A stretch of DNA of 64,000 bases from Anaerolineae bacterium (lineage in GTDB: Bacteria > Chloroflexota > Anaerolineae > B4-G1 > SLSP01), in NCBI GenBank assembly GCA_040767155.1, contig JAXGPC010000005.1:63492-127491 (forward strand), given 5' to 3'. A program made the translations under genes and the position numbers. Positions 1 through 64,000 of the stretch are shown one piece after another (positions within the stretch are counted from its first letter, which is position 1; every line of letters begins with the position of its first letter). The notes beneath the pieces are model-generated. The model saw nothing but the letters and a program-made list of their open reading frames with translations. It ran no database searches and had not been told where the DNA came from.

Positions 1-710
1 TATTGCAGCCTGAGCCAGGCTTGCCCCCCGGTCAGCTCGCGGTGCAGCCGGTCGACATGCACAGTGAGCTCGCGAATCACGCGCCTGCGGTAGAGCGAGA
101 CGGTGACACCGGTGCGGACGAGGCGCTCTTCCAGGGGCACCAGTTGCATCGGATCGCCTCCCCGTCGCCGCAGATGGCGCAGGAGTGCATTGCGTCGTGA
201 GACTGCCTGGCGGTAGGCTGCGTACACTTCGACATAGGTCGGGTAGACCTGTGAGAGCAGATTGTCGAGATAGTGACGACGCCCGACGGGGGGGCCGTGG
301 ACCAGGTCCAGATCCTCGGGCAGGAACAGCACGACGTTCAGATGGCCTGCGAGATTGGACCGGCGCACCGGTCGCTGGTCGATGCGCACGCTCTTCTGCA
401 TGCGCTGGTGGCCATTGGATGTCGGTTTTCGCTCGATGGCGATTTCGAGCGTCTCCGTCCGATCACGGCGTACCACCTCAGCGCTTACGTGCGAGAAAAG
501 CAAGCTTGCCTCCTCGGCGCCCCAATGGATGACCTGTTGGTCGACGTTGGTCAACGGTGAGGAGCCAATGGTCAGGAAGGCAATCGCTTCCAGAAGGCTG
601 GTCTTGCCCTGTGCGTTGGCTCCCAGGAGCAAGATGGGGCCTGCGGGGAGATCCAGCTCCAGCCGGTTATAGGTGCGGAATTGGCGCAGGCTCAGGCTTC
701 GGATTCGCAT
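1..710 (-). CDS. recF: DNA replication/repair protein RecF, N-terminal part; the gene continues past the window start
   Basis: Reverse-strand translation from ATG at 708-710 gives MRIRSLSLRQFRTYNRLELDLPAGPILLLGANAQGKTSLLEAI (Walker A plus SLLEA, typical RecF N-terminus). Later RRHYLDNLL and RNALLR motifs align with E. coli RecF. There is no in-window stop, so it is absent from the ORF track. Confidence 0.8.
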   Translation of the reverse strand, partial: MRIRSLSLRQFRTYNRLELDLPAGPILLLGANAQGKTSLLEAIAFLTIGSSPLTNVDQQVIHWGAEEASLLFSHVSAEVVRRDRTETLEIAIERKPTSNGHQRMQKSVRIDQRPVRRSNLAGHLNVVLFLPEDLDLVHGPPVGRRHYLDNLLSQVYPTYVEVYAAYRQAVSRRNALLRHLRRRGGDPMQLVPLEERLVRTGVTVSLYRRRVIRELTVHVDRLHRELTGGQAWLRLQ

Positions 711-816
711 CGGAAGCGTATTCTAGCATGGGCGCATGCAAGCTCAAGCGTAGTGACCACGCCTGATCTCCGCTTACTCTGGACCCTGGACTCCAGATCC
801 CGGACATTGGTGCGCC

Positions 817-1305
817 ATGATAGATACGAAGCCCTTCGGTATGCGTGAGCTGATTGCGCGTGTACGGGCGCTCTCGCGACGTGTGGAGCGCGTTGAGGCA
901 ATGGTCGAGGCTGATCGTGCACGGGCAGAAGCCCAACTGGTGTTTGGCGCGTTGACCCTTGAGCCCGAAGGATACCGGGCGAGCTTGAACGGACATGAGC
1001 TGGATCTGACGCGCACCGAGTTCCAACTCCTGCACCTGTTGGTGCGCAACCCTGGACGTGCCTTCAGCCGCGACTATCTGCTCGATGCTGTCTGGGGTGA
1101 GGCGTATGTCGTGGGGGATCGGTCTGTCGACAATGCAGTCCTTCGCCTGCGCCGGAAACTTGGCAGCCTTGACGATGCGATCGAGACGGTCTGGGGTGTG
1201 GGATACCGGCTGAGTACACGCCCTGTTGGCAAGCACCCGGAGGGAGCATGCCCGGATGGTGGGGGGCCAGGGATGAGTCCACACCGCCTGGACCGCTTGG
1301 CCTGA
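817..1305 (+). CDS. OmpR/PhoB-type winged-helix DNA-binding domain protein lacking a receiver domain; probable 5'-truncated response regulator remnant
   Basis: The ORF begins IDTKPFGMRELIARVRALSRR, which is the end of a receiver domain and linker. It continues with a trans_reg_C-like wHTH (LTRTEFQLLHLLVRNPGRAFSRDYLLDAVWG...VDNAVLRLRRKL...GYRL). Only about 100 nt separate it from the recF start, so there is no room for a receiver domain. Confidence 0.55.
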   Translation: MIDTKPFGMRELIARVRALSRRVERVEAMVEADRARAEAQLVFGALTLEPEGYRASLNGHELDLTRTEFQLLHLLVRNPGRAFSRDYLLDAVWGEAYVVGDRSVDNAVLRLRRKLGSLDDAIETVWGVGYRLSTRPVGKHPEGACPDGGGPGMSPHRLDRLA

Positions 1306-1594
1306 GCTGAGGTATGGAGGCTAGGGTGAAACGGTCCTCCTTCTTCCTTGGTGCGACGATCGTCAGGGCATTGGCAGAGACATGGTCGCTTGGTCTTTGT
1401 GCGCTCTCCGGCCTGGAGCTGACCTCGGCAGCCACTGACACGCAGGCGCCCCTCGGCACCGTTGCTCTCGTCGTCTTGCTGGCCGCTCTGTGGAACGCCG
1501 TACGCTTGCGAGTTCCTGACAGGGAAAGCCCGGTTCGCCAACTTCGGTATGAAGCGCATGCCGCGCTGCTCCTCAGCCCGGTAGGTGCAGGCCT

Positions 1595-2464
1595 GTGGCT
1601 TGCGGTTCTCTGGGCATTGGGAAGCATGGTTGGGCCTGGCCGTGCACAGTTGAGCTCGACGGGTCCTGCCCTCCTCATTTTGTCAGCGTCGTTCTTCTTC
1701 CTTATCTTGCTGTGGATGCGGTCAAGCTGCGTGTTCGGCGCGGGAGTGTCTATGATTTTGTCGGCCCGAATGGTGCGGGCAAGACGACAACGATCCGCAT
1801 GATGCTCGGGTCGATTCGCTCGCATGCAGGGGCGATCGAATTGCTGGGCATGCCGTTGCGAGAGCACAGGCGCGATTGTCTGCGCAACGTCGGAGCGCTC
1901 GTGGAGGCGCCTTCTCTCTACTCACACCTGACGGGGCGCGAGAATCTTGAGCTGACGCGTCGACTAACTGGGGCAACCAGAGCTACGGTCGATCGCGCGA
2001 TTGAGGTCGTCAAACTGACAGACTCAGCGGATCGCAAGGTACGGACCTATTCGCTGGGCATGAAGCAGCGTCTGGGTTTGGCCCTCGCGTTGCTTGGTGA
2101 TCCGGATCTTCTGATCCTGGATGAGCCCACGAATGGTCTGGATCCTGCCGGGATCCGGGAGATTCGACAGTTGATACGTGATCTGCCAGGGGCCCACGGG
2201 GTCACCGTCTTCCTGTCGAGCCACCTCCTGGCGGAGGTTGAGCAGGTAGCTACGCACATTGGTATCTTGCACCAGGGCTGCCTGCGGTACCAGGGCACTC
2301 TGGAAGCACTCCATGCTGAGGTCGACAACCGTGTCATGCTGGGGGTCGCCCAGCCCGAGAATGCCGAGCACGTTCTGCCAGTTGACGGCAACTGGGGTCA
2401 ACGTTTACGAGCTCAACGTCGTTCAACCAACGCTGGAAGACATCTTCCTGCAAGTGACCGGTGA
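1595..2464 (+). CDS. ABC transporter ATP-binding protein (ABC-2/bacitracin-lantibiotic export type); exact start uncertain
   Basis: Walker A GPNGAGKTT, Q-loop, signature YSLGMKQRLGLALAL, Walker B LLILDEPTNGLD and H-loop SSHLL. The N-terminal 15-20 residues are atypical, and an overlapping ORF in another frame (1314-1802) suggests a possible alternative start or frameshift. Confidence 0.8.
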   Translation: MACGSLGIGKHGWAWPCTVELDGSCPPHFVSVVLLPYLAVDAVKLRVRRGSVYDFVGPNGAGKTTTIRMMLGSIRSHAGAIELLGMPLREHRRDCLRNVGALVEAPSLYSHLTGRENLELTRRLTGATRATVDRAIEVVKLTDSADRKVRTYSLGMKQRLGLALALLGDPDLLILDEPTNGLDPAGIREIRQLIRDLPGAHGVTVFLSSHLLAEVEQVATHIGILHQGCLRYQGTLEALHAEVDNRVMLGVAQPENAEHVLPVDGNWGQRLRAQRRSTNAGRHLPASDR

Positions 2465-2482
2465 GGAAGCGGGACTGCTGCA

Positions 2483-2716
2483 ATGAACGCCATGGTCTGC
2501 GAGATCCCGCATGTGTTGCGCGCGGAACGCCTGAAGATGAAGGGGACGCTTGCTTTCTGGCTGGCTCTGATTGCGCCGACGGTGATCGTCTCCTTGCAGG
2601 TTTTGTCCGCCTATATGAACCGTGACCTTTACTACACTGTCCTGGACCTTCGGGGAAGCGGTTCGTCGAGAACTCGCTCCCCGAAGGCGTCTGGTGTTCC
2701 CCATGGGTTGTGCTGA
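2483..2716 (+). pseudogene. ABC-2 family permease N-terminal stub (77 aa), apparently truncated
   Basis: It starts 19 nt after the ABC ATPase stop. MNAMVCEIPHVLRAERLKMKGTLAFWLALIAPTVIVSLQVLSAYM resembles the first TM segment of ABC-2 permeases that pair with this ATPase type. The ORF terminates after 77 aa, whereas full-length permeases are about 240+ aa. Confidence 0.4.
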
Positions 2717-2787
2717 TGCTGAACGGTGCTATGGTACCCTAAATATGCCCTGATCTCTGACGTTCCCCTGGTGTTGCACTGAAGGAG

Positions 2788-5370
2788 GTGGCTTGGATGA
2801 AGCCGAGACCCATTCGCACGTTTTCCGTTATCCCCTCGCTGCCCGAGGCATTGATGCCTCTGTGGCGGCTGGCACACAACCTGCGCTGGGCCTGGAAGCA
2901 TGATGCCATCGAGTTGTTCATTCGCCTGGATAGCGAGTTGTGGGAGCGGACGAACCACAATCCCGTGCGCATGCTGGGAATGATCAGCCAGGAGCGCCTG
3001 GAGAAAGTCGCGTCCGACGTGGGGTTCCTGGCGCACCTGGAGCGTGCGACGGCGTACCTGGATGAATATATGAAACAGACCGGGACCGCCTGGTTTGACC
3101 GCACGTACGGTCAGCAGGAGGCGCCGATCATTGCCTACTTCTCGTTGGAGTTTGGACTCACGGAATCACTGACTATCTTCGCTGGTGGCCTGGGGGTGCT
3201 TGCGGGCGACCATCTCAAGTCCTCGAGCGATCTCAATGTCCCGTTGGTCGGCGTGGGATTGCTCTATCAACAAGGGTACTTTCGGCAGTATCTTAACCAG
3301 GCCGGTTGGCAACAGGAGGCGTACGAGGACAATCACTTCGACAATCTCCCGTTGACGCTGGAACGTGGTCCGGATGGCGAACCGCTAGTGGTCGATGTGC
3401 AATTCCCCGGGCGTAAAGTCTTTGCCCAGATATGGCGTGTGCAGGTCGGGCGTGTTCCCCTCTATCTCCTGGATACGAATACACCGCAGAATGGCCGCCC
3501 CCAGGACCGCGATATCACCGATCAGCTCTACGGTGGGGATCAGGATCTGCGCGTCAGACAGGAGATACTGCTGGGTATCGGCGGCTATCGGGCACTCAGG
3601 GCCCTGGGCTTGCTCCCTGTGGTCTATCACATGAACGAGGGGCATTCTGCATTCCTGGCGCTCGAGCACATTCGCAAGCTGATGCTTGACCATGGGCTTA
3701 GCTTTGCTGCAGCCCGCGAGGCAGCCGCAGCCAGTTGTGTCTTTACGACGCATACGCCAGTGCCGGCGGGCCACGATAGGTTTCCGCCCCACTTGATGCA
3801 GCACTACTTCCACGACTACGCCACGCGGGAGCTGGCCTTGAGTTGGCATGACTTCATGGCCCTGGGCCGTGAGAACCCTTTCGATACCAATGAACTGTTC
3901 TGCATGACGGTCCTGGCTATCCGACTGTCGTCGGACACCAATGGGGTAAGCGCCCTCCACGGTGAGGTGTCACGGCAGATGTGGCAGGGTCTGTGGCCTG
4001 GAGTGCCCCAACAGGAGATTCCCATCTCCCACGTCACCAACGGTGTTCACATACTCTCCTGGATCTCCCGTGACATGAAGGTGCTCTACGACCGTTACCT
4101 CGGCCCTCGCTGGCGAGAGGAACCCGGCGATCCGGAGGTCTGGAAGCTGGCGATGGATATCCCGGCGGATGAACTCTGGCGTACGCATGAGCGTCGTCGG
4201 GAACGTCTGGTCGGCATAACCAGGCAACGCCTGGAGCGCCAGTTGGAGCAACGCGGTGCGCTGTTGAGCGACCTCAGTATCGCCGAAGAGGTGTTGGACC
4301 CCGAGGCATTGACCATTGGTCTGGCACGGCGCTTCGCAACCTACAAGCGAGCGACGTTGATCATGCACGATCCTGACCGTCTTGACCGCATCCTCAACAA
4401 TCCGGGCCGCCCTGTACAGATTATCTTCTCTGGAAAAGCGCATCCCAAGGATGATCCCGGCAAGGCGATGATCCAGAAGATCATCGATCTGAGCCGGCAG
4501 GAGCGCTTCCGCAATCGAATCGTCTTCCTGGAGGACTACGACATGATTGTGGCCCGCTATCTGGTTCAGGGCTGCGATGTCTGGCTTAATACGCCCAGCC
4601 GGCCCAGGGAGGCCAGCGGGACCAGCGGTATGAAGGCTGCAGCCAATGGTGTGCTGAACATGAGCACACTGGATGGGTGGTGGGCTGAAGCCTATCACCG
4701 CGAGGTAGGGTGGGCCATTGGTCGGGGCGAGACATACAACGACCCCGATTACCAGGATCGTATCGAGGCAGAGGCACTGTATGACCTATTGGAGCGCGAT
4801 GTGGTTCCCACGTTCTACGACCGGGGGGGGCGTGTCCCACGGCGTTGGGTCGAGTTGATGAAGGCCAGCATCGCTGATCTTTCGTACTTCTTCAATACCA
4901 ACCGGATGGTAGCAGAGTACACTGACCGATTCTACGTCCCCCTGGCCTTGCGCTATCACCAGCTTGCCGCGGACGATTTCGCCAGGGCCAAGGATCTTGC
5001 TGCCTGGCGTGAGCGGCTGCTTCGCGATTGGGCACAGATTCGCGTTGACTCGGTCAATGGCGAGCTACCAGCACAGATCCCGGTAGGCCAGACGTTCACG
5101 ACTCATGCTGAGGTATACCTCGGTGTCATCCGGCCCGAAGACGTTCGTGTCGAGGTCTACCTTGGACTCGTGAATCCCAACGGCGAGTTGGTCCCGGGGA
5201 GGCCGGTCGCAATGCGGGTCAGCAAGGAACTCGGTGGGCAGCGCTATCTCTACGAGGCGGACGCCCAGTGTTCAATGAGCGGCCTCCATGGATATACTGT
5301 GCGCGTATTGCCCTACCATGAGGATCTGGTGACACCCATCCAACATGGCTTGATCCGCTGGGCTGGCTAG
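2788..5370 (+). CDS. glgP: alpha-glucan (glycogen/maltodextrin) phosphorylase, GT35, GlgP family
   Basis: 860 aa. GLGVLAGDHLKSSSDLNVPLVGVGLLYQQGYFRQ is the GT35 glucan-phosphorylase N-terminal signature. TTHTPVPAGHDRF and a C-terminal PLP-binding region (NTPSRPREASGTSGMKAAANG) support the call. Confidence 0.9.
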   Translation: MAWMKPRPIRTFSVIPSLPEALMPLWRLAHNLRWAWKHDAIELFIRLDSELWERTNHNPVRMLGMISQERLEKVASDVGFLAHLERATAYLDEYMKQTGTAWFDRTYGQQEAPIIAYFSLEFGLTESLTIFAGGLGVLAGDHLKSSSDLNVPLVGVGLLYQQGYFRQYLNQAGWQQEAYEDNHFDNLPLTLERGPDGEPLVVDVQFPGRKVFAQIWRVQVGRVPLYLLDTNTPQNGRPQDRDITDQLYGGDQDLRVRQEILLGIGGYRALRALGLLPVVYHMNEGHSAFLALEHIRKLMLDHGLSFAAAREAAAASCVFTTHTPVPAGHDRFPPHLMQHYFHDYATRELALSWHDFMALGRENPFDTNELFCMTVLAIRLSSDTNGVSALHGEVSRQMWQGLWPGVPQQEIPISHVTNGVHILSWISRDMKVLYDRYLGPRWREEPGDPEVWKLAMDIPADELWRTHERRRERLVGITRQRLERQLEQRGALLSDLSIAEEVLDPEALTIGLARRFATYKRATLIMHDPDRLDRILNNPGRPVQIIFSGKAHPKDDPGKAMIQKIIDLSRQERFRNRIVFLEDYDMIVARYLVQGCDVWLNTPSRPREASGTSGMKAAANGVLNMSTLDGWWAEAYHREVGWAIGRGETYNDPDYQDRIEAEALYDLLERDVVPTFYDRGGRVPRRWVELMKASIADLSYFFNTNRMVAEYTDRFYVPLALRYHQLAADDFARAKDLAAWRERLLRDWAQIRVDSVNGELPAQIPVGQTFTTHAEVYLGVIRPEDVRVEVYLGLVNPNGELVPGRPVAMRVSKELGGQRYLYEADAQCSMSGLHGYTVRVLPYHEDLVTPIQHGLIRWAG

Positions 5371-5401
5371 GGATTGGCCTGCTGGACAGAGCTAGCAACG
5401 G

Positions 5402-6277
5402 TCAGGGTGCCAGTGACACCTCAAGGATACGGTCCTTGCCGGCCAGATCACGATGGATCCGGGAGTGCGTCCCCCGGCGGGCATACCGCTCGAAGGCCGT
5501 CGTGGCCATGGTGATCACGGCGTCGCCCTGATTCGCGCCAATCTCTATCAAGAGCATGCCGCCGGAAGCCAGACGGGTGGCTGCCTGGTCGAGAAGCCTG
5601 AGGATGGCATCCAGCCCGTGCGGGCCAGAGACGAGCGCGTGCCGCGGTTCCTGTTGGACTGAACGGGGGAGAACATGCCATTCGCTCTCGGTGACGTAGG
5701 GTGGGTTGCTGATGATCAGGTCGAAGTGGTTGACCAGGGGGGTCAAGAGGTCAGCCTGTATCCAGGCAATCCGTTTAGCGACGTTGTGCCGCTCTGCGTT
5801 GTCACGAGCCACGTCCAGCGCCGGGGCCGAGATGTCCGTGGCCCAGATGCGTGATCTCGGAGCTTCCATAGCCAGCGTGACTGCGATGCAACCTGATCCT
5901 GTGCCAACATCGACCACGCGGCTACGAGGTTGGTGCTCAATGCGGTTCAGGGCCAGCTCAACCAGAAGTTCCGTCTCGGGCCTGGGGATTAGGACGGCGG
6001 GAGTGACGCAAAACTCGGACCCGAAAAACTCCATATGACCGAGGATGTAGGGCAGCGGCACATTCGCGGCTCGCCGCTCTATAGCGCCCCTGAACTGCTC
6101 GCCCTGTTCGGGTGTAAGCAGCCATTCGGGATGGGCCAGAACCGTGGTCCTGTCGACGTGCAAGACCCAGGCGAGCAGTCGCTCGGCTTCGGTGTGAGGG
6201 CGGTCGGTAACCTGCGCCAGCTGTGCGAAGGCCCATTGCAGTGCCTCGCGTGCTGCTGACAGGGCAGATGACGTCAC
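5402..6277 (-). CDS. prmC: release factor glutamine N5-methyltransferase PrmC (HemK)
   Basis: SAM-binding VVDVGTGSGCIAV and the catalytic NPPY motif (LIISNPPYV). Length 291 aa. Confidence 0.85.
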   Translation of the reverse strand: MTSSALSAAREALQWAFAQLAQVTDRPHTEAERLLAWVLHVDRTTVLAHPEWLLTPEQGEQFRGAIERRAANVPLPYILGHMEFFGSEFCVTPAVLIPRPETELLVELALNRIEHQPRSRVVDVGTGSGCIAVTLAMEAPRSRIWATDISAPALDVARDNAERHNVAKRIAWIQADLLTPLVNHFDLIISNPPYVTESEWHVLPRSVQQEPRHALVSGPHGLDAILRLLDQAATRLASGGMLLIEIGANQGDAVITMATTAFERYARRGTHSRIHRDLAGKDRILEVSLAP

Positions 6278-6307
6278 GTCTGGGTTTGACTCCCGCTGGC
6301 CTGATGC

Positions 6308-6979
6308 CTACTCGTGGCGGAAGCGATCCTCGAGCTTTTCCAGTAGTTCGGCGGCCTCGACCAGCTTGTCGAGTGGGTTCTGCTTTCCCGTGAAGTACCG
6401 GTAGTCACACGGCATGATGTCCAGCCGCGTGACCAGGGTCTCATGATGCTTCCGGATCGTCTCCGCCGATGTCTCGTAGGTGTTGGCAAGCTCTTCCAGC
6501 ACCACGTCGTGGAGGTTCACCTTGCGCACCGTATAGTCCACCGCGGCTGCCCATGCCTCGGGCTTGGGGATAGCGAGTGGCTCCTCCCCCAGGCTAATGC
6601 GGAACTCCATCCACATCTGGATGGCCGCACCGATGAGGTCAATCGGCAGATGGGTAGCGGTCATGCGTTCGGTGATGACGTTCTCGACCGGGTCCATTCC
6701 GCTGGCGAAGAGCTGTTCGATACGACTGGCAACCTTTGACTCAGGCTCCAGTCTGAGGTAGTTGGCCAGTGCCCGAAGTGCACGGTCGAAGTCACCGGCA
6801 CGCGAGAGAACCTGCGCCAGGCGCATGTGATAGGTCGCGTTGTCAGGGTGCAGCGCTACGACTGCTTCCAGTCCCTTGACTGCATCCTCAACATCCCAGC
6901 GTTCATACGCCGCAAGGGCCTTGTCATAGATCGTCTGAGCTTTGCGCCGCTTGACCGCCGCTGACTGATCTGGACTCAT
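6308..6979 (-). CDS. TPR-repeat protein, function unknown
   Basis: TPR-like helical repeats (AYERWDVEDAVKGLEAVVALHPDNATYHMRLAQVLSRAGDFDRALRALANYLRLEP). Preferred start is ATG at 6979, preceded by a GGAGG RBS; the longer ORF to 7018 lacks an RBS. It lies directly upstream of prmC on the same strand. Confidence 0.6.
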   Translation of the reverse strand: MSPDQSAAVKRRKAQTIYDKALAAYERWDVEDAVKGLEAVVALHPDNATYHMRLAQVLSRAGDFDRALRALANYLRLEPESKVASRIEQLFASGMDPVENVITERMTATHLPIDLIGAAIQMWMEFRISLGEEPLAIPKPEAWAAAVDYTVRKVNLHDVVLEELANTYETSAETIRKHHETLVTRLDIMPCDYRYFTGKQNPLDKLVEAAELLEKLEDRFRHE

Positions 6980-7085
6980 TGCGACCTCCATGGATGGTGA
7001 CACCGTGTGCATTCTCATTATAGCATCGGAGGCTTGCTTGCCAACAGAGTGTCAGATTTCGGTATGCGCTTGCTGCCCGGATGGA

Positions 7086-9317
7086 TCACCACCAACGTTC
7101 GGAAACGACATCCACTCCCCACGAGGCCAGTAGGGCTCTCACCTCGTCCCAGTGGGCCTCGTTGACAATTGCAAGATTCTCCGTGCCGGGTAAGGGGCGT
7201 AACCAACGGTGTAGGAGAGGTTCGGCGGCGCGCAATTCGCCAAGCGACTCACTGCGTTTGAGCCGGAGCAGGCGCACCTGGGCTGTTTGACCTGTGCCAA
7301 AGTGTTTGCCCCAGGCTACGATGTGCTTCTCCACGTCCGCAGGCAGCGCAGACCCGGTCAGCGTTTTCAGGGTAGCAACGATCTCAGATGGCGTATAACC
7401 CGATGTGGATGCCTTCTCGATGGACTCGGGCGTGAGGAGCCACCGTCTACCATTGGGTTCTGCAAAGCGCATCAGCGCCCCGGTAACGTAGAGACTGGGT
7501 GACGCTGTACGGGGTTCCAGTTCGACGCCTTGCCACCGCATGCTGTTGGGTAGATCAGCCTGCGCCCCCTGGGACGCCGCCGGCAACAGCTCGAGGTCCA
7601 GCAGGCACTGCTGGACCCGGTTGAGCTCGTTCGGAAGGAACCACGCCGTCCGCTCATCGATGGGATGGAGAAGCGATCGGAGTTCAGGGACGTCGAGTAA
7701 TAACAACAGGCGCTCGGGAGTATCGACTTGAAGGATCCTGACACTGCGGCGGATGACGATTCGCTCGTATTGCTGATACCATTCCTCGAGCGATCGCTGG
7801 ATGTTTTGGGGGATGACTTGCCCCGTAGTCTCTTCCAGATATGCCGTGATGCTCTCTACAGTCTCACCACTCTGCAACGCCCTGTACACGGCATCACGTG
7901 TGAGCCGATAGGTGATGACGGTCTTGTCAATCTTCTCCCGGCGCGCAATCTGTTCCAACCCGGCCAGTACCCGCAACGGGACCGGGCCCAAAGCAAGTAC
8001 CTGGAAATCGGGCTGGAGGATCATCTGCCAGGGTTGCTCGAGGATGCTCGGTAACGGCCCTGCCGGAGGTGCAGGGATCATCGCTTCCTGCATCGCGCGA
8101 ATGGCCACAGGGGTTACTGCCTCAGTGCTGGCGTAGCCCAATTCGACCAGCCCCATCGTGCAAAGCTCCTCGAGCGCGCAGCGGGTCAGGTTCAACTCCA
8201 TACCGCTGAGAGTTCGCTCTACCTCAGCGCGGTACGTGTTCTCATAGTAGTGGAGCTGACCGTAGATGACGCTCACGGTCTGCTCTGTGAACATGAGGCT
8301 GCCCGGTAGCTCACCCACCAGCACGTTCATGACGAACTCGAAGGGAATCCAACCGGTGGTCGCCAACTGTTCCAACGTTCCCAGAATTCGCTCGCGTAAC
8401 ACGGAGGGCGGCAAGACTTCGAGTCCCTGGAGGTAACCGGTCAGGCGTATTGCGGCCCGATCCTGACAGAGGGGACAGGTCATTCGAACGTAGGCTCTGC
8501 GCAGATCGTGTGTATGCTGCGTTCGCTTGGCACCCCAGAAGAGGGTGGCGGCGTGGCCCTCCACTGCGCTGATCTCCGTTCCGGATTTCTGCACCAGGTT
8601 CAGCGCGACCAACACTTCATAGAGCCAGGCTACGCTGTCCAGTCCCCCGGGTTCGGCGAAGCCCACAGCCTCAGCCAGCCTTCGTCGCTCACGTTTTCCC
8701 AGTCCCCCGGACTTGAGCGGCTGTGCGGGCTGGTTACGCAACTCGGTCCACACGAACAGAAGCTCGCGTAGGAATGCGCCTAGATCGCGGGAAGCAACCT
8801 GCGCTGGTCTCAGGTCTGCGCGCGCAAAGAGATCGGGTTGCGGTGTGGGCTGACGCAGGAGCGCCAGAGGCAGAGCGCTGCGCACCTCTGCAGGCACGTC
8901 GAAGGTCGTCTGAAGCATCAGCGTTCGGGGGCTGCGATCGAAGCTCGGCGTAGCTACATTCACGATGAGACCTTTGTGCAGCAGATCGAACATCACGTGT
9001 CGTGCCCGCGGCCGGAACGGTTCCTCGGTCTGGTTGTCAGTCGACGCCATTCCTGCCAACATCAAGGGGCGCGCCACTTGGGGTAGCGTGAAGGGCCCCT
9101 CCCTCGTCACCATCACTGCCAACGCAGCCTGCTCAGCATCGGTCAGAGTCTGAACATAGGCGGGCGTGCTGGCATTGCGAGGGATGGTCTCACACAACCT
9201 GGTGATCAGCCAATCCTTGCGCGGCGGCTTGCTGTCCAGTTTAAGTCCCAGGTGCTCGGCGATTTCACGGAGCCCACCGACGGTATAGGTCTGCAATCCG
9301 GCTTCTAGGGGCAGCAT
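7086..9317 (-). CDS. large hypothetical protein (743 aa), third gene of the XPB-helicase operon
   Basis: Long ORF with coding-like composition. Its start (9317) is 2 nt after the stop of the upstream 640-aa ORF, indicating translational coupling. I recognise no catalytic motif. Confidence 0.65.
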   Translation of the reverse strand: MLPLEAGLQTYTVGGLREIAEHLGLKLDSKPPRKDWLITRLCETIPRNASTPAYVQTLTDAEQAALAVMVTREGPFTLPQVARPLMLAGMASTDNQTEEPFRPRARHVMFDLLHKGLIVNVATPSFDRSPRTLMLQTTFDVPAEVRSALPLALLRQPTPQPDLFARADLRPAQVASRDLGAFLRELLFVWTELRNQPAQPLKSGGLGKRERRRLAEAVGFAEPGGLDSVAWLYEVLVALNLVQKSGTEISAVEGHAATLFWGAKRTQHTHDLRRAYVRMTCPLCQDRAAIRLTGYLQGLEVLPPSVLRERILGTLEQLATTGWIPFEFVMNVLVGELPGSLMFTEQTVSVIYGQLHYYENTYRAEVERTLSGMELNLTRCALEELCTMGLVELGYASTEAVTPVAIRAMQEAMIPAPPAGPLPSILEQPWQMILQPDFQVLALGPVPLRVLAGLEQIARREKIDKTVITYRLTRDAVYRALQSGETVESITAYLEETTGQVIPQNIQRSLEEWYQQYERIVIRRSVRILQVDTPERLLLLLDVPELRSLLHPIDERTAWFLPNELNRVQQCLLDLELLPAASQGAQADLPNSMRWQGVELEPRTASPSLYVTGALMRFAEPNGRRWLLTPESIEKASTSGYTPSEIVATLKTLTGSALPADVEKHIVAWGKHFGTGQTAQVRLLRLKRSESLGELRAAEPLLHRWLRPLPGTENLAIVNEAHWDEVRALLASWGVDVVSERWW

Positions 9318-9319
9318 TG

Positions 9320-11242
9320 CTATACTTCTTTTGGCATATAGCCCTGTCGGGTCAGGTCGCTGAGCAGGTCATCGACGCTTCCCTCATCTAGGAGCAGTGC
9401 CTTTGGAGTCAATGCTCCAAGAGATGAGGCTTGTAGATGGGGGAGCGAAGCCTGCAGCTCTTGCATCGTGAATGCATCGCGCGTTTGGAGCAGGGCCTGC
9501 GCTGGGTAGAGGCGCACGTGTCCGTACCGCTGCCACCACATCTCCCACCATTCGTCGATCGATGGCAGGGGTTCAAGGCCTGAGGTGGCAGTCCACGCTG
9601 CCCTGAGCGCCTCAGGGTCCAGTCCCTGTTCGAAGGCCCGGTGAAGCATCTTGACATCCAGACGGTAGCGAACCAGGGTGCGCGAGAACCCCGCTGGCGT
9701 AGCCCACTGTAAAACAAACGCCAGAAAGGGAGGGGGAATGGGGGTTTCGATCTCCAGGATTGATTCGCCTGGTGAGAACCGTATTGCTTTCTGGCTCATC
9801 CCGACGATGACATCCAGTGACACTTCTTCTTGTCGCTCCCACTGCAAGTCCTGGAGATCACGAAGCCGTATGGCTTTGACATCATCCAGTCCCGGCCCAA
9901 GCTCTACCAACCCCAGGGCAAGCAATGGCCCCGTGAGGATACTGAGCAACACCAGCTCAAGGAAGTCTAGCCAACCTCCCTTGGGCCCCTGTGGGTTCAG
10001 GCCCAGCAGGTACTGCTGGGTGTCCGGTGTTGGGAAGAGTGCGGCAATCCATTTCAACAGATCGCGGGTTGCGAGCCATTGGTTCTGTGGAAGAGCGGAC
10101 AGTAACTCGAGAATGACCTCGCGCAGATATCTGACAACGTCTTTGACACTGCGGTCGATCGAGCTGAGCCCCCAGTAGCCGTGGTAGAGACGTTTCACAC
10201 GAACTTGCTCGCCCCGCCACTGTGTCCACCACTCGGCCCACGACTCGGTGTCACGCCATAGCTGATACAGGACCCCCACCTGTCGCCCTGGAGGGAGCGA
10301 CAGCCACTGCTGTGCCAGTGCACTGTCCACCGTGATCGGGCTACCCTGCAAGACAATTCCGCCGGTCTCCAGGAGTGCGTACAGAAACTCTGCCCGCTCC
10401 TCTGAGCAACCTAGCGCCTCGGCCCACGCAGCCAGCGCTCCATCGGTCGGCGCGGGATCTGGCGGCAGGAGCTCGATCGCTCCGTCCATGTCCACGTGGG
10501 AGTTGAGTCTCCGGGCGTCGGCTGGGATAATGGGCCAGCACGTGATCTGCTGTGCAAACTGGTAAGTGGGTGCCTGCCAGCGCAGCCGATCGCGCAGCTT
10601 CCACGATTCGGACTGGAGCAGGATGAGCAGTTGCTGAACCTGAGTCAGGATCTGCAGGCTGTCGGCTGCCACAACCTGCCGCGGTGCCTGGCAGGAAGCG
10701 AAGGGCAATGAGATGGGTGGGAGACTACGCCGCAGGCCAACCGGAAGGTAAAGGTCACCAGCCTCTGTTTCCAGGGCCAACGACACCTTCCGGATGCGCC
10801 GCGCGAGTTTGGACCAGTCGGTGGTGAATCCCTCCCACAGCTTCTTCCCCAGGGGCCTCGCGTTACGATGGTGGAGATAAGTCTGTAAGATCAGCGTGAC
10901 ATAATAGCGCAATTCCTCGTCGGAGAGGCTGTGCACGGCGTTGGACAGGCGTTCTCGATCGAGGAAGAGCTCGGCCAGATGCCGGGTTACCTGGTGACGC
11001 GTAGCCCCTTCCGGCTGATCCCCTATGGGCGCAATCAGCTCACGAAGATGCGCGATCCGCCACTGTGCCAGATCGAGCTCGTTCACCGTGCGTGAGACTG
11101 GGTCGAGTTTCCCTATCGACCACAGGTGCGCTATGTCAGGACGCCTGGGCTGTGGAGGCGATTCCCAACGATAGCCGATTTCCGGGGACAGTGCGCCCGT
11201 CATTTTGGTACCTGGTTGCTTGTCGGTAGACTTGGTGTTCAT
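9320..11242 (-). CDS. large hypothetical protein (640 aa), Trp-rich, second gene of the XPB-helicase operon
   Basis: ATG at 11242 is 1 nt from the TAG stop of the helicase gene. No recognisable enzymatic motifs. Trp-rich segments such as WAEWWTQWRGEQ and EWWEMWWQRYG. Confidence 0.65.
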   Translation of the reverse strand: MNTKSTDKQPGTKMTGALSPEIGYRWESPPQPRRPDIAHLWSIGKLDPVSRTVNELDLAQWRIAHLRELIAPIGDQPEGATRHQVTRHLAELFLDRERLSNAVHSLSDEELRYYVTLILQTYLHHRNARPLGKKLWEGFTTDWSKLARRIRKVSLALETEAGDLYLPVGLRRSLPPISLPFASCQAPRQVVAADSLQILTQVQQLLILLQSESWKLRDRLRWQAPTYQFAQQITCWPIIPADARRLNSHVDMDGAIELLPPDPAPTDGALAAWAEALGCSEERAEFLYALLETGGIVLQGSPITVDSALAQQWLSLPPGRQVGVLYQLWRDTESWAEWWTQWRGEQVRVKRLYHGYWGLSSIDRSVKDVVRYLREVILELLSALPQNQWLATRDLLKWIAALFPTPDTQQYLLGLNPQGPKGGWLDFLELVLLSILTGPLLALGLVELGPGLDDVKAIRLRDLQDLQWERQEEVSLDVIVGMSQKAIRFSPGESILEIETPIPPPFLAFVLQWATPAGFSRTLVRYRLDVKMLHRAFEQGLDPEALRAAWTATSGLEPLPSIDEWWEMWWQRYGHVRLYPAQALLQTRDAFTMQELQASLPHLQASSLGALTPKALLLDEGSVDDLLSDLTRQGYMPKEV

Positions 11243-11243
11243 C

Positions 11244-13016
11244 CTAGGAGCCCATGTCGTCCAGCAGCACTCGCCTCTGCGTGTGGGGAAGCGCCCCGGG
11301 AATCTCTTCGCCGTAGAGGATCAGATAGCGGTAGCCCTGCTCGGTCAGGAATCGCTGGCGGTTAGCACTGAAATCCTGGTCGACGGTCTCTTTGGTCACG
11401 ATTGTGTAGAAGTAGGCCTGCCCTCCGTTCGCTTTGGGGCGCAGGATGCGCCCGAGGCGTTGCGCCTCTTCCTGGCGCGAACCGAAGGTTCCCGAGATCT
11501 GGATGGCTACGTTGGCATCCGGAAGGTCGATCGAGAAGTTGGCGACCTTTGAGACGACCAGGGTAGTGATCTCCCCATTGCGGAACTTCTCGTAGAGCTC
11601 CTCTCGTTCAGCGACCTTGGTCTTTCCGGTGATGATCGGGAGGTCATAGCGTTTGGCGATCAGCTCCAGTTGTTCCAGATACATGCCGATGATGAGGATG
11701 CGATCGCCTTCGTGATAGGCCAGAAGCTTGTCGAGGATGTCGAGTTTGATCGTCGCGTCCGCTGCGACGCGGTACTTCTGTCGCTGCTCCGCCATGATGT
11801 ACGTCATTCGCTCGTCCTCGGACATCGCGACACGGATCTCGTAACAGACGGCAGGGGCGATCCAGCCCTGTCGTTCCAGGTCATGCCAAGGCACATCATA
11901 CTTCTTGGGGCCGATCAACGAGAACACATCCTCTTCACGGTTATCCTCACGGACCAGCGTTGCTGTGAGGCCGAGGCGGCGGCGCGCCTGTAGCTCTGCC
12001 GTGATGCGGAAGACCGGGGCGGGGAGCAGGTGTACCTCATCGTAGATGATGAGTCCCCAGTTGCCCTCGCTGAAGAGCGCGAAATGAGGGTACTGCTCTG
12101 CGAGCGAGGGCGCGTCATGGGCCTTGGTGCCGCGCTTGCGGTGGGTGAGGATCTGGTAGGTGGTCACCGTGACCGGGCGGATCTCCTTGCGCTCGCCGGT
12201 ATACTCGCCAATCTGATCTTCCGTCAGCGTGGTCTTAGAGAGCAACTCCTCGCGCCACTGCCGTGCGGCGACGGTGCTGGGAGTCAGGATGAGCGTGTTC
12301 GTCTGCACCTGTGCCATCGCCACCATGCCAACGATCGTCTTGCCGGCACCGCACGGGAGGACGATGACCCCTGCCCCTCCGGCATCGTCGCCATTGGCCC
12401 AGAAGATCTCGGCTGCATCGCGTTGGTACCCCCGGACGGTGAAGGGCGTTTCGTCCGTTGTCAGCGCACGGAGCTGGAGTTCCAGCGGCGCGCCCTGGAG
12501 ATAGCCAACGAGGTCCTCTGCGGGATACCCAGCCTTGACCAGGGCCTGTTTGACATGGCCTCGCCGAGAGGCGGGCACCTGCAACGTGTGTGGCCCCAGA
12601 CGGTCCAGCACAAAGAGCTTGAGGAACTGGTTCTTCTCCAGCTCGATGAGGAGCATCGGCTCGTCCGACGTCAGTCGCAGTCGCTCGGAGTCGTAGGGAT
12701 CGCGGGTCAGTCGTACCCTGCCATAGCGACCGATGGCGTCGCGGATCTCGAACACGACGTTGTCAGGGAGCGGGTATTTGGCAAATCGCTGTAGGCCGGA
12801 GATGATGCCTTCGGCGTCAAGTCCAGCGGCTGCGGCGTTCCATAGAGAAAGCGAAGAAATCCGGTAAGTGTGGATGTACTCCGGACTCTTCTCCAGCTCG
12901 GCGAAACGTGCCAGATGGTCCCGTGCAGCTTCGTAGTCCGAGCTGTTCACTTCCAGCAGGACCGTCCGGTCACTTTGGACGATAAGCGGTGCATCAACGC
13001 GGAAATCCATATCCAA
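11244..13016 (-). CDS. XPB/Rad25/ERCC3-type SF2 DNA helicase (bacterial XPB homolog)
   Basis: Walker A LPCGAGKT, DEVH box (IYDEVHLLPA), motif III GLTATLVRED and helicase C motifs. The N-terminal roughly 200 aa resemble the XPB damage-recognition domain. Start is TTG at 13016 or ATG at 13010. Confidence 0.85.
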   Translation of the reverse strand: MDMDFRVDAPLIVQSDRTVLLEVNSSDYEAARDHLARFAELEKSPEYIHTYRISSLSLWNAAAAGLDAEGIISGLQRFAKYPLPDNVVFEIRDAIGRYGRVRLTRDPYDSERLRLTSDEPMLLIELEKNQFLKLFVLDRLGPHTLQVPASRRGHVKQALVKAGYPAEDLVGYLQGAPLELQLRALTTDETPFTVRGYQRDAAEIFWANGDDAGGAGVIVLPCGAGKTIVGMVAMAQVQTNTLILTPSTVAARQWREELLSKTTLTEDQIGEYTGERKEIRPVTVTTYQILTHRKRGTKAHDAPSLAEQYPHFALFSEGNWGLIIYDEVHLLPAPVFRITAELQARRRLGLTATLVREDNREEDVFSLIGPKKYDVPWHDLERQGWIAPAVCYEIRVAMSEDERMTYIMAEQRQKYRVAADATIKLDILDKLLAYHEGDRILIIGMYLEQLELIAKRYDLPIITGKTKVAEREELYEKFRNGEITTLVVSKVANFSIDLPDANVAIQISGTFGSRQEEAQRLGRILRPKANGGQAYFYTIVTKETVDQDFSANRQRFLTEQGYRYLILYGEEIPGALPHTQRRVLLDDMGS

Positions 13017-13132
13017 GCTATTTTACCCGACCGGCGGGCTTCGTCAACGTGGCCCTTCATGATAGAATGCCATTTGGCGACTGGGGGGGGCAACCCCGGG
13101 CGCGACCCATTCTCAATCGAGGAGGTCAGCCG

Positions 13133-14161
13133 ATGCACCACGTCTTGGTGACGGGGGGAGCAGGTTTCATCGGGTCGAACTTCGTGCGCTATTTCCTTCA
13201 GGCACATCCGGATTACCACGTCGTCGTCTATGACAAGCTCACCTATGCGGGCCGCCTGGAGAATCTGCAGGATGTGGCCGAGGCATTCGCTGGTCGCTAT
13301 GCCTTTGTCCGCGGGGACATCTGTGATATTCCTCTCGTCGAGCAGACGATTGCGCACTACAGCGTCGACACAATCGTGAACTTCGCTGCAGAGACCCACG
13401 TCGACCGCTCTCTGATGGCGCCAGGCTCCTTTATCCAGACGGATGTCTACGGCACGTTCGTCTTGCTCGAGGCAGCTCGGAAGGCTGGATTGGAGCGCTA
13501 CCACCAGATCAGCACTGACGAGGTCTATGGACAGGTGTTGGATGGTCGTTCGGTGGAGACCGATCACCTCGAGCCGCGGAGTCCCTACGCTGCCAGCAAA
13601 GCGGCTGGCGATCTGATGGTGCTCGCCTATCGTGAGTCGTGGGGGATGCCCGTGACCATCACGCGGGGTTCCAACAACATCGGGCCCTACCAGTATCCCG
13701 AAAAAGTGGTGCCACTCTTTGCGACCAATGCCATCGACGATCAGCCTCTGCCAGTCTATGGCGATGGCCATCAGATGCGTGACTACCAGCATGTGCTGGA
13801 CCACTGTACCGGCATCGACACGGTGTTACACAAGGGCGAGCTGGGCGAGATCTACAATGTTGGTACAGGGTCGGAGCTGACCAACATCGAGATGACACAG
13901 ATCGTGTTGAGGACTTTGGGTAAGCCAGAAAGCCTCATTAAGCACGTTGAGGACCGGCCCGGGCATGACCGGCGTTACGCCCTCGACGTGAGCAAGCTCC
14001 ATGCGCTGGGATGGGATAACGTCTACAACTGTGCACAGGCGGTTGAGGAAACGACACGCTGGTATGCGGACAATGCGTGGTGGTGGCGACCCATCAAGAG
14101 TGGTGAGTTGTACAAGGACTACTACGCCCAGCAGTACGCCAGGCGACTCGAGCAGGCGTAG
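13133..14161 (+). CDS. rfbB: dTDP-glucose 4,6-dehydratase
   Basis: MHHVLVTGGAGFIGSNFV Rossmann NAD motif and catalytic YAASKAAGD (YxxxK), with overall RmlB-like sequence. GGAGG RBS at 13121-13125 precedes ATG 13133. The ORF-track start at 12989 is an unsupported upstream extension. Confidence 0.9.
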   Translation: MHHVLVTGGAGFIGSNFVRYFLQAHPDYHVVVYDKLTYAGRLENLQDVAEAFAGRYAFVRGDICDIPLVEQTIAHYSVDTIVNFAAETHVDRSLMAPGSFIQTDVYGTFVLLEAARKAGLERYHQISTDEVYGQVLDGRSVETDHLEPRSPYAASKAAGDLMVLAYRESWGMPVTITRGSNNIGPYQYPEKVVPLFATNAIDDQPLPVYGDGHQMRDYQHVLDHCTGIDTVLHKGELGEIYNVGTGSELTNIEMTQIVLRTLGKPESLIKHVEDRPGHDRRYALDVSKLHALGWDNVYNCAQAVEETTRWYADNAWWWRPIKSGELYKDYYAQQYARRLEQA

Positions 14162-14178
14162 CTCGGCGTGGGGGACGC

Positions 14179-14907
14179 ATGCCGACGCCTGACAGTATAG
14201 CGACCTTCTTGCTCAGGGGCGTTAACCGTGCCGTACGCGAGTTCGGCCTGATCGCCGATGGGGACCGTGTTGCCGTTGGGGTCTCGGGTGGCAAGGACAG
14301 CCGCACCCTCCTCGACCTGCTGGTGCGAGGCATTGACATCCCCGGGCACTACGAAGTTGTCGCCGTGCACATCGACGGTTCGGGCGTGGGGCTCCCGGAT
14401 CAGGTGGGTGTGCTGGAACCGTGGTTTAGAACCTTGGGTGTGCCGTATGAAATCGCGCGGCTCGATGTAGCCGACAGCGAGACGCTACCTATGGATTGCT
14501 TCCGCTGCTCGTGGAACCGGCGCAAGGCACTGTTTCTCGCGGCAGACCGTCTGCGATGTAACAGAGTGGCGCTCGGTCACCACGCGGATGATGCCGCGGT
14601 CACGACGCTGATGAGCATCATGTACAAGGGCCGCCTCGAGACGCTGGAACCGTGCCGGCAGTTCTTCGATGGACGCTTGCGTCTTATCCGCCCGCTTATT
14701 CTCCTGAGTGAATCAGCCATCCGACGCTTCGTGCGGGCCTGTGGATGGACCTTTTCTGCCGAGCCTGGCTGTTCACAAGGCGTGAATTCCCGGCGGGTCA
14801 AGATCGAGGCTTTCCTCGGCACATTGCCGCAACGGGAGCGTGAACAGATCCGTGCCAACCTCTGGCGCGCGGCACAGATGGTGGGCACTGTGGGCGCAGG
14901 ACTGTGA
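14179..14907 (+). CDS. PP-loop ATPase, TtcA-like tRNA 2-thiocytidine synthase family
   Basis: SGGKDS PP-loop motif, a CxxC pair (MDCFRCSW) and further conserved Cys, as in TtcA. Length 242 aa. Confidence 0.65.
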   Translation: MPTPDSIATFLLRGVNRAVREFGLIADGDRVAVGVSGGKDSRTLLDLLVRGIDIPGHYEVVAVHIDGSGVGLPDQVGVLEPWFRTLGVPYEIARLDVADSETLPMDCFRCSWNRRKALFLAADRLRCNRVALGHHADDAAVTTLMSIMYKGRLETLEPCRQFFDGRLRLIRPLILLSESAIRRFVRACGWTFSAEPGCSQGVNSRRVKIEAFLGTLPQREREQIRANLWRAAQMVGTVGAGL

Positions 14908-15473
14908 ACGAATCCCGTCGACACCAGAACCAACTGAGCCGGCTGAGCCGCTTCCTGCTCATGCTGCTCCGGCACCAACCGGCGCGTTTCCCGGTCAGGC
15001 TGGATGCTCAAGGCTTTGCCGAACTCGATGAGGTCATGCGCGTGGTTCATGCGCTGCCCAATCTGCGTTGGGCGACGCTTGCCGCTGTCGAGGCTGTCCT
15101 GGCCATGCCCGGCCCGCAACGTTTCGAGATCATCGATGCTGGTGGGGGGGCGCGGCGCATCCGGGCGTTGTATGGCCATACTGCCCGTAAGCTCGCGTAC
15201 GAACCGGTTCGGCCTCCCGACAGGCTCTATTGTGCAGTCTCGCCTGATGCTGTGGCACAGGCCCATCGTGAGGGCCTCCTCGCGGGAGAACACACCTATG
15301 TCCAACTGGCGGATGATCCCCAGCAGGCATTTGTTGGTGCGCTGCGCGAGGCACCCGATCCGGTGGTGCTTACCATCGATGCTGCGGCTGCTGCAGCCTC
15401 AGGGATCCTCTTCTTCTCCCCGGCAGAGTCGGTCTATCTCAGCGAGGCGATTCCGCCGCAGTTCATCGTCTGA
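14904..15473 (+). CDS. kptA: RNA 2'-phosphotransferase, Tpt1/KptA family
   Basis: LSRLSRFLLMLLRHQPARFPVRLDAQGFAELDEVM and IRALYGHT motifs typical of KptA/Tpt1. It overlaps the previous gene by 4 nt. Confidence 0.75.
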   Translation: MNESRRHQNQLSRLSRFLLMLLRHQPARFPVRLDAQGFAELDEVMRVVHALPNLRWATLAAVEAVLAMPGPQRFEIIDAGGGARRIRALYGHTARKLAYEPVRPPDRLYCAVSPDAVAQAHREGLLAGEHTYVQLADDPQQAFVGALREAPDPVVLTIDAAAAAASGILFFSPAESVYLSEAIPPQFIV

Positions 15474-15547
15474 TCCCCGCCCGATGGCAAAATCCGGTCG
15501 CGGGGGTACAATGCCCCGGATACTGTAATGCCTTTGAAGGAGGCGTA

Positions 15548-18500
15548 GTGATGTCCGAGCCCTACAACCCGCAGGAGATCGAGCCAAAGTGGCAAGAACA
15601 ATGGGATCGTGATGCCCTCTACCGGGCCGTCATCGATGAGAGCAAGCCCAAGTTCTATGCCCTTACGATGCTTCCCTATCCTAGCGGTGACATCCATATC
15701 GGCCACTGGTACGCCATGGCGCCCAGCGATGTGCGGGCGCGCTATAAGCGGATGCAGGGGTACAACGTTCTGTTCCCGATGGGGTTTGATGCCTTTGGAT
15801 TGCCCGCCGAGAACGCCGCGATCCAGCGCAATATCCATCCCAAAGCGTGGACAATGGCGAACATCGCCCGAGAGCGACAACAACTTCGCTCCATGGGCGC
15901 GATGATTGACTGGGAGCGCGAGGCGATCTCGTGCTTGCCCGGATATTACCGTTGGACTGAGTGGTTCTTCCGCAAGTTCTATGATATGGGCCTGGCCTAC
16001 CGCAAGATGTCGCCGGTGGACTATTGCCCTTCCTGCAAGACCACGTTGGCCCGCGAGCAGGTGATTGGTGAGGAGCGCATCTGCGAACGGTGTGGATCAC
16101 CGGTGGTCAAGAAAGATCTGGAGCAGTGGTTCTGGAAGATCACTGACTACGCCGATGAACTGCTCGATTTCTCCAAGATAGACTGGCCAGAGCGCATCCG
16201 GCTGTTGCAGACCAACTGGATTGGGCGCAGCGAAGGAGCGGAGGTCGTCTTCAAGGTGGCTCCCGAGGATCTGCCCGCGGATGTCGCCCCCGGCACTGGC
16301 GATCTGGTCGTCTTCACGACGCGTCCGGATACGCTCTGGGGCGCTACTTTTATGGTCCTGGCGCCTGAGCATCCCCTGGTTGAGGTCATTACCAAGCCGG
16401 AGCACCATCCCAGTGTTCACAAGTATCAGTTCCAGGCCGGGAGACAGAGCGAAATCGAGCGGCTGAGCACCGAGAAAGAGAAGACGGGCGTTTTCACCGG
16501 CGCCTATGCGATCAATCCTGTCAACGGCGCACGGATCCCCATCTGGGTCGCTGATTATGTGATGATGGGGTACGGAACGGGCGCAATCATGGGCGTGCCC
16601 GCGCATGACGAGCGCGATGCTGCCTTTGCGCTCAAATTCGGGCTACCGATTATCCCCGTGATCGATCGCCTCGATGGCGAGGCCCGGAGCCTGGTGTTCC
16701 CGGCTTCGGTGCCCCCTGACTTCGCCGCGACGCTCGATAGGGCCGGCATTGCCTACAGGGCAGCCCCGGTAGGCGATCTGGGTGAGGGTCTCTACGTGAG
16801 TCTCCACGGCAAGGAACAGATCGAGCGTTACGTCGAGCTCATGCGTCAGGCTTTGCTTCCCGGCCATTGGAACGATGTGGTCGGCAGTGGCTGGACTTTC
16901 ATCTTCCCGGGTGAAGTCTGCCAACTGGACTCGGTGGAGGCTGATCGGGCGATCCTCGCGCGCTGCAGGGCGCTCTATCCCCCGGTGGGTGAGAACCGCA
17001 CGGTGATGGAGATGCTCAGTCACTGCGAGTTCTACAGCGATATCCTCGTCCACCACGAGCACGGGACCATGATCAACTCGAGTGCCTTCACTGGCACGCC
17101 CGGCGACCAGGCCATCCACAAGGTTACCACCTGGCTCGCCGACCGAGGTGTGGGTAAGGCCGCCGTCAACTACCGGCTGCGTGACTGGTTGGTCAGCCGC
17201 CAGCGCTATTGGGGCGCGCCGATTCCGATCATCTACTGCGATCAGTGTGGTATTGTCCCGGTACCCTATGAGGATCTGCCCGTGCTGCTCCCGGACGATG
17301 TCGCTTTCATGCCGACGGGTGAGAGCCCACTGCGCTATCATGAGGGGTTCTTGAATACGACGTGTCCAAAGTGTGGTGGTCCAGCCAAGCGCGAGACTGA
17401 CACGATGGATACCTTTGTTTGCTCCTCCTGGTACCAGTACGCCTATCTGAGTCCCTATTACCGTGAGGGAGAGCCTGTCGACGCCGCGTCGTTGCCATGG
17501 GACCCGGCAGAACAGGCTTACTGGGCCCCTGTCGATACGTATACCGGCGGGGCCGAGCATGCCGTGATGCATCTGCTTTACACGCGCTTCTTCACGAAGG
17601 CGCTGCGCGATGCCGGAGTGGTAGATTTTGATGAGCCGATGCTCCAACTGCGCAATCAGGGTGTGATCCTCGGCGAACCTCGTCCAGGGGATTGCGTTGA
17701 CGTGCAGGGAACTTGGGAGGGGGCCGCTTTCCATGCCGAGCGAATCACGGTCTATGGTTTTGCAGACCCGGCGACGTGGCCTGCCTTTGCCAGAGAGGCG
17801 ACGCGGGTGTGTGGCGAGTTGATGGACCGCGACGAGACGACCCTCAAGGTGCGGACAAGTGATGCAGGAGGTTTGACCGTCGTACACATCAACGCCGAGA
17901 TGCCGGTTGCGATTCCGGGGAAGGAGGGCCTCGGTACGGTTAATGACCTCCTCTATCACCTCGATGTCGAGAAGATGTCAAAGAGCAAGAAGAACGTCGT
18001 GGCACCTGATGCGTTGGTAGCCTCCTACGGAGCCGACACCCTGCGCGCCTACCTGATGTTCGGCTGGCGGTGGGAGCAAGGTGGACCGTGGGATAGCCAG
18101 GGCATCGAGGGCATCGTTCGCTGGCTCAACCGGGTGTGGTCGCTGGTGCAGGATCCGCCACGCGAAAGCCGCGACGCCGTTGTGCCCGATCAGGCTGCTG
18201 CACGCGAGTTGCAGCGCGCATTGCACTATGCGATCAAGAGCGTCACCGAGGACCTTGAGACCTTTAGCTTCAACACCGCGATCGCGCGCCTTATGGAGCT
18301 GACCAATGCGTTGAGCAAGGCCAAGCCGAATTGTTGGGGTAGTGACCTGTGGACAGAGGCTGTCAGGGGACTGTTGCTGCTTCTGGCGCCGGTCACCCCG
18401 CACATGACCGAAGAGCTCTGGAGCCTCCTGGGGTATCCTTACAGCATTCATCAGCAGGATTGGCCCGTGTGGGATGAGGCGCTGCTACTCGAGGACACCA

Positions 18501-18685
18501 TTGAGCTACCCGTTCAGATCAATGGCAAGGTTCGTGCGCGCATCACGCTGCCCGCAGGAAGTAGCGAGGAGGCCATCAAGGCGGCTGCGCTCTCGGATGC
18601 TCAGGTTCAGCGTAACCTGGAAGGCAAACAGGTAGTCAAGGTCATCGTGCCCCGAGGGCAGTTGGTCAGCATCGTCGTCAAGTAG
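15548..18685 (+). CDS. leuS: leucine--tRNA ligase, unusually long at 1045 aa
   Basis: N-terminus aligns with LeuS (KFYALTMLPYPSGDIHIGHWY = HIGH motif). KMSKS is present as VEKMSKSKKNVV. Two insertions relative to roughly 860-aa bacterial LeuS. Confidence 0.9.
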   Translation: MMSEPYNPQEIEPKWQEQWDRDALYRAVIDESKPKFYALTMLPYPSGDIHIGHWYAMAPSDVRARYKRMQGYNVLFPMGFDAFGLPAENAAIQRNIHPKAWTMANIARERQQLRSMGAMIDWEREAISCLPGYYRWTEWFFRKFYDMGLAYRKMSPVDYCPSCKTTLAREQVIGEERICERCGSPVVKKDLEQWFWKITDYADELLDFSKIDWPERIRLLQTNWIGRSEGAEVVFKVAPEDLPADVAPGTGDLVVFTTRPDTLWGATFMVLAPEHPLVEVITKPEHHPSVHKYQFQAGRQSEIERLSTEKEKTGVFTGAYAINPVNGARIPIWVADYVMMGYGTGAIMGVPAHDERDAAFALKFGLPIIPVIDRLDGEARSLVFPASVPPDFAATLDRAGIAYRAAPVGDLGEGLYVSLHGKEQIERYVELMRQALLPGHWNDVVGSGWTFIFPGEVCQLDSVEADRAILARCRALYPPVGENRTVMEMLSHCEFYSDILVHHEHGTMINSSAFTGTPGDQAIHKVTTWLADRGVGKAAVNYRLRDWLVSRQRYWGAPIPIIYCDQCGIVPVPYEDLPVLLPDDVAFMPTGESPLRYHEGFLNTTCPKCGGPAKRETDTMDTFVCSSWYQYAYLSPYYREGEPVDAASLPWDPAEQAYWAPVDTYTGGAEHAVMHLLYTRFFTKALRDAGVVDFDEPMLQLRNQGVILGEPRPGDCVDVQGTWEGAAFHAERITVYGFADPATWPAFAREATRVCGELMDRDETTLKVRTSDAGGLTVVHINAEMPVAIPGKEGLGTVNDLLYHLDVEKMSKSKKNVVAPDALVASYGADTLRAYLMFGWRWEQGGPWDSQGIEGIVRWLNRVWSLVQDPPRESRDAVVPDQAAARELQRALHYAIKSVTEDLETFSFNTAIARLMELTNALSKAKPNCWGSDLWTEAVRGLLLLLAPVTPHMTEELWSLLGYPYSIHQQDWPVWDEALLLEDTIELPVQINGKVRARITLPAGSSEEAIKAAALSDAQVQRNLEGKQVVKVIVPRGQLVSIVVK

Positions 18686-18695
18686 ATGAGGTGAT

Positions 18696-20084
18696 ATGGC
18701 AATTGACACCGAGCGCGCGCAGATAGCAGAACCCGCGAAGCGATCGCGCTTCGGGACTCTTGTAGCGTTGGCCTTTGGCTACTTCATCGATCAGGGGGAG
18801 GGCCAGGCGATGTCGGTGCTCTTCCCTACGATCAAGTCCTTGTGGGGCCTTGACTACACGGCGCTCGGCACCATTGCCACAATCCGCAACATCCTTCAGT
18901 CGATGAGTGCTCCTTTCTGGGGATTTGCGGCGGACCGATTCTCGCGCAAGGGCGTGATCATCTTCGGGACAGGGGTCTGGGGCATCTGGACGGTAGCGTG
19001 TGGCCTGACCCAAAACTTCGGTCAGCTCCTGGCGATTCGGGCAATCTCCGGCATCGGGTTGGGCTGTCTGATGCCGGCGACCTTCTCCCTTATGTCTGAC
19101 ACCTTCCCGCCGCAGAGGCGCGGGCGCGCCCTGGGTGTTCTGGAGTCCATTGGTGTCCTGGGCATCATCGTCGGGACGCTAGGGCTGGGGATGCTGGCGA
19201 CGCCGACGCTTTGGCGCTGGGGCTTCTTCGTCTTGGGTGGGTTCAGCGTGCTCTCGGGTATCTTCGTGGCGATCTTCGTCAAGGAGCCGGTTCGTGGAAG
19301 TGCTGAACCTGAGCTGGCAGGTAAGATTACGAAGGCCGCCGCCAGCGAATATCGAGCACAGCTTTCCGACGTGTGGAAAGTACTCTCCATTCCGACCATC
19401 TGGGTTGCCATCATTCAGGGACTGGCAGGGAGTATGCCCTGGGTGGTGATGGGCTCATACCTGATTACCTGGTTCGTCGATGTGCGCGGAATGACCGAGG
19501 CAATTGCCTTCGATCACCCGGTAGGCAGCGCTACGTTGACCTTCGCGGGCATCGTAGTTGGCACTGCAGTCAGCAACATCATCGGTGGCATCATGGGTGA
19601 TTGGGCTGAGGGAAAGAATCCCAAGTATGGACGCACTATCGTTGGCCAGGTCTCGATCGTCAGCGGTATCCCGCTGACCTTTATCCTGTTCACCCGGACG
19701 CAGAATTGGCCGTTTGTGGGGCTCTTTGCCCTCTGTTTCGTCACAGCTTTGCTGATCAGTTGGCCCGGCAAGGGTTCGAAGGAGCCGATGATGCAGGGAG
19801 TGGTTCCACCGGAGTTGCGGGCGACGGCTTTTGCGATGACGACCTTCATCGAAAGTGGGTTCGCCGCGTTGGCAGCCTTCATCGCTGGTCGTCTTGCTGA
19901 TTCGCTGGGGTTCACGCGTGCTCTTCTCTGGACGATCCCATTCCCCTGGATCCTCTGTGCCATTCTGTTCTCTGGTTTCTACCTGACCTACCCCAAGGAC
20001 TCCGCGAAGCTGCGCCAGGCGATGGCAGAACGTGCTGAAGCGATGGCTGGCGCTTCTGCAGAGCAGGTGGGCTATGCGGGTTGA
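18696..20084 (+). CDS. MFS transporter
   Basis: About 12 predicted TM segments. MFS signature-like motif AADRFSRKGVIIFG plus loop motifs. Confidence 0.8.
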   Translation: MAIDTERAQIAEPAKRSRFGTLVALAFGYFIDQGEGQAMSVLFPTIKSLWGLDYTALGTIATIRNILQSMSAPFWGFAADRFSRKGVIIFGTGVWGIWTVACGLTQNFGQLLAIRAISGIGLGCLMPATFSLMSDTFPPQRRGRALGVLESIGVLGIIVGTLGLGMLATPTLWRWGFFVLGGFSVLSGIFVAIFVKEPVRGSAEPELAGKITKAAASEYRAQLSDVWKVLSIPTIWVAIIQGLAGSMPWVVMGSYLITWFVDVRGMTEAIAFDHPVGSATLTFAGIVVGTAVSNIIGGIMGDWAEGKNPKYGRTIVGQVSIVSGIPLTFILFTRTQNWPFVGLFALCFVTALLISWPGKGSKEPMMQGVVPPELRATAFAMTTFIESGFAALAAFIAGRLADSLGFTRALLWTIPFPWILCAILFSGFYLTYPKDSAKLRQAMAERAEAMAGASAEQVGYAG

Positions 20085-20724
20085 GCTGATCGCAATCACT
20101 ACCTACCTGCACGGCGATGGTTCTCCGGAGAGCCTGGCCGAACATGCCGGGCGTGTGTGCTATCGCAGCGAGAGCCAGGGTAACCGCGATGCGTTCCTGC
20201 GCGCACGGCTCAAAGCCGGGCATGAGAGCATCATCGAGCACGCGAGTGCGACCTTCGAGGTATCGGGTATCAGTAGGGCCTGTTCCCACCAACTGGTCCG
20301 TCACCGGTTGGCTTCCTATAGCCAGGAGAGCCAGCGTTATGTGGACATGTCCGACCCTGAGGTCGTGGTTCCTGACGCCATCGTGGACAACCCTGATGCG
20401 TTCACCATCTGGTCGCGCTTCATGGAGCAGGTCAAGGAAACCTACCAGGACCTGCGGGCGCTTGGTGTACGAAAGGAAGATGCACGATTCGCGTTGCCCA
20501 ATGCTGCGGCGACGCGTATTGTGGTGACCATGAACTTCCGCGAGCTTCGCCACTTCTTCCGACTGCGCATCACGCCTGAGGCTCAGTGGGAGATTCGGCG
20601 GATGGCCGTGGAAATGCTCAGGCAGTTGTTGCTCTATGCTCCGACGATCTTTGGCGACAGCTTGGCTGAGATTCGGATGCATCATCCTGAGTTGTTGGAA
20701 GCTGACCTCGGCGGCGAAGTCTGA
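20074..20724 (+). CDS. thyX: FAD-dependent thymidylate synthase ThyX
   Basis: ThyX signature RHRLASYSQESQRY (RHRxxxxxxxSxRY) and overall ThyX-like sequence. ATG at 20074 (MRVELIAIT) overlaps the MFS gene end by 11 nt. Confidence 0.85.
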   Translation: MRVELIAITTYLHGDGSPESLAEHAGRVCYRSESQGNRDAFLRARLKAGHESIIEHASATFEVSGISRACSHQLVRHRLASYSQESQRYVDMSDPEVVVPDAIVDNPDAFTIWSRFMEQVKETYQDLRALGVRKEDARFALPNAAATRIVVTMNFRELRHFFRLRITPEAQWEIRRMAVEMLRQLLLYAPTIFGDSLAEIRMHHPELLEADLGGEV

Positions 20725-20739
20725 TCTCCCGTCAACTCC

Positions 20740-21951
20740 ATGGCTCGCGGCCGAGAAGGAAAGGTATCAATGATGTCTGATGAACCATCCCCGGTTGCCC
20801 TAGCCCCTCTTGAGCGCGCATCGGAATCCGTCCTCCAGCAGCAAACCGAGCTATTTGCGCAGCAAGAGGTGTTGGCTGCTACGTTGAATGCGATGGTCCT
20901 CCCCGTACTGGTCGTCAACAGCCACCGGCAGATTATCTTCGCCAATCAGGCGATGGCCGATCTGGTCGATGCCGAGAATGGGGCTGCGCTGGTCGGGATC
21001 AGGCCCGGCGAAGCGTTGCATTGTCACTACGTCGACGCCGGTGAAGCAGGCTGTGGCACGTCCCCTTTCTGTCGGTACTGTGGTGCGGCCCGCGCGATGG
21101 CTGAGGTGGAGCTGGGAGCCGAACGGGAGGAGGAAGCATTCATCCTCCGCGATTTCGGGCAGTTCCCGGCTGCCCTGGACTTGCATATTGTTGCCAAGTC
21201 CTTCCAACTGGGACAGGAGCGCTTCACGATGATGACCATCAGGGACATCAGTGGTGAAAAGCGTCGCGTTGCGATGGAGCGCATCTTCTTCCACGATGTG
21301 CTCAACACAGTTCAGAAGATGCGAATCGCTGCTGACATGCTCGATGAAGAAGATGCTTCGGATGACGAGATGCTGCGCAAAGTCATCCAGAAGTCGGTGA
21401 CGCGCCTTACCGAGGAGATCCTGGCGCAAAGGGATCTGTCTGAGATGGAGAACGGCGAGCTTGCCATTCGGGCAAGCGAGATCCGATCCCGCGAGATTCT
21501 GACGGATATGGTTGACTCGTACCTGGAGGGGGGGCTGGTGCGAGGGCACCGCGTGCAACTCGCGGATGATACAGCGGATGTGCACTTCTTGGTTGACGAA
21601 ACCCAACTACGGCGTGTGCTAGACAATATGCTCAAGAACGCACTTGAGGCTGAGGACACCGAGGCAAAGATTACGCTGGGATGCCGTTTCCTGCTCTCTG
21701 ATCCCCTCCAGGGGCGACCTCGGGATATGGTCGAGTTCTGGGTTCACAACCCGCGCGTCATGTCCGAGGCTGTTCAATGGCAGATCTTTCGGCGCTCCTT
21801 TACCACCAAGGGCAAGGGACGCGGCCTGGGCACCTACAGTATGAAGGTGCTAACTGAGCGCTACCTTGAAGGTGAGATAGACTTTACTTCGGAACCCGGC
21901 CAGGGTACGACCTTCCAGGCCCGTTACCCGGTGTCCCCGAGCTATGCGTAG
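20740..21951 (+). CDS. PAS-domain sensor histidine kinase, cytoplasmic, with a 4-Cys motif in the PAS region
   Basis: PAS-like region (VLVVNSHRQIIFANQAMADLV...CHYVDAGEAGCGTSPFCRYCG), an H-box candidate (IFFHDVLNTV) and a HATPase_c with G-boxes (TKGKGRGLGTYSM). No TM segments. Start could be 20770 (MMSDEP). Confidence 0.75.
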   Translation: MARGREGKVSMMSDEPSPVALAPLERASESVLQQQTELFAQQEVLAATLNAMVLPVLVVNSHRQIIFANQAMADLVDAENGAALVGIRPGEALHCHYVDAGEAGCGTSPFCRYCGAARAMAEVELGAEREEEAFILRDFGQFPAALDLHIVAKSFQLGQERFTMMTIRDISGEKRRVAMERIFFHDVLNTVQKMRIAADMLDEEDASDDEMLRKVIQKSVTRLTEEILAQRDLSEMENGELAIRASEIRSREILTDMVDSYLEGGLVRGHRVQLADDTADVHFLVDETQLRRVLDNMLKNALEAEDTEAKITLGCRFLLSDPLQGRPRDMVEFWVHNPRVMSEAVQWQIFRRSFTTKGKGRGLGTYSMKVLTERYLEGEIDFTSEPGQGTTFQARYPVSPSYA

Positions 21952-21974
21952 GCCGAGACTGCAGTCGTGGCATA

Positions 21975-22670
21975 TCAGGCTGACTCGAAGCCCAGCGCAC
22001 GCTCGCGTAGACTGACGTACCTGTTGTTTCCGATCACCAGGTGATCGAGGACTTCGATCTCCAGCAATTTCCCGGCATCGACGAGTCTGCGCGTCAGTGC
22101 CACATCCTCTGGTGAGGGAGAAGGGTCCCCGGAGGGGTGGTTATGTGCGACGATCACGGCAGCACAATTGCGCCTCACCGCGCTTCGGAATACTTCGGCA
22201 ATCCGGACCAGTGAAGTATTGAGGCTGCCAACGTAGAGCGTTTCCTGGTCGATCACCCGGTTACGGGTATCGAGGAACAGCACGGTGAAGTGCTCCTGCT
22301 CCTGAAACCCTAACTTGGGCATCAAGAGGTGTGCTGCGTCGCTGGGCGCGCGGATCTGCCAGCGTTCCCCTGGGTTCTCAGCCATCAGCCGGCGGCCCAG
22401 CTCCAGTGCTGCCAGGATCTGGGCTGATTTGGCTATCCCCAGGCCGCGCACGCTGGCCAATTGCGAGAACTCCGCGCGCGCCAGTCCTGCCAACCCCTCG
22501 AAACTGGCCAGAAGTCGCTGGGCAAGGGTCAATACGTTCTCGCCTCCCACGCCGACGCGCAAGATGATAGCCAGAAGCTCTGCTGTGGACAGTGCCTGCG
22601 GCCCAGCCCGCATCAAGCGCTCACGAGGACGTTCCTCCGGCGGCATCTCCTTCACGGTGATATAGGTCAT
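21975..22670 (-). CDS. radC: RadC-like JAB/MPN domain protein (UPF0758)
   Basis: HhH N-terminus ([11 protein letters not shown]) and JAMM motif [14 protein letters not shown] (HxHPxG...S..D). Preferred start is ATG at 22670 ([19 protein letters not shown]); the ORF-track extension to 22835 adds 55 non-homologous residues. Confidence 0.8.
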
Positions 22671-22783
22671 CAGCTTGCCTCCCCTATGGTCGATGGTACA
22701 ATGCGGGTGGTCGGGGTGCCCTATGTCTGGCAGCCGGTGTGTCCCCGATCGCACCCGCGATTCGGCAAAGGAGTCCCTGGCAC

Positions 22784-23296
22784 ATGATTGACCAGCTTCT
22801 AGAGATCTTGCCGCAGGTGGTGACCGTTCTGACACTGGTCACAGCGGTTTTCGTCACGAGCCTGTGGCTGGGCATGGTCCTCTGGACCTTTCGCGATATC
22901 CGTGCCCGCACCCGCGACATCGTTGTGCAGATACTGGCGACGTTCATGGTTGCTGTTTTGACGTTGCCAGGCCTGATTGTCTACTTCCTCATTCGCCCCC
23001 GTGAGACGCTGGCGGAGGCCTATGAACATGCGCTAGAACAGGAAGCCCTGCTTCAGGCGATCGAAGAGCCCGAGGTGTGCCCTGGATGTGGCGCCAAGGT
23101 GAAGGACGAGTTCATTTACTGTCCCTACTGCCATACCCACTTGCGCAAGAAGTGCCTCGAATGTGAGTCTGTGCTGGCGCTGGACTGGAATATCTGTCCT
23201 TTCTGCGGAGCCTCGCAGGGGAGCACCGTTGTTGCCCCCGTGATCGATCGCCAGTTCGAGACGGCTCCCGAGCCTGAGGCGTCGGTGCAGGCCTGA
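22784..23296 (+). CDS. membrane protein with C-terminal double zinc-ribbon
   Basis: Two TM helices followed by CPGCGAKV...CPYCHTHL...CLECESVL...CPFCGAS, four CxxC pairs. AAAGGAG RBS at 22767-22773 precedes ATG 22784. Confidence 0.55.
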
Positions 23297-23333
23297 GGCG
23301 CCTGAACTGCATCAGCAAACCTTTTGCTACGAT

Positions 23334-23362
23334 GGACACCGGGGCGATTCGCCCCGGTGTCC
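23334..23362. terminator. bidirectional intrinsic-terminator-like hairpin between the convergent zinc-ribbon gene and pyk
   Basis: Perfect 12-13 bp GC-rich inverted repeat GGACACCGGGGCG-ATT-CGCCCCGGTGTCC, followed by CTTCTGTGT and preceded by a T-rich stretch. Confidence 0.55.
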
Positions 23363-23376
23363 TTCTGTGTCCAGGG

Positions 23377-24858
23377 CTAGAGTAGATCCGCCTCGCGGAT
23401 TGTGTGTACCTTTACCATGTTGGTCACGCCGTGCACCTCCAGCGGGATCCCTGCCGTCAGCACCACATTATCGTCGATTTGGACGTGACCCCGTGCTTTA
23501 GCGGCACGGACCATCTTGAGGATCATCTCATCCGTGTTGTGGAATGCAGAGACCACGAGCGGCGTGACGCCCCACAGCAGTTGCATCCGGCGAGCCGTTG
23601 ACTCGAAGGGGGTAATCCCCAGTAGCGGGACCCTGGGCCGGTGTCTCGCAATGATGCGCGCTGTGCGCCCTGATTCCGAAGAGCACAGAATCGCGGTTGC
23701 CCGCGATGCGATAGCGACGGCAACCGTGGAGCGGCTGATCGCCGTTGTGATCATCTCGGCATTCGGTTGGTCTCCCCCGACCGGAGGGTCGAGGCGTTGG
23801 TTGTAGGGGAAGTTATCCGATGTCTCGACGTTTTTAGCGATGCGCGCCATCATCTGGACGGCCTCGACCGGGTATCGTCCTACCGACGTCTCCCCCGACA
23901 ACATCACGGCATCGCTTCCGTCAAGGATCGCGTTGGCGACGTCAGAGGCTTCAGCGCGTGTGGGGCGGGGCGATTCGATCATTGACTGGAGCATCTGTGT
24001 CGCAGTGATGACCGGTTTGCCCAGCGCGTTGCAGAGGTGGATCATACGCTTCTGGACCATTGGCACACGCTCCGGCGCGATCTCCACGCCCAGGTCACCC
24101 CGCGCGACCATCACACCGTCCGCAGTCCTCACAATGTCCTCGAGCTCATCCAACGCCTCAGGCTTCTCTATCTTCGCTACAAGGCCCGGGATCACGTGGG
24201 GATCGTGGCCCACCTGACGCGTTTCCGGTGCGTCAACGTGCGCAAGAAGATAATCGCGCAATACCTCTACATCCGAAGCTCGCCGCACAAAGGAGAGGGC
24301 CAGGTAGTCCAGACCGAGGCTTAGCGCTACCAGAGCATCTTCTCGATCTTTCTCGGTCAAGGCATCGATGCGCAAGGCCACACCAGGTAGATTGACACCT
24401 TTGTGGGAGCTCAGAATCCCCCCTACCACGACACGACAGGTCAGCCGCGCTGGTGCTTTGGTCACGGCTACCAGCTCGAGTGCACCGTCGTCCAGCAGCA
24501 GGCGATCGCCCGGACTCACGTCGTCGATGATGTCAGGATGAGGGAATGGGATTTCGTTTGGAGCGCCCTGGGGCACGGCAGCCAGAATGACTTCATCGCC
24601 CGCACTGATCCGCATGCCGCCTTCCGGGAGTCTACCGATGCGGATTTTCGGTCCCTGCAGGTCGCCCATCAGGGCGACGTAGCGCCCCTCCTCGACTGCC
24701 ACACGGCGGACCAGTTCTGCTGTAGCACGTTTCTCTTCGGGCGTGCCGTGGGAGAAGTTGAGACGTGCGACGGTCATTCCGGCGCAGATCATGGCGCGCA
24801 GTACTTCTGGGTTTTCGGTTGCAGGACCGAGGGTGCAGACGATCTTGGTCTGAGGCAT
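23377..24858 (-). CDS. pyk: pyruvate kinase
   Basis: MPQTKIVCTLGPATENPEVL...ARLNFSHGT...MVARGDLGVEI...MLSGETSVGRYP are canonical PK motifs. ATG at 24858; the ORF-track start at 24879 adds 7 residues. Confidence 0.9.
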   Translation of the reverse strand: MPQTKIVCTLGPATENPEVLRAMICAGMTVARLNFSHGTPEEKRATAELVRRVAVEEGRYVALMGDLQGPKIRIGRLPEGGMRISAGDEVILAAVPQGAPNEIPFPHPDIIDDVSPGDRLLLDDGALELVAVTKAPARLTCRVVVGGILSSHKGVNLPGVALRIDALTEKDREDALVALSLGLDYLALSFVRRASDVEVLRDYLLAHVDAPETRQVGHDPHVIPGLVAKIEKPEALDELEDIVRTADGVMVARGDLGVEIAPERVPMVQKRMIHLCNALGKPVITATQMLQSMIESPRPTRAEASDVANAILDGSDAVMLSGETSVGRYPVEAVQMMARIAKNVETSDNFPYNQRLDPPVGGDQPNAEMITTAISRSTVAVAIASRATAILCSSESGRTARIIARHRPRVPLLGITPFESTARRMQLLWGVTPLVVSAFHNTDEMILKMVRAAKARGHVQIDDNVVLTAGIPLEVHGVTNMVKVHTIREADLL

Positions 24859-25006
24859 GATGAACTCCTTGACGTGCACGGAGATAACTGGCTGCGTTGA
24901 TTTTACTCACTGACCCGGCGTTGTCCATCCAACGCATCTTGAGACCTTCGCGGTTGATGGAGCTGGGACGTATTCTGCGCCCTAGGTTTGCCAGCAACAT
25001 CGGTCT

Positions 25007-28000
25007 GTGCCATACTGTGATACAGACACCTGGGCACCGAGGGAAAGAATGCAGCGACAAGCGAATGGCAGCCTCGGCTCACGCCCGACGGTCGGCATCG
25101 TCATGCGGGGCTTCCGCCGCCCCGACTATGACATCTGGCTGAGTGCGACGGAGGCTGCCGGTGAGGCAGGCCTCAATGTTCTGACCTTTGCCGGTCAGCC
25201 ACTCCGGTCTCCCGTTGGGTACGAGCACCAGGCCAACTCGGTATACGATCTGATCAACCCTCGCCGGCTGGCTGGTATTATCTTGCTTACCAGCGGGCTG
25301 GGCCTCTATGTGGGGGTTGAGGGGATGCGCTCCTTCTGTGCTCCCCTGTCTGGCACCCCCCTTGTGAGCGTCCAGATGCTCTTGCCCGGTATTCCCAGTA
25401 TCCTCATCGACAATTACCGGGGAATGCGCGAGGTTGTCGACCATCTCATCGACGTGCACGGCTACCAGCACATAGCTTTTTTGCGCGGCCCCTTGACCCA
25501 CCGTGGGGCGCGCGAGCGCTATCGCGCCTATGTGGAGTCGCTCGAGGCCCACACTATTGCGGTTGATCCCCACCTTGTGATGCCTCCTGGCGAGGGTTGG
25601 GAGAACCGTGAGGGCATTGGGCGGTTCTTGGCAGGCTTTGGGCGCCAGCTTCCTCGCCGTGTCGAAGCGATTGTGGGTACGAGCGCCTCACTGGCACAGC
25701 AGGCGCTGGCGTGGCTGGTGCAGCATGGCTTCCGCGTTCCCGAAGATGTTGCGCTGACTGGGTTCGACGACTTTCCCCACCTGACCGGCATGACGCCTCC
25801 GCTGACGACGACACACGCTCCTTTCGACGAAGTAGGTCGCAGGGCTATCTCGATGCTGCTGGCACAAATGCGGGGTGAGCAGGTCCCCTTGGTCCAGGAA
25901 ATACCGACACGGATCGTCGTCCGTCAATCCTGCGGCTGCCCTAGCGAAGCAACTCTTCGCGCTAGCCTGCTGCGTCCGGATAGGGTCGCAACTGTACCCC
26001 TACGGATCAATACTCTGGCTGCTGATCCGGTTCCCGCTCTACAGGCTCGGAGGGAAGAAATCGTGCCGGAGATCATCCAGCTGGTTTCCGGTCATGCCAC
26101 CACGAACTGTGAAGAGCTGGGCACCTGGGCTGCCAGGTTGATTGATGCACTGATCGCCGACCTGAGCGCCCCGGAGTCCCAGCTCAGCAAGGTTTCTGCG
26201 GACTCGTCCTTCGTGAGACTCTTGGCGCAGGCGGTGCTCGATTGTGCGCAGGGACGTCACGATGTGACGTGCTACCAGGATCTCATCTCATTGTTGCGCC
26301 GTGTTGCCATCGGCCCGTTGATGGCCCCAATTGGCGCCATTCCTGCACCGATAGCACGCAGCTGGGCTCTTGCCGAGGAGCTTTTCACGCAGGCACGGAT
26401 CATCGCCGGACAGAGTGCTGAGAGTCTCGTCGCAGCTTCGCAGTTTGCTATGGGGCAGCAAGCTGTCTCATTGACGCAGGTGGGACACATCCTTACGACC
26501 GTGACCGATATGGACGAGCTCAGGACCACTTTGGCGCAAGAACTGCCAAAACTCGGCATCCGGGGGTGCTTTGTAGCACTCCGTGAGGAAGGATCGTCTG
26601 ACATAGGACAGGTCCGACTTCAGTTTGCAAGTACCGCAAGGGGTCCTATTGACGTGCCGGACGTCGGTGTGTGTGCCCGGGTCGAGGAGATTCTTCCGGC
26701 AGGCATGTTCCAGCAGCTTGATCGCGATGGTCCATTCAATCTGGTGGCTGAATCGCTCTTTGTGCGCCACGACCAGTATGGATATGTTCTGTTTGGCGTA
26801 GGGCCGCGCGATATCCTCTTCGAGGATCAACCAACACAGAGTACGGTGTATGACCTGGTGCGAAGTTATATCAGCGACGCGCTTTGCGGCATCTTGCTTT
26901 ACGATCAAGCCGTGCGTGCGCGGCAACAAGCTGAGGAGGCCGACAGGCTCAAAAGTCGCTTCCTGTCCATGGTGAGCCACGAGTTAAGGACCCCACTGAA
27001 CCTGATCGTCAGCGTGAGCGAGATGCTGTTGTGGGAACAGCACAGTCACGAACAGGAGCTCATGCGCATTCATGCCAGTGCCCAGCATCTGGACGGCCTG
27101 ATCCGCGACGTATTGGACCTGGCCAGCAGCCAGGTCGGCCAACTCCGTCTGGTCCGCGAGCCACTTGATCTCCGGCAGGCGTTGGAGGTTGTGCTGATGA
27201 TTGGGCAGCAGATGGCGCAGGACAAGGGGCTGGCCTGGTCGACGCAAATCCCGGAGTCGTTACCGCGAGTTCTGGGCGACCGGACCCGGCTACGCCAGGT
27301 TGCACTGAACCTGGTCAGCAATGCCATCCGCTTCACGTCAGCGGGTGAGGTGCGTCTGGCCATAGAGACGGCCCCGGGTGAGGTCAAGGTGCTCGTGAGT
27401 GACACTGGCATTGGCGTACCGTCAGAAGAACATGAGTCCATCTTCGATGAGTTCAGGCAGTCGGAGCGAACCACCACCCGTGGATATGGTGGCCTGGGAT
27501 TGGGGTTGGCGATCAGTCGCCGACTGGTCGAGATGCACGGTGGCACAATAGGTGTCACCTCTAGCGGCGTGGAGGGCGAGGGAGCCACGTTCTACTTCAC
27601 GTTGCCGACCGTGGGGCCAGGGTGCGCCAGCCAACCGGACTTCCGCGACTCCCAGGCTGCAAGGATGGTCTTGGTAGTCTCCGAAGCCGACAGTGAGGCT
27701 CGCGAACTGTGTGCCTACCTCGAAGATGCCGGATATGGGGTGCATGAGTTCCGCATCGAAGGGCGTGAGGCCCTTAACAACCCTGAGGCGTGGCTCAAAG
27801 AAGTACTCCTGTGTGCGCCGAGCGCCGTAATCCTGGGCATGGGACCGGCATCGGAACACGGCTGGGCGATGCTCAAGGTACTCAAAGAGAATCCCGCAAC
27901 ACAGAGCATCCCTGTATTGTTCTATGCATTGTTGCAGTCGGATCGGGGCGGTTCTATGCTTGCTCTGGATTACCTTACCAAGCCAATGAGCATTGCTGAT

Positions 28001-28795
28001 CTGGTCCAGGTGCTGGAACGACAGGGGGTTGCGGTATGGGAAACCCGTGATGGGGACGGGCGTGTTCCTGGCTGTGAGCTTCCAGCTACGATCCTGCTCG
28101 TTGACGACGAACCCGAGATTCTCGGCACGCACAGTTGGCTTTTGCAGTCACAGCTCCCCGACAGCCGGATTCTTCAGGCAACGGACGGGCGCCAGGCCCT
28201 TGAGACAATGTCCACCCTACGACCTGACTTGGTGCTCCTCGACTTGATGATGCCGGGAATGAGTGGTTTCGAGGTGATCGCAGCAATGCAGACGTCTCCC
28301 CATCTGGCCGATGTTCCGGTCGTGGTCCTCACAGGCAAGACTTTGACGGAGCAGGAACTGGAGCAGCTCAACCAGGGTGTTGCTGCTGTGCTCAGCAAGG
28401 GCTTGTTCTCTGCCCAGGAGACACTGCGCCATCTGGAGACTGCACTGCAACGTGGTTTTGTCGCCAACCCAGAGACCCGTAGGCTGGTGCGGCGGGCTAT
28501 GGCTTACATTCATGAGCACTATATGGAGCCGATCGCCCGTAAGGAGATCGCTGCGCACGTCAGCATCAGTGCGAGGCATCTGGATCGTTGTTTCTCCGAT
28601 GAGATCGGGATTACACCCATGGCTTACCTCAACCGCTTCCGCCTGCGGAATGCCAGACGGTTGCTCCAGAGCACGACGTTGAGCATCAGCGAGGTCGCCG
28701 CAGCCGTAGGGTTCTCCGATAGCAGTTACTTCTGCAGAGTGTTCCGGCGCGACCTGGGAATGTCGCCGACAGACTACCGGCACCTTCAGGTCTGA
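25007..28795 (+). CDS. hybrid sensor kinase/regulator. Domain order: LacI-type periplasmic-binding-protein-like sugar-binding domain without HTH; helical/GAF-like region; HisKA; HATPase_c; pseudo-receiver; receiver; AraC-type HTH
   Basis: Approximate domains. PBP type-I sugar-binding fold at about 25090-25930 (TVGIVMRGFRRPDY...LTGFDDFPH...). H-box SHELRTPLN, with the His codon at 26978. HATPase N/G boxes (LVSNAIRFT...DTGIGVP...GGLGLGLAI) at about 27300-27600. A receiver-like domain without the phospho-Asp at about 27665-28010. A canonical REC (ILLVDDEPEIL...LVLLDLMMPGMSGFEV...VVVLTGK) at about 28090-28400. AraC HTH (ISEVAAAVGFSDSSYFCRVFRRDLGMSPTDYR) at about 28470-28785. No TM segment or signal peptide. 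Confidence 0.85.
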   Translation: MPYCDTDTWAPRERMQRQANGSLGSRPTVGIVMRGFRRPDYDIWLSATEAAGEAGLNVLTFAGQPLRSPVGYEHQANSVYDLINPRRLAGIILLTSGLGLYVGVEGMRSFCAPLSGTPLVSVQMLLPGIPSILIDNYRGMREVVDHLIDVHGYQHIAFLRGPLTHRGARERYRAYVESLEAHTIAVDPHLVMPPGEGWENREGIGRFLAGFGRQLPRRVEAIVGTSASLAQQALAWLVQHGFRVPEDVALTGFDDFPHLTGMTPPLTTTHAPFDEVGRRAISMLLAQMRGEQVPLVQEIPTRIVVRQSCGCPSEATLRASLLRPDRVATVPLRINTLAADPVPALQARREEIVPEIIQLVSGHATTNCEELGTWAARLIDALIADLSAPESQLSKVSADSSFVRLLAQAVLDCAQGRHDVTCYQDLISLLRRVAIGPLMAPIGAIPAPIARSWALAEELFTQARIIAGQSAESLVAASQFAMGQQAVSLTQVGHILTTVTDMDELRTTLAQELPKLGIRGCFVALREEGSSDIGQVRLQFASTARGPIDVPDVGVCARVEEILPAGMFQQLDRDGPFNLVAESLFVRHDQYGYVLFGVGPRDILFEDQPTQSTVYDLVRSYISDALCGILLYDQAVRARQQAEEADRLKSRFLSMVSHELRTPLNLIVSVSEMLLWEQHSHEQELMRIHASAQHLDGLIRDVLDLASSQVGQLRLVREPLDLRQALEVVLMIGQQMAQDKGLAWSTQIPESLPRVLGDRTRLRQVALNLVSNAIRFTSAGEVRLAIETAPGEVKVLVSDTGIGVPSEEHESIFDEFRQSERTTTRGYGGLGLGLAISRRLVEMHGGTIGVTSSGVEGEGATFYFTLPTVGPGCASQPDFRDSQAARMVLVVSEADSEARELCAYLEDAGYGVHEFRIEGREALNNPEAWLKEVLLCAPSAVILGMGPASEHGWAMLKVLKENPATQSIPVLFYALLQSDRGGSMLALDYLTKPMSIADLVQVLERQGVAVWETRDGDGRVPGCELPATILLVDDEPEILGTHSWLLQSQLPDSRILQATDGRQALETMSTLRPDLVLLDLMMPGMSGFEVIAAMQTSPHLADVPVVVLTGKTLTEQELEQLNQGVAAVLSKGLFSAQETLRHLETALQRGFVANPETRRLVRRAMAYIHEHYMEPIARKEIAAHVSISARHLDRCFSDEIGITPMAYLNRFRLRNARRLLQSTTLSISEVAAAVGFSDSSYFCRVFRRDLGMSPTDYRHLQV

Positions 28796-28829
28796 GCCAG
28801 TACATCCGGTACCTCGTCAGGCGATGGAT

Positions 28830-28851
28830 GCCCGCTGCGTTATGAGCGGGC
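28830..28851 (+). terminator. weak terminator-like hairpin after the hybrid regulator gene
   Basis: GCCCGCT-gcgttatg-AGCGGGC, a 7-bp stem with no U-tract. Followed by an AT-rich promoter-like region at 28900-28990. Confidence 0.3.
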
Positions 28852-29007
28852 GCCGATCCCCAAGCATGTCCACTTTGTGCTAGCGCGGTGTCCACAACGT
28901 GCGAGACAACACTATAGGCTTCCAATATACTTAAGTTGTGGGAATGGGTATATCAAAATACTAATGAAGTGACCTCTGAAGTCAGTTACCTCGAGCGGGC
29001 ATGAGAG

Positions 29008-29418
29008 ATGGCGTTGCCCAGATTGCTACTGGTTGAGAACGATCCGTACTACATCTACTTGCTCCGAATGTATGCGGAACAGAGTGGGTTTGCCGTTGTC
29101 GTGGCCAGTTCGGGGATGGGGGTTGAGGCACTGGCACAACGGGAGAAGCCCGTTGTCATTGTTCTGGAGTCAGACCTCCCCGAGGTGAGCGGTTGGGAGG
29201 TCCTTTCAAGGCTGCGCTCCGAGCCATGTACGCAGACAACACCGGTAGTGATCTGTCTGTGGCAAGACAGCGAACGAGGCTATGAGGTGCACTCAACGGA
29301 GTTCGTGCTTCACAAGCCGATGGAGTTCGACGACTTTGTCTATGCACTCAGCACTTTGGGCGTGCTGTCCGGCGACAATCTTGGGCGCCCGCACTATCCT
29401 GCGCCGGCAGATGCCTGA
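29008..29418 (+). CDS. stand-alone response-regulator receiver domain protein
   Basis: CheY-like fold: LLLVENDPY...[18 protein letters not shown]...HKP with a conserved phospho-acceptor Asp context. No output domain. First gene of the 18 kb same-strand cluster. Confidence 0.65.
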
Positions 29419-29477
29419 GGCGTTTGCCTGCGGTTGGAGCACAGCCAGCATCGCACGACCGTGATGAGGAAGAGTCT

Positions 29478-30530
29478 ATGACCAACATCCAGACCCGAGA
29501 ACCGGCGCAGTATCTCCTGGAAGTTAATAACCTGAGGAAGCATTTCCCCATCACCCGGGGCTTTTTCTCCACAAAGACAGTGGGATATGTCAAAGCGGTG
29601 GATGATGTGAGCTTCTTCATCCGTCCAGGAGAGACGTTGGGTCTGGTGGGAGAGAGTGGTTGCGGGAAGACGACCACTGGGCGCGTCATCATGCGCGCCT
29701 ATGAACCGACCGGGGGCGAGGTGTGGTTCGATGACCAGGATCTTGGGCGTATCAATGTCGCCGATCTGGATCGACATCAACTCAAGCAGATGCGACAGAA
29801 CATGCAGATGATCTTCCAGGACCCCTATTCGTCTCTTAACCCTCGCATGACGCTACTGCAGATCGTTGGCGAACCCCTCTACGTCAATGGAATCGCCAAA
29901 GGATCCGAACTGCAGGATCGTGTGGCGAATCTGCTCCGTGTCGTTGGGCTCCGGCCGGAGTATATGACACGCTATCCCCATGCATTCAGCGGTGGGCAGC
30001 GGCAGAGGATTGGCGTCGCGCGAGCTTTGGCGGTGAACCCACAGCTCGTGGTCTGCGATGAACCGGTCTCGGCGCTGGACGTCTCCATCCAGGCACAGAC
30101 GCTAAACCTGCTTCAGGACCTGCAAGAGGAGTTCAATCTTACGTACCTCTTCATCTCGCACGATCTGAGTGTCGTCGAGCATATCAGTGACCGTGTTGCC
30201 GTGATGTATGTCGGCAAGCTGGTGGAACACGCCGCGACCAGCGTGCTGTTCTGGCATCCCCTTCATCCTTACACCGAAGCCCTGCTGTCTGCGGTCCCGA
30301 AGCCTGACCCGCGCTTCAGAACGGAGCCTATCGTCCTGGAGGGGGATGTCGCTGATCCTGCTAACCCGCCCAGTGGCTGTTATTTCCATCCTCGCTGCCG
30401 CTATGCACAGCCCATCTGTTCCGAGGAAGCGCCTGTGCTACGGGAGTTGGAGAAAGATCACTTTGTGAGTTGTCACCGGGCTGAGGAGCTTCACCTGATG
30501 GGTGTCCTCGGGAGGGAAAACACTGCCTGA
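29478..30530 (+). CDS. Opp/Dpp-family ABC transporter ATP-binding protein, OppF/DppF-like
   Basis: Walker [10 protein letters not shown], signature LSGGQRQR, Walker [13 protein letters not shown] and an Opp C-terminal domain ([10 protein letters not shown]). Preferred start is ATG at 29478 after a GAGGAAG RBS. Confidence 0.85.
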
Positions 30531-30644
30531 GATCAGCGAAGGAGGTGCGTATTGCCAGATGCTGTGATTGACCCGCCTTGTGTGCGGGAGCTGTTGTGAA
30601 TTGGGCATCCGTTTCCTAGCATCAGTATCAGGAGGTTGTAATCG

Positions 30645-32726
30645 ATGAGTCAGCGACATAAGCTAACTCGGCGCCAGTTCCTGTACCTGTCCACTCTGGC
30701 AACTGCTGGTGCGGTTGCTTCGGCTTGTGGCGGACCTCTTACCCCGGAGGTAACCGAGCCGGAGCCGACCGCAGTGCCCGCGGAGCCTACGGCTGTGCCA
30801 CCTACGGCCAAGCCCGATGAGCCAGAAGCGACGGCGAAGCCCGCGGAACCCACAGCGGTACCGGAGCCCGTGAGCATGTACAAGGAAGCCCCGATGCTGG
30901 CAGCTCTGGTGGCATCGGGCGATCTTCCCCCGGTTGAGGAGCGCCTGCCCCTGAACCCGTACGTTGTCGATTGTCGTGAGTCCATTGGCAAGTACGGCGG
31001 GAACCTCCGCCGTGGCTTCAAGGGCGTCTCTGATCGCTGGGGACCCACGAAGCACGTCGACCGGACCCTCGTCTGGCTGGATCGCGACATGAATCTAATC
31101 CCCCGTCTCATCGAGAGCTGGGACGTCAGCGACGATGCCAAGACGTTCACGTTCCACCTGCGCAAGGGTCTCAAGTACTCCGATGGCGTGGAAATGACCA
31201 GCGCGGACTTCAAGTGGTATTACGAACACTATGCCGCGCATCCGGATCTCCAGCCGGGCTTGTGGACGAAGCTGACGACGGTTGGCGAGGATGGCAAGAA
31301 GGTTCTGTGTGAGGCAGAGTTCCCCGATGACTACACCGTCGTCTACAAGTTTGCGCATCCGAATCCCCTTCTGATGTACCAGGGGCTGCGCGAACTCCAT
31401 GGGTTCTCTATGCCTTCTCACTACATGAAGCAGTTCCACATTGACACAACGGATGACGTGGCCGCCCTCGAAACAGCCACCACGGAGGCCGGATTCAACG
31501 CCTGGAACGAGTACTTCGAAGACCGCCATTTGTTCCATCTGAATCCGGAGCACCCGTGGCCCACGCCGTGGATTGCCAAGAACTCGCTCAATGAGGAACT
31601 CTTCATGATGGAGCGAAACCCCTACTACTTTGGCGTCGATCCCGAAGGGAACCAACTCCCGTACCTCGATACGGTCACGCATCGCCTGTTCGAGGCCATC
31701 GATGTTTTCAACCTTTGGATCGTGAACGGGGAAATCGACTTCCACAACCGCCACGTCGCGCTTGCCAACTACAGCCTCTTCAAGGAGAACGAGGCCAACG
31801 GCGACTACAAAGTATTTGTGGGTGTCAGCGCCGGCCATGATGCGCTTCAACTCAACCTGGCGACCAAGGAGCCCAAGCTCAACGAGTTCTTCAACACGCG
31901 CGATGTCCGCATTGCCATCTCCCACGCCATCAATCGAGATGAGTACAACGACCTGATCTACGATGGCATGTGTACGCCGCGTCAGTACAGCCCGATCTCG
32001 CTGTCGGCCAACTACTATCCCAAGCTGTCAGAGGCCTACATCGACTACGATCCTGATCTGGCGAACCAGATGCTCGACGATGCGGGGTACGACCAGCGTG
32101 ACTCTGAAGGCTATCGGATGTTCAAAGATGGCAGCGGCCCAATCAGTTTCATCATCGAGGGCACGGCTGAGCCCGGTAGCAGTGGTGAGGATGGGGTACT
32201 GCTGATCGTGAAGTACCTGAACGATGTCGGCATCAAGGCGACTTGGAAGTACTTTGAGCGCTCGCTCTACACCGAGCACTATGAAGCCAATGAGATCGAG
32301 GCGGCGTGGTGGGGCGGTGACCGTACGGTGCTTCCATTGGCACCTTCGGCGATCATCTTCCGCGGTGTACAGCCTGACCGGCCATGGGCGGCCGGCTTCG
32401 GTCTGTGGTGGGAGGATGCTACCGATCCCAATGGTGTTGAGCCACCCGAGGGGCACTTCATCTGGAAGATCTGGGAAGCCTGGGACAAAGTTGCCGCGTC
32501 CCCGGACCCCGCGGATCAGAACAAGCACTTCCAGGAGCTCCTGGATATCTGGGCCGAGGAGTTGCCGATGATCGGTGTGGTGGGCGAGATGCCTGCCCCC
32601 ATCATTGTCAAGAACGGCTTCCACAACTACCTGCCAGGCCAGCCCATCGATGATACGTCTGGCGATGAGCACCTGCTGCAGACGGAGTCCTACTTCTGGG
32701 ACGATCCAGACGCGCACGCGGCCTAG
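30645..32726 (+). CDS. ABC transporter substrate-binding lipoprotein, SBP family 5 (peptide/oligosaccharide), with Tat-like signal and a Pro/Thr/Ala-rich linker
   Basis: N-terminal RRQFLYLSTLATAGAVASACGG (twin-Arg plus lipobox Cys), then a low-complexity linker (EPTAVPAEPTAVPPTAKPDEPEATAKPAEPTAVPEP), then a family-5 SBP fold. Length 693 aa. Confidence 0.85.
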   Translation: MSQRHKLTRRQFLYLSTLATAGAVASACGGPLTPEVTEPEPTAVPAEPTAVPPTAKPDEPEATAKPAEPTAVPEPVSMYKEAPMLAALVASGDLPPVEERLPLNPYVVDCRESIGKYGGNLRRGFKGVSDRWGPTKHVDRTLVWLDRDMNLIPRLIESWDVSDDAKTFTFHLRKGLKYSDGVEMTSADFKWYYEHYAAHPDLQPGLWTKLTTVGEDGKKVLCEAEFPDDYTVVYKFAHPNPLLMYQGLRELHGFSMPSHYMKQFHIDTTDDVAALETATTEAGFNAWNEYFEDRHLFHLNPEHPWPTPWIAKNSLNEELFMMERNPYYFGVDPEGNQLPYLDTVTHRLFEAIDVFNLWIVNGEIDFHNRHVALANYSLFKENEANGDYKVFVGVSAGHDALQLNLATKEPKLNEFFNTRDVRIAISHAINRDEYNDLIYDGMCTPRQYSPISLSANYYPKLSEAYIDYDPDLANQMLDDAGYDQRDSEGYRMFKDGSGPISFIIEGTAEPGSSGEDGVLLIVKYLNDVGIKATWKYFERSLYTEHYEANEIEAAWWGGDRTVLPLAPSAIIFRGVQPDRPWAAGFGLWWEDATDPNGVEPPEGHFIWKIWEAWDKVAASPDPADQNKHFQELLDIWAEELPMIGVVGEMPAPIIVKNGFHNYLPGQPIDDTSGDEHLLQTESYFWDDPDAHAA

Positions 32727-32925
32727 GGCACGTGCTTGTCGACTGTCGGGGGCGGGCTCTTGCACCCGCCCCCACTGGCAGCGTGCGGGATAAGTGATAA
32801 GGGACAAGAGATAAGGGGCAAGGAACAGGGGAGGCGATGAGAGGCCCAGGCTATGCCTTGAACTTCTCTTTGCCACTCCCTTATCCCCTATCCCTTCTCA
32901 CCTATATGAGGGCAGGAGGACGCGA

Positions 32926-33915
32926 ATGCTGAAGTACATACTCAAGCGGATCGCGATCATGATTCCCACGCTAATCATGATCTCGATGATCTCGTTTGCG
33001 ATCATTCAATTGCCGCCCGGGGACTACCTTACCTCCTATGTGGCCGGGCTGCGCCAGATGGGTGATAACGTGGATGAGACCGAGATCGAGGCGCTCCGAC
33101 AGCGGTATGGGCTCGGCCAGCCGGTCTATGTTCAGTACTATAAGTGGGTCTCCGGAATAATCCTGCGGGGTGACTGGGGTCAGTCCATGGAGTGGCGCAA
33201 ACCGGTCAAGGACCTCATCTGGGAGCGGATGGCCCTGACAGTGGCGCTGTCCCTGGTCTCGGTTCTGGTGAGTTGGTTCGTGGCGATTCCCGTCGGGGTG
33301 TTTTCGGCGACCCATCAGTACTCACTGCCGGACTACGTCTTCTCGGCCCTGAGCTTCATTGGCGCGGGCTTGCCGGGTTTCATGATCGCTTTGGTGGTCA
33401 TGTGGGTGGCAATGCGCCAACTGGGACTCAATGTGGGTGGGCTCTTCTCACAGGAATACCTGGTGGCACCCTGGAGCTGGCCCAAGTTCGTAGACCTCCT
33501 CAAACACCTCTGGATCCCTGTACTCATTGTCGCACTGGGGAGCACGGCGGGCAGCATTCGTACGACGCGTGCCAACGTGCTGGATGAACTCAACAAACCC
33601 TATGTCGAGACGGCCCGTGCCAAGGGACTGAAGGAGCGGAAGTTGGTTTGGAAGTATCCGGTGCGCGTGGCGATGAACCCCTTCTTTAGCACGGTGGGCT
33701 GGACGTTGGCCAATCTCATTTCCGGTCAGACGTTGGTGGCCTATGTGCTCAGTCTGCAGACAACGGGACCGATGATGCTGCGTGCCCTGACATCGCAGGA
33801 TATGTATCTGGCAGGCAGTTTTCTATTGCTGCTGAGCACGCTCACGGTTATTGGCACGCTGATATCGGACATTCTGCTGGCGTGGTTCGACCCCCGCATT
33901 CGGGTGGAGGGCTAG
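32926..33915 (+). CDS. ABC transporter permease, DppB/OppB-like
   Basis: Six TM segments and the EAA-like motif region (ARAKGLKERKLVWKYPVRVAMNP) of binding-protein-dependent permeases. Confidence 0.85.
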   Translation: MLKYILKRIAIMIPTLIMISMISFAIIQLPPGDYLTSYVAGLRQMGDNVDETEIEALRQRYGLGQPVYVQYYKWVSGIILRGDWGQSMEWRKPVKDLIWERMALTVALSLVSVLVSWFVAIPVGVFSATHQYSLPDYVFSALSFIGAGLPGFMIALVVMWVAMRQLGLNVGGLFSQEYLVAPWSWPKFVDLLKHLWIPVLIVALGSTAGSIRTTRANVLDELNKPYVETARAKGLKERKLVWKYPVRVAMNPFFSTVGWTLANLISGQTLVAYVLSLQTTGPMMLRALTSQDMYLAGSFLLLLSTLTVIGTLISDILLAWFDPRIRVEG

Positions 33916-33918
33916 AAG

Positions 33919-35103
33919 ATGACAACCTCACCACGAGGTATCCCCGAGGAAGTGCGTGACCGGCAGGCGCTGGATAGAAGTCTTGAGGAAGAGGCCGCTG
34001 GCTTACAGGAGGAACGGCTCTATGTCGCCAGCCAATGGCAGTTGATGTGGTGGAAGTTCCGCAGACACAAGCTGGCAATGGCTGGAGGCGTCATCCTGAT
34101 CATCTTCTACCTGGTAGCCATCTTTGCGGAGTTTGTCGCGCCCTATGATCCCGAGGCCTACTTCGCCCGGTACAAACTGGCGCCGCCGACGCCCATCCGC
34201 ATCATCGATACCGAGGGTAACCTGCACCGCCCCTTCATCTACCAACGCGACCGCGTACGCAATGAAGAGACGCTGCGCTACTACTACATTGACGACATCA
34301 CGATCCTTCATCCCGTCAGGTTCTTCGTAAAGGGAACTCCCTACAAGCTCTGGGGACTCTTCGAAACCGACGTGCACCTTTTCGGCGTTGAGGCGGCCCG
34401 GGAGGAGCAGGGCGTGTTCCTGGCTGGTGCGGACCGGCTGGGGCGCGATGTGTTCTCACGACTTTGCTATGGCGCGCGGATCTCCCTTTCGATCGGTCTC
34501 ATTGGCGTTTTGTTGAGCCTGTTCCTGGGGATCATCTTGGGTGGGATCTCAGGATACTATGGCGGACGGATCGACACGATCATCCAGCGGGTGATCGAGT
34601 TCGTGCGCACGATTCCGAACATTCCATTGTGGATGGCGTTGAGTGCCGCTTTGCCCGCAGACTGGCCGGTAGTCCGACTCTACTTTGGCATCACCATCAT
34701 TCTCTCACTTATCGGGTGGACCGGGATGGCGCGGGTAGTTCGAGGGCGTTTCCTGGCGCTCCGCAATGAGGACTTTGTCCTGGCGGCGCGGCTCTGCGGC
34801 TCCAGTGAGATCCGCATCATCCTGCGGCACATGGTGCCTTCGTTCTTGAGTCATATCATTGCGAGCCTCACTATCGCGATACCTGGTACGATTCTCGGCG
34901 AGACAGGCTTGAGCTTCATCGGTCTGGGTCTGCGTGCTCCAGCGATCAGTTGGGGGGTTTTGCTACAGGAGGCCCAGAACGTCCGTTCGCTGGCACAGGC
35001 GCCTTGGGTCTTTGCCCCCGCTTTCGCCGTCGTGCTGACCGTGTTCGCTTTCAACTTCCTGGGCGACGGGCTTCGGGACGCGGCGGACCCGTACGCCCGT
35101 TAG
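33919..35103 (+). CDS. ABC transporter permease, DppC/OppC-like, with extended N-terminus
   Basis: OppC-type motifs (LGRDVFSRLCYGARISLSIGL...) and C-terminal TM bundle. It starts 4 nt after the previous gene. Confidence 0.85.
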   Translation: MTTSPRGIPEEVRDRQALDRSLEEEAAGLQEERLYVASQWQLMWWKFRRHKLAMAGGVILIIFYLVAIFAEFVAPYDPEAYFARYKLAPPTPIRIIDTEGNLHRPFIYQRDRVRNEETLRYYYIDDITILHPVRFFVKGTPYKLWGLFETDVHLFGVEAAREEQGVFLAGADRLGRDVFSRLCYGARISLSIGLIGVLLSLFLGIILGGISGYYGGRIDTIIQRVIEFVRTIPNIPLWMALSAALPADWPVVRLYFGITIILSLIGWTGMARVVRGRFLALRNEDFVLAARLCGSSEIRIILRHMVPSFLSHIIASLTIAIPGTILGETGLSFIGLGLRAPAISWGVLLQEAQNVRSLAQAPWVFAPAFAVVLTVFAFNFLGDGLRDAADPYAR

Positions 35104-35119
35104 TGATAGGAGCACATCA

Positions 35120-36154
35120 GTGGACAGTAATGACCTGCTCGTAGAAGTAAAGAACCTGCAGACCTACTTCTTCCTCGATGAGGGTACGGTTCGTGCGGTG
35201 GACGGCTGCGATTTCGATATCCATAGAGGCGAAGTCCTGGGTGTTGTGGGGGAGAGCGGCTGTGGGAAAAGCGTCACTGCACGGTCGATTATCAGAATTG
35301 TGGCCAAGCCGGGTCGTATTGTGGGCGGGCAGATTCTCTACCACCGGCGTCCAAATGGCAGCGGGCATGGAGAGGTGATCGATCTGACGAAGCTTCCGCC
35401 GCAAGGGGATGAGATGCGCCACATCCGCGGTGGTGAGATCTCGATGGTTTTTCAGGAGCCGATGACGTCTCTTAGTCCGGTTCACACAATTGGCAATCAG
35501 ATTGTTGAGGGCATTGTGCTACACCAGAACGTGGGCCCGGAGGAGGCGCGCGCGCGGGCAATCGAAATGCTGGACTTTGTGGGCATGCCATTCCCCAGCC
35601 GCACCATCGATCAGTTCTCGTACGAACTCAGCGGCGGGATGCGCCAACGCGCGATGATCGCTATGGCTCTCTCCTGCAACCCCAGCCTCCTGATCGCTGA
35701 TGAGCCCACGACGGCTCTCGATGTGACGACCGAAGCTCAGATTCTCACACTTATGCGCCGCTTGCAGTATGAGTTGGGAATGGCGATTATGTACATCACC
35801 CACAACCTGGGCGTAGTCGCACAGATGGCCGAGAATGTGGTTGTGATGTACATGGGAAAGATCGTGGAACAGGCCGATGTCGACACGATCTTCCACAAGC
35901 CACTGCATCCGTACACGCGGGCGCTGCTGCATTCCATCCCGCGTCTGGGAACCAAGACTGCAGAGCGGCGACGCCTCGCCTCCATCAGAGGGATGGTACC
36001 TGATCCCTACGCGCTCCCCAGAGGTTGTGCGTTTCACCCGCGGTGCAGTGACATGAGACCCGGCATGTGTGACGAGGTTGAGCCGCCCATGGTTGAGGTG
36101 GAGCCGGGACACAAGGTTCGCTGCCATCAGATTGCCGAACTACCCCAACCATGA
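35120..36154 (+). CDS. Opp/Dpp-family ABC transporter ATP-binding protein, OppD/DppD-like
   Basis: Walker A GESGCGKS, signature LSGGMRQR, Walker [13 protein letters not shown] and C-terminal CAFHPRC motif. Confidence 0.85.
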
Positions 36155-36157
36155 GAT

Positions 36158-37885
36158 ATGAAAGCATTCCTGGTCTTCCCCCCCCATTGGCTACCAACCA
36201 TGCCTCATCTTGCGCTGCCGATGCTCACCGCATCGCTGCGAGCGACGGGGATCGAGGTCATCCAGCGCGACCTCAATGTGGAGGTCTTTGACAGCCTGCT
36301 GACCCAGGCCTATCTCGAAGATTCCCTGGCACGCCTGGCATCGGAGCCGCCTGCAACTCTCACGCCCACCACAGTGAGACATGCGCTCGATCACGGCGCT
36401 GACCTTGCCCGTCGGGTTACGTCGGCCAAGGCGGTGATTCGCGATGCACGTTTCTACGATGGCCAAACCAGCGTCGAAGCGTTTATGACACTGGTTCAGG
36501 GGCTGGAGTTGGCGTCAATGCCATTCCACCCTACAGAGTTCCAGATCACCAGGTTCGTACCTCCGGGGTCGGTTGACAGTAGCCGGACGTTGCTGCAACT
36601 GGTCGAGGACCCTGGACGCAACCCCTTCTACGCCGTCTTTCAACGTGGCATTGTCCAGGATATCCTCCACGAACTTCCAGACCTTGTGGGGATCTCTATC
36701 CCTACCATGGACCAGATGCTGGCAGGAATGACCCTGGCCTATCTGCTCAAGCGAGCAGGGTCACCAGCGCATGTGACGATCGGCGGCCCGCACATTACGA
36801 TGCTGCGCGAGCAACTCCTGAAAACGCCAGCGCTGTTCGATCTCTTCGATAGCGCAGTTGTCTTCGCCGGCGAGGGTCCGCTTCTGCGATTGATGGAAAC
36901 CATCGACCAGGGCCATGCTCTCTCCAAGGTGCCCAATCTGATCTATCGAGAGCGGGGACGAGTTCGTGCTACACCTGTGGTGCCGGCGGGGGACTGTGCA
37001 GTCGCCGACTCCCGGGGCCCTGACTTTGACGGTCTGCCGCTCGACAGGTACCTGACTCCTGAACTGATCCTGCCGTTGTTGAGCTCCTATGGGTGTTACC
37101 ACGGAAAGTGTGCGTTCTGCAACGTGGGGTATGGTGGACCAGATCGATTCCGGATGATGGACCCTGACCTCGTCGTGGACCAGATGCGCGCGCTCCGGCA
37201 ACGCTACGGTAGCCGTCACTTCTTCTTTTCTGATGAGGCCCTGACGCCGCGAACACTACGGGTTCTGTCGACGCGGCTTGCCGAAGGGGGAGATGACCTG
37301 GCCTGGTGTGGTTGCGCACGCCTCGATCCAGGCCTGACACGGGAGTTGCTGGAGACGATGGCGAGCGGTGGGTGTCGTATGCTTCTCTTTGGGTTGGAGA
37401 CGGCTGCCGAGTCGACGATCGCGCGGATGCATAAGGGTACCGAGCGACAGACGATGAGCCGCATCCTCCGCGATAGCGCGACGGCCGGAATGTGGAACCA
37501 TGCTTTCTTCTTCTTTGGTTTTCCAGGAGAAACGATGGAAGCGGCGCAGGAAACGGTGGATTTCCTCTATGCGCATCAGGATGCCATTCATTCGGCATCG
37601 CCCGGAGCCTTTCTCCTGGAACGCTACGCACCGGCGCACCGCGACCCGGCCAGCTATGGCATCACACGCATCCAGGAAGACCCTGTGCGCGATCTGGCCA
37701 TTTACTTCGACTATGACGTAGCTTCGGGACTGGACGAGGCCATGGCGGACCGCCTGGCGTCGAGGCTCGTCGATGTGCTGCCCAACAAGGCATTCGGACA
37801 GTACTATGTGGCAGATAGTTACCGGTTCCTGTATGCCAGCCATCTTTGGGACCACGGCGAGCGGTTTCCGCTCTGGTTGGCATAG
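36158..37885 (+). CDS. B12-binding-domain radical SAM protein (class B rSAM-like) with non-canonical cluster motif CYHGKCAFC (Cx4Cx2C)
   Basis: N-terminal cobalamin-binding-like Rossmann region (MKAFLVFPPHWLPTMPHLALPMLTASLRATGIEV). rSAM core SSYGCYHGKCAFCNVGYGG...FFFSDEALTP, then a C-terminal extension. It starts 4 nt after the oppD-like stop, so it is co-transcribed with the ABC transporter. Confidence 0.75.
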   Translation: MKAFLVFPPHWLPTMPHLALPMLTASLRATGIEVIQRDLNVEVFDSLLTQAYLEDSLARLASEPPATLTPTTVRHALDHGADLARRVTSAKAVIRDARFYDGQTSVEAFMTLVQGLELASMPFHPTEFQITRFVPPGSVDSSRTLLQLVEDPGRNPFYAVFQRGIVQDILHELPDLVGISIPTMDQMLAGMTLAYLLKRAGSPAHVTIGGPHITMLREQLLKTPALFDLFDSAVVFAGEGPLLRLMETIDQGHALSKVPNLIYRERGRVRATPVVPAGDCAVADSRGPDFDGLPLDRYLTPELILPLLSSYGCYHGKCAFCNVGYGGPDRFRMMDPDLVVDQMRALRQRYGSRHFFFSDEALTPRTLRVLSTRLAEGGDDLAWCGCARLDPGLTRELLETMASGGCRMLLFGLETAAESTIARMHKGTERQTMSRILRDSATAGMWNHAFFFFGFPGETMEAAQETVDFLYAHQDAIHSASPGAFLLERYAPAHRDPASYGITRIQEDPVRDLAIYFDYDVASGLDEAMADRLASRLVDVLPNKAFGQYYVADSYRFLYASHLWDHGERFPLWLA

Positions 37886-37958
37886 TGGGGCACGAAGACT
37901 GTGTGTAGGAGGCTAAGGCGGAGGTCTCTCGCTGCCTCCAGCTTATCGAGGTAGCCCG

Positions 37959-38411
37959 ATGCGAAGATTGGCAGACCAGATTGCCGTGTTCCTGGCCTGG
38001 GCCGTGGCTACGGCTCTCGGCTTCTGGGCCATGGTGGTGGTCAGGCAGGCTCTGATGTCAAGCCTGGCGGTGCACTATGTGGGGGATTCGGTACGGCGTG
38101 GCTGGGTCGCCCGTTTCTGGGGTCAGGCCTATTACGCGATCGCCGGGCTGGTCTACCTCATCTTCATCTTTGTCGTCGATGGCTATCTCAAGGATGGCAG
38201 GCCGAAGCGCGATGTGTTCCGACGATTTTGCGCCGTGGTTGGTGGTGAGCTTCTGATCATTTTCGTTGCCGATGTCGTGACGTCATGGGTGCAGAGTACT
38301 ATGCTTGGACACCTAAGTCGCATCCTGATACCGGTTGAGGGGATCATAGGCGTCACAATGGTGGTCTATGCGCGACTGCACAGGGCTGCGAACCAGCGGA
38401 TAAGCAAATAA
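37959..38411 (+). CDS. small integral membrane protein, about 4 TM, hypothetical
   Basis: Hydrophobic segments (IAVFLAWAVATALGFWAMVVV; YYAIAGLVYLIFIFVV; VVGGELLIIFVADVV; IIGVTMVVYA). Sits inside the same-strand cluster. Confidence 0.4.
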   Translation: MRRLADQIAVFLAWAVATALGFWAMVVVRQALMSSLAVHYVGDSVRRGWVARFWGQAYYAIAGLVYLIFIFVVDGYLKDGRPKRDVFRRFCAVVGGELLIIFVADVVTSWVQSTMLGHLSRILIPVEGIIGVTMVVYARLHRAANQRISK

Positions 38412-38487
38412 GCGCCGGGGCACAGAGCCGCCCGAGCTTGTCCTCCATTTATCAAGAACCTTCCTCTCCAGAAGGAGAACTACCGTC

Positions 38488-41061
38488 ATGACGACAACCT
38501 GCGCCCGCTATGCCCTACAGGACGGCTACATCCACAACTGGTTGGTCCTGGGACCTTGGATTGCTTCCAGCGAGGGTGCTCGTGGCCTTCTCGCGGACCG
38601 ATCCTCTGACCCCGTCGTCCGTGTCGAGGCCTTGGAGCCTGCCTCGGTTGATGATGGAATTGTGGCATTCGAGGACTTTGAGGGCCGCTGGCAGTATCAT
38701 TCCTGTGCGGAGGACCACTTCGTAGATCTTTCCGACTTCACCTGCAGCACTCTTCATCTCCCTTCGGACCGACACCTGGTTGCGTGGGCCTATGTAGAGC
38801 TCGAGGTGCCTGCTGCGGGACCGGTGGGTGCTGTGGTGACCACAGCCTGGCAGCAGGGAGACACATCCGCCAGTGTCTGGATCAACGGGCTCCCACTTTT
38901 GGACGGGGACCCCCCAGTTGATCTGTCGCCTTCTTCTCCTCGTAGCTCGCACCTCAAGATGGACCTGGAGGCGGGACGCAACAGGGTCCTGGTCCGCTTT
39001 GAAGTGGTCGCAGCACGACCGTGCGCCTTTGCTGTTGCCTTGCGGGTCGAGGACGTGGCAGCAACGGTGTGTCTACCTACGGCGATCGAGCGTATTGAGC
39101 GGCGGGAACGGTTGGAGCGGGTCTTTCGGGCGGCACAAACGGATCGTTATGTATTCGCCCGCGAGGACGAGATCCGGTTCCGTTGGCCGTCGAAGGATGA
39201 GCCTGGCGGTACCTTCGACGACGCGACGCACATGACGGCACGCCTGTGCTCCCGTTCCGGCAGGATCTATGTCGAGACCGATCGAACTGCGCTGGCAGGC
39301 GATGCGGTGCGTCTGTGTCACGCTTACCAGCAGATAGGCGGTGCTTTCGATCTGGTCCTGATGCCGAGGCCTCAAGAGTACTACGAGCACGGCATGCGCA
39401 TCAGCCGGGCTATTCCTCTGTGGAGCCTTGGTAACAACCGCTATACGGAGTCATCAACCGATACCTTGCTCGAGCGGCGACGCGAGGCACTCGTCAGTGC
39501 CGCACGCTATGAAGCCGGTATCTACTCCGAGCTCGCCAAAATGGCACTGGGTTGGTGGTCGTTTGTGGACGAGGACCGGCTGCTCAAGCGGGTTGAGTCT
39601 CTCGGCGCTTTGAGCGGGCGGGATTGTCGCGAGCTGTTGGGCTTCTTGGGCATGATGTGTCGTTTTGTGGAAAAGCCCGAGTTCCCCGAACGGTTGCGTG
39701 CTGGGCTTTTCGCGATGGTTCCGGCATTGGAGTTCCCCGCCATAGGAGACGAGCTGCGCCCGGAAATCGCAGGGGACCCCCATGAACTGGTTGAGGCTGT
39801 TTGCGCGATTCTCGCGGGCCAGCTCTGTCCTGATGCCCCTCCGGGCGCAGCGTCTCCGACCGGAGAGGCGCGTCGCGAGCACGGGGCGAGACAGGCGCTC
39901 GCCTGGATGCAGGCGGTTGCGGCGATGGGGTTACGCGCGTGGCATTCCGATGTCGCCTTTGAGGAGACCGTCCTGGCGCTGGCGCACCTGATTGGCTATG
40001 CCGACAGCGAAGAGGTGTGGCAAATGGCGACGGTGCTGCTCGACAAGCTGCTCTTCCAACTGGCTGTGAATTCCTTCATGGGCGTGTTTGGGACCAGTCG
40101 GGGCACGACGTCGACGGCACATCTCTTTGGTGGGCATCTAGCGGCCACATCGGGCATCACGAAGCTGCTCTGGGGACAGGGGGTCTTCAATCCCAGTTTT
40201 GCTGCAACGGTGAGCCTTGCATGCCTCACGGAGTACGAGGTTCCCCTTATGTTCGGGGACATCGCCACCCAATCACTTGAGGAGGGGCTCTGGAGCCGTG
40301 AACGTCACGGATTGGGAGGCGTCAGCACTGCCACGTTCAGGACCCCTGCGTCGATGCTCTCTGCAGCATTGGACTACCGGCCCGGCGAGCCAGGTGAGGA
40401 AGAGCATATCTGGCAGGCCACGTGGGGTCCTGCGGCGACCGTCTTTGTAACGCACCCCGCCGCCAGCAGTCTGAGCGATGCGTGGGGCCCCAACTTCTGG
40501 CGTGGCAACGGCGTTCTCCCACGGGTGGCACAGTGGCGCGATGCTCTGATTGCCCTGTATGCCTTGCCTGCTGATGATTGGATGGGCTTCACCCACGCAT
40601 ACTTCCCAATGGTTGCATTTGATGAAGGGGCTGTCCGTGGCCGGTGGGCTTTTGCTCGCAAGGGAGACGGCTACCTGGCACTGGGAGCCAGCCAGGATCT
40701 CTTGCTGATACGCACCGGAGAGTCGGCCTACCGTGAGTTGCGTGTCAAGGGACGGCACACGGTCTGGCTCTGTCAGATGGGGCGAGCCTCGGAAGATGGC
40801 GACTTCGCCACATTCCAGGAGAAGGTCCAGGCGCTCTCGGTCACCTATGGCGAACTCAGTGTGTGCTGGGAAACGCTGCGCGGTGACACGCTCGCCTTTG
40901 ATTGGACAGGCCCATTCCTCAGGAATGGTGAACCTCTGGCTCTTTCAGTGGAGAACGCGATCGAGAACCCCTACTGTTCTGCTGGCTTCCCCACTGATGC
41001 GATGGAAATCCGTCACGGCGATGTGGCGATGCGGCTCGACTTCGCCACACATCGCTCATAG
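38488..41061 (+). CDS. large cytoplasmic protein (857 aa) whose C-terminal half is paralogous to the two downstream proteins; possible heparinase II/III-like (alpha/alpha-toroid plus beta-sandwich) polysaccharide lyase or hydrolase family, unverified
   Basis: AAGGAG RBS before ATG. C-terminal motifs shared with 42309-44237 and 44256-46178: YRPGEPGEEEHIWQATWG / YRAGKPGYQQHIWQATL; NFWRGNGVLPRVAQ / NYWAGNGVMPRAAQHEN; FTHAYFPMVAFDE / FSHAYFPTEAFDE; FARKGDGYLAL / FGRKGDGYVAL. N-terminal roughly 200 aa look like a beta-sandwich (galactose-binding-like) domain. No signal peptide. Confidence 0.65.
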   Translation: MTTTCARYALQDGYIHNWLVLGPWIASSEGARGLLADRSSDPVVRVEALEPASVDDGIVAFEDFEGRWQYHSCAEDHFVDLSDFTCSTLHLPSDRHLVAWAYVELEVPAAGPVGAVVTTAWQQGDTSASVWINGLPLLDGDPPVDLSPSSPRSSHLKMDLEAGRNRVLVRFEVVAARPCAFAVALRVEDVAATVCLPTAIERIERRERLERVFRAAQTDRYVFAREDEIRFRWPSKDEPGGTFDDATHMTARLCSRSGRIYVETDRTALAGDAVRLCHAYQQIGGAFDLVLMPRPQEYYEHGMRISRAIPLWSLGNNRYTESSTDTLLERRREALVSAARYEAGIYSELAKMALGWWSFVDEDRLLKRVESLGALSGRDCRELLGFLGMMCRFVEKPEFPERLRAGLFAMVPALEFPAIGDELRPEIAGDPHELVEAVCAILAGQLCPDAPPGAASPTGEARREHGARQALAWMQAVAAMGLRAWHSDVAFEETVLALAHLIGYADSEEVWQMATVLLDKLLFQLAVNSFMGVFGTSRGTTSTAHLFGGHLAATSGITKLLWGQGVFNPSFAATVSLACLTEYEVPLMFGDIATQSLEEGLWSRERHGLGGVSTATFRTPASMLSAALDYRPGEPGEEEHIWQATWGPAATVFVTHPAASSLSDAWGPNFWRGNGVLPRVAQWRDALIALYALPADDWMGFTHAYFPMVAFDEGAVRGRWAFARKGDGYLALGASQDLLLIRTGESAYRELRVKGRHTVWLCQMGRASEDGDFATFQEKVQALSVTYGELSVCWETLRGDTLAFDWTGPFLRNGEPLALSVENAIENPYCSAGFPTDAMEIRHGDVAMRLDFATHRS

Positions 41062-41082
41062 TCAATCCAGGAGGTTTCTCAC

Positions 41083-42240
41083 ATGGCAAAGACAGGCGTA
41101 GGTGCACGTTGGGAATCGGAATTGTCCGTCCACCAGGACCCGAAGAGCGGGGCCACGGTCCACCAGTTGACAGCCTATAAGGGCCATAGTAGCCACTTCT
41201 ACTTCACATATCCGTGCTGGTATGACAAGGGCAGAAAGATCGTGTTCACCTCCGATCGCGAGAACCGGACGAACCTGTTTGGCGTTGACCTGGAGAGCGG
41301 CGAAATTACCCAGCTCACGGATTTTGACTCTGCGGAGGGAGGTGTCGGTGGTCTGAGCAAGAACCCGGTACGAGAGGAGATCTACTTCCACCGTGGTAGG
41401 GTCTTGACAGCGCTCGACCTGACGACGCTGGAGCAGCGTCCGATCTATACGCGCCCTGAAGGCTACGTGGGTGGCAGTTCGAATGCGACGGCTGACGGCA
41501 AGACCATCTGTGTGGGACACTACAAGGATCTCTCGGATCGCTTTATGATCGATCTGGGTCACGGCTACGTTGGTTTCCGCGAGATCTGGGAAGCCCATCC
41601 GCCCTCAACGATCTTGAAGATCCCGGTCGAGGGCGGCACCCCTGAGGTGATCTATCAGGAGGATTATTGGTTGGGGCACTTCAACTGCTCGGGTAAGCAC
41701 CCCAACATTATGACCTTCTGTCACGAGGGACCGTGGACACTGGTAGAGAATCGGATCTGGGGCCTTGACCTCAATACGGGTGAAGCTTGGCAGATCCGCC
41801 CCAATGCGCCTGGCGAGGCGATCGGGCACGAGTACTGGATGAGCGATGGCGAGCACATCGGTTACCACGGCACCACGCCGCAGGGGCCGGTCTACGGCGC
41901 GATCCGTTACGACAACACCGATCAAGTCGAGGCACCCTTTGAGGGGCATTGCTGGCATTTTCACAGCCATATGCTTGAGCTGGTGGTCGGTGACGGCGAT
42001 GCCAAGGATCCGTATCTGCTGCTGTGGCGCTTTCACGAGGGGGCGTTCGAAGGGCCAAAGGTCCTCGTCTGGCACCGCGGCTCTTTCCATACACAGCGGG
42101 TCCACCTCCACCCTTGCTTCAACAGCGAGGGGACGCAGGTGATCTATACGGCTGACCCACAGGGGTATGGGCAGGTCTTTGCTGTAGATGTGCCGGCGTG
42201 GGAGACGCTTCCTGACTTGGCCGATGTGAAGGCGAGGTGA
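41083..42240 (+). CDS. ogl: oligogalacturonide lyase (PL22 family, Ogl-like beta-propeller)
   Basis: Aligns with enterobacterial Ogl: TFCHEGPWTLVENRIW vs AFCHEGPHDLVDARMW; LELVVGDGDA vs TLLVGDGADA; HLHPCFNSEGTQVIYTAD vs HPHPSFTPDDKQVLFTSD. 385 aa, cytoplasmic. Confidence 0.8.
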   Translation: MAKTGVGARWESELSVHQDPKSGATVHQLTAYKGHSSHFYFTYPCWYDKGRKIVFTSDRENRTNLFGVDLESGEITQLTDFDSAEGGVGGLSKNPVREEIYFHRGRVLTALDLTTLEQRPIYTRPEGYVGGSSNATADGKTICVGHYKDLSDRFMIDLGHGYVGFREIWEAHPPSTILKIPVEGGTPEVIYQEDYWLGHFNCSGKHPNIMTFCHEGPWTLVENRIWGLDLNTGEAWQIRPNAPGEAIGHEYWMSDGEHIGYHGTTPQGPVYGAIRYDNTDQVEAPFEGHCWHFHSHMLELVVGDGDAKDPYLLLWRFHEGAFEGPKVLVWHRGSFHTQRVHLHPCFNSEGTQVIYTADPQGYGQVFAVDVPAWETLPDLADVKAR

Positions 42241-42247
42241 TATGATG

Positions 42248-42278
42248 CGGGGCGGCGCTGCGGGTGAGCGCCGCCCCG
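42248..42278 (+). other. perfect GC-rich stem-loop between ogl and the downstream paralog gene
   Basis: GGGGCGGCGC-tgcgggtga-GCGCCGCCCC, a 10-11 bp perfect stem with a 9-nt loop and no U-tract. Candidate intercistronic RNA processing/stability element or attenuator. Confidence 0.4.
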
Positions 42279-42308
42279 ACGCTATCACCAACTGACACAG
42301 AGGCATTC

Positions 42309-44237
42309 ATGCAGGACGAGTTCTGGCGTGAGCCGCGCTTCACCTTCGAAGAGCGGCGGCAGCAGTATCTGGCGTATTGTGCAGCGCAGTCGCCGGGTGG
42401 GCGAATTGGTTTCTTCAGCCAGATTGCTCGGCTCGAGTTGGGGCAGCCTGTGGATGAGGGGCCAATTCGCGAAGCGTTGGCCTTTGTCGACTCCAGGAAG
42501 GACTGTGTTGACTTCACGATCGCAGGTCTGCTGCGGATTATCTACCGTTATGATCAGAGCCCAAACATCGCCACGGGCCTGATTGCTGACATCGAGACCT
42601 GTCTGCTTGGGTTCAAGTACTGGTGGGACGAGCCGGGCGATAACAGGCGTTGTTATCACACGGAGAACCACCAGATTCTCTTCCACTCCGACGAGCTGTT
42701 GTTGGGACAGCGGCTAAGGGACCGCACCTTCACCAACGATGGCCGGAACTGGCGGGCGCATATGGCGCACGGGCTGCGCCTCACACGTCGCTGGCTCGAC
42801 CACCGGGCGCGCTTCGGCTATAGTGAGTGGCTGTCCAACTGCTACTTCGAGGAGGACCTTCTCGCTCTGCTCAACCTCTACGACTTCGCTGAGGATGAGG
42901 GGGTTCGGCGTCAAGCAAAGGCGCAGATCGATGTCCTGCTCTTTGAGATGGCATTGCACACGTATCGCGGGATCTTCGGTGCGACCCATGGCCGCACCTA
43001 CCCCCGCCTGATCAAGGGTGCCCGTGGCGAGGCAACAGCCTCGACGACCAAACTCATCTTCGGGATGGGCCACTTCAACGATCCAAGTGCCCTCGGGGCC
43101 GTCTCTCTTGCTGCGAGCTCCTATCGTTGTCCACCTATCCTTCAGAGGATTGCGGCAGATCTGGACCGCCCCATGGTGTTCCGGGAGCGCCACAGCCTCA
43201 ATCTGGAGGATGCCCCGGCTTTTGGCATTGCCTATGACAGCCTTGAAGATGGTGGCTTGTTCTGGAGTGTCCAGGACTGTATGTGCCCGGCGGTCCTTCC
43301 CCTGGCGGACTACATGGCTGTCTTGCAGGGGGTCTATGTCTATGACAATTCTCAAGAGATCTATGACGGAGCCTTTGCCTGGCAGATCGAGGAACACGGT
43401 GAGGTGGTGGATCTTGATGTCGATCGTCACGCACTCACTGAGGTGCACATCCAGACCTACCGCACGCCAGACTATCTGCTGAGCTGTGCTCAGGACTACC
43501 GCGCCGGCAAGCCCGGCTACCAACAACACATCTGGCAGGCAACGCTGGACCTCGATGCCGTGGTCTTCACCAGCCACCCTGGCTCTGACGATGAGACCTC
43601 TCGTCCCAACTACTGGGCCGGAAATGGGGTTATGCCACGTGCCGCCCAGCACGAGAACGTCCTGGTCTGTATCTACCACCTGCCGTCCAGGGACGCCTTC
43701 CCTTTCAGCCATGCCTACTTCCCCACTGAAGCGTTCGACGAGGTTGTGGAATGCTCCCCGTGGATCTTCGGTCGCAAGGGCGATGGATACGTCGCCTTGT
43801 TCTCCCAACACCCCTGGCATTGGGTCGGTGCCGGTGATACGCCGCGCACCGATCTGCGCGTAGACGCCGTAGACAATGTCTGGCTCGTTGAGATGGGACG
43901 CAAGCGCACAGGCGAGCACGGAGGGGATTGGGATAGCTTTGACGCGTTTATCCGTGCCATCGCTGCAAGTCCCGTGTCGTGCGACGGATTGTCAGTCAGT
44001 TACGTTTCCCCTTCCCGGGGAGAGGTACGTTTCGGTTGGCATGGCCCGCTGATGGTGCGGCGACAGCAAGTCGCGCTCCGGAGTGATTTGCGATACGACA
44101 ATCCCTACTGCCGCTGTCTGGCCCCGCGCGGCTCTTCCCCGGGGAATGGTCAAGCGACCGATGGGTTGGCGTTCACCGTCCGGCGCGGCGATGACGTCCT
44201 CGATATCGATCTTCAGCTTCTAGCTCCGCCACGCTAA
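42309..44237 (+). CDS. paralog A of an uncharacterised large cytoplasmic protein family (about 640 aa; possible heparinase II/III-like lyase, unverified)
   Basis: Preferred start is ATG 42309 (MQDEFWREPRFTFEERRQQYLAYCA), which aligns with the paralog B start MEDIYWDSPQATYEERRLQYLALCA. The ORF-track GTG at 42264 lies inside the upstream hairpin. Shared motifs along the full length: KYWWDEP, CYHTENHQI, FGYSEWLSNCYFEEDL, ALHTYRG and YHLP...FPFSHAYFPT. Confidence 0.7.
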   Translation: MQDEFWREPRFTFEERRQQYLAYCAAQSPGGRIGFFSQIARLELGQPVDEGPIREALAFVDSRKDCVDFTIAGLLRIIYRYDQSPNIATGLIADIETCLLGFKYWWDEPGDNRRCYHTENHQILFHSDELLLGQRLRDRTFTNDGRNWRAHMAHGLRLTRRWLDHRARFGYSEWLSNCYFEEDLLALLNLYDFAEDEGVRRQAKAQIDVLLFEMALHTYRGIFGATHGRTYPRLIKGARGEATASTTKLIFGMGHFNDPSALGAVSLAASSYRCPPILQRIAADLDRPMVFRERHSLNLEDAPAFGIAYDSLEDGGLFWSVQDCMCPAVLPLADYMAVLQGVYVYDNSQEIYDGAFAWQIEEHGEVVDLDVDRHALTEVHIQTYRTPDYLLSCAQDYRAGKPGYQQHIWQATLDLDAVVFTSHPGSDDETSRPNYWAGNGVMPRAAQHENVLVCIYHLPSRDAFPFSHAYFPTEAFDEVVECSPWIFGRKGDGYVALFSQHPWHWVGAGDTPRTDLRVDAVDNVWLVEMGRKRTGEHGGDWDSFDAFIRAIAASPVSCDGLSVSYVSPSRGEVRFGWHGPLMVRRQQVALRSDLRYDNPYCRCLAPRGSSPGNGQATDGLAFTVRRGDDVLDIDLQLLAPPR

Positions 44238-44255
44238 ACATAAAGGAGAGCTTCT

Positions 44256-46178
44256 ATGGAGGATATCTACTGGGACAGCCCGCAAGCGACGTATGAGGAA
44301 CGCCGGCTGCAATATCTGGCGCTCTGTGCGACCGAGCCGGTGCCACAGCGGGGCCCGGGCCGCAGGATAGGGTGTTTTGGCCAGATCGCGCGCCTTGAGC
44401 TCGGGCTGCCGGCAAGTGAAGGACCGCTCCGCGATGCCATAGCCTATGCTGACTCGCGCGAGGACTGCTGTGACTTTGCCGTCGGGGGGCTGCTCCGCAT
44501 TCTCTATCTCTACGATGACAGCCCCAACCTTGCGTCAGACCTGGTCGCCGATATCGAGGCGTGCCTCTTGCGCTTCAAGTACTGGTGGGACGAACCCCTG
44601 GGCGACAATGATCGCTGCTATCATACTGAGAACCACCAGATCATCTTCCATGCTGATGAGCTTCTTGCGGGTCAGCGCTTCAAAGGGCAGGTCTTCTCGA
44701 ATAGCGGGCAGACTGGAAGCTACCATGTAGACCATGCGCTACACTTCATCCGGCGCTGGCTTGATTTCCGCGAGCGCTTCGGCTACAGCGAGTGGCTCTC
44801 CAACTGCTACTTCGAGGAAGACCTGCAAGCCCTGGTGAACCTTCACGACTTTGCCGAAGACCCGGAAATCCGCCGGCGGGCCAGGGCGCAGATCGACGTG
44901 ATCCTCTTTGAGATGGCGCTGCATACGTACCGCGGGGTCTTTGGCTCCACGCATGGGCGGAGCTATGCCTTCCTGCTCAAGGGCGGGCGTCACGAAGGCT
45001 CGGCCTCGACGGTAAAGTTGATGTTTGGTATGGGCCTCTTCAACCACGCCAGCCAGGGGACCGTGTCCCTGGCGACAAGCACATACCGCTGTCCGCCGCT
45101 CATCGCCGAGATTGCCGCCGACCTCGACGAACCACTCCTGGCCCGGGAGCGGCATAGCCTGAACATGGAGGATGCGCCGGCCTGGGGGCTCTCCTACACC
45201 GACCCTGAGGATGGTCACCTTTACTGGAGCGTCCAGGATTACACGCATCCCGCGATCTATGACCTGGCACAGGAGACCCGGCGGCTGCGACAGATCATGC
45301 TCTACGAGGACTATCAGGCACGCTATGACCAGATCCTGCAGTGGCAAGTCGATGAGTCCGGCGAGGTCGTCGACCAGGACATCGATTGCCATGCGATGAC
45401 AGAGGTGCATATTCAGACTTATCGCACCCCGTCCTATATGTTGAGCTGCGCTCAGGACTATCGGCCTGGCAAGCCGGGCTACCAACAGCATCCCTGGCAG
45501 GCGACGCTGGGCATCGATGCTGTCGTTTTCACGAATCATCCCGGTGCTGCAGACGAGATCTCGCGCCCCAACTACTGGGCTGGGAATGGCATCTTGCCCC
45601 GCGCCGCGCAACACGAGAACATACTGGTTTGCCTCTACCATCTCCCTGCCAACGACGCCTTCCCCTTCTCACACGCTTACTACCCGACCGGCGCGTTCGA
45701 TGAGGTGCTGGAGCGCGAGCAATGGGTGTTCGGGCGAAAGGGGCATGGGTATATCGCACTCTATACACAGCATCCGGGGTATTGGCTTCCCGATGGTGAT
45801 CAGCCACGGGTGGAACTGCGTGTGGAAGCCCCGGACAACATCTGGCTTGTCGAGATGGGACAGCAGTCGGCGTGGGGTAGTTTTGAGGCGTTCGTCGAGG
45901 CGATCGCCTCGAGCCCTGTGAAGTGCGAAGGTCTGTCGCTGCGGTATGTCTCACCGTCTCAAGGCGAGGTGACCTTCGGCTGGCGGGGCCCGCTACGGGT
46001 TGGGGGCAATGAAGCCCCACTCAGAAGCAATCTGCGCTATGATAATCCCTATTGCCAGTGGGCGCCGCCATTTCCCGGCGAATCCCCGGACGAGGACCGT
46101 GACCAGAGGGTGCTTTCAATCCGGCGTGGCGATGCGGTGCATCGCATCGACTTTGCGTATCGCGGAGACGTAGGCTAA
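44256..46178 (+). CDS. paralog B of the same family (640 aa), tandem duplicate of 42309-44237
   Basis: Roughly 60-70% identical by eye to paralog A over the whole length. AAAGGAGAG RBS upstream. Confidence 0.7.
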   Translation: MEDIYWDSPQATYEERRLQYLALCATEPVPQRGPGRRIGCFGQIARLELGLPASEGPLRDAIAYADSREDCCDFAVGGLLRILYLYDDSPNLASDLVADIEACLLRFKYWWDEPLGDNDRCYHTENHQIIFHADELLAGQRFKGQVFSNSGQTGSYHVDHALHFIRRWLDFRERFGYSEWLSNCYFEEDLQALVNLHDFAEDPEIRRRARAQIDVILFEMALHTYRGVFGSTHGRSYAFLLKGGRHEGSASTVKLMFGMGLFNHASQGTVSLATSTYRCPPLIAEIAADLDEPLLARERHSLNMEDAPAWGLSYTDPEDGHLYWSVQDYTHPAIYDLAQETRRLRQIMLYEDYQARYDQILQWQVDESGEVVDQDIDCHAMTEVHIQTYRTPSYMLSCAQDYRPGKPGYQQHPWQATLGIDAVVFTNHPGAADEISRPNYWAGNGILPRAAQHENILVCLYHLPANDAFPFSHAYYPTGAFDEVLEREQWVFGRKGHGYIALYTQHPGYWLPDGDQPRVELRVEAPDNIWLVEMGQQSAWGSFEAFVEAIASSPVKCEGLSLRYVSPSQGEVTFGWRGPLRVGGNEAPLRSNLRYDNPYCQWAPPFPGESPDEDRDQRVLSIRRGDAVHRIDFAYRGDVG

Positions 46179-46202
46179 CGGCGGAAGGACTGCGATCGTT
46201 CG

Positions 46203-47225
46203 ATGCTATCGACTCGTGCTCCACTCCTCGAGGTAAAGGATCTCAAGACCTACTTCCAGATGGAAGGCGGGACCATTCACGCTGTCGATGGCGCCAGTCT
46301 CACGATGCACGTTGGAGAGACCGTGGGGGTCGTAGGAGAGAGCGGATGTGGTAAGTCCGTGATGGCACTGTCGATCCTCGGGATTGTGCCCTCGCCTGGC
46401 AGGATTGTGGGAGGGCGGATTCGCTTCTATCGCGGTGCGGGCGAGGGTGGTGAGCCGGTCGAGCTTTCGGCGCTGGACCCCAAGGGCGACATGATGCGCG
46501 CCATTCGTGGGCTCGACATTGCCATGATCTTCCAGGAGCCGACGTCCGCGCTCAGTCCCGTGTATACGATCGGGCAGCAGATCGTCGAGGCGCTTCGCCT
46601 TCACCGTGATCTCTCACGCGCTCAGGCCCGCCAGCAGGTTGTCGAGATGCTCGGTAAGGTTGGCCTGCCCGACCCGGAGCGTACGATCGACCGCTATCCC
46701 CACCAACTCAGCGGTGGTATGTGCCAGCGCGCCATGATCGCGATGGCACTTTGCAGCTATCCCGATCTCTTGATTGCCGATGAGCCGACCACGGCGCTGG
46801 ACGTGACGACTGAGGCACAGATCCTGCACCTGATGCGTTCGTTGCAGGAGGAATTCGGCATGGCGATCATGTTCATCACCCACAACCTGGGGGTCATCGC
46901 GCAGATGGCGGACCGCGTGGTTGTGATGTACCTGGGAGAGGTGGTAGAAGAGGCGCGCGTCTACGACATCTTCTACCACCCCTTCCACCCCTATACCCAG
47001 GCGTTGTTGAACGCCATTCCCCGGTTGGGACGCAAGGGCACCACGACACCCAGGCGTAAGCTGGCCGAGATTCGCGGCGGTGTTCCCGATGCCTATTCGA
47101 TTCCCCGTGGATGTCGATTCCACCCACGATGCGTCCATATGCGTCCAGGGCTTTGCGACACCGATCGCCCCCCTTACGTCACTCCTGACCCGGAGCACTC
47201 CGTCCGCTGTGTGTTGTACCGTTGA
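46203..47225 (+). CDS. second Opp/Dpp-family ABC ATP-binding protein, OppD-like; extra copy at the end of the cluster
   Basis: Walker [29 protein letters not shown] and CRFHPRC. Similar to 35120-36154 ([11 protein letters not shown]... vs [12 protein letters not shown]...). Confidence 0.8.
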
Positions 47226-47280
47226 TGCGGGTGCGCAAGCAAGGCTGGGACCTTATTGGTCCCTGATCCTCGGGCACCCG

Positions 47281-48345
47281 TCACGATGCCCAGGAGAACC
47301 CGGGCCCCTGAGGGATGGGAGCGCACCCATCGGTGAGGGCGAAGGGCGAGTCTTTCCCGATAAGCCCCGTCTCCAGATAGATCGCGTTGGGCAGGCTGGC
47401 CATGACGTTGAGCTGGACAGGGCCACCACCGTGTGAGGCGTAAGGGCGCCGGAACGCAGCCGCCGTCGTCCCAATCTGCAGCATTGCAGTCGGTCCACCG
47501 GCGCGACGCAGGTCGGGTTGGATGATGTCGACGGCATCGCGCCGCAGGAAGCGCGCAAAGTCGGCCCGCGTGTAGAGGTTCTCCCCTGTCGCGACGGGAA
47601 TATCGAGTGCCTGAACCAGTGCCGCGTAGCCGTCGATGTCATCGGCGGCGATGGGCTCTTCCCACCAGAGGCATCCCAGTTCCTGGAAAGCCCGTCCGCG
47701 TCGGATGGCCTCAGCCGTCGAAAGCGACTGGTTAGCGTCGACCATGAGGTCAACGCTGTCACCGATGGCTTTGCGAACTGCTTCGACGCGGGCGATGTCC
47801 TCTTTGAGAGTCGCCGCGCCTACTTTGATCTTCACCCCGCGAAACCCCTGAGCGACTGCCATCGACGCGATGTCGGTGAGGGTGTCGAGGCCATAGTTGA
47901 GCCAGCCCACCATAGCATAGGCGGGGATCTGCGTGTGCACGCCTCCCCAGAGCTGCCAGCAGGGCACGCCCAGCGCCTTTCCCTGGCAATCCCACAGCGC
48001 TGTGTCGATCGCAGCGATGCCGAAGGTCGCCAACCCTGCGGTGCCGTGGTACTCAGTCTCGCGGACCATCGCCTCGTGGGTGGCTGCGACGAATGCTGGG
48101 TCGGTCCCGACAACCAGCGGCTCGAGTTCGTGCTTGATGAGCGCTGCGAGAGCATCCGGGCCACCGCCAATGCGACCGAAACTCGCGTCGCCGCTCCCCC
48201 AGATCGTGGCACCGTGATGGGTTGCGTCAGTGTGCAGTGTTACGCGCACCGATCCGGCGCCTGGCAGGCTCTGAAGGGCATCCCGGATAGGGTTCGGATT
48301 GGGGGTTTGGTGTGTGACCGTGATCTCCATGCGGGTGATTTTCAC
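47281..48345 (-). CDS. enolase-superfamily enzyme (mandelate racemase / muconate lactonizing enzyme family; probable acid-sugar dehydratase or cycloisomerase)
   Basis: MR/MLE fold motifs: KIKVGA...DANQS...WWEEP...ATGENL, the metal-ligand D/E/D pattern. 354 aa. Encoded divergently at the end of the uronate cluster. Confidence 0.8.
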   Translation of the reverse strand: MKITRMEITVTHQTPNPNPIRDALQSLPGAGSVRVTLHTDATHHGATIWGSGDASFGRIGGGPDALAALIKHELEPLVVGTDPAFVAATHEAMVRETEYHGTAGLATFGIAAIDTALWDCQGKALGVPCWQLWGGVHTQIPAYAMVGWLNYGLDTLTDIASMAVAQGFRGVKIKVGAATLKEDIARVEAVRKAIGDSVDLMVDANQSLSTAEAIRRGRAFQELGCLWWEEPIAADDIDGYAALVQALDIPVATGENLYTRADFARFLRRDAVDIIQPDLRRAGGPTAMLQIGTTAAAFRRPYASHGGGPVQLNVMASLPNAIYLETGLIGKDSPFALTDGCAPIPQGPGFSWAS

Positions 48346-48403
48346 TGGTGGCCTCCTTGGGTTGAGTGTGCTGCCATTGTAGCTCTATCACCCCAACACA
48401 GAA

Positions 48404-48429
48404 GGGCCGGCAGCACTGGCTACCGGCCC
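48404..48429 (-). terminator. terminator-like hairpin downstream of the SIMPL gene
   Basis: GGGCCGG-12 nt loop-CCGGCCC, followed on the minus strand by a T-rich TTCTGTGTT. Moderate evidence. Confidence 0.4.
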
Positions 48430-48449
48430 TTGCAAATTCGGAGCAGCGT

Positions 48450-49247
48450 CTACCTGATCTCGTAGACGACCTGGACGTTCACTGAGACCGAGAAGGAGCC
48501 TGCGGTGACGGTGGGTGCTGCTGCGTCCATTGCCATTCCCCCGCCACCCATCCCAACGGCTGCGCGCTCCGCGTACATCGGGTAATCGCCGCCACCCTCA
48601 GTGACGAGGATGGGCTTGCCCAGCGAGACGCCAAGCTGCTCTGCGATATGCTGCGCACGCGCCTTCGCATCGGCCAGAGCCGCCGCGCGCGCCTGCTCGA
48701 CCAGCGAACCCGAGTCCTCGACGGTGAAGTTCACACCCGAAACGGCGTTAGCACCTGCGTTCACGATGCCAGAGAGCATCTCACCGACCGACGCAATCTT
48801 GTCCGTCGTCACCTGGACCTGGTGGGACAGGTGGTAGATGATCTCGCCGGTGGGGCGCCCGGTCTCGGGATTGTAGACAGTCTCGATCCACAGGCTGTAG
48901 TTCGTCGTTCGTGTCTTGTCCTCAGCAATGCCGAAGCTGGTTGCGGCTGCCATAGCGGCTTCCATCTTCTCGGCCGCCTCTGCGACGAGCGCGTCAGGGT
49001 TCTGACCCTGGAGTTCGACACCAAAGATCACCTGAGCAACCTGCGGATCGGCGCTCGCGACCCCGGTTCCGGAGACGACGATGCCTTCCTGTGCCCCTGT
49101 GTTGTAGATAACCGAGCCGCCTCCGGCCAGTGCGGATGCATCACGCGCAGCCAGAGTAGGCAGGGGATTGAGCGAACCGCACGAGCTCAGTATGGCTGCC
49201 AGAGCCATGACAGACAATGCAACGATGGGCAAACGTAGTTTCTTCAT
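48450..49247 (-). CDS. SIMPL-domain (DUF541) secreted lipoprotein
   Basis: Signal peptide plus lipobox (ALSVMALAAILSSCGS). SIMPL-like sequence with Gly/Ala-rich C-terminal region. Confidence 0.7.
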   Translation of the reverse strand: MKKLRLPIVALSVMALAAILSSCGSLNPLPTLAARDASALAGGGSVIYNTGAQEGIVVSGTGVASADPQVAQVIFGVELQGQNPDALVAEAAEKMEAAMAAATSFGIAEDKTRTTNYSLWIETVYNPETGRPTGEIIYHLSHQVQVTTDKIASVGEMLSGIVNAGANAVSGVNFTVEDSGSLVEQARAAALADAKARAQHIAEQLGVSLGKPILVTEGGGDYPMYAERAAVGMGGGGMAMDAAAPTVTAGSFSVSVNVQVVYEIR

Positions 49248-49520
49248 TCTGATCCTCCATCAGGCTTCGATATGCTTCCCTGAGACGGAATCTGCTCCGC
49301 CGGAAAGCTCGTGTTTGGATGGGTCATCCACCCGTCACGATCTAATGACGTAGGCCGGTGCAAAGAAGTTCCAGGGGCAGCCCTGCGTCAATCGTCAGAG
49401 AGGCCCTTGTTGCGCAGGGCCGTCCTTGTATCGAAGGGTAGGAAAGGTACAATCTGGACTTGGGTGCCTGCCCGGTTGTGGCTGGGTGGCCGTCTTGTGG
49501 CTCAGTGATAGGGAGGGGAC

Positions 49521-50741
49521 ATGCACGTTAGGCGAAATGTGGTTCTGCTTCTGGTCTGGGGCGTGATCGCCGTGCTCTTTGGTGTCCTGGATGCTCAGGG
49601 CGTGGGCCTTGCGACGATGCCAAGCGGTGCCACGTTGGCCAAGGGGTTGATGATTCTTTGTGCCATCCTTGCCGGTTACCAGGTGGGGGTGCTGACGATC
49701 AAGGGAGGCGTTCACGTTCGCCGTGGCGCGGCGGGCGAGATCACGATGTTGTCCGGCGTTCTCAGGCTGGTTGCAGGCATTGCGGTCATCGCCGTGTTCC
49801 TGGCGCTCTTTGGGCAGTTGCAGACGGTGGGGACGGCGCTGGGCGCGTTCAGTGGTTTGCTCCTTGGTTGGTCGCTGCAGGCGCCGGTCAGCGGTATGGC
49901 GGCGTGGGTCATGATCTCGCTCAAGCGTCCCTTCCGTGTTGGCGACCGGATCCAGTTGCCTTCGTTAGGGCTGGTTGGCGACGTGGTCAACCTGGGACCT
50001 ATGTACACAGAGCTCAACCAGGTGGGTGGCGCCGTCGGCAGCGAGGAAGCTGTAGGCCGGCCTATTTTGATCCCCAATGCTATGCTCTTCAGCAATGTGG
50101 TGATCAACTACACTGCGCGCCAGGATGCCGCGTTCATCCTCGATGAAGTCGTTATCCGCATCACCTACGACACGAACTGGGACGTCGCGGAAGATATCCT
50201 ATTGTCGGCTGCTCACGAGGTCACTGCAGACATCATCCGCCAGACAGGGCAGGAGCCTTACGTCCGCGCGGATATGTATGACTATGGAATCTATATGCGG
50301 CTCCGCTACATGACCAGTGCAACAGACCGCCCACGGATCACGTACCAGATCATCCGCCGCATCTTCCAGGGTTTCCAGAACAACGCGCAGGTCGACTTTG
50401 CCATTCCCTACATCTACTCTTTCCGCAAGGGGGTTCAGGCATCGGCCCGCTTTGACGAAGCTGAGCAGACAAAGCCGACGATCGATCTGCCCCTGAGCGA
50501 CATTGTCTTTGACGAGGAGGGAAAGGCTTACCTGCTTGCCAACGATTCGGAGATCGATGAGCTGGCTGAGGGCATCAAGGCCGAAGGGCTCATCCAGCCT
50601 GTGGTTGTCGCGCGAACGTCTGGCGGCGCTTACCGTGTCGTGGCCGGACACCTGCGCGTGGCAGCCTGCAAGCGTCTTGGCTGGCGGTCGGTGCCGGCGA
50701 TTGTTCGGGAGTCTCCCAGCGGGATTGGCAGTGATGGCTGA
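49521..50741 (+). CDS. MscS-family mechanosensitive channel domain fused to a C-terminal ParB/Sulfiredoxin-type N-terminal domain
   Basis: N-terminal TM helices, then the MscS beta-domain motif (SLKRPFRVGDRIQLPSLGLVGDVVNL...ILIPNAMLFSNVVINYT). The C-terminal roughly 80 aa carry ParB N-domain motifs (GLIQPVVVARTSGGAYRVVAGHLRVAACKRLGWRSVPAIVRE). Confidence 0.65.
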   Translation: MHVRRNVVLLLVWGVIAVLFGVLDAQGVGLATMPSGATLAKGLMILCAILAGYQVGVLTIKGGVHVRRGAAGEITMLSGVLRLVAGIAVIAVFLALFGQLQTVGTALGAFSGLLLGWSLQAPVSGMAAWVMISLKRPFRVGDRIQLPSLGLVGDVVNLGPMYTELNQVGGAVGSEEAVGRPILIPNAMLFSNVVINYTARQDAAFILDEVVIRITYDTNWDVAEDILLSAAHEVTADIIRQTGQEPYVRADMYDYGIYMRLRYMTSATDRPRITYQIIRRIFQGFQNNAQVDFAIPYIYSFRKGVQASARFDEAEQTKPTIDLPLSDIVFDEEGKAYLLANDSEIDELAEGIKAEGLIQPVVVARTSGGAYRVVAGHLRVAACKRLGWRSVPAIVRESPSGIGSDG

Positions 50742-50777
50742 TTGTCGCTGCGCGATCTTGCGCTATAATTAGGTAGT

Positions 50778-50849
50778 TGGGGCGTGGCCAAGTGGCAAGG
50801 CGACGGACTTTGAATCCGTTTATCGCACGTTCGAATCGTGCCGCCCCAG
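50778..50849 (+). tRNA. tRNA-Gln (anticodon TTG)
   Basis: Cloverleaf: acceptor TGGGGCG/CGCCCCA with U1-A72 and discriminator G, as in E. coli tRNA-Gln. Anticodon stem ACGGA/TCCGT with loop CTTTGAA (anticodon TTG). T-arm GCACG-TTCGAAT-CGTGC. CCA is not encoded. Confidence 0.8.
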
Positions 50850-50853
50850 CCTG

Positions 50854-50888
50854 GCGGCCCGGGCACCTGCCCGGGCCGCTGTGTTTTG
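50854..50888 (+). terminator. intrinsic terminator after tRNA-Gln
   Basis: GCGGCCCGGGC-ACCT-GCCCGGGCCGC, an 11-bp GC stem, followed by TGTGTTTTGGG. Confidence 0.65.
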
Positions 50889-51045
50889 GGTCGGTTTGTC
50901 ACACGACTGTCTTTACATTCAGGTGACAAGGGGTATCATGGTTTGTACATCGTTATCCGGACACGCTGGCATCTCCAACAGGGGATGCCAGTATCCTTGG
51001 ATGGGCATTGATTCCCATCCACCATCGCAGCAATAGGGAGGAGAT

Positions 51046-51981
51046 TTGAGCGCGTCGGGCATCGTTTTCAACATCCAACGCTTCTCGGTCCACGACGGAC
51101 CCGGCATTCGGACGACAGTCTTCCTGAAGGGCTGTTCTCTTCACTGCTTCTGGTGTCACAATCCCGAGGGGATTAGCCCCAAACGGGAGATCCAATTCTA
51201 CCCGGAGCGCTGCATCGGCTGCGGCGCGTGCCTTGAGGCGTGTGAGCACGGGGCGCACATTATGGAGGATGGCGTTCACGTCTACGTGCGCGATAAATGC
51301 GTGCTCTGTGGCAAATGTACCGACAGCTGTTTCTCGGGTGCACTGGAGATGACCGGTGACGAGGTCACCGTCGACGATGTGATGCAAGAGGTCCTGGCGG
51401 ACCGGACGTTCTATCAGAATTCCGGCGGCGGGATGACGCTCTCCGGTGGTGAGCCGTTGTTGCAGAAGGCGTTCTCAAAGGCGCTGCTCGAACGGGCCAA
51501 AGCTGAAGGCGTGCACACGGCTATTGAGACGTGCGGTAACTACCGCTGGTCGGACCTTGAAGAGCTTTTGCCTTTCATCGATATGGTCATGATGGACCTC
51601 AAACATATGGACCCGGAGATCCATCGCAAGGCTGTGGGTGCCTCCAATGAGCGCATACTCGTCATTGCCGAGCAATTGATGTACACAGACAAACCCGTCT
51701 GGTTCCGCACGCCGGTGATTCCGACGGTCAATGACACGCCTGAGGCCATTGGCGCCATTGCGGCCTTTGTCCGCCGCCTGACCGATATCCGGGAGGCCCA
51801 GGGCAATGGCGCGCCGCCGCCGATGTTGGAGCTGCTGCGCTTCCATCGCCTGGCCGGCGACAAGTATCGCAGTCTGGGTCTTGACTACAAAGCCGCCACG
51901 CTGGAGGCTCCCAGCCTCGCCTATATGGATGAGCTTCGGGATCTTGCTCGAAGCCACGGCATCGTCGTCAAGGGTTCCTGA
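51046..51981 (+). CDS. glycyl-radical-enzyme activating enzyme (radical SAM, PflA-family long form with ferredoxin-like 2x[4Fe-4S] insert)
   Basis: CSLHCFWCHNP is the CxxxCxxC rSAM motif with the typical GRE-AE context (QRFSVHDGPGIRTTVFLKGC). Ferredoxin-like insert CIGCGACLEAC...CVLCGKCTDSC. SAM-binding GGEP. The in-frame start appears to be TTG at 51046. Confidence 0.8.
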   Translation: MSASGIVFNIQRFSVHDGPGIRTTVFLKGCSLHCFWCHNPEGISPKREIQFYPERCIGCGACLEACEHGAHIMEDGVHVYVRDKCVLCGKCTDSCFSGALEMTGDEVTVDDVMQEVLADRTFYQNSGGGMTLSGGEPLLQKAFSKALLERAKAEGVHTAIETCGNYRWSDLEELLPFIDMVMMDLKHMDPEIHRKAVGASNERILVIAEQLMYTDKPVWFRTPVIPTVNDTPEAIGAIAAFVRRLTDIREAQGNGAPPPMLELLRFHRLAGDKYRSLGLDYKAATLEAPSLAYMDELRDLARSHGIVVKGS

Positions 51982-52017
51982 GACTTGTCACACGGGGGGC
52001 GGCTCTGCAAGCCGCCC

Positions 52018-54498
52018 CTAGCCTTTCCTGAGGAACGCGGCCACATCCGCGAACTCCGTTGTGTGGCACCCTTCGGGTAGCGACCGGATAATCTGTTGCC
52101 CGTAGCGCTTGTGCAGAACCCGTCCGTCGAGCAGCGCGATGACACCTCGATCAGTTTCGGAACGGATCAGCCGCCCGGCCCCTTGCCGTAGATTGAGGAT
52201 CGCAGATCCGAGCTGGAGCTCGTCGAAGGGATTGCCGTCGCGGGCGCGAACCTGCGCTTCCTGGCGCTGTATCACAGGATCATCGTGTGGGATGAACGGG
52301 ATCTTGTCGAGGATCACCAGGGCCAGCGCGTTGCCTGGGATATCCAGTCCTTCCCAGAAGCCACGCGTCGCAAACAAAACAGCGTTGCCATCCTGCTGGA
52401 AGCGTGACACGAGGTCTGGCTGGGGATAGTCGCCCTGAAGATAGCAGGGATACTGTGCACGCAGGACCGGCGCGAGCGTGTCGTAGAGCTGGATCATCCG
52501 CTGGCGGCTGGTGCACAGCACCAGGGCTCGCCCACGGCTCGTCTCGATCAGACGACCGACCTCCTCGGTGAGCTGCTGCACATAATCGTTGGCGAACGAC
52601 TGCGCCCGTTCGTCATAGACGGGCATCAGCGTACGCGGCGTGTAGAGCAACATCTGCCGGCGGTAGTCGAAGGGCCCCGGAATCGCTTTTGACAGGACCG
52701 ATGGTCCCTCTCCTGCCAATCCCACCGGCCCCTCTCCATTCGACGGAAGCCCGATCTGGCGCTTGAACCATCCCAGGTCATTGTTGACGCTGAGGGTGGC
52801 GCTGGTGCAGATCACGCGAGGCCAGACGTCGAAGAGCATACGCTGCAGCGGGTTGGTCACCTCCAGCGGGCGGTAGAGCGCCTGAAAGGTCCCCTCGGTG
52901 CCAGTCAACGGCTCATCGGTCACTTCACACAGCCGGATGTGCGTCTCCGGCTCCGGAAGCGAGAGCGCCCGGACCGTCGCCGCGATCTCCTCGACCTGCA
53001 TCACGGCTGTCTCGCGGTCGCCGTCATCCATCTGCGGAGCGTTGATGATCGCGCGCTGAATCCGGTTCAGGGTATCCCACAGCCCCAAACCCGCTTGCAG
53101 CTCGCCCTCCAATGCCCAGCGCGGGGGGCGTCCGTGGGAGCCAGGGCGCCCGGGTCGGAGGCGTTCCATGGCACCGAAGAAGTCATCGTAACCCGAGCGC
53201 GCTTCGACGAGGAGATCGCTGTCTGAGATACCTCCGCGAACTGCTGGGTTGTTCAACAGGCTCCAGAACAGGTCCTGGCCCAGCGCCATGGTCAGTGCCT
53301 CGGTGGCGTAGCGCGGCAACTGGTGGGCTTCGTCGATGATGAGCACGGGACGCACCGAGAAGATGTGGTTCTCGGCAAGCAGGGTGTTATAGCAGAGTAA
53401 GGCATGATTGGTCACCACCAGGTCGGCTGCTGCCGCCTCGCGCCTGGCGGCTTCGTGGAAGCACTCGCCGAAATGTGGGCAACGACGCCCCTGACATTCG
53501 CGTCCCCCCACCGTGAGCCGCGCAGCGACCTCTGGTGGAAGGCCCATCATCTCTACATCACCCGAGGGCGCTGTTTCGAGTCCTTCCTGCACGAGTTTGA
53601 GCATTGCCGTCTGATTGGGCGCGCCCACCTGCTGCTGGAGTCGATCCAGACGCAGCTTGCAGAGGTAGTTACTTCGTCCCTTGAGGAGCGCTGCTTTGGC
53701 CGGGCGAGGAGCGAGCTGCTGGAGCTTGGGGATGTCCTTCTCCCAGAGCTGGTTCATCAGCCCTTTGTTCGAAGTGCTGACCACAGCCTGGGCTCCAGAC
53801 CAGAGTATCGGAATCAGGTAAGCGAAGGATTTGCCAATGCCTGTGCCAGCCTCGAGCACCGCATGGCGGCGACCCTGAAGTGCATCTCGGACCAGGTCCG
53901 CCATCTGTGTCTGACCTTCACGGGCGCGATACCGATTTCCCAACAACGCTGCCAACGGCCCGCCGGGTGCAAAGATGCCCCGAATGGGCGGGCAGATGAT
54001 AGGCTGTGTCGTGACATCATTTCTGTCGCTGCCGTCACCTGGTCTGCGTTCTCGGACTGCATAGACGTCTTCCGATTCCCTTATGTTGTTCGTTGGCTCG
54101 GGCGGAAGGGCCCTGGGCGTCGGTGCGTTGGCCTGCGTCAGGACATGGCCGCCGACGACAACTGCCGGCTCGGTGTTGGCCGGTGCGTCTGACTCTGACA
54201 CGGCGCGAGGTTGGGGCGCGAGGGGGCCCTGCATCGCGTCGAGCAACGCCCTGGCTCGCGGCTCTCCGAGTTCGTGGGCGCGCATCAACGCCCTGGCTGC
54301 TTCATCCCATTGGTGGCGCTGGCGATAGCAGAGCCCCAGTTGGTAATGGGCATTTGCACAGTTGGGATCGAGCTTCAGGATCTCCCGGTAGACGGCAATG
54401 GCGCCGTCCAGGTTGCCCTGCAACAGCAGTTTGAAGGCGCGGCGTTCCTGGGCCCGGACGGCGATCTCGGTCACATTCGCGTTCAACCATCCCGACAT
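52018..54498 (-). CDS. dinG: DinG/Rad3-family ATP-dependent DNA helicase with an N-terminal TPR extension and a Pro/Ala-rich linker
   Basis: Walker A LEAGTGIGKSFAYLIP; DEAH box (LIIDEAHQLP); an Fe-S domain-like Cys region (YLCKLRL...CQGRRCPHFGEC); C-terminal helicase_C_2 motifs. N-terminal roughly 90 aa are TPR-like (AHYQLGLCYRQRHQWDEAARAL). Confidence 0.8.
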   Translation of the reverse strand: MSGWLNANVTEIAVRAQERRAFKLLLQGNLDGAIAVYREILKLDPNCANAHYQLGLCYRQRHQWDEAARALMRAHELGEPRARALLDAMQGPLAPQPRAVSESDAPANTEPAVVVGGHVLTQANAPTPRALPPEPTNNIRESEDVYAVRERRPGDGSDRNDVTTQPIICPPIRGIFAPGGPLAALLGNRYRAREGQTQMADLVRDALQGRRHAVLEAGTGIGKSFAYLIPILWSGAQAVVSTSNKGLMNQLWEKDIPKLQQLAPRPAKAALLKGRSNYLCKLRLDRLQQQVGAPNQTAMLKLVQEGLETAPSGDVEMMGLPPEVAARLTVGGRECQGRRCPHFGECFHEAARREAAAADLVVTNHALLCYNTLLAENHIFSVRPVLIIDEAHQLPRYATEALTMALGQDLFWSLLNNPAVRGGISDSDLLVEARSGYDDFFGAMERLRPGRPGSHGRPPRWALEGELQAGLGLWDTLNRIQRAIINAPQMDDGDRETAVMQVEEIAATVRALSLPEPETHIRLCEVTDEPLTGTEGTFQALYRPLEVTNPLQRMLFDVWPRVICTSATLSVNNDLGWFKRQIGLPSNGEGPVGLAGEGPSVLSKAIPGPFDYRRQMLLYTPRTLMPVYDERAQSFANDYVQQLTEEVGRLIETSRGRALVLCTSRQRMIQLYDTLAPVLRAQYPCYLQGDYPQPDLVSRFQQDGNAVLFATRGFWEGLDIPGNALALVILDKIPFIPHDDPVIQRQEAQVRARDGNPFDELQLGSAILNLRQGAGRLIRSETDRGVIALLDGRVLHKRYGQQIIRSLPEGCHTTEFADVAAFLRKG

Positions 54499-54688
54499 AC
54501 TCGGTCCCTTTCACACTGCGAAAATCGAGTACCCGCGCCTCCGTGGGCCTTTTCATTGGCGGGTCCCGCTCGTTTGTGAACGGCATTCCCCATTATATAG
54601 TGCGTATGTTCTATTGGCAAGCTCCGTGAGCTGAGGATATACTCGTAGCCTATGCTACTCTACTCCCGCTTTGGACTGGAGGCCAGAT

Positions 54689-56767
54689 ATGCCCGAGTAC
54701 GTCGTTCCTCCGACCCGTCAATGTGATCAGGTCGATGACTACCACGGAACCCTTGTCGCTGATCCCTATCGTTGGCTCGAGGATCTGAACAGCCCCGAAA
54801 CCCGAGCCTGGATTGAGGCCCAGAATGACGTCACCTTTGGGTATCTGGGACGGCTCCCCACGCAAGAGGCCATCCGGGAGCGCCTGACGGCCCTCTGGGA
54901 CTATCCCAGGGCGGGTGCGCCTTTGAGGTACGGGGCGCGCTACTTTCAGTTCCGCAACAGCGGACTACAGAACCAGGATGTGCTCTACGTTATGGACTCC
55001 CCGGTTGATCCGGGAAGGCTCCTGATCAATCCCAATACGCTCTCTTCCGATGGCACAGTGGCTCTGACCGGCCTGGCGGTGAGCCGCGACGCCCGCTATG
55101 TTGCCTATGCCACCAGTGTCAGCGGCTCCGACTGGCGATCCTGGCACATCCGCAGGGTTGAAACGGGTGCGGATCTGCCCGAGGTAATCGCGTGGAGCAA
55201 GTTCTCCGAGAGTGCGTGGCTGCCGGACGGCAGCGGCTTCTTCTATGGGCGCTATGAGGCACCCCAGGAGGGCACAGAGTATGCTGGTGCCAACTACAAC
55301 CAACAGATCTACCTGCACCGGCTGGAAACTGACCAGAGCGCAGACGAACTCATCTACAGCCGGCCTGACCAACCACGGTGGGGGTTCAGCCCCGTTGTCA
55401 CAGACGATGGCACCTACCTTGTCCTGCACGTCTCGGAAGGAACCGATCAGCGCAACCGTATTGTGTACAAACGCCTGAGCGGCGACACGTTCACGGAGCT
55501 TATCGGTGTCTTGGAGGCAAGTTACGAGTTCCTGGGGAACACTGGTACAGTGTTCTACTTTGCCACGAACCTCGACGCTCCCCGGGGCAAGGTCATCGCG
55601 ATTGACGTCGCACATCCCGAGCGCGAGGCCTGGCAGACGCTAATTGCTGAGGGTGCCGATACCCTTGAACACGTGACCATGGTTCACGATGAGTTTGTCG
55701 TCATCGCGCTTCACGATGCTTATCACCAGGTGCGGCGATATGCGCTTGACGGTACGTATCTTGGGGACATCGCTTTGCCCGGACTGGGTGCGCTGGGAGC
55801 CCTCACCGGGCGGCGCGACGATGACGAGCTCTTCTTCACCTTCAGTTCGTTCACGGTCCCGCCTACCGTCTACCGGTTCGACTGCCGGACGGCTGGCAAA
55901 ACCGTGATTGCCGAGCCCGCTATTGCATTTGACTCCGCCCCCTACGTCGTAGAGCAGGACTTCGCGATCAGCAAGGATGGCACCCGGGTGCCGTTTTTCC
56001 TCGTGCACCGCAAGGACTGGAAGAAGGACGGACAGAACCCCACGCTGCTCTACGGCTACGGCGGGTTCAACATTGCCACCACGCCGACCTTCCAGGTGGC
56101 CCGGCTGGTCTGGCTGGAGATGGGCGGGGTGCTAGCCGTTGCCAATCTCCGCGGCGGCGGCGAGTATGGCGAGGCGTGGCACAAAGCAGGCACCGTGCAT
56201 CAGAAGCAGAACGTCTTCGATGACTTCATCGCCTGTGCGGAGCACCTCATCGCCCAGAAGATCACGTCTACGCCAAAGCTCGCCATCGAGGGGCGGTCCA
56301 ATGGGGGATTGCTCGTTGGCGCCTGCTTGACCCAACGGCCCGATCTCTTCGGTGCCGCCCTGCCTACCGTGGGTGTGATGGATATGCTGCGCTTCCACAA
56401 GTTCACGATCGGCTGGGCGTGGATCAGCGACTATGGCTCGTCAGAGGATCCTGAGGAGTTCAGGACACTCCTGGCCTACTCACCTCTGCACAATGTGCGC
56501 CCGGCTGTCTACCCACCCACACTGGTTCTGACCGGCGACCATGATGATCGCGTGATGCCCGCTCACTCCTACAAGTTCGCTGCGGCGATGCAGGCCGCCC
56601 AACAGGGCGACGCTCCGATCCTCATCCGCATCCAGACCAACACCGGTCACGGTGTCGGGAAGCCCACAAAGCTCCTCATTGAAGAGCGTGCGGATATGTG
56701 GGCCTTTCTGGCGCGCGCGCTGCGATTCTCTGATCCTAATGCAGCTTATACGCTGAACCGCCGATGA
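54689..56767 (+). CDS. prolyl oligopeptidase (S9A family)
   Basis: N-terminal VVDDYHGTLVADPYRWLED (POP signature), a beta-propeller region and a C-terminal catalytic domain with GRSNGGLLVGAC (GxSxGG nucleophile elbow). GGAGG RBS 7 nt before ATG 54689. Confidence 0.9.
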   Translation: MPEYVVPPTRQCDQVDDYHGTLVADPYRWLEDLNSPETRAWIEAQNDVTFGYLGRLPTQEAIRERLTALWDYPRAGAPLRYGARYFQFRNSGLQNQDVLYVMDSPVDPGRLLINPNTLSSDGTVALTGLAVSRDARYVAYATSVSGSDWRSWHIRRVETGADLPEVIAWSKFSESAWLPDGSGFFYGRYEAPQEGTEYAGANYNQQIYLHRLETDQSADELIYSRPDQPRWGFSPVVTDDGTYLVLHVSEGTDQRNRIVYKRLSGDTFTELIGVLEASYEFLGNTGTVFYFATNLDAPRGKVIAIDVAHPEREAWQTLIAEGADTLEHVTMVHDEFVVIALHDAYHQVRRYALDGTYLGDIALPGLGALGALTGRRDDDELFFTFSSFTVPPTVYRFDCRTAGKTVIAEPAIAFDSAPYVVEQDFAISKDGTRVPFFLVHRKDWKKDGQNPTLLYGYGGFNIATTPTFQVARLVWLEMGGVLAVANLRGGGEYGEAWHKAGTVHQKQNVFDDFIACAEHLIAQKITSTPKLAIEGRSNGGLLVGACLTQRPDLFGAALPTVGVMDMLRFHKFTIGWAWISDYGSSEDPEEFRTLLAYSPLHNVRPAVYPPTLVLTGDHDDRVMPAHSYKFAAAMQAAQQGDAPILIRIQTNTGHGVGKPTKLLIEERADMWAFLARALRFSDPNAAYTLNRR

Positions 56768-58085
56768 ACTCCCGCACGTGTGACGTGGCGGGGATGGTGG
56801 ACTCGTCCTCCATCGGGATCAGCGCTTGGAGCAGATGGTGTACGCGTTCTGCGCGTAGGTAGGCGTCCATCCGATTGGGATCGTCTTTGTACTCGCGGGT
56901 CCACTGTGCGAAGTGGGAAAACAGACGGGCGCGCATCACGGGCAGCTCGTAGGGCGTGGCGCTGTTGATAACGTAATCTGCCGTGTTGACGTAGGGGATG
57001 ATGTGGCGCAATTCGCTGCTGCGGACGTAGTGCCAGTGCTCGAGTGTTTGACGCGGGTCGTAGGCGCGCTCTCGAGCATCGCGCACCATCCGCCGCATCA
57101 GCCTGAGGTCCGTGAACCGGATGTACTGGTTGTCTGGACCCTTCATCTGCAGCAGCGTCTCAATGTAGAGCCGGAATTTCTGCTCGTCAGGGATCGCAGC
57201 CGTCATGCCCTCATAGAGGCCGTGTAGACTGTCGATCAGGATCATCTGGTCGGGGCGCACCCGCAGCGGCGTCACATCGAGCTTGCGTTTGCCCGTCCTG
57301 AAGTCGTAATACGGAAGCAGAACCTCGTCGCCCGCGATGAGGCGCTGGAGGTGTTCGTTTATCAGGGCCAGGTCCAGCGCTTGGGGCGTCTCGAAGTCGT
57401 AATCGCCGTACTCATCCTTGGGGTGCATGTCCAGGTCGTAGAAGTAATGGTCGACGTTCAGGGCCACGAGGCTCAGGCCTGCCTTCTCCAGACGTTCCTC
57501 GAGCTTGGCCGTTGTCGTCGTCTTGGACGAAGACGAGGGCCCGGCGATGATGACCACGCGCACGGCCTCACGTCGCTGGAGGATACCCTCGAGCGCATCG
57601 TCGACATCCTTCTCATAGGCCTCGTCGGACTCGCGGACAATGTCGGCAAACTCCCCCCTGGCGATGCGCTCATTGAGCCGAAAGATGTTGTGAACGTTGT
57701 GATCGACTGACCAGTTCAGGACCTCCCAGAGCTTGCGGTAGGGGATATTCTCCGGGTCACGTTGCGTCCGCACTTCCCTCCGACGTTCGCGGCGCATGGC
57801 CCGTTCCCTGCGGTAGAGGATGTACGCCTTGGCCGTGCGCGCGTGACCCCGCTCGATCAGGACCTTCTCCACGATATCCTGGATTTCCTCGACGGTAGGG
57901 ACCTTGTCCCCCGTACACGTCCTGCCGAGAATCGCCACGACTTCATCGGCGAGACCTTCTGCCATCTGCCGGTCACGACCTCCGACGGCGACGGCGGCCC
58001 GGTAGATCGCGTTGACGATTCGTTCCCGGTTGAAAGGCACGACAGCTCCGGTGCGCTTTACGACGTGCGTCAAACACTCGGACAT
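56736..58085 (-). CDS. ATP-cone domain fused to a uridine-kinase/phosphoribulokinase-family nucleoside kinase-like domain
   Basis: N-terminal ATP-cone (VVKRTGAVVPFNRERIVNAIYRA...VEEIQDIVEKVL). P-loop IIAGPSSSSKTTT and PRK/Udk-like core (DHYFYD...ILIDSLHGLY). 449 aa. Confidence 0.7.
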   Translation of the reverse strand: MSECLTHVVKRTGAVVPFNRERIVNAIYRAAVAVGGRDRQMAEGLADEVVAILGRTCTGDKVPTVEEIQDIVEKVLIERGHARTAKAYILYRRERAMRRERRREVRTQRDPENIPYRKLWEVLNWSVDHNVHNIFRLNERIARGEFADIVRESDEAYEKDVDDALEGILQRREAVRVVIIAGPSSSSKTTTTAKLEERLEKAGLSLVALNVDHYFYDLDMHPKDEYGDYDFETPQALDLALINEHLQRLIAGDEVLLPYYDFRTGKRKLDVTPLRVRPDQMILIDSLHGLYEGMTAAIPDEQKFRLYIETLLQMKGPDNQYIRFTDLRLMRRMVRDARERAYDPRQTLEHWHYVRSSELRHIIPYVNTADYVINSATPYELPVMRARLFSHFAQWTREYKDDPNRMDAYLRAERVHHLLQALIPMEDESTIPATSHVREFIGGSAYKLH

Positions 58086-58177
58086 CGTTTGCCTCCTACA
58101 CGTGGCTATTTTGCCAGATCTGTTTCATTCATTCTATCACGACTGCCACCACTTCGCCACAGAATTCGGTCAGGATC

Positions 58178-58206
58178 TTGACATAGAACAAATGTGCGAC
58201 TATAAT
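58178..58206 (+). promoter_or_regulatory. sigma-70-type promoter of lexA with a LexA (Cheo-like) box candidate in the spacer
   Basis: TTGACA (58178-58183), a 17-nt spacer, then TATAAT (58201-58206). The spacer contains AGAACAAATGTGCG (58185-58198), which resembles the Gram-positive LexA box CGAAC-N4-GTTCG with one half-site mismatch (GTGC vs GTTC). Confidence 0.5.
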
Positions 58207-58286
58207 TGGGTTAGTTAGTTGGGATACTTGGGATTGTGGAATCGGGTCCAACCCAGACAACCCAGATCGTGTATAGGGAGGTATGG

Positions 58287-58937
58287 ATGACTAAGGAATT
58301 GCCCGAACGACAGAAGAAGGTGATGGACGTCATCGAGGCTTATGTCGCCGAGCATGGCTTTCCCCCCACCGTGCGGGAAATTGGGGATGCTATCGGCGTC
58401 AACTCGACGTCCTTGATCTCCTACTACCTTAAGCGCCTGGAGGAGCGGGGGCTGATCAGTCGTGAGCCTTCCATGTCCCGCGCGATCCAGTTGACGGCGC
58501 CTGTCACCGAGGAAGTGACGATCGAGGTCAACGACGACAACGTCGTGGCGGTGCCGTTCCTGGGCTACATCGCCGCAGGCGTGCCGATCAATGTCGAGGC
58601 TTTCCCGGGGAATGAGACCATTGAGATCAACCGCGCCCTCTTCGGTCGTGATGTTTCAGATCTGTTCGCGCTCCGGGTTCAGGGCAATTCGATGATCGAT
58701 GCGCTGATCAACGATGGCGATACCGTGATCCTCAAGCATCAGGAGCGGGTTGAGAACGGCCAGATGGCTGCCGTGTGGCTGGTCAACGAGGAGGAGACCA
58801 CCCTGAAGAAGGTGTACTATGAAGGCCGGCAGGTGCGCCTGCAACCCGCTAACCCAACGATGAGCCCGATCTATGTCGCCGCGGACGATGTTCAAGTTCA
58901 GGGAAAGGTCGTGCTCGTTATCCGCAGGCTGTCCTAG
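58287..58937 (+). CDS. lexA: LexA repressor
   Basis: N-terminal wHTH (VREIGDAIGVNSTSLISYYLKRLEERGLI), Ala-Gly cleavage site (YIAAGVP), and catalytic Ser (QGNSMIDAL) and Lys (TTLKKVY). Preferred start is ATG 58287 (MTKELPERQKK). Confidence 0.85.
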   Translation: MTKELPERQKKVMDVIEAYVAEHGFPPTVREIGDAIGVNSTSLISYYLKRLEERGLISREPSMSRAIQLTAPVTEEVTIEVNDDNVVAVPFLGYIAAGVPINVEAFPGNETIEINRALFGRDVSDLFALRVQGNSMIDALINDGDTVILKHQERVENGQMAAVWLVNEEETTLKKVYYEGRQVRLQPANPTMSPIYVAADDVQVQGKVVLVIRRLS

Positions 58938-58945
58938 GGGCGTGC

Positions 58946-61900
58946 CTACCGTCCTCGCATGATCGTGGGAAGGTAGGCGCGCCACGGCGCGAAAGTAACC
59001 CATAGCGATCGCTCCCAGCGATTGCCGGCGCCATCGTCGATGAGCGCGTCCAGTCGCACGGCGGTGTCCCAGATCCCTCCCCTCACAGGGATGGTCAGGA
59101 GCTGTTGCTCTTGAGGGTTGACCGTTCCCGACCAGACAGGTAGCCCCACACCATGTGTCAGCGGCAGCGTGGCAGTGATCGGCCCGACACCACGCATCAT
59201 CCACAACGATAGTTCCCCTGGGTCTGCACCTACCCCGCCTTGGTTGTCCATAACGAACGTCAGCGAGACTGGCGTGCCCACCCGCATCTCGCCCGGCATA
59301 AGCCACCGGCTCTTCGTCAGGTCGGCCCCATCCCCGTAGAAGTGTGCTTCACGGACCATCGCCAGGTCCCATGCCGGAATGGCAAGGGTCACCGTGGGCC
59401 TGGACGCCACCGGCATCCCGCCGGTCCAGGTCGCCTGCCACGTCAGCATCAGGTCTTCGTCAGGCGTGACGACGCCCATCCATGACACGGTTCCCGTATC
59501 GCCATCGTAGGTCATGCTTGGGGGTATGTGCCCGGGGTTCACGGCGAAATCGCCGGGTACGTGATGGCTTATCTGGGTCGTCAGGGGAGCCCGTGCATCG
59601 TTCCGTAGCACCAGCGTGAGGGTAACCGTGTCGCCTGGAGACACCGTTTCCGGCGTGGCAGTCCAGTCGCTGCTTCCCAGGGGTGAAAGCCAGCCAATGC
59701 CATGGGCCAGCGCGCTCGTGCGTGCGTCCAGGGGCAGTGCTTCCAGCGGCAGCGCATAGAAGAGTGTCCGCGCCTTGCCGGATGCCATCGAGCCCGCGGC
59801 GATCCCTACCGGCTGGCCAAGCTGGCCACGGATCACGGGGCGGGCCTCGAACGTCGGCTCCACGGTGTGGGACCAGTTGGGGAACGGGTAATCCAGGGAA
59901 ACCGGTCCCCATGTTCCGCCAGCGGGGTGGCCGCTCACGCCGGTCGCCTCAGTTGCGGTATCCGCCCAGTTAGCGGCCAATATCCCCAGCCGGCTCGTGA
60001 GGGGCTCGTCCTCGTGGTGGTAGACGAAGTCCTGCGAGCTTAGCAGCAGACGTCCTCCGCCATCCAGATAGGCCATCAGGCGCTGTATCTCGACATCGGT
60101 CACCGGTGCGTACCAGTCATAGCCGGTGAACCAGACGGTGACCGGATACATGGCAAGCGTTGTCGTCAGCGGGGATGTCGTGGTCGTGCCCCCTTGACCG
60201 GACTGGGTATCCCACAGGTCAAAGGGAATACCTTTGGCGATGAGTGCTTCCTTGTATCTGTCCTCGACAGGGTACCAGCGATCGTCATCGACGAGCAGCA
60301 CGGGGGCGGGCGTTTTGGACGTGAGCGACACCGTGACAGGGGCTGTGACCATAGTCGATGTCGTTGCTAGGGTCACGAGGTCAGTCTCATTGACACCTAT
60401 CCCCCTTGGGATCGTCACAGTCACCGTCACCAGCTCCGTCGCGCACGGCGCCAACTCGAACTGCTCTGGTACCACCGCTGTTGGCCATTGGTTGCCATGC
60501 AGGGCGATGTGCACGGTCTCTGTCACACCGGCTGAGCCGATGTGGCGCACCTTGAGCACGTGTGTGACCGACTCGCCCGGACGTCCGATCTGAATCGGAT
60601 GGGTCACCTGCGCGAGTGTGAGGCCAGTTGTGAGGGGGCGGGTCATCAACCAGTCGATGCTACGCTGCATGACATCAGTTCGCTGCTGTACGTCGGCGAT
60701 GGCCTCGTATCCGAACCCGAAGAAGAGTGAGCGATGCGGCACGCAGATATCGGCGGCGACGCCCGCTGTGCCCCCATCGGCGTAGTGCCACACCGGCGAT
60801 GCCCGCAGTGGGTCACGGACGTTTACAGTGTCGGGCATCATCTGGTTATCGGCGCCGCCCTCACCGGTCAGGTCGAGGGCGATCCCCTCAAAGAGTCCCC
60901 GGCCCACGACCGATAGGTCCGTGTCTTCCTCGTTGGCGAATTCGACACCCATCCGATCATAGAGATAGGGCTCCATATAACCCCAGAAGCCCAGGCCTCC
61001 TCCGTCGAAATAGCCCACGTCTTGCCCACTGATCATGAGCCTTCCGCCACTGTCGAGATAGTCCGCCAGGGCCTGCCCTGCGCCAACCAGCCCGGGTGCG
61101 CCATTGGGAGAGGACCAGAACACAACGTCGTAGGCCTGCAGCGTTGTGCTCACCGGTGTATCCCGCCCGGGGACCTTCACCGTGATCTCGTCGTACGCAT
61201 AGCGCAGTTCGTCCAGGGCGTCGCGCCAATAGGTGATCTGGCTGCTGTAGGTCCACGCCCCTTCATCTACGAGCAAAAGGTCGGGTGCTGACGTCAGGGC
61301 GAAATCCAACGCGACGATCTGCCCGGCGGTGATCGTCACCGTTTCGGTGACGACGCGATATCCCAGACCTCGAACCTGCACCGTGTAGGCTGCTGCCGGC
61401 AGGATGAGGGTGTAGGTGCCATTGGGGTCCGGCCTTACCGATACTGGCGTGTCGAGCGCTCGGACGACGACGGTGGAGGTCACCGGCTCACCGCTATCCG
61501 CCGCGGTCAGCCGGCCCCGGAGTGTACCGGTGGGGAGTTGCGTCAGCGTGATATCCTGTGTCGTTTCGGTATCCGGAAGGACGATCACCCTGGGAATCGA
61601 TTCCCCTGCGTAGCCGAATGCGGCGACGCTCATAGAGTATTGGCCCGGGCTGAGAGCCAGGAAGTAGACGCCCGAAGCATCGGTCTGCGTTTCCATCACT
61701 GGGCCAACAGCGCCCGGTGCGGCGGCCTCTAGCGTGATCCTGGCCCCGGCGATCCCCTCTCCTGAGGTGCTTCTCACGACACCCTGCAGTGTCGACGGCT
61801 GGGTCAATGCAGTCAGGGCAGCATACGCATCGATGCGTCCCCACCCACTGTCGTTGTTGGGCACTGTTGCGGTCAATGGGTGGGCCGTGCCCGTGATCAG

Positions 61901-63298
61901 CGCAGCCATAGTCTGTACCGATACTGTGGGACTGACAGCTCGCATCAGCGCGCCCAGCCCCGTCACGTGAGGCGTCGCCATCGAGGTGCCGTTTTTCTCT
62001 CCGTAGACGCCACCAGGGAGGGTGGACAGGATGCCAACGCCGGGGCCAACCACTGTGGGCTTCACCTCGCCAAAGGGAGACGGCCCGCGGCCCGAGAATG
62101 GGGCAACGTCATCGTCGGGGTCGCTGGCCCCCACGGCGAAAACGCCTAGGTTGCTCGCCGGTGAGCTGACCGATCCTACGGTTGGCCCGGAGTTGCCTGC
62201 GGCGAAAACAGGGAAGATGCCGGCTGCTTCGAGGGCTTCGATGGTGGGAAGGAATCCTGTCAAATAGCCGTTTGTATTGCCCCATGAGGCGTTAACAACA
62301 TCGGGGGCCAGAGATGGATCACCGCCGGGCGCCAGGAGCCACTGCAGGCCGCCCAGAATCCAGGAGTCGTAGCCATAGCCCTCGTTGTTGAGGACTTTGA
62401 CCCCGATCCAGCGCGCGCCAGGAGCAACGCCTGTTGCAGCGCCGACGGCCGTTCCCGCAACGTGGGTGCCGTGTCCATAGTCGTCATACGGATAGGCGCC
62501 TTCGTTGACAGCGTCATACCAGGATGCCGAATGGTCATAGAGCCCTTTGCCAAGTGTGCCCCTGTAAGCCGCGATGAGATCAGGATGCATCCACTCTACG
62601 CCAGTGTCGACGACCGCTACAACCGCACCTGTGCCCGTGATTCCCAGGTTGGCCCAGACTTGTGGCGCCTTGACCTGTTCGATACCCCACGGCAGTGTTG
62701 GTTCGATAGCGATAGAGGCGGCAGTGCCACTATCTGTTGCTTGTCCGTTGCCCGACTCACCGTCAACAGATGGACCTTCTGGCTCTATGACATAGGACCG
62801 GTAGTGGTCGAGGTGGATTTCGGCGATAGCAGGTGACATCATCAATTCACGGACAAGGTCCGGGCGTGCTGTCAGGGCGATGCCATGGATGAGCCACAGT
62901 TCATCGCGGTCGAGCAACGCTCCTCGTTCTGCAGCTCCGGTAAGCATCTCGTGCAATGGCGCAAGGGCCTTAGCAAAGGCCTGCTGTTGGGCGTGGACGA
63001 ATCGCGTACGTGCGGCCAGCCGGTCGCTGTCCGGGTCGTTGGCGAGTGTGCTAAGCGGGGTAATGTCATTCGTGGCGAGGAGTGCAATGATGTGAAGTGG
63101 TTGTTCTCGAGATGTAGCCAGGTCGCGGAGAACCTCAGGCGCCACCCAGGGGGTCGAGGGTCCCGTTTGGGTGGCGTCCACCGGCGTCACGGCACCGGCG
63201 GCAGAATGTGGCGGAATCCAGAGTGCGCATACCAGACCCAGACCAAGCGCCACGAGCATGGGGACTACCCCCCCGAGCCACCATCGTCGGATCGTCAT
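58946..63298 (-). CDS. very large secreted multidomain subtilisin-like serine protease (S8 family) with carboxypeptidase-regulatory-like beta-sandwich domains and a long C-terminal region
   Basis: Signal peptide after ATG 63298 (MTIRRWWLGGVVPMLVALGLGLVCALWIPPHSAAGA). S8 catalytic triad: Asp (VVAVVDTGVEW), His (HGTHVAGTAVGA) and Ser (GTSMATPHVTG). CarboxypepD_reg-like repeats follow (GVYFLALSPGQYSMSVAAFGY; GTYTLILPAAAYTVQVRGLGY). About 1450 aa. Confidence 0.85.
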   Translation of the reverse strand: MTIRRWWLGGVVPMLVALGLGLVCALWIPPHSAAGAVTPVDATQTGPSTPWVAPEVLRDLATSREQPLHIIALLATNDITPLSTLANDPDSDRLAARTRFVHAQQQAFAKALAPLHEMLTGAAERGALLDRDELWLIHGIALTARPDLVRELMMSPAIAEIHLDHYRSYVIEPEGPSVDGESGNGQATDSGTAASIAIEPTLPWGIEQVKAPQVWANLGITGTGAVVAVVDTGVEWMHPDLIAAYRGTLGKGLYDHSASWYDAVNEGAYPYDDYGHGTHVAGTAVGAATGVAPGARWIGVKVLNNEGYGYDSWILGGLQWLLAPGGDPSLAPDVVNASWGNTNGYLTGFLPTIEALEAAGIFPVFAAGNSGPTVGSVSSPASNLGVFAVGASDPDDDVAPFSGRGPSPFGEVKPTVVGPGVGILSTLPGGVYGEKNGTSMATPHVTGLGALMRAVSPTVSVQTMAALITGTAHPLTATVPNNDSGWGRIDAYAALTALTQPSTLQGVVRSTSGEGIAGARITLEAAAPGAVGPVMETQTDASGVYFLALSPGQYSMSVAAFGYAGESIPRVIVLPDTETTQDITLTQLPTGTLRGRLTAADSGEPVTSTVVVRALDTPVSVRPDPNGTYTLILPAAAYTVQVRGLGYRVVTETVTITAGQIVALDFALTSAPDLLLVDEGAWTYSSQITYWRDALDELRYAYDEITVKVPGRDTPVSTTLQAYDVVFWSSPNGAPGLVGAGQALADYLDSGGRLMISGQDVGYFDGGGLGFWGYMEPYLYDRMGVEFANEEDTDLSVVGRGLFEGIALDLTGEGGADNQMMPDTVNVRDPLRASPVWHYADGGTAGVAADICVPHRSLFFGFGYEAIADVQQRTDVMQRSIDWLMTRPLTTGLTLAQVTHPIQIGRPGESVTHVLKVRHIGSAGVTETVHIALHGNQWPTAVVPEQFELAPCATELVTVTVTIPRGIGVNETDLVTLATTSTMVTAPVTVSLTSKTPAPVLLVDDDRWYPVEDRYKEALIAKGIPFDLWDTQSGQGGTTTTSPLTTTLAMYPVTVWFTGYDWYAPVTDVEIQRLMAYLDGGGRLLLSSQDFVYHHEDEPLTSRLGILAANWADTATEATGVSGHPAGGTWGPVSLDYPFPNWSHTVEPTFEARPVIRGQLGQPVGIAAGSMASGKARTLFYALPLEALPLDARTSALAHGIGWLSPLGSSDWTATPETVSPGDTVTLTLVLRNDARAPLTTQISHHVPGDFAVNPGHIPPSMTYDGDTGTVSWMGVVTPDEDLMLTWQATWTGGMPVASRPTVTLAIPAWDLAMVREAHFYGDGADLTKSRWLMPGEMRVGTPVSLTFVMDNQGGVGADPGELSLWMMRGVGPITATLPLTHGVGLPVWSGTVNPQEQQLLTIPVRGGIWDTAVRLDALIDDGAGNRWERSLWVTFAPWRAYLPTIMRGR

Positions 63299-63506
63299 AG
63301 GATCCTCTCCCTTCGCCGTGCCGGCACGTTCGTGCAGGTCGATTATATCGGATGTGTGCAGTTGTGCTTCCATCCAGTCTGGACTATACTAAGTACTGAG
63401 GTGAGGCGCAACGAAACTTACAGGATTTGCGACTCAGCACGCTGTATATTGACAAGCCCATGAGTTGTGTTACACTAGGTGAGATGTATGAGCGAGGAGG
63501 TACGTT

Positions 63507-63899
63507 GTGGCTGATTCCCAAGGTCCCCTGAAAGTCGTCTGTATCGAAGACGAACCCGAGATGATCGAGCTCATCAAGCTTATCCTTGGTCGGCGGAATT
63601 TCGAGTTGATTGGTGCTGTGGGCGGGCGCGAGGGACTCGGTACGGTTCGGGAAGTCAAGCCTGACCTCGTGTTGCTGGATCTGATGATGCCCGATATGGA
63701 TGGGTGGGAAGTCTATCAGCAGATGAAGGCTGATGAGGACCTGAGCACGATTCCTGTCATCGTCGTAACAGCAAAGGCTCAAAGTATTGACAAGGTCCTT
63801 GGGTTGCACATTGCCAAAGTCGATGACTACGTCACAAAGCCATTCGGGCCTCAAGAACTGCTTGCCAGTGTCAAGAAGGTCCTTAGCCTCGACATCTGA
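63507..63899 (+). CDS. single-domain response-regulator receiver protein (CheY-like)
   Basis: VVCIEDEPEMIELI...DLVLLDLMMPDMDGWEV...IVVTAK...KPF is a canonical REC. 130 aa with no output domain. Putative promoter TTGACA-16nt-TACACT at about 63440-63470. Confidence 0.8.
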   Translation: MADSQGPLKVVCIEDEPEMIELIKLILGRRNFELIGAVGGREGLGTVREVKPDLVLLDLMMPDMDGWEVYQQMKADEDLSTIPVIVVTAKAQSIDKVLGLHIAKVDDYVTKPFGPQELLASVKKVLSLDI

Positions 63900-63911
63900 G
63901 GAGCCGTCCCC

Positions 63912-64000
63912 TTGGAGAGAACTGGGAAACGCCGAATCATTTACATCGAGGATGACGCCGACATGGTGGACCTCGTCCGCATCATGCTTGACCCGGCGCG
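63912..64000 (+). CDS. second receiver-domain protein, N-terminal fragment; continues past the window end
   Basis: Translation KRRIIYIEDDADMVDLVRIMLDPA is a typical REC beta1-alpha1 start, in frame from TTG 63912. Confidence 0.4.
   Translation, partial: MERTGKRRIIYIEDDADMVDLVRIMLDPA

Follow-up and report, generated by a model that had tools for sequence, protein, structure and literature searches.

A Chloroflexota family of B12-binding-domain radical SAM proteins associated with importers of probable acidic oligosaccharides

The gene at 36158..37885 on the forward strand of the window, the stretch of 64,000 nucleotides from an Anaerolineae bacterium that was analysed, is best explained as encoding a cytoplasmic radical SAM enzyme that is functional and has the B12-binding (class B) architecture, and its family as a permanent accessory to an ABC importer that takes up acidic oligosaccharides containing uronate. 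The family is uncharacterised and, judging from sequence comparisons, has hardly any members outside Chloroflexota. The reading we prefer, with a probability of roughly 45%, is that the protein acts on the imported uronate oligosaccharide in a step that needs no oxygen; both the identity of the substrate and the type of reaction are what we infer.

The reading frame begins with ATG, is intact and full length, and encodes 575 residues. Because this length fits that of its homologues (555–628 residues) and 1410 database proteins match it at E≤1e-3, it is a real gene and not a chance open reading frame. Pfam recovered a B12-binding domain (PF02310) at residues 165–229 (36650..36844; 40.9 bits against a cutoff of 32.1) and a Radical_SAM domain (PF04055) at residues 310–470 (55.8 bits against 29.5), which places the protein in the radical SAM superfamily and bears out the original prediction of a cobalamin-binding-like N-terminus joined to a radical SAM core. 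The protein thus has the class-B-type architecture. The 'GISIPT' and 'GGPH' segments of its B12-binding domain correspond to the strand-3 loop and the GG elements of the cobalamin Rossmann fold, and S180, T183, G209, G210 and H212 are invariant in the family alignment, in which the mean column identity is 63% (28 sequences). The AF2 model is confident (pLDDT 87) and has six core strands; in it the B12-binding domain is split by an inserted helical segment of some 135 residues. The fold matches of the model are the radical SAM structures TsrM, OxsB, MgmA, AprD4 and TokK. These profile and fold searches succeeded where single-sequence PDB searches gave no match, either for this protein or for the 857-residue protein encoded downstream. 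The protein is predicted to bind cobalamin, with a B12-binding signal that is moderate here and 'weak' or 'faint' in several homologues; as AprD4 illustrates, a B12-type domain need not bind cobalamin. One homologue (L093), in a long-contig assembly, is split by a frameshift.

The [4Fe-4S] motif, CYHGKCAFC (Cx4Cx2C), spans residues 313–321 (37094..37120) and follows directly upon the strand formed by residues 304–307 in the AF2 model. As had been noted originally, it is one residue longer than the canonical CxxxCxxC (CX3CX2C), and a sequencing indel of 3 nt had been offered as one explanation; an assembly indel of that size and a decaying pseudogene were considered with it. An alignment of orthologs, proposed as a check, showed the same spacing in all 120 of the closest homologues, which are 54–100% identical and stem from independent assemblies; of 150 distant representatives (≤50% identity), 139 have it too. 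The crystallised OxsB likewise has a CX4CX2C cluster motif, together with Ala361-Asp362-Glu363 (PMC9204698). Nothing in the present full-length copy favours an indel or decay, the only hint being the split homologue mentioned above, and the conservation of the motif and its occurrence in OxsB refute an explanation to which we assign practically no probability. The loop is native and OxsB-like, and the Cx4Cx2C spacing is the norm for the whole clade, in which it is not to be treated as a mistake; nor is it as exotic as had been implied, given that OxsB is the nearest solved structure.

Two further signatures lie within the core. At the SAM-binding 'GGE' position the protein has SDE (37229..37237), where 112 of the 120 homologues have ADE, as in OxsB, and the surrounding FF(A/S)DE is invariant across the family. 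A cysteine pair, WCGC (residues 383–386; 37304..37315), is predicted to lie on a core β-strand (residues 382–386 in the AF2 model); it is found in 118 of 120 family members and is absent from outgroups. Together with the CYHG of the cluster loop, this pair constitutes a signature specific to the family.

All genes of the locus described here are on the forward strand, and the Pfam assignments delineate a sensor followed by a tight array. The sensor is a hybrid protein of 1262 residues (25007..28795) combining a periplasmic-binding-protein-like sugar sensor with HisKA, HATPase, receiver and AraC HTH domains, and it also occurs upstream of the homologous loci L001, L011, L012, L017 and L033. The array opens with a single-domain response regulator (29008..29418), separated by 5 nt from ABC ATPase 1 (29424..30530; ABC_tran and oligo_HPY, with a Cys-rich oligo_HPY tail at the C-terminus). 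Then come a family-5 solute-binding lipoprotein of 693 residues (30645..32726; SBP_bac_5), a probable acidic-oligosaccharide binder with a twin-arginine (TAT) signal, permease 1 (32926..33915; 59–93% identical across loci), permease 2 (33919..35103; OppC_N) and ATPase 2 (35120..36154; ABC_tran and oligo_HPY). The TGA of ATPase 2 ends at 36154 and the radical SAM gene starts at 36158, a gap of 3 nt, in agreement with the earlier placement of the gene directly behind an ABC ATPase.

Downstream lies a small membrane protein of 150 residues (37959..38411) with an (E/D)GY(L/Y)(R/K) motif and no Pfam or NCBIfam match; by HMM and hhalign comparisons the small membrane proteins of the different loci form one unnamed family. 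It is followed by a cytoplasmic protein of 857 residues (38488..41061), for which fold searches point to a uronate-lyase/epimerase-like fold made up of an N-terminal jelly-roll, an (α/α) toroid and a β-sandwich, and by a PL22-like oligogalacturonate lyase with a β-propeller (41083..42240; PF14583, 2.3e-33, full length). BLASTP identified the next two proteins, of 657 (42264..44237) and 640 residues (44256..46178; 63% identical to the 657-residue protein), as paralogues of the toroid and sandwich part of the 857-residue protein; no Pfam model matches this family of three. A third oligo_HPY ATPase (46203..47225), 62% identical to ATPase 2, closes the array, and the next gene is on the opposite strand. 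A scan for promoters and terminators gave no signal above shuffles, so it is the gene spacing that suggests co-transcription of the radical SAM gene with the importer genes. The original assignment of the gene to a carbohydrate cluster agrees with this same-strand carbohydrate array, in which its placement is conserved.

The importer had been described as a sugar ABC importer. Pfam places it, through SBP_bac_5, OppC_N and oligo_HPY, in the Opp/Dpp 'peptide/nickel' family and not among the classical CUT1 or CUT2 sugar systems, so that part of the description falls; the part concerning the ligand stands, as this is most likely an acidic, uronate-containing oligosaccharide. The PDB relatives of the solute-binding protein are the Thermotoga maritima protein 5ipw (2e-102) and the pectin-binding SPH1118 (7ver; 6e-58), which binds pectin and oligogalacturonides and not peptides (PMC9314435). 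Both are family-5 binding proteins like that of the present locus, with moderate identity to it. With a PBP-sensor/AraC regulator, a solute-binding protein related to a pectin binder, a PL22-like protein and three lyase-fold paralogues, the locus has the features of a carbohydrate utilisation locus, with uronate oligosaccharide as its predicted ligand. We know of no radical SAM gene in the SPH1118 or T. maritima 5IPW operons.

This arrangement recurs across homologous loci, nearly all of which come from a single phylum, Chloroflexota. Of 80 genome loci, 72 have an oligo_HPY ATPase gene close to the radical SAM gene. Among the 34 well-flanked loci (7 kb or more of sequence on each side), ABC genes are present at 33, upholding the proposed linkage to the importer cluster; uronate-type CAZyme-like genes occur at 28 and the 857-residue family at 25. 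In each of three gene orders, the radical SAM gene comes last in the transporter block. Its neighbours across loci include PL22, GH4, GH67, GH28, GH88, GH3, GH43, PcRGLX-like proteins and a sugar-acid dehydratase, with LacI or AraC regulators alongside; GH67 and GH4, the link to 4-O-methyl-glucuronate, are seen in only about 19 of 80 loci and are absent from the present window. Absence of the gene from otherwise syntenic clusters had been put forward as evidence against a functional link. Such clusters were encountered solely among more distant, paralogous transporter clusters (L094, L121, L149 and L166), with L094, L149 and L166 retaining the importer, the lyase-fold protein and the small membrane protein. 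An independent scan that started from the solute-binding protein found the gene in 3/3 evaluable clusters whose binding protein was at least 50% identical.

Two outgroup relatives that also have no peptide-recognition domain extend this picture: one is found in the order GH13, small membrane protein, radical SAM gene and PcRGLX-like gene with no transporter in view, and the other (P0244) follows a CUT1-type solute-binding protein and two permeases. Several more specific associations were considered and set aside. A partnership with the oligo_HPY ATPase in particular is weakened by P0244 and by L100, where the order is binding protein, permease, permease and radical SAM gene with no ATPase between. 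The small membrane protein is not an obligate partner, being present at only 35 of 80 loci (17 of the 34 well-flanked ones) and occurring without the radical SAM gene in L094. URO-D-like (MtaA-type) genes were rejected as evidence of methyl transfer, since they accompany the gene at only 4 loci and are also found in L122 and L123, which do not have it. Nor was the TAT signal retained as pointing to a modification in the cytoplasm: 46 of 49 solute-binding proteins have it, including second copies within a locus, and it is thus general and not specific.

The family scores below every curated NCBIfam cutoff. Its best NCBIfam matches are TIGR03975, the RiPP maturation radical SAM C-methyltransferase (112.6 bits, with the cutoff at 281.85), and the ApyD model (103.7 bits), and its closest relatives by HMM are RiPP C-methyltransferases and PhpK. 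TIGR02026 (BchE) reached 58.4 bits against 481.35 and NF033070 (AprD4) 19.2 bits against 500; membership in BchE, TIGR03975, ApyD, PhpK, HpnJ and AprD4 was rejected, as all scores fall far below the cutoffs. Many homologues are named BchE by JGI, and these names in public annotation are wrong. A large sister clade has the N-terminal part, B12 domain and core in common with the family, as well as the Cx4Cx2C spacing (in the form CYWxxCxFC), and its proteins bear PqqD-like peptide-recognition domains (PqqD/RRE). Given these domains and the HMM relatives, a methyltransferase activity or a peptide or protein substrate is by ancestry as likely as sugar chemistry.

Under the reading that we prefer, the reduced [4Fe-4S] cluster would cleave SAM once the oligosaccharide has been imported, and the resulting 5'-deoxyadenosyl radical would attack either the oligosaccharide or a liberated uronate, taking a hydrogen off one of the sugar carbons. 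The radical thus left on the substrate could then shed or rearrange a group beyond the reach of hydrolases and lyases, candidate reactions being elimination of an O-methyl or other ether, a deoxygenation of the diol-dehydratase type, or an OxsB-like ring rearrangement. The WCGC pair might give back the hydrogen atom or electrons and cobalamin might help in radical or redox control, with the product passing to the lyase-fold proteins, PL22, GH4/GH67 and other enzymes encoded downstream. The epimerisation, methyl transfer or dehydration of a uronate oligosaccharide suggested originally is plausible. In principle uronate 4-O substituents can be removed by ordinary β-elimination, and radical chemistry is therefore not obviously required. 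A bolder version, in which this would be the first catabolic class-B enzyme, 'deprotecting' or rearranging imported uronate oligosaccharides without oxygen, is possible and still doubtful; it may, for example, involve radical removal of an O-methyl or other ether, or a ribonucleotide-reductase-like deoxygenation via WCGC.

Methylation has to be weighed against sugar breakdown, as most characterised class-B enzymes are methyltransferases (PMC12931638), a prior that favours protein and small-molecule targets alike. A cobalamin-dependent C-methylation of a protein or peptide whose gene lies within the locus or close by, with the binding protein, a lyase-fold protein or the small membrane protein as candidate targets, would suit the best NCBIfam matches and the shared N-terminal architecture and cluster spacing of the PqqD/RRE-bearing sister clade. 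The MCR-modifying and RiPP-modifying class-B enzymes C-methylate proteins and peptides in this manner. However, besides the low scores, Pfam found no PqqD/RRE domain in the present protein, and no precursor-like peptide gene was seen nearby, the neighbours being transporter and glycan genes. No target is constant either, in view of the above counts for the 857-residue family and the small membrane protein among well-flanked loci, one relative follows an importer of a different type (CUT1), and the TAT-lipobox signals of the binding proteins are general; we regard such a post-translational role as unlikely. A C- or O-directed methylation of the imported sugar or another small molecule, triggering its breakdown or diverting it to biosynthesis, appears quite unlikely. 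GenK and Fom3-type enzymes, which methylate sugars and small molecules, offer precedents, as does ChuW/HutW, a catabolic radical SAM methyltransferase in an uptake operon, where methylation by ChuW triggers haem breakdown. Yet no uronate or pectin pathway step known to us needs methylation, the regulation and layout of the locus resemble those of a catabolic operon, and the family has a specific cysteine pair that, to our knowledge, is not a feature of class-B methylases.

The protein might, on the other hand, do no sugar chemistry at all, and be an accessory of the transporter that senses redox state, SAM or B12, or an unrelated gene kept by shared ancestry. Its association is indeed strongest with transporter genes and not with any one catabolic enzyme, and the origin of nearly all loci in a single phylum means that the synteny counts are inflated by vertical inheritance. 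We nevertheless consider this very unlikely, as all catalytic motifs are invariant, the adjacency survives at least 3 rearrangements and the switch to a CUT1-type importer, and the relative with no transporter in view still lies among glycan enzymes.

The class-B enzymes discussed in a 2026 review are all biosynthetic, acting in the formation of antibiotics, cofactors, bacteriochlorophyll and protein modifications, and the words 'catabol' and 'degradation' are absent from it (PMC12931638). The class also includes lipid-modifying members. In the literature that we searched there was no catabolic class-B enzyme, which accords with the original view that such a gene is unusual in a catabolic operon, and nothing relevant on B12-dependent radical SAM proteins in polysaccharide utilisation, in sugar O-demethylation or in Anaerolineae. 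The hosts of the family are Anaerolineae, Caldilineae and relatives, which are reported to be frequent in sediments and anaerobic digesters. If our preferred reading is right, it points to an oxygen-free radical step by which acidic polysaccharides of plants or microbes are broken down and which is missing from current pathway maps. An O-demethylating or deoxygenating enzyme would amount to anaerobic carbohydrate chemistry of a new kind in Chloroflexota, the counterpart in aerobes of sugar O-demethylation being the P450 or dioxygenase demethylases. With its binding protein, lyase-fold proteins without a family and radical SAM enzyme, the locus forms a defined test system that could reveal both a new reaction and a new polysaccharide-lyase-like family.

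Among known systems, OxsB of oxetanocin A biosynthesis (PDB 5UL2–5UL4) ranks first when the family profile is run against PDB sequences (1e-12). The two share the succession of cobalamin Rossmann domain and radical SAM core, the GCxxxxCxFC spacing and the A-D-E 'GGE' motif, and OxsB acts on a sugar ring by a native reaction that is not methyl transfer. However, identity is about 13–16%, and the profile aligns only to residues 167–494 of the 744-residue OxsB chain, so the 575-residue protein does not match its full-length architecture. Asn186, which lies under the corrin in OxsB, is Pro182 here, and OxsB is without the WCGC pair; it is also biosynthetic and encoded outside any importer operon. 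OxsB works with an HD-domain partner, OxsA, and Pfam found no HD-domain protein among the neighbours of the present gene. The TIGR03975/ApyD-type and PqqD-fused relatives, for all their closeness in score and architecture, have RRE/PqqD domains and CYW, whereas the present family has CYHG, WCGC and an importer context. AprD4 (PDB 6FD2), a 1,2-diol dehydratase acting on paromamine (Foldseek 2e-10, profile 1e-4), also combines a B12-like N-terminal domain with a radical SAM core and performs non-methylating radical chemistry on a carbohydrate, although in biosynthesis; it is not known to use cobalamin. The closest parallels in operon logic are the uptake-linked radical enzymes: ChuW/HutW in anaerobic haem opening, PhnJ in C-P lyase, and the anaerobic sulfatase-maturating enzymes of polysaccharide loci. 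These are of class C, PhnJ and SPASM type, respectively, act on other substrates and have no kinship to the present family beyond the superfamily, but they too pair an importer with a radical SAM enzyme that breaks an inert bond or carries out a maturation step without oxygen.

The B12-binding radical SAM protein is encoded by an intact ORF (36158–37885, + strand; 575 aa), with 3 nt separating its ATG from the stop codon of an upstream ABC ATPase gene (35120–36154), in keeping with the original prediction. Pfam recovers both a B12-binding domain (residues 165–229, 40.9 bits) and a Radical_SAM core (residues 310–470, 55.8 bits) above their gathering scores. The cluster motif CYHGKCAFC (residues 313–321, nt 37094–37120) indeed has the unusual Cx4Cx2C spacing that had been noted. 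This spacing is present in all 120 of the best homologues (54–100% identity, many independent assemblies), the canonical Cx3Cx2C in none. A family profile search of 1.84 billion representatives drew in 3650 relatives at E<=1e-30, and 139 of the best 150 of these share Cx4Cx2C, mostly as CYWxxCxFC. The best solved relative of the profile is OxsB, the oxetanocin A biosynthesis enzyme (1e-12; aligned stretch GCDYSRCTFC), which according to a review has a CX4CX2C motif and Ala-Asp-Glu as its 'GGE' motif (PMC9204698); the (A/S)DE of our family occupies the same place. In view of these matches, the spacing is a clade trait with crystallographic precedent, and the suggestion that it arose from a sequencing indel fails. 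One homologue on an 11.3-Mb contig (locus L093, 3393–5050) is split into two ORFs spanning residues 31–182 and 182–575; the break reflects either a frameshift error of the assembly or pseudogenization. In P0263 and P0265, two of the longer relatives (each >2200 aa), at least four canonical Cx3Cx2C motifs recur at intervals of about 500 aa, as would be expected of tandem B12-radical SAM modules; eight stretches matched in P0341 (2096 aa), and P0243 (1411 aa) has two Cx4Cx2C modules.

A confident AF2 model (pLDDT 87, pTM 0.89) groups in Foldseek searches with TsrM, OxsB, MgmA, AprD4 and TokK. The order of its secondary structure elements suggests a Rossmann domain in which a helical insertion, some 135 residues long, parts the first two strands (2–7 and 33–38) from all that follow (residue 176 onwards). 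The best-scoring curated models were TIGR03975 (RiPP C-methyltransferase; 112.6 bits versus a cutoff of 282), ApyD, PhpK, a ladderane-lipid enzyme, HpnJ and BchE (58 bits versus 481); all scores fall far under the cutoffs, which excludes the protein from every one of these families. Since it falls outside BchE by this measure, the name 'anaerobic magnesium-protoporphyrin IX monomethyl ester cyclase', which JGI gives to many of the homologues P0012–P0120, is a propagated over-annotation. The family retains all core radical SAM motifs invariantly and is set apart by two signatures: its cluster motif reads CYHG, with His for Trp, and a predicted core strand (382–386) bears the cysteine pair WCGC, seen in 118/120 members and in no outgroup. 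The 700+ aa proteins of the sister clade match our family in the cluster motif and throughout the N-terminal part, yet contain a PqqD-like peptide-recognition domain, which our family lacks.

The gene is part of an array (29008–47225) of same-strand genes separated by 3–199 nt. Since a consensus promoter and terminator scan gave no signal above shuffles, it is this spacing that points to co-transcription. The predicted 'sugar ABC importer' is of the Opp/Dpp type by Pfam (SBP_bac_5, OppC_N, two oligo_HPY ATPases and a third at 46203); nevertheless, its solute-binding protein (SBP; 693 aa, 30645–32726, +) matches T. maritima 5IPW (2e-102) and Sphingomonas SPH1118 (6e-58), and the ligands of the latter are pectin and oligogalacturonides, not peptides (PMC9314435), which makes an acidic oligosaccharide the most likely ligand of the importer. 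Of 49 SBPs (loci L011–L088 and the window copy), 46 have a twin-arginine signal and, after it, a lipobox cysteine, and so these SBPs appear to be TAT-exported lipoproteins. The third ATPase (46203–47225), 62% identical to that at 35120–36154, is the last gene of the array and has no permease genes to go with it. Upstream lies a 1262-aa hybrid sensor (25007–28795) combining a periplasmic-binding-protein-like sugar-type sensor, HisKA, HATPase, receiver and AraC HTH, which is kept upstream of several homologous loci.

Downstream of the radical SAM gene are a small membrane protein (150 aa, 37959–38411) with no family assignment, an 857-aa protein (38488–41061), a PL22-like oligogalacturonate lyase recognized by Pfam, and two shorter paralogues that correspond to the last two-thirds of the 857-aa protein (657 aa, 42264–44237; 640 aa, 44256–46178). 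The three paralogues had no match among Pfam, NCBIfam or PDB sequences; they are predicted to fold like uronate lyases/epimerases (PL35, DS-epimerase, heparinase II/III) and probably constitute an undescribed polysaccharide-lyase-like family. This family also adjoins GH38 in two clusters devoid of the radical SAM gene (L149, L166). The small protein has 3–4 TM segments and a conserved (E/D)GY(L/Y)(R/K) motif, and occurs in 35/80 radical SAM loci, beside an outgroup radical SAM gene in L089 and in L094, which has none. Outside the array and sensor the window holds housekeeping genes. The window also has a second radical SAM protein with ferredoxin-type 4Fe-4S domains (51046–51981), resembling glycyl-radical-enzyme activases, with no glycyl radical enzyme in the window, and a 406-aa ORF (49521–50741) in which a ParB N-terminal domain is unusually joined to a mechanosensitive-channel beta-domain.

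The block of importer, radical SAM gene and unassigned ~860-aa protein recurs in three divergent homologues, with the small protein in two of them (L001, L006) and PcRGLX-like, PL22 and GH88 genes nearby. Scanning 185,579 species genomes yielded 241 relatives, of which 80 loci were kept, nearly all from Chloroflexota MAGs (Anaerolineae, Caldilineae, Thermoflexales and others); an oligo_HPY ATPase adjoins the gene in 72/80 (tblastn). Where both flanks reach 7 kb or more (34 loci), ABC genes are present in 33, at least one of lyase-fold, PL22, PcRGLX, GH4 or GH67 in 28, the lyase-fold family in 25 and the small TM protein in 17, bearing out the predicted placement inside a carbohydrate cluster. 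The gene stays beside the transporter across three orders: SBP-perm-perm-ATP-rSAM, SBP-perm-perm-ATP-ATP-rSAM and TM-ATP-rSAM-SBP-perm-perm-ATP. Recurrent neighbours are GH4 (12 loci), PcRGLX-like (10) and GH67 alpha-glucuronidase (9) genes, together with GH28, GH88, GH3, GH43, ILVD/EDD-type dehydratases, SDR/GFO/AKR oxidoreductases and LacI.

As an independent test, metagenomes were scanned with an SBP alignment, giving loci at 31–96% SBP identity. Presence of the radical SAM gene in evaluable clusters declines with this identity, from 3/3 at >=50% (L103, L110 and L100, where the gene is cut by the locus end) through 2/3 at 38–41% (L112 and L113, not L121) to 0 of about 12 at <=37%, where other sugar genes occur (for instance GH38 together with a lyase-fold protein, or NagA/NagB-like genes). 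L094 likewise combines the same regulator, small TM protein, lyase-fold protein and importer (SBP 30% identical) without it. Because such clusters dispense with it, the enzyme is a clade-specific accessory and not a general requirement of the transporter type or the lyase-fold proteins; the linkage proposed in the original prediction thus holds among close relatives and lapses in distant paralogous clusters.

What is fixed is the placement where importer genes meet genes for glycan enzymes, within a uronate-type locus. Taking this together with the intact class-B-type protein, its invariant core, native Cx4Cx2C and cysteine pair, we infer, with a probability of roughly 0.45, that the enzyme carries out the first reaction on the imported oligosaccharide, or on a uronate after its release, a chemically demanding one that needs no oxygen. 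A 5'-deoxyadenosyl radical would abstract a hydrogen atom from this substrate, the WCGC pair could donate hydrogen or electrons, and cobalamin may help to control the radical. The reaction could be the removal of an ether substituent, for example the glucuronate 4-O-methyl group (GH67/GH4 occur alongside in about 19 loci, neither being in the window), an AprD4-like deoxygenation or an OxsB-like rearrangement, each of these candidates being improbable when taken singly. The two nearest outgroups without the peptide-recognition domain also adjoin carbohydrate genes: P0242 stands behind a GH13 gene, flanked by a member of the small-TM family (E 2.7e-30) on one side and a PcRGLX-like protein on the other, and P0244 comes after genes for a TAT-lipoprotein SBP and a pair of CUT1-type permeases. 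These contexts argue against a specific interaction with Opp-type ATPases and for a role tied to an imported sugar. Ancestry, in the form of the curated-model scores and the PqqD-bearing sister clade, and the class-B prior instead favour a methyltransferase, the main rival reading; we regard one acting on a protein of the locus as unlikely, and one acting on a small molecule as slightly less likely still, next to a radical step on the imported sugar.

In the full-text literature we found no B12-dependent radical SAM enzyme described in polysaccharide utilization or in these bacteria, and a 2026 review of class-B enzymes never mentions catabolism (PMC12931638). The Cx4Cx2C motif is ordinary for its clade, and the conserved genomic context is the unexplained part. 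The protein clearly sits in a known superfamily and is not categorically new; new are the family itself, its CYHG and WCGC signatures and its catabolic, importer-linked setting.

Follow-up and report, generated by a model that had tools for sequence, protein, structure and literature searches.

Two adjacent genes of an Anaerolineae bacterium and their many relatives (about 4,700 clusters at 50% identity for the superfamily) appear to encode beta-eliminative lyases of a novel sequence family, which would act on uronic-acid-containing oligosaccharides after their uptake; we put the probability of this reading at roughly 0.55. The family is called undescribed here in the sense that it has no sequence relative in Pfam, in NCBIfam or among solved structures, and polysaccharide lyase (PL) families without structures may include it. 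A predicted lyase-type fold, together with adjacency and fusion to GH88, an enzyme consuming lyase products, suggests that this is probably an undescribed lyase family. From homology, fold, residue conservation, operon structure and conservation of context, we infer the lyase chemistry, the roles of individual residues and the type of substrate.

The genes lie in a sugar-import operon in a window (the whole stretch analysed) of 64,000 nt, positions 63,492-127,491 of the forward strand of JAXGPC010000005.1 (GCA_040767155.1; Chloroflexota; Anaerolineae; B4-G1; SLSP01). We call them B (42309..44237, 642 aa) and C (44256..46178, 640 aa), and their longer paralog A (38488..41061, 857 aa). All three open reading frames are present on the + strand where an earlier note on this DNA had placed them, but its 643 residues for B are 642 plus the stop codon. 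The start of B at ATG 42309 is backed by homology to C, and a GTG at 42264 is formally possible for the ORF. A lies upstream and B and C downstream of an oligogalacturonate-lyase homolog (PL22-like, 41083-42240), so that the paralogs do flank ogl as described. There is no fourth paralog elsewhere in the 64-kb window: an 860-aa ORF at 2788-5370 and a 640-aa ORF at 9320-11242 were rejected as glycogen-phosphorylase-like and helicase-related, respectively. A scan for an operon promoter or terminator gave nothing exceeding shuffled expectation.

B and C are collinear paralogs, as had been proposed, with 63% identity and 77% similarity over their full length. Every B/C motif quoted in the earlier note was found verbatim: MxDxF/YW..P..TF/YEERR.QYLA.CA, KYWWDEP, CYHTENHQI and FGYSEWLSNCYFEEDL, and in the C-terminal part YR(A/P)GKPGYQQH.WQATL, NYWAGNG..PRAAQHEN, FPFSHAY(F/Y)PT.AFDEV and FGRKG.GY.AL. 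The C-terminal block, once aligned, is also found in A, in the diverged form YRPGEPGEEEHIWQATW, NFWRGNGVLPRVAQWRD, GFTHAYFPMVAFDEG and FARKGDGYLAL; across some 260 aa, its identity to B and C is 38-40% (E 1e-49 to 2e-54), a sequence likeness that far exceeds chance. The earlier note had likened A to its neighbors in this block only and missed that A also has, at residues 326-610, a homolog of the helical domain found at the N terminus of B and C (29-30% identity, E 1e-24). A thus corresponds to a B/C protein with about 320 additional N-terminal residues and lacking a helical insert of about 70 residues. Tandem duplication, the suggested route of diversification, applies to B and C alone: A types and B/C types are ancient subfamilies, each conserved in its own right, and many genomes carry both. 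B has an ortholog at 91% identity in another locus (L007), and dN/dS values of 0.08-0.12 indicate that strong purifying selection acts on B and C; the A-type subclade to which A belongs is still under purifying selection as well. By inspection, none of the three has an evident signal peptide, in line with the earlier reading: B and C open straight into the conserved domain, and A starts with a beta-strand that is conserved and forms part of the fold.

That the earlier note could assign no family was borne out by database searches. A, B and C gave no match in Pfam (E ≤ 1), in NCBIfam or, with phmmer, among all PDB chain sequences, and a family profile (hmmsearch) found nothing in all PDB sequences at E ≤ 10. 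This last search excludes, at the sequence level, the PL families with a solved structure, leaving those without one. Among 33 members searched against Pfam at E ≤ 5, only weak GH2_N2 matches appeared, in the N-terminal domain of some A types, and Hepar_II_III (PF07940), Alginate_lyase and DUF4962, the Pfam domain of human dermatan-sulfate epimerase 1 (DS-epi1), were absent. The B. fluxus homolog WP_009126040 likewise had no heparinase- or alginate-lyase-type Pfam match. The family does not qualify as heparinase II/III-like by its sequence; one of its UniRef entries bears the name "Heparinase II/III-like protein." That no sequence-level link ties the family to any PL counts against the lyase reading. 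No account of the family was found in the literature on GH76/GH125/GH88/GH67/GH97 loci, MAN-PUL1, glucuronomannan lyases and recent PL families, and the fucoglucuronomannan lyase FdlA was rejected as a relative, being a beta-helix and hence unrelated.

AlphaFold models (pTM 0.87-0.90) predict an alpha-helical toroid with a beta-sandwich, the lyase-like architecture that had been suspected from the size and the conserved residues. The significant full-length fold matches were all to uronate lyases (PL35, PL15, PL8, PL12, and PL39) or to dermatan-sulfate epimerase, and Foldseek matches with E ≤ 1e-3 were likewise all to lyases or DS-epimerase. On these models, the family belongs to the toroid plus beta-sandwich class of uronate lyases and epimerases (PL8/12/15/17/21/35/39 and DS-epi). 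In B, the order is toroid, helical insert and beta-sandwich, and the same holds for C (residues ~13-290, ~300-370, and ~385-632, respectively); A starts with a GH2-N-like jelly roll, followed by a beta-sandwich, the helical toroid and a C-terminal beta-sandwich. Structural alignments with the PL35 glycosaminoglycan (GAG) lyases (GAGase II/VII, PDB 8KHV/8KHW; chondroitinase 9O3Q) gave only 8-10% identity with no HMM match, and B and C differ from them by the additional helical insert of ~70 aa and by their setting, which is not of GAG type: the window contains neither sulfatases nor GAG PUL genes. Identity to human DS-epi1 (PDB 6HZN), a eukaryotic biosynthetic epimerase, was 7-11%. The cytoplasmic exo-type enzymes of PL15 (Atu3025, 3A0O/3AFL) and PL17 (9IRQ) show no sequence likeness to the family, which lacks their Hepar_II_III and alginate-lyase Pfam domains and whose neighbors (PL22-like, GH4, GH88, GH97, GH67, GH76, and GH125) do not indicate alginate.

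A residue census over 120 B/C-type proteins and 79 loci from Chloroflexota, Bacteroidota and other phyla revealed that E125, N126, H127, Y185, R235, Y237, Q410, Q411, H412, W414, Q415 and W441 never vary and that Q452 is almost as constant (196/199); B keeps every family-invariant residue. N126, H127, Y185, R235, Y237 and H412 are the predicted active-site candidates in C, where H412, H428 and H473 are candidate metal ligands. In the model, N126/H127 and Y185 lie at the N-terminal ends of alternate helices (H125-141 and H183-199). The spacing is 58-59 residues from N126/H127 to Y185 and 227 residues from there to H412, or about 157 without the insert. PL35 GAGase II uses Asn192, Tyr246 and His401, with gaps of 54 and 155 residues (PMC12088678), and DS-epi1 uses His205, Tyr261 and His450, with gaps of 56 and 189 and a Mn site in the sandwich (PMC8006597). 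By their spacing and conservation, N126/H127, Y185 and H412 may be equated with these lyase and epimerase triads. H412, H428, H473, N439 and N444 are highly conserved across the A, B and C types, in a pattern unlike the H-x-H(-x-D) of DS-epi1 and PL35: the Mn/base motif His401-x-His403-x-Asp405 of PL35 and the His-x-His of DS-epi1 are replaced by Q-Q-H-x-W. The base or else the metal ligand must then be a different one, which speaks against the lyase reading.

At the positions of N126, H127, Y185 and H412, A of the window has P, H, A and H, and its A-type subclade has lost the putative catalytic Asn and Tyr and the HGR.Y motif. The earlier mention of three enzymes is therefore probably overstated. 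A itself is probably not a lyase, because these residues are lost although the fold and the beta-sandwich core are kept; its role may instead be that of an accessory or binding subunit, or its chemistry may have changed.

The context of the family in other genomes points to uronate-containing glycans. In Chloroflexota, its genes are accompanied by LacI or hybrid sugar regulators, Opp-type ABC transporters, PL22-like and GH4 genes, and acid-sugar dehydratases. In 37 loci, mostly of Bacteroidota (L036-L072), GH88 adjoins the family in 26, and GH97 is found in 24, GH76 in 16, GH125 in 15 and GH67 in 13. In one further locus (L034), GH28 and GH115 flank the family gene, and a PL22-like gene comes next. 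Niastella and Paraflavitalea have fusions of the family with GH88, which make up at least nine clusters at 90% identity. GH88 requires the product of a lyase, an unsaturated uronide. Two minimal PULs (L044 and L052) hold only an ECF-sigma/FecR pair (in L052, only FecR lies within the stretch covered), SusC/D, the family, GH88 and GH97, with no known PL. Such GH88 PULs could also scavenge unsaturated oligosaccharides from other organisms, a point against the lyase reading. The family proteins of Chloroflexota lack signal peptides and those of Bacteroidota carry them, a pattern that in both phyla fits action on imported oligosaccharides. The intracellular role in uronate oligosaccharide processing suggested by the earlier note is thus strongly supported by the association with PL22-like, GH4, GH88, GH67, GH115, GH28 and acid-sugar dehydratase genes and by the GH88 fusion.

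The same associations bear on what kind of enzyme this is. The proteins could be glycoside hydrolases with an (alpha/alpha)-toroid, like GH8, GH76, GH88 or GH105, that cleave at or next to uronate or mannose residues, in which case the link to GH88 and PL22 would reflect a common substrate rather than the supply of a lyase product. We consider this rather unlikely, since the matches spanning both domains are exclusively to lyases or DS-epimerase, the polar residues that are strictly conserved (Asn-His, Tyr, Arg, and His) are of the lyase/epimerase type, and the minimal PULs would then hold a GH88 enzyme with no source of unsaturated substrate. Still less probable are uronyl C5-epimerases, or other enzymes exchanging the C5 proton, which would resemble DS-epimerase in acting at the oligosaccharide level and ready an epimer for downstream enzymes. 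The need of GH88 for an unsaturated uronide leaves its close coupling and fusion to the family unexplained by epimerization, and we know of no bacterial catabolic locus that needs GlcA/IdoA epimerization at the oligomer level.

A functional analogy for the preferred lyase reading is given by PL27 and PL42. These exo-acting Rha-alpha-1,4-GlcA lyases remove the 4-O-substituent of GlcA, so that GH88 or GH105 receives an unsaturated GlcA, which is the kind of step that the minimal PULs, with their family gene, GH88 and GH97, lack. Neither PL27 nor PL42, the latter a beta-propeller, is among the structural matches of the family, and no rhamnosidase or AGP context was seen at family loci.

In the window, the operon is preceded directly by a one-protein hybrid regulator (25007..28795, +; Pfam Peripla_BP_3, HisKA, HATPase_c, Response_reg, and HTH_18/AraC) that joins a LacI-type sugar-binding sensor to a histidine kinase, a receiver and an AraC-type HTH; L008 and L051 contain homologs about 30% identical to it. 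Then follow, all on the + strand, a stand-alone response-regulator receiver (29008..29418; Response_reg, E 4e-11), the first of three Opp/Dpp-type ABC ATPases (29424..30530; ABC_tran and oligo_HPY, as in the other two), a family-5 solute-binding protein of 693 aa (30645..32726; SBP_bac_5, E 9e-54), presumed to be the oligosaccharide receptor, two permeases (32926-33915 and 33919-35103; BPD_transp_1 and OppC_N) and the second ATPase (35120..36154); the third (46203..47225) is the last gene of the operon. In L004 and L006, genes for this transporter set are linked to LacI regulators as well as to family genes, and the permeases are 65-92% identical in L005, L006, L008, L011, L021 and L035. Between transporter and paralogs lie a class-B (B12-binding) radical SAM protein of 575 aa (36158..37885, +; B12-binding and Radical_SAM), with only subthreshold NCBIfam matches, to C- and P-methyltransferases, and a small hydrophobic multi-TM protein of 150 aa predicted from translation (37959..38411, +), with no Pfam or NCBIfam match and with homologs in L006-L012. 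A 159-aa ORF in L005 was rejected as a further homolog of the latter, being the N-terminal piece of a radical SAM gene that is split there. The radical SAM gene is kept beside A-type genes in L005-L011; it has no place in the pathway proposed below, which argues against that pathway.

The PL22-like gene (41083..42240, +, 385 aa) encodes a predicted beta-propeller matching PF14583 with 115.9 bits (cutoff, 30) over profile positions 12-383 of 386, and its product matches PDB 3c5m (E 4e-30) and 3pe7 (E 5e-29). Alignment to these structures keeps R (LVENRIW), H (GHEYW), H (CWHFHSH) and Q..H.H (QRVHLHP), which correspond to the catalytic Arg/His and Mn-binding His/Gln residues of YeOGL. With a full-length profile match and these aligned residues, the gene qualifies as a PL22 homolog, and its dN/dS is 0.03-0.05. 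It is only about 30% identical to characterized Ogl (3PE7 and 3C5M), so its substrate may differ; the likeness to Ogl concerns this neighbor only, the propeller being unrelated to A, B and C. Convergent to the operon is an enolase-superfamily gene (47281..48345, −; MR_MLE_N and MR_MLE_C), whose nearest NCBIfam models, all subthreshold, are L-talarate/galactarate, arabinonate and galactonate dehydratases and which is 76-91% identical in L007-L011. Peptide uptake, as a reading of the Opp-type transporter with the MR_MLE gene, was rejected in view of the sugar-type regulators and CAZyme neighbors, and so was a dipeptide epimerase, the closest models being acid-sugar dehydratases.

Many Anaerolineae B/C-type genes lie outside any carbohydrate cluster (L001-L003, L013, L016, and L023), which also weighs against the lyase reading, and no carbohydrate genes were found near one family protein, P0022. 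With these neighborhoods, the conserved radical SAM and Opp-type ("peptide") transporter genes and the lack of candidate catalytic residues in A, the family, or at least A, might be noncatalytic or unrelated to carbohydrates and its place in the operon incidental; this is quite likely for the noncatalytic or unrelated character of A alone and very doubtful as a whole, given that the association with uronate-active CAZymes recurs in at least two phyla whose transport systems differ and extends to GH88 fusion, that B and C combine low dN/dS with an invariant polar set, and that sugar-type regulators (LacI, hybrids with a Peripla_BP sensor, and HTCS) govern the loci.

If B and C are lyases, the hybrid sugar-sensing regulator would turn the operon on and the Opp-type system would take up an acidic oligosaccharide, from which cytoplasmic B and C would remove the C5 proton of a 4-O-substituted uronate. 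The Asn/His pair that starts an inner toroid helix (N126/H127) would neutralize the carboxylate, Y185, at the start of the next inner helix, and H412, in the beta-sandwich, would serve as acid and base, and the conserved His cluster of the sandwich would probably hold a metal. The 4,5-unsaturated uronide would pass to the PL22-like enzyme, or to GH88 in Bacteroidota, and the acid-sugar products to the adjacent enolase-type dehydratase. More tentatively, and with less expectation of being right, these could be exo- or oligosaccharide lyases of a new PL family that strip GlcA of its 4-O-substituent in glycans of glucurono-mannan type, or in others from fungi, algae or plants, and feed the orphan GH88 of mannan-type Bacteroidota PULs, with a degenerate A-type partner and a recruited B12 radical SAM protein in Chloroflexota. 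This last pair hints at an extra, undescribed step of modification or demodification of the acidic sugar.

Were B, C and their relatives lyases, some 4,700 "hypothetical" clusters (50% identity) would become a new polysaccharide-lyase family. This would offer a testable explanation for GH88 PULs with no recognized lyase, including the abundant GH76/GH125/GH67/GH97/GH88 loci of human-gut Bacteroides, and would point to a degradation pathway not yet described for an acidic glycan, possibly a GlcA-decorated mannan or galactoside. A would be a further case of a conserved, catalytically degenerate paralog beside active ones, and Anaerolineae, common inhabitants of sediments and digesters, would have a wider carbohydrate repertoire than is now known.

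The three ORFs claimed by the earlier note, with every motif it listed, were present on the plus strand at the positions given. They encode proteins of 857 (paralog A, 38488-41061), 642 (B, 42309-44237) and 640 residues (C, 44256-46178), with a 385-aa gene separating A from B. In pairwise alignment, B and C share 63% identity from end to end. The C-terminal block attributed to A was also confirmed, residues 605-852 matching residues 372-635 of B and C (38-40% identity; E of 1e-49 to 2e-54). The homology extends beyond this block, the only one noted for A, since the helical domain matches too (A 326-610 versus B/C 12-303; 29-30% identity, E about 1e-24). These two blocks of A are collinear with B and C, and the region common to the three is therefore the entire B/C protein. 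Relative to it, A is extended by about 320 residues at the N-terminus and lacks an insert of about 70. No fourth paralog was found within the 64-kb window. The suggested diversification through tandem duplication holds for the B/C pair, the only recent tandem duplication among the three, and not for A.

Searches of Pfam and NCBIfam with A, B, and C returned no match, and neither did phmmer against PDB sequences, in agreement with the earlier failure to recognize any family signature. A 31-sequence profile of the family matched no PDB sequence even at E ≤ 10, and 33 diverse members searched against Pfam at E ≤ 5 matched no lyase family. Among the scored candidates, 938 matched C and 190 matched A, the matches coming chiefly from MAGs of Anaerolineae and other Chloroflexota. 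Profile search of 1.84 billion representatives gave 4,712 clusters at 50% identity (E ≤ 1e-3), 1,236 of them at E ≤ 1e-30. Scanning one genome per GTDB species revealed 558 family loci, including Bacteroidota (Bacteroides fluxus, B. stercorirosoris, B. timonensis, B. nordii, Dysgonomonas, Niastella, Paraflavitalea, and Mucilaginibacter), Armatimonadota, Latescibacterota, Planctomycetota, and Leptospiraceae. With one exception, the source names encountered were "hypothetical protein"; the B. fluxus protein is a "Heparinase II/III-like protein" in one UniRef record and hypothetical at NCBI. Our literature search found no paper describing the family, which does not disprove that one exists. Independent tandem pairs of B/C-type genes were found in a Thermodesulfobacteriota MAG (L077, 3718-7553) and a Bacteriovoracaceae MAG (L080, 1477-5546), and tandem duplication of the family therefore recurs outside Chloroflexota. 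In B. nordii (L066, 9932-11856), the gene is apparently divided into two ORFs (169 and 513 aa), which may be a frameshift or pseudogene in that strain's assembly.

The AlphaFold2 model of C (pLDDT 84.7, pTM 0.90) comprises a helical domain (~13-290), a helical insert (~300-370), and a beta-sandwich (~385-632). That of A (pLDDT 85.9, pTM 0.87) has two N-terminal beta domains followed by the helical domain and beta-sandwich as in C. Fold comparison scored highest with the PL35 chondroitinase 9O3Q (12.3), followed by DS-epimerase 1 (11.4, 406 residues aligned), GAGase II (10.4), heparinase II and PL40 (9.0 each), PL17 (8.6), and heparinase III and PL39 (8.5 each). The 12 Foldseek matches at E ≤ 1e-3 (DS-epi1, PL35, PL15 Atu3025, PL8, PL39, and PL12) were all toroid-plus-sandwich lyases or DS-epimerase. 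Global TM-scores were low (0.17 to 0.34), and the relationship is therefore distant. The models thus have a modest predicted likeness to known lyases and, with Foldseek, support the toroid and beta-sandwich guess at the level of fold only.

Across 120 B/C-type proteins and 79 loci from several phyla, E125, N126, H127, Y185, R235, and Y237 (C numbering) were invariant, as were Q410, Q411, H412, W414, Q415, and W441; Q452 was close to invariant (196/199), and H428 and H473 nearly so. In the model of C, two alternate helices, H125-141 and H183-199, carry N126/H127 and Y185, respectively, at their N-terminal ends. The spacing is 58-59 residues from N126/H127 to Y185 and 227 from Y185 to H412 (about 157 without the insert). 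In PL35 GAGase II, Asn192, Tyr246, and His401 are spaced by 54 and 155 residues (PMC12088678), and in DS-epi1, His205, Tyr261, and His450 by 56 and 189 (PMC8006597). The residue set and spacing fit a putative His/Tyr lyase-type site, the roles being assigned from spacing alone. The beta-sandwich of both known enzymes also holds a Mn site; the family motif QQHxW differs from their H-x-H(-x-D).

The A types fall into two groups in the combined alignment. "Canonical" members keep SENHQ, SNCYFEED, THGRTY, and YQQH, all of which are lost in a second subclade formed by the window's A and relatives P0121-P0127; their counterparts in A are GDPHELV, SDVAFEET, TSRGTTS, and EEEH. Of 120 A types, 82 keep the Asn, 88 the His, and 80 the Tyr. 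Judged by these residues, A is catalytically degenerate, though homologous to B/C over both domains. Its beta-sandwich core is still present (H640, W642, Q643, H656, W671, N674, Q682, and H703), and dN/dS relative to the ortholog in the nearest relative, L007, is 0.215, higher than that of C (0.12) or the PL22-like gene (0.03). Accordingly, A is a maintained gene but, having lost the candidate catalytic motifs, probably not a lyase. An 808-aa protein of locus L006 (19166-21592), lacking any Pfam match, belongs to the superfamily as a third subfamily (24% identity, with an hhalign probability of 100%); SENH, SNSYF, and THGRSY are retained in it, and PSTHVAQVT replaces YQQHxWQAT.

The genes spanning 29008-47225 all share a single strand and are separated by short gaps. 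They encode, in order, a receiver domain, an Opp-type ATPase, a family-5 solute-binding protein, two permeases, a second ATPase, a B12-binding radical SAM protein, a 150-aa membrane protein, A, the PL22-like protein, B, C, and a third ATPase. For one binding protein and two permeases there are three ATPase genes (29424-30530, 35120-36154, and 46203-47225), the third lying apart from the transporter genes, with seven other genes in between. A hybrid regulator of 1,262 aa (25007-28795) is encoded upstream, with Peripla_BP_3 (LacI-type, sugar-binding), HisKA/HATPase histidine kinase, receiver, and AraC HTH domains, followed by the stand-alone receiver (29008-29418). It is functionally analogous to the HTCS of Bacteroidetes but differs in its sensor domain, and has homologs of ~30% identity in L008 and L051. 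Solved oligogalacturonate lyase (Ogl) structures align with the PL22-like protein along its entire length, and their aligned Arg, His, and Gln-x-x-His-x-His are conserved in it. Downstream and convergent (47281-48345, minus strand), an enolase-superfamily protein is nearest to L-talarate/galactarate, arabinonate, and galactonate dehydratases, all below NCBIfam cut-offs; its gene is kept beside the cluster in L007-L011 (76-91% identity). Elsewhere in the window, a 406-aa ORF (49521-50741) unusually pairs a mechanosensitive-channel beta-domain with a C-terminal ParB N-terminal domain, and three consecutive minus-strand genes (7086-13016) carry Helicase_C_3 domains, one an XPB/ERCC3-type helicase (589 aa) and two (742 and 639 aa) with that domain only.

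The window order (radical SAM, membrane protein, A, PL22-like, B/C, dehydratase) is repeated in L007-L012. Both B and C occur only in L007, the other loci having A and a single B/C-type gene. The class-B radical SAM and 150-aa multi-TM genes (36158-38411 in the window) adjoin A-type genes in several Chloroflexota loci (L005, 3402-5077; L006, 8692-9129 and 12960-14693); in NCBIfam, the former has only sub-threshold matches, to RiPP and PhpK-type methyltransferases. A B/C-type gene accompanies LacI and an Opp-type ABC system in L004. The A-type gene of L005 is found with Opp permeases, radical SAM, GH4, a PL22-like gene, DUF6807, and GFO/IDH/MocA, and that of L006 with LacI, an ABC system, the small membrane protein, a lyxose-isomerase-like cupin, and the B12 radical SAM. 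GH4 is present alongside the family in L005, L008, L014, L021, L027, L035, and L063.

In the 37 loci L036-L072, mostly of Bacteroidota, GH88 is adjacent to the family in 26, GH97 in 24, GH76 in 16, GH125 in 15, and GH67 in 13. GH88 enzymes hydrolyze 4,5-unsaturated glucuronides, which only lyases make. The B. fluxus homolog carries a signal peptide and lies in a PUL with GH76, GH125, GH88, GH97 (alpha-galactosidase-like), GH67, an MFS transporter, HTCS, and SusC. Two minimal PULs flanked by housekeeping genes (L044 and L052) contain nothing but an ECF-sigma/FecR pair (of these two genes, the sequence examined in L052 includes FecR only), SusC/D, the family gene, GH88, and GH97. The family gene of L034 has GH28 on one side and GH115 on the other, and a PL22-like gene comes after them. 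Niastella and Paraflavitalea fuse the family domain to GH88 in a single secreted protein of ~1,000 aa, a fusion forming at least nine clusters at 90% identity.

Mannose-rich PULs containing GH88 are already on record, with a tentative assignment to glucuronomannan, and GH88 substrates arise only through lyases (PMC6298971). Because of its lyase-type fold, its adjacency and fusion to GH88, and its presence in PULs without a recognized lyase, the family is the obvious candidate for the missing lyase, and we give the lyase reading a probability of about 0.55. Against it, Pfam and PDB-sequence searches connected the family by sequence with no PL family, many B/C-type genes of Anaerolineae have uninformative neighbors, and two conserved neighbors, the B12 radical SAM and the membrane protein, have no explained role in a sugar-acid locus. 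A hydrolase is unlikely, the Foldseek matches being lyases or DS-epimerase; an epimerase, which would leave the coupling to GH88 unaccounted for, is more doubtful still. A non-catalytic or unrelated protein, set against residues invariant across phyla, is the least probable of the named readings for the family, and the remaining probability is assigned to none of them. Under the lyase reading, the PL22-like enzyme and GH4 would take in Chloroflexota the roles of GH88 and GH97/GH67 in Bacteroidota. The cytoplasmic (Chloroflexota) and periplasmic (Bacteroidota) locations point to action on imported oligosaccharides, as for the PL15 and PL17 oligo-uronate lyases. Judging from the recurrent partner genes, the substrate may be a glycan that carries glucuronic acid and is decorated with alpha-galactosyl or alpha-glucosyl groups, often together with alpha-1,6-mannan. 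Fold and context thus favor, for the family, the predicted uronate-processing, lyase-like role first proposed. Given the Pfam, NCBIfam, and PDB-sequence searches, we would best class it as a family new in sequence that belongs to an already known class of fold and mechanism. The family is large, unannotated, and present in gut Bacteroides, and it offers a directly testable answer to PULs having GH88 but no lyase.

Follow-up and report, generated by a model that had tools for sequence, protein, structure and literature searches.

Among the described channels of the MscS family, those of the bCNG type come closest to the gene analysed here, in that every subunit joins an MscS core to a small C-terminal cytoplasmic domain of a nucleotide-binding superfamily. 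To our knowledge, this is the sole C-terminal nucleotide-binding appendage known for MscS-like channels. A 2026 review describes the specialised roles of MscS-like channels as 'poorly explored'. On the side of the appended fold, Kaljevic et al. 2025 surveyed orphan ParB-CTPase-fold proteins, which often lack Box III and, like the present fusion, have a lineage-specific partner and lie away from parA (PMC12704722). The fusion partners described in the main text and accessible supplements of that survey are all soluble (HTH, HNH, methyltransferases, CBS, DUFs, an acetyltransferase and sigma-70), with no channel or membrane protein named among them, and the picture drawn there, of the ParB fold as a reusable NTP-binding module, is one that the fusion fits. 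In S. aureus, K+, c-di-AMP and oxacillin resistance fell when parBL and mscS (SAUSA300_0361/0362) were expressed together, and did not when either was expressed alone; ParBL may be a transcription factor (bioRxiv 10.64898/2026.05.29.728642).

The window, a 64,000-nt stretch of a contig from an Anaerolineae bacterium, holds a gene in which an MscS-type channel and a ParB/Srx-type domain are joined in one frame. The first-pass annotation had proposed this fusion, and the analysis confirmed it, a Pfam domain search placing both domains above cut-off. The gene and its protein are laid out as follows.

49511..49518, + strand: Shine-Dalgarno-like GGGAGGGG, 2 nt 5′ of the ATG (sequence reading)
49521..50741, + strand: complete MscS-ParB/Srx fusion gene of 406 aa, with ATG start and TGA stop (ORF list and Pfam)
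49527..49595, + strand: extra TM0 helix, residues 3-25 (AF2 pLDDT about 90 and hydropathy)
49635..49808, + strand: TM1 (residues 39-66) and TM2 (residues 71-96) (AF2 helices)
49818..49925, + strand: pore-lining TM3a/TM3b, residues 100-135 (PDB alignment and invariant columns G112-W129)
49887..50114, + strand: MscS beta-domain, Pfam residues 123-198 (PF00924)
50145..50417, + strand: MscS alpha/beta (vestibule) domain and last strand, residues 209-299 (weak PF21082, alignment to E. coli MscS 272, AF2)
50418..50480, + strand: flexible linker, residues 300-320 (pLDDT <50 at residues 295-317)
50481..50711, + strand: minimal ParB/Srx-fold module, residues 321-397 (PF02195, tail-only AF2, Foldseek, dN/dS)
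50586..50600, + strand: C-motif loop G356-L-I-Q-P360, equivalent of Caulobacter ParB G79 and its loop
50646..50657, + strand: remnant of P-motif 2 / Box II, G376-H-L-R379 (GxxR) (family alignment)
50667..50669, + strand: Cys383, nearly invariant (79/82 members)
50712..50741, + strand: short, unconserved and disordered C-terminal end, residues 398-406, and stop (pLDDT <50; regional identity 12%)

The protein is a four-helix channel of the MscS family. MS_channel_2nd (PF00924) matched residues 123-198 with an E value of 3.3e-9 and 37.2 bits (cut-off 20.2), and phmmer aligned residues 77-297 with residues 69-272 of E. coli MscS (E 1e-8 to 1e-10). MS_channel_3rd (PF21082) gave a weak match at 209-287, its 14.9 bits lying under the cut-off of 21; the vestibule domain is covered by the PDB alignment and by AF2 secondary structure, and a relative (P0105) scores 27.8 bits for the same profile. 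The alignment to E. coli MscS begins at residue 69-77. In the TM1/TM2 region, a conserved cytoplasmic loop, RRGAxGE, connects the two helices, and G69 and E73 are invariant in the family alignment. The Gly/Ala-rich pore helix TM3 leads straight into the beta-domain. The E. coli gate residues L105 and L109 correspond to L113 and the invariant W117, and Q112 corresponds to Q120 in the phmmer alignment. An invariant insertion in the beta-domain, NQVGGxxGSEEAxGR (residues 166-180), falls in a gap of the E. coli MscS alignment and is specific to the family. The ribosome-binding site is strong, TM0 would be oriented N-in, to judge from the basic N-terminus MHVRRN, and by analogy with all solved MscS proteins the assembly is presumably heptameric.

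All motifs quoted in the first-pass annotation were recovered, namely PFRVGDRIQL (137-146) and IPNAMLFSNVVINYT (184-198) in the channel and GLIQPVVVAR (356-365), GHLRVAACKRLGW (376-388) and VPAIVRE (391-397) in the C-terminal part, and its figure of roughly 80 residues for the module was accurate, as the folded unit comprises the 77 residues 321-397. ParB_N (PF02195) matched residues 342-397 with an E value of 2.1e-13 and 50.5 bits (cut-off 26.3), spanning only profile positions 24-79 of 95, and the tail alone gave 1.8e-14; such Pfam and profile matches are far beyond chance. The N-domains of Noc and ParB aligned with the tail at E about 5e-11. The secondary structure runs beta1, alpha1, beta2, beta3, alpha2, beta4, and the tail-only AF2 model reached a pLDDT of 89.7. 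The best Foldseek matches were M. xanthus ParB-CTPgammaS, Noc, Arabidopsis sulfiredoxin, KorB, SbnI and PadC, and the probability was 1.00 for ParB, Noc, KorB, PadC and Srx. Thus Pfam, the alignments and Foldseek all called the tail ParB-like, against the possibility, allowed for at the outset, that it is not. As modelled, the tail is a ParB/Srx core of sulfiredoxin size; by sequence it is nearest to chromosomal ParB and Noc, and derivation from a ParB/Noc-type chromosomal N-terminal domain is the best explanation.

With the ParB and Noc structures (PDB 7BM8, 6SDK, 7BNR, 7NFU) the tail shares beta1-beta4, alpha1-alpha2, the GL(I/L)QP loop, the GxxR arginine and the LGW...VPAIV segment, and Noc, like the fusion, is a ParB-fold protein at the membrane. 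Unlike these proteins, the tail is without an HTH, a C-terminal dimerisation domain or a ParA partner, and P-motif 1, the first Arg of GERR, Box III and alpha3-alpha4 are missing from it as well; Pfam detected neither HTH_ParB nor ParB_C in the fusion protein, and no further ParB copy was found in the window. Arabidopsis Srx (89 residues) matches the tail in size and topology, with a TM score of 0.70 in both directions, which shows that so short a core can bind nucleotides as a unit of its own.

The same architecture recurs in hundreds of independent sequences. PF00924 and PF02195 occurred together in 110 of the best 120 database homologues, and across 86 loci the tail was in the same frame in 82 of 87 channel ORFs, from carriers in at least 10 phyla (Chloroflexota, Planctomycetota, Verrucomicrobiota, Lentisphaerota, Kiritimatiellia, Bacillota, Armatimonadota, Latescibacterota, Gemmatimonadota and Spirochaetota among the groups represented); the survey of other genomes proposed with the original annotation thus returned a widespread family. 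A divergent subfamily with a short N-terminus (P0132, P0152) retains the same tail, and over 82 fusions the channel and tail profiles are separated by a median of 20 residues (range 16-38). The tail is under purifying selection: its dN/dS was 0.029 in the comparison with a 94%-identical relative, lay at 0.10-0.21 over the five that follow at greater distance, and was 0.38 or not computable for the two furthest removed. Close relatives without the tail exist (L061, L082 and L084), so the channel core can do without it; in archaeal relatives its place is taken by another C-terminal add-on, made of a duplicated cytoplasmic module and a Zn-ribbon.

The fusion gene is a stand-alone chromosomal gene. 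Clustering of the ORFs within 5 kb at 86 loci yielded no conserved operon partner, and the only recurring neighbours were generic ABC-ATPase and GFO/IDH families, with SIMPL and enolase-superfamily synteny within Anaerolineae. No parA was found near the fusion gene, and no peroxiredoxin gene was linked to it. Rfam detected no riboswitch or regulatory RNA upstream, the only RNA found being a downstream tRNA. Viral contigs gave zero matches to the fusion, no plasmid covered at least 80% of the protein, and PADLOC returned only a generic ParB-domain match to a methyltransferase model.

These data bear on the possibility that the ORF is an artefact, arising by frameshift, by chimeric assembly or by capture of a truncated parB beside a tRNA integration site, or else a mobile-element or defence gene. 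A tRNA-Gln does lie 37 nt 3′ of the stop codon, one homologue has restriction-modification and IS21 genes around it, and the database entry P0103 is frameshifted. Against all such origins stand the same in-frame architecture and end point at 82 loci spread over many phyla and assemblies, the purifying selection, a tail GC of 62%, in line with the gene and the window (60%), the lack of viral or plasmid matches, and housekeeping genes as neighbours. A frameshift or chimera, including the fusion of two independent genes that the first-pass annotation had kept in view, was rejected on homologue architecture (110 of the best 120), the 82 in-frame loci, dN/dS and GC, and a mobile or defence origin on the viral, plasmid and PADLOC results; the chance of any such origin is practically negligible.

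The nucleotide-pocket residues were counted over the 82 fusion members, and Box III was also scanned over 109 members, using the motif definitions for the ParB-CTPase fold (PMC8367383, PMC12704722). In the C-motif loop GL[IL]QP, G356 was kept in 79/82, the leucine in 80/82, and Q359 and P360 in 81/82 each. The GxxR motif, whose conservation had been proposed as a check, was indeed conserved (G376 in 82/82, R379 in 78/82), with only the last Arg of the canonical GERR kept. The E102 equivalent was mostly H, and that of R103 was mostly L or M, being L, M, Q or another residue in all but 2 of 82. The columns of P-motif 1 (Q58 and R60 equivalents) were unconserved, with K333 and Y335 in the window protein, and the S74 equivalent varied, with Ser in 35/82 members but Gly in the window protein. 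The protein stops 9 residues past beta4; Box III / P-motif 3 (ENxxR/K after beta4) was present in 0/109 and 0/82 members, and helices alpha3-alpha4, which serve N-domain engagement, are absent from the tail. The longer C-termini of some members were considered as a Box III extension and rejected as low-complexity sequence.

In Caulobacter ParB, CTP binding is abolished by each of R60A, R103A, N136A, R139A and S74A, Box III / P-motif 3 is formed by E135, N136 and R139, and Q58 and E102 are linked to hydrolysis (PMC8367383). Since the equivalents of R60, R103, S74, N136 and R139 are unconserved, hydrophobic or absent, a canonical pocket, as judged from these residues, cannot form inside a single tail. 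By the same reading the tail falls outside the canonical CTPase clamps, because P-motif 1, the first Arg of GERR, Box III and alpha3-alpha4 are absent; clamp closure and hydrolysis by the known ParB mechanism would not be possible, and hydrolysis of CTP by the tail is very unlikely. The suggestion of a nucleotide-hydrolysing appendage thus ran against the lack of Box III, alpha3-alpha4 and the Q58/R60 and R103 equivalents, while a nucleotide-gated channel, the other half of that suggestion, is possible as a prediction.

A true ParB-type switch, in which CTP is bound and hydrolysed and dimerisation between subunits gates the channel, is hence highly improbable. Its sequence affinities are those that such a switch would show, in that the tail is closest to CTP-binding chromosomal ParB and Noc, the GLIQP/GLLQP loop resembles the loops of CTP binders, e.g. 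GLLQS (PMC12704722), and the S74 equivalent is Ser in 35/82; however, Box III is absent throughout (0/109; 0/82), as are alpha3-alpha4, P-motif 1 and the R103 equivalent, the hydrolysis-linked Q58 and E102 have no conserved equivalents (PMC8367383), and a heptamer is unable to pair all its domains.

Equally hard to credit is a sulfiredoxin-like or redox-sensing tail acting through Cys383. The tail is of sulfiredoxin size and superposes on Arabidopsis and human Srx, and Cys383 is present in 79/82 members. Yet the position of the catalytic Cys of Srx (GCHR) holds H in 54 members, E in 8 and R in 7 here, the remaining 13 have P, Q, T or D, and C never occurs; the tail sequence is nearer to ParB/Noc than to Srx. 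Moreover, Cys383 corresponds to V in Noc and to S in M. xanthus ParB, three Bacillota members have A, V or L instead, and no peroxiredoxin gene is linked; from its place in the alignment, Cys383 is probably a buried helix position.

What the kept residues imply was considered next to the members that have lost them. Four of the 82 fusions lack the GxxR arginine and still retain the domain, and therefore the tail has a ligand-independent role at least in those four. Both G356 and R379 were lost in the same three proteins, and no others lost G356 (L060 has natural changes of the G356W/R379Q type); this co-loss may be a single evolutionary event. The kept positions also belong to the generic structural signature of PF02195, and their conservation alone is no proof of a pocket. 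Among purified ParB-fold proteins, 11/28 bound CTP, ATP or GTP and 17/28 bound no NTP in vitro, changing the GxxR arginine to alanine abolished NTP binding in the proteins surveyed, and sequence and AlphaFold3 fail to predict nucleotide specificity (PMC12704722).

These observations give room to a ligand-free structural or docking tail, which would assemble under the vestibule as a cap or control of portal access, or would recruit a protein partner such as the host ParB/Noc, a ParA-like ATPase or another cytoplasmic factor. We regard this as a possible but somewhat unlikely alternative. It has parallels in Srx binding peroxiredoxin and in the ParB-like domain of PadC recruiting ParA, and it would agree with the loss of most canonical nucleotide contacts, with the four arginine-less members, with conserved residues that form the generic fold core, and with the 17 of 28 ParB-fold proteins that bound no NTP in vitro (PMC12704722). 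The archaeal add-on likewise suggests the C-terminus as a general site for structural appendages. It is opposed by the lack of a conserved partner gene nearby in any lineage and of the helices for ParB N-domain dimerisation, and by the loop and arginine themselves, which are kept in ~95% of members over at least 10 phyla and lost jointly, exceeding the needs of a scaffold.

Our preferred reading, to which we give a probability of about 0.45, is that the tail is a non-catalytic cytoplasmic sensor or adaptor that modulates MscS gating through a phosphate-bearing ligand, and so would resemble bCNG by function. A flexible linker of ~20 residues would carry the 77-residue ParB/Srx domain below the cytoplasmic vestibule, one copy per subunit; the pocket formed by the loop and the arginine would hold the ligand, most plausibly a nucleotide, and the ligand state would tune opening or inactivation of the channel. 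By function the tail would likewise match ParBL, the separately encoded protein that S. aureus needs beside MscS to lower potassium, and that operon may lend the reading independent support. The resemblance to bCNG is by analogy only. For both, a role beyond or besides osmotic-shock protection is probable and no structure has been solved, whereas bCNG carries a cNMP-binding beta-roll and the fusion a ParB/Srx fold with no cNMP-binding Pfam match, and bCNG occurs mainly in cyanobacteria and the fusion mostly in uncultured Chloroflexota, the PVC group and Bacillota.

A wider proposal is that ParB-fold modules regulate MscS-type channels, as a fused domain here and as the product of an adjacent gene in staphylococci, with sensing of a CTP-type nucleotide; we consider it rather unlikely. 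CTP is the activating nucleotide for phospholipid synthesis. Were the proposal true, membrane-precursor or energy status would be coupled to turgor and potassium release, and the fusion would be without precedent both as a mechanosensitive channel that senses a nucleotide triphosphate and as a case of the ParB-CTPase fold acting in membrane transport. The S. aureus operon looks like a two-gene counterpart of the fusion, a likeness drawn from the paper's description, and it differs in that parBL and mscS are two separate genes. The fusion accordingly offers a testable hypothesis for the S. aureus result, namely direct control of the channel by the ParB fold. No ParB gene neighbours the mscS of a Carnobacterium plasmid.

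The family, conserved and slowly evolving, physically joins the MscS and ParB-CTPase fields, and its tail is a natural 'minimal' ParB/Srx core that could show which parts of the fold suffice for ligand binding. As to novelty, which the first-pass annotation had suggested, no paper on the fusion was found, including in the accessible text of the 2025 ParB-CTPase fusion survey and of the 2026 MscS-like channel review, but the proteins are already in public databases under generic automatic names. One entry identical to the window protein, P0001, comes from the NCBI MAG GCA_040776225.1, and the genome of a relative (L002) has a canonical ParB as a separate gene.

ORF listing placed the fusion gene in a single reading frame of 406 aa at window positions 49521-50741 (+), with a ribosome-binding site, GGGAGGGG, read from the sequence 2 nt 5′ of its ATG. 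All motifs quoted in the first-pass annotation, which had proposed an MscS channel joined to a ParB-type domain, were recovered in this frame, and the presence of both domains in one protein was confirmed by Pfam-A matches above the cut-offs for MS_channel_2nd and ParB_N. Among the NCBIfam models, Noc, ParB and RepB partly matched the tail, and MscS partly matched the body. In alignments to solved structures, residues 69-272 of E. coli MscS corresponded to residues 77-297, and Noc, M. xanthus ParB and Spo0J aligned with the tail (E 5e-11 to 1e-6). The layout below combines these Pfam-A matches with the AF2 model, the alignment to E. coli MscS and hydropathy.

Layout of the fusion protein (residue numbers)
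3-25: extra N-terminal helix
39-66: TM1
71-96: TM2
100-135: pore helix TM3a/b
123-198: MS_channel_2nd, Pfam-A (E 3.3e-9; 37.2 bits, cut-off 20.2)
209-287: MS_channel_3rd, Pfam-A (score below its cut-off)
to about 299: beta-domain and alpha/beta domain
295-317: disordered linker (pLDDT < 50)
321-397: compact tail module
342-397: ParB_N, Pfam-A (E 2.1e-13; 50.5 bits, cut-off 26.3; E 1.8e-14 for the tail alone)

Modelled alone with AF2, the tail reached a pLDDT of 89.7 and a pTM of 0.77. Its secondary structure runs beta(321-324), alpha(332-355), beta(361-365), beta(371-375), alpha(377-386), beta(390-396). Foldseek searches of the PDB returned only ParB/Srx-fold proteins, including M. xanthus ParB-CTPgammaS, Noc, KorB, SbnI, PadC and SerK, and the size-matched hit was the 89-residue Arabidopsis sulfiredoxin (TM 0.70 by either normalisation). 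Given this size match and the sequence alignment to ParB and Noc, the tail is a sulfiredoxin-sized core whose nearest relatives by sequence are chromosomal ParB and Noc. A sulfiredoxin-like or redox function for the tail is nevertheless improbable, since the catalytic position, Cys in sulfiredoxin, is never Cys in the fusion tails, and Cys383 behaves as a buried residue: three members have A, V or L there, and Noc/ParB have V or S.

Next, the occurrence of the fusion in other genomes was surveyed, as the first-pass annotation had proposed. PF00924 and PF02195 occurred together in 110 of the 120 best homologues (clusters at 90% identity), whose lengths clustered at 394-428 aa. When a single genome of each GTDB species was scanned, a relative turned up in 152 species; the 80 best loci, all from MAGs, spanned Chloroflexota/Anaerolineae, Planctomycetota (including Brocadiia and Phycisphaerae), Verrucomicrobiota, Lentisphaerota, Kiritimatiellia, Bacillota/Limnochordia, Armatimonadota, Latescibacterota, Gemmatimonadota, Spirochaetota and Handelsmanbacteria. 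Across 86 loci, comprising these 80 and six others, the tail was in frame in 82 of 87 channel-bearing reading frames, and the same tail was also present in a more divergent subfamily (P0132, P0152) whose N-terminus is shorter. For the tail, dN/dS was 0.029 in the comparison with the closest relative, whose protein is 94% identical, and 0.10-0.21 in those with the five next in distance; for the two most distant relatives it was 0.38 or could not be computed. These values resemble those of the channel body. A frameshift joining two genes, the alternative that the first-pass annotation had raised against its own proposal, is contradicted by the same-frame tails, the two-domain homologues and the low tail dN/dS. 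GC content was uniform along the gene, and no member of the family was found on viral contigs or plasmids. This recurrence across phyla, together with the purifying-level dN/dS, the uniform GC and the lack of viral or plasmid members, excluded an artefact or a mobile-element product, leaving it a negligible probability.

The window derives from an Anaerolineae MAG, and a protein identical to its fusion is present in GCA_040776225.1. Between window 46521-53741 and locus L006 (JAXHAX010000001.1), which encodes the identical protein, we found a few synonymous SNPs within the gene, and an indel immediately past its stop codon. The neighbouring radical-SAM activase and DinG-like helicase are annotated as split fragments in the L006 record and intact ORFs (51046-51981 and 52018-54498) in the window. 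The homologue P0103 (ENA, 334 aa) agrees with the family as far as about residue 300, past which its Arg/Ser-rich tail is out of frame; this entry is a copy of the fusion with a frameshift or a sequencing error.

In Caulobacter ParB, CTP is contacted by P-motif 1 (Q58, R60), P-motif 2 (E102, R103, R104), P-motif 3 on helix alpha3 (E135, N136, R139) and the C-motif (S74, G79); R60A, R103A, R104A, N136A, R139A, S74A and G79S abolish binding, and hydrolysis is linked to Q58 and E102 (PMC8367383, Jalal et al.). These positions were transferred through alignments and counted in the 82 fusion ORFs.

Pocket positions of Caulobacter ParB in the fusion tails (window-protein residue; state in 82 ORFs)
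G79: G356; kept in 79
loop adjacent to G79: Q359, P360; kept in 81
GxxR glycine: G376; kept in 82
R104: R379; kept in 78
S74: G351; Ser in only 35
E102: H377; mostly His (54)
R103: L378; mostly Leu or Met
Q58, R60: K333, Y335; unconserved
P-motif 3 and helices alpha3-alpha4: no counterpart

The protein ends 9 residues past beta4, and of the 109 members from the database and the 82 ORFs from the loci, none had an ENxxR/K motif downstream of beta4. Because P-motif 3 and helices alpha3-alpha4 are absent and most pocket contacts are unconserved, the tail is, as judged from sequence, unable to form a ParB-type CTPase clamp. The nucleotide-hydrolysing vestibule suggested earlier is thus not supported, the Q58 and E102 equivalents being unconserved or mostly His, and a true CTPase switch is very unlikely. 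The GxxR motif sought by the first-pass annotation was present. Box III is often missing from orphan ParB-fold proteins, and 11 of 28 purified ParB-fold proteins bound CTP, ATP or GTP, with a specificity predicted by neither sequence nor AlphaFold3; mutation of the GxxR arginine to alanine abolished NTP binding (PMC12704722, Kaljevic et al., 2025 survey). The loop and this arginine are retained in ~95% of fusions across phyla; only L060, L072 and L077 replace the loop glycine with Trp, and the same three replace the arginine with Gln. This retention and joint loss lean towards a working pocket in most members. The three exceptions, from Handelsmanbacteria, Latescibacterota and Gemmatimonadota MAGs (GLLQP to WMKQP or WLRQP; GxxR to GHLQ), would be natural 'pocket-dead' variants useful as controls, and their joint loss may be a single event. 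The fusion at L054 carries GxxK. Since these three proteins keep the domain despite pocket loss, some ligand-independent role must also exist. The main rival to our preferred reading, given below, is a ligand-free docking or structural module, which we consider somewhat less likely.

Our preferred reading, to which we assign a probability of roughly 45%, is an MscS-family channel in which each subunit carries a non-catalytic minimal ParB/Srx sensor/adaptor. One such module per subunit would sit under the vestibule, where a phosphate-bearing ligand, probably a nucleotide, would act on it and thereby tune gating, with bCNG channels and the S. aureus ParBL-MscS pair as analogues. MscS-like gating was reviewed in September 2026 without mention of ParB, and bCNG is given there as the only C-terminal nucleotide-binding case. 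In S. aureus, joint expression of the ParB-like gene SAUSA300_0361 and mscS SAUSA300_0362, not of either alone, reduces the K+ content of the cell as well as c-di-AMP and oxacillin resistance; according to the authors, ParBL has no known biochemical function (preprint 10.64898/2026.05.29.728642). This locus is what would be expected as the two-gene counterpart of a fusion, its homology to this family being a lead rather than a result. The wider idea that this mechanosensitive channel senses NTPs and that ParB-fold proteins regulate MscS in general is speculative and rather doubtful. A full-text search (mechanosensitive/MscS with ParB or ParB-like) found no description of an MscS-ParB fusion, and neither the text nor seven supplements of PMC12704722 mention channels or membrane proteins among ParB-fold fusions. 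The novelty claimed in the first pass therefore holds for the literature searched, but not for the architecture itself, which automatic annotation already exposes in public databases with labels such as 'mechanosensitive ion channel' or 'ParB N-terminal domain-containing protein'. With the fusion, MscS-like channels gain a new type of accessory domain, and the ParB fold a first partner that is a membrane channel.

The fusion gene stands alone. Neighbourhoods vary between phyla, and clustering of ORFs within 5 kb at the 86 loci revealed no conserved neighbour beyond Anaerolineae synteny. In the window it is accompanied by genes for a SIMPL protein, an enolase-superfamily enzyme, a glycyl-radical activating enzyme and a DinG-like helicase, with no Rfam element upstream and the following features downstream; a terminator belonging to the channel gene itself was not detected in window 50742-50881.

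50742-50769: promoter-like site TTGTCG-16-TATAAT of tRNA-Gln, beginning directly after the fusion-gene stop codon
50778-50851: tRNA-Gln(TTG)
50852-50881: strong 13-bp GC-rich terminator hairpin 3′ of tRNA-Gln

A SIMPL gene also lies near the fusion in the complete Anaerolineae genome of L002, where a canonical ParB (L002 1-387; ParB_N + HTH_ParB + ParB_C) is encoded ~8 kb upstream, so the fusion occurs alongside a normal ParB rather than in its place. At L014 (Anaerolineae MAG), a divergent tail-less MscS paralogue (4670-5614) immediately follows the fusion (3450-4637) on the same strand. At L004 (1-17263, Chloroflexota-type MAG), the fusion lies between type I restriction-modification genes, an IS21 element and an MmeI-like enzyme, surroundings that look like a defence island and were not seen at other loci.

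Bacterial relatives at L061, L082 and L084 (55-58% identical) end directly past the alpha/beta domain, with no separate tail ORF nearby; given such close tail-less relatives, the tail has been gained or lost within this MscS subfamily. Relatives from Bathyarchaeia/Thermoproteota (P0105, P0110, P0120 and L086 6001-6888; 52-54% identical over the channel core) carry, in place of the ParB tail, a tandem second beta plus alpha/beta cytoplasmic module, and P0105 ends in a zinc ribbon. Together, the tail-less and archaeal forms mark the C-terminus, by sequence comparison, as a site of module addition and loss.

In the pore, the family-invariant W117 (window 49869-49871) aligns with L109, the second hydrophobic gate residue of E. 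coli MscS, and L105 and Q112 of E. coli MscS pair with L113 and Q120, respectively. A beta-domain hairpin (window 50013-50060, residues 165-180) holds a family-specific ~9-residue insertion, LNQVGGAVGSEEAVGR, which is a gap in E. coli MscS and of low confidence in the monomer model. N166, Q167, V168, G169, G170, S174, E175, E176, A177 and R180 are invariant in alignment A1 (36 bacterial sequences), and the archaeal relatives have a near-identical motif. Such extreme conservation suggests that this Gly-/acid-rich loop is an inter-subunit, portal or ion/ligand site.
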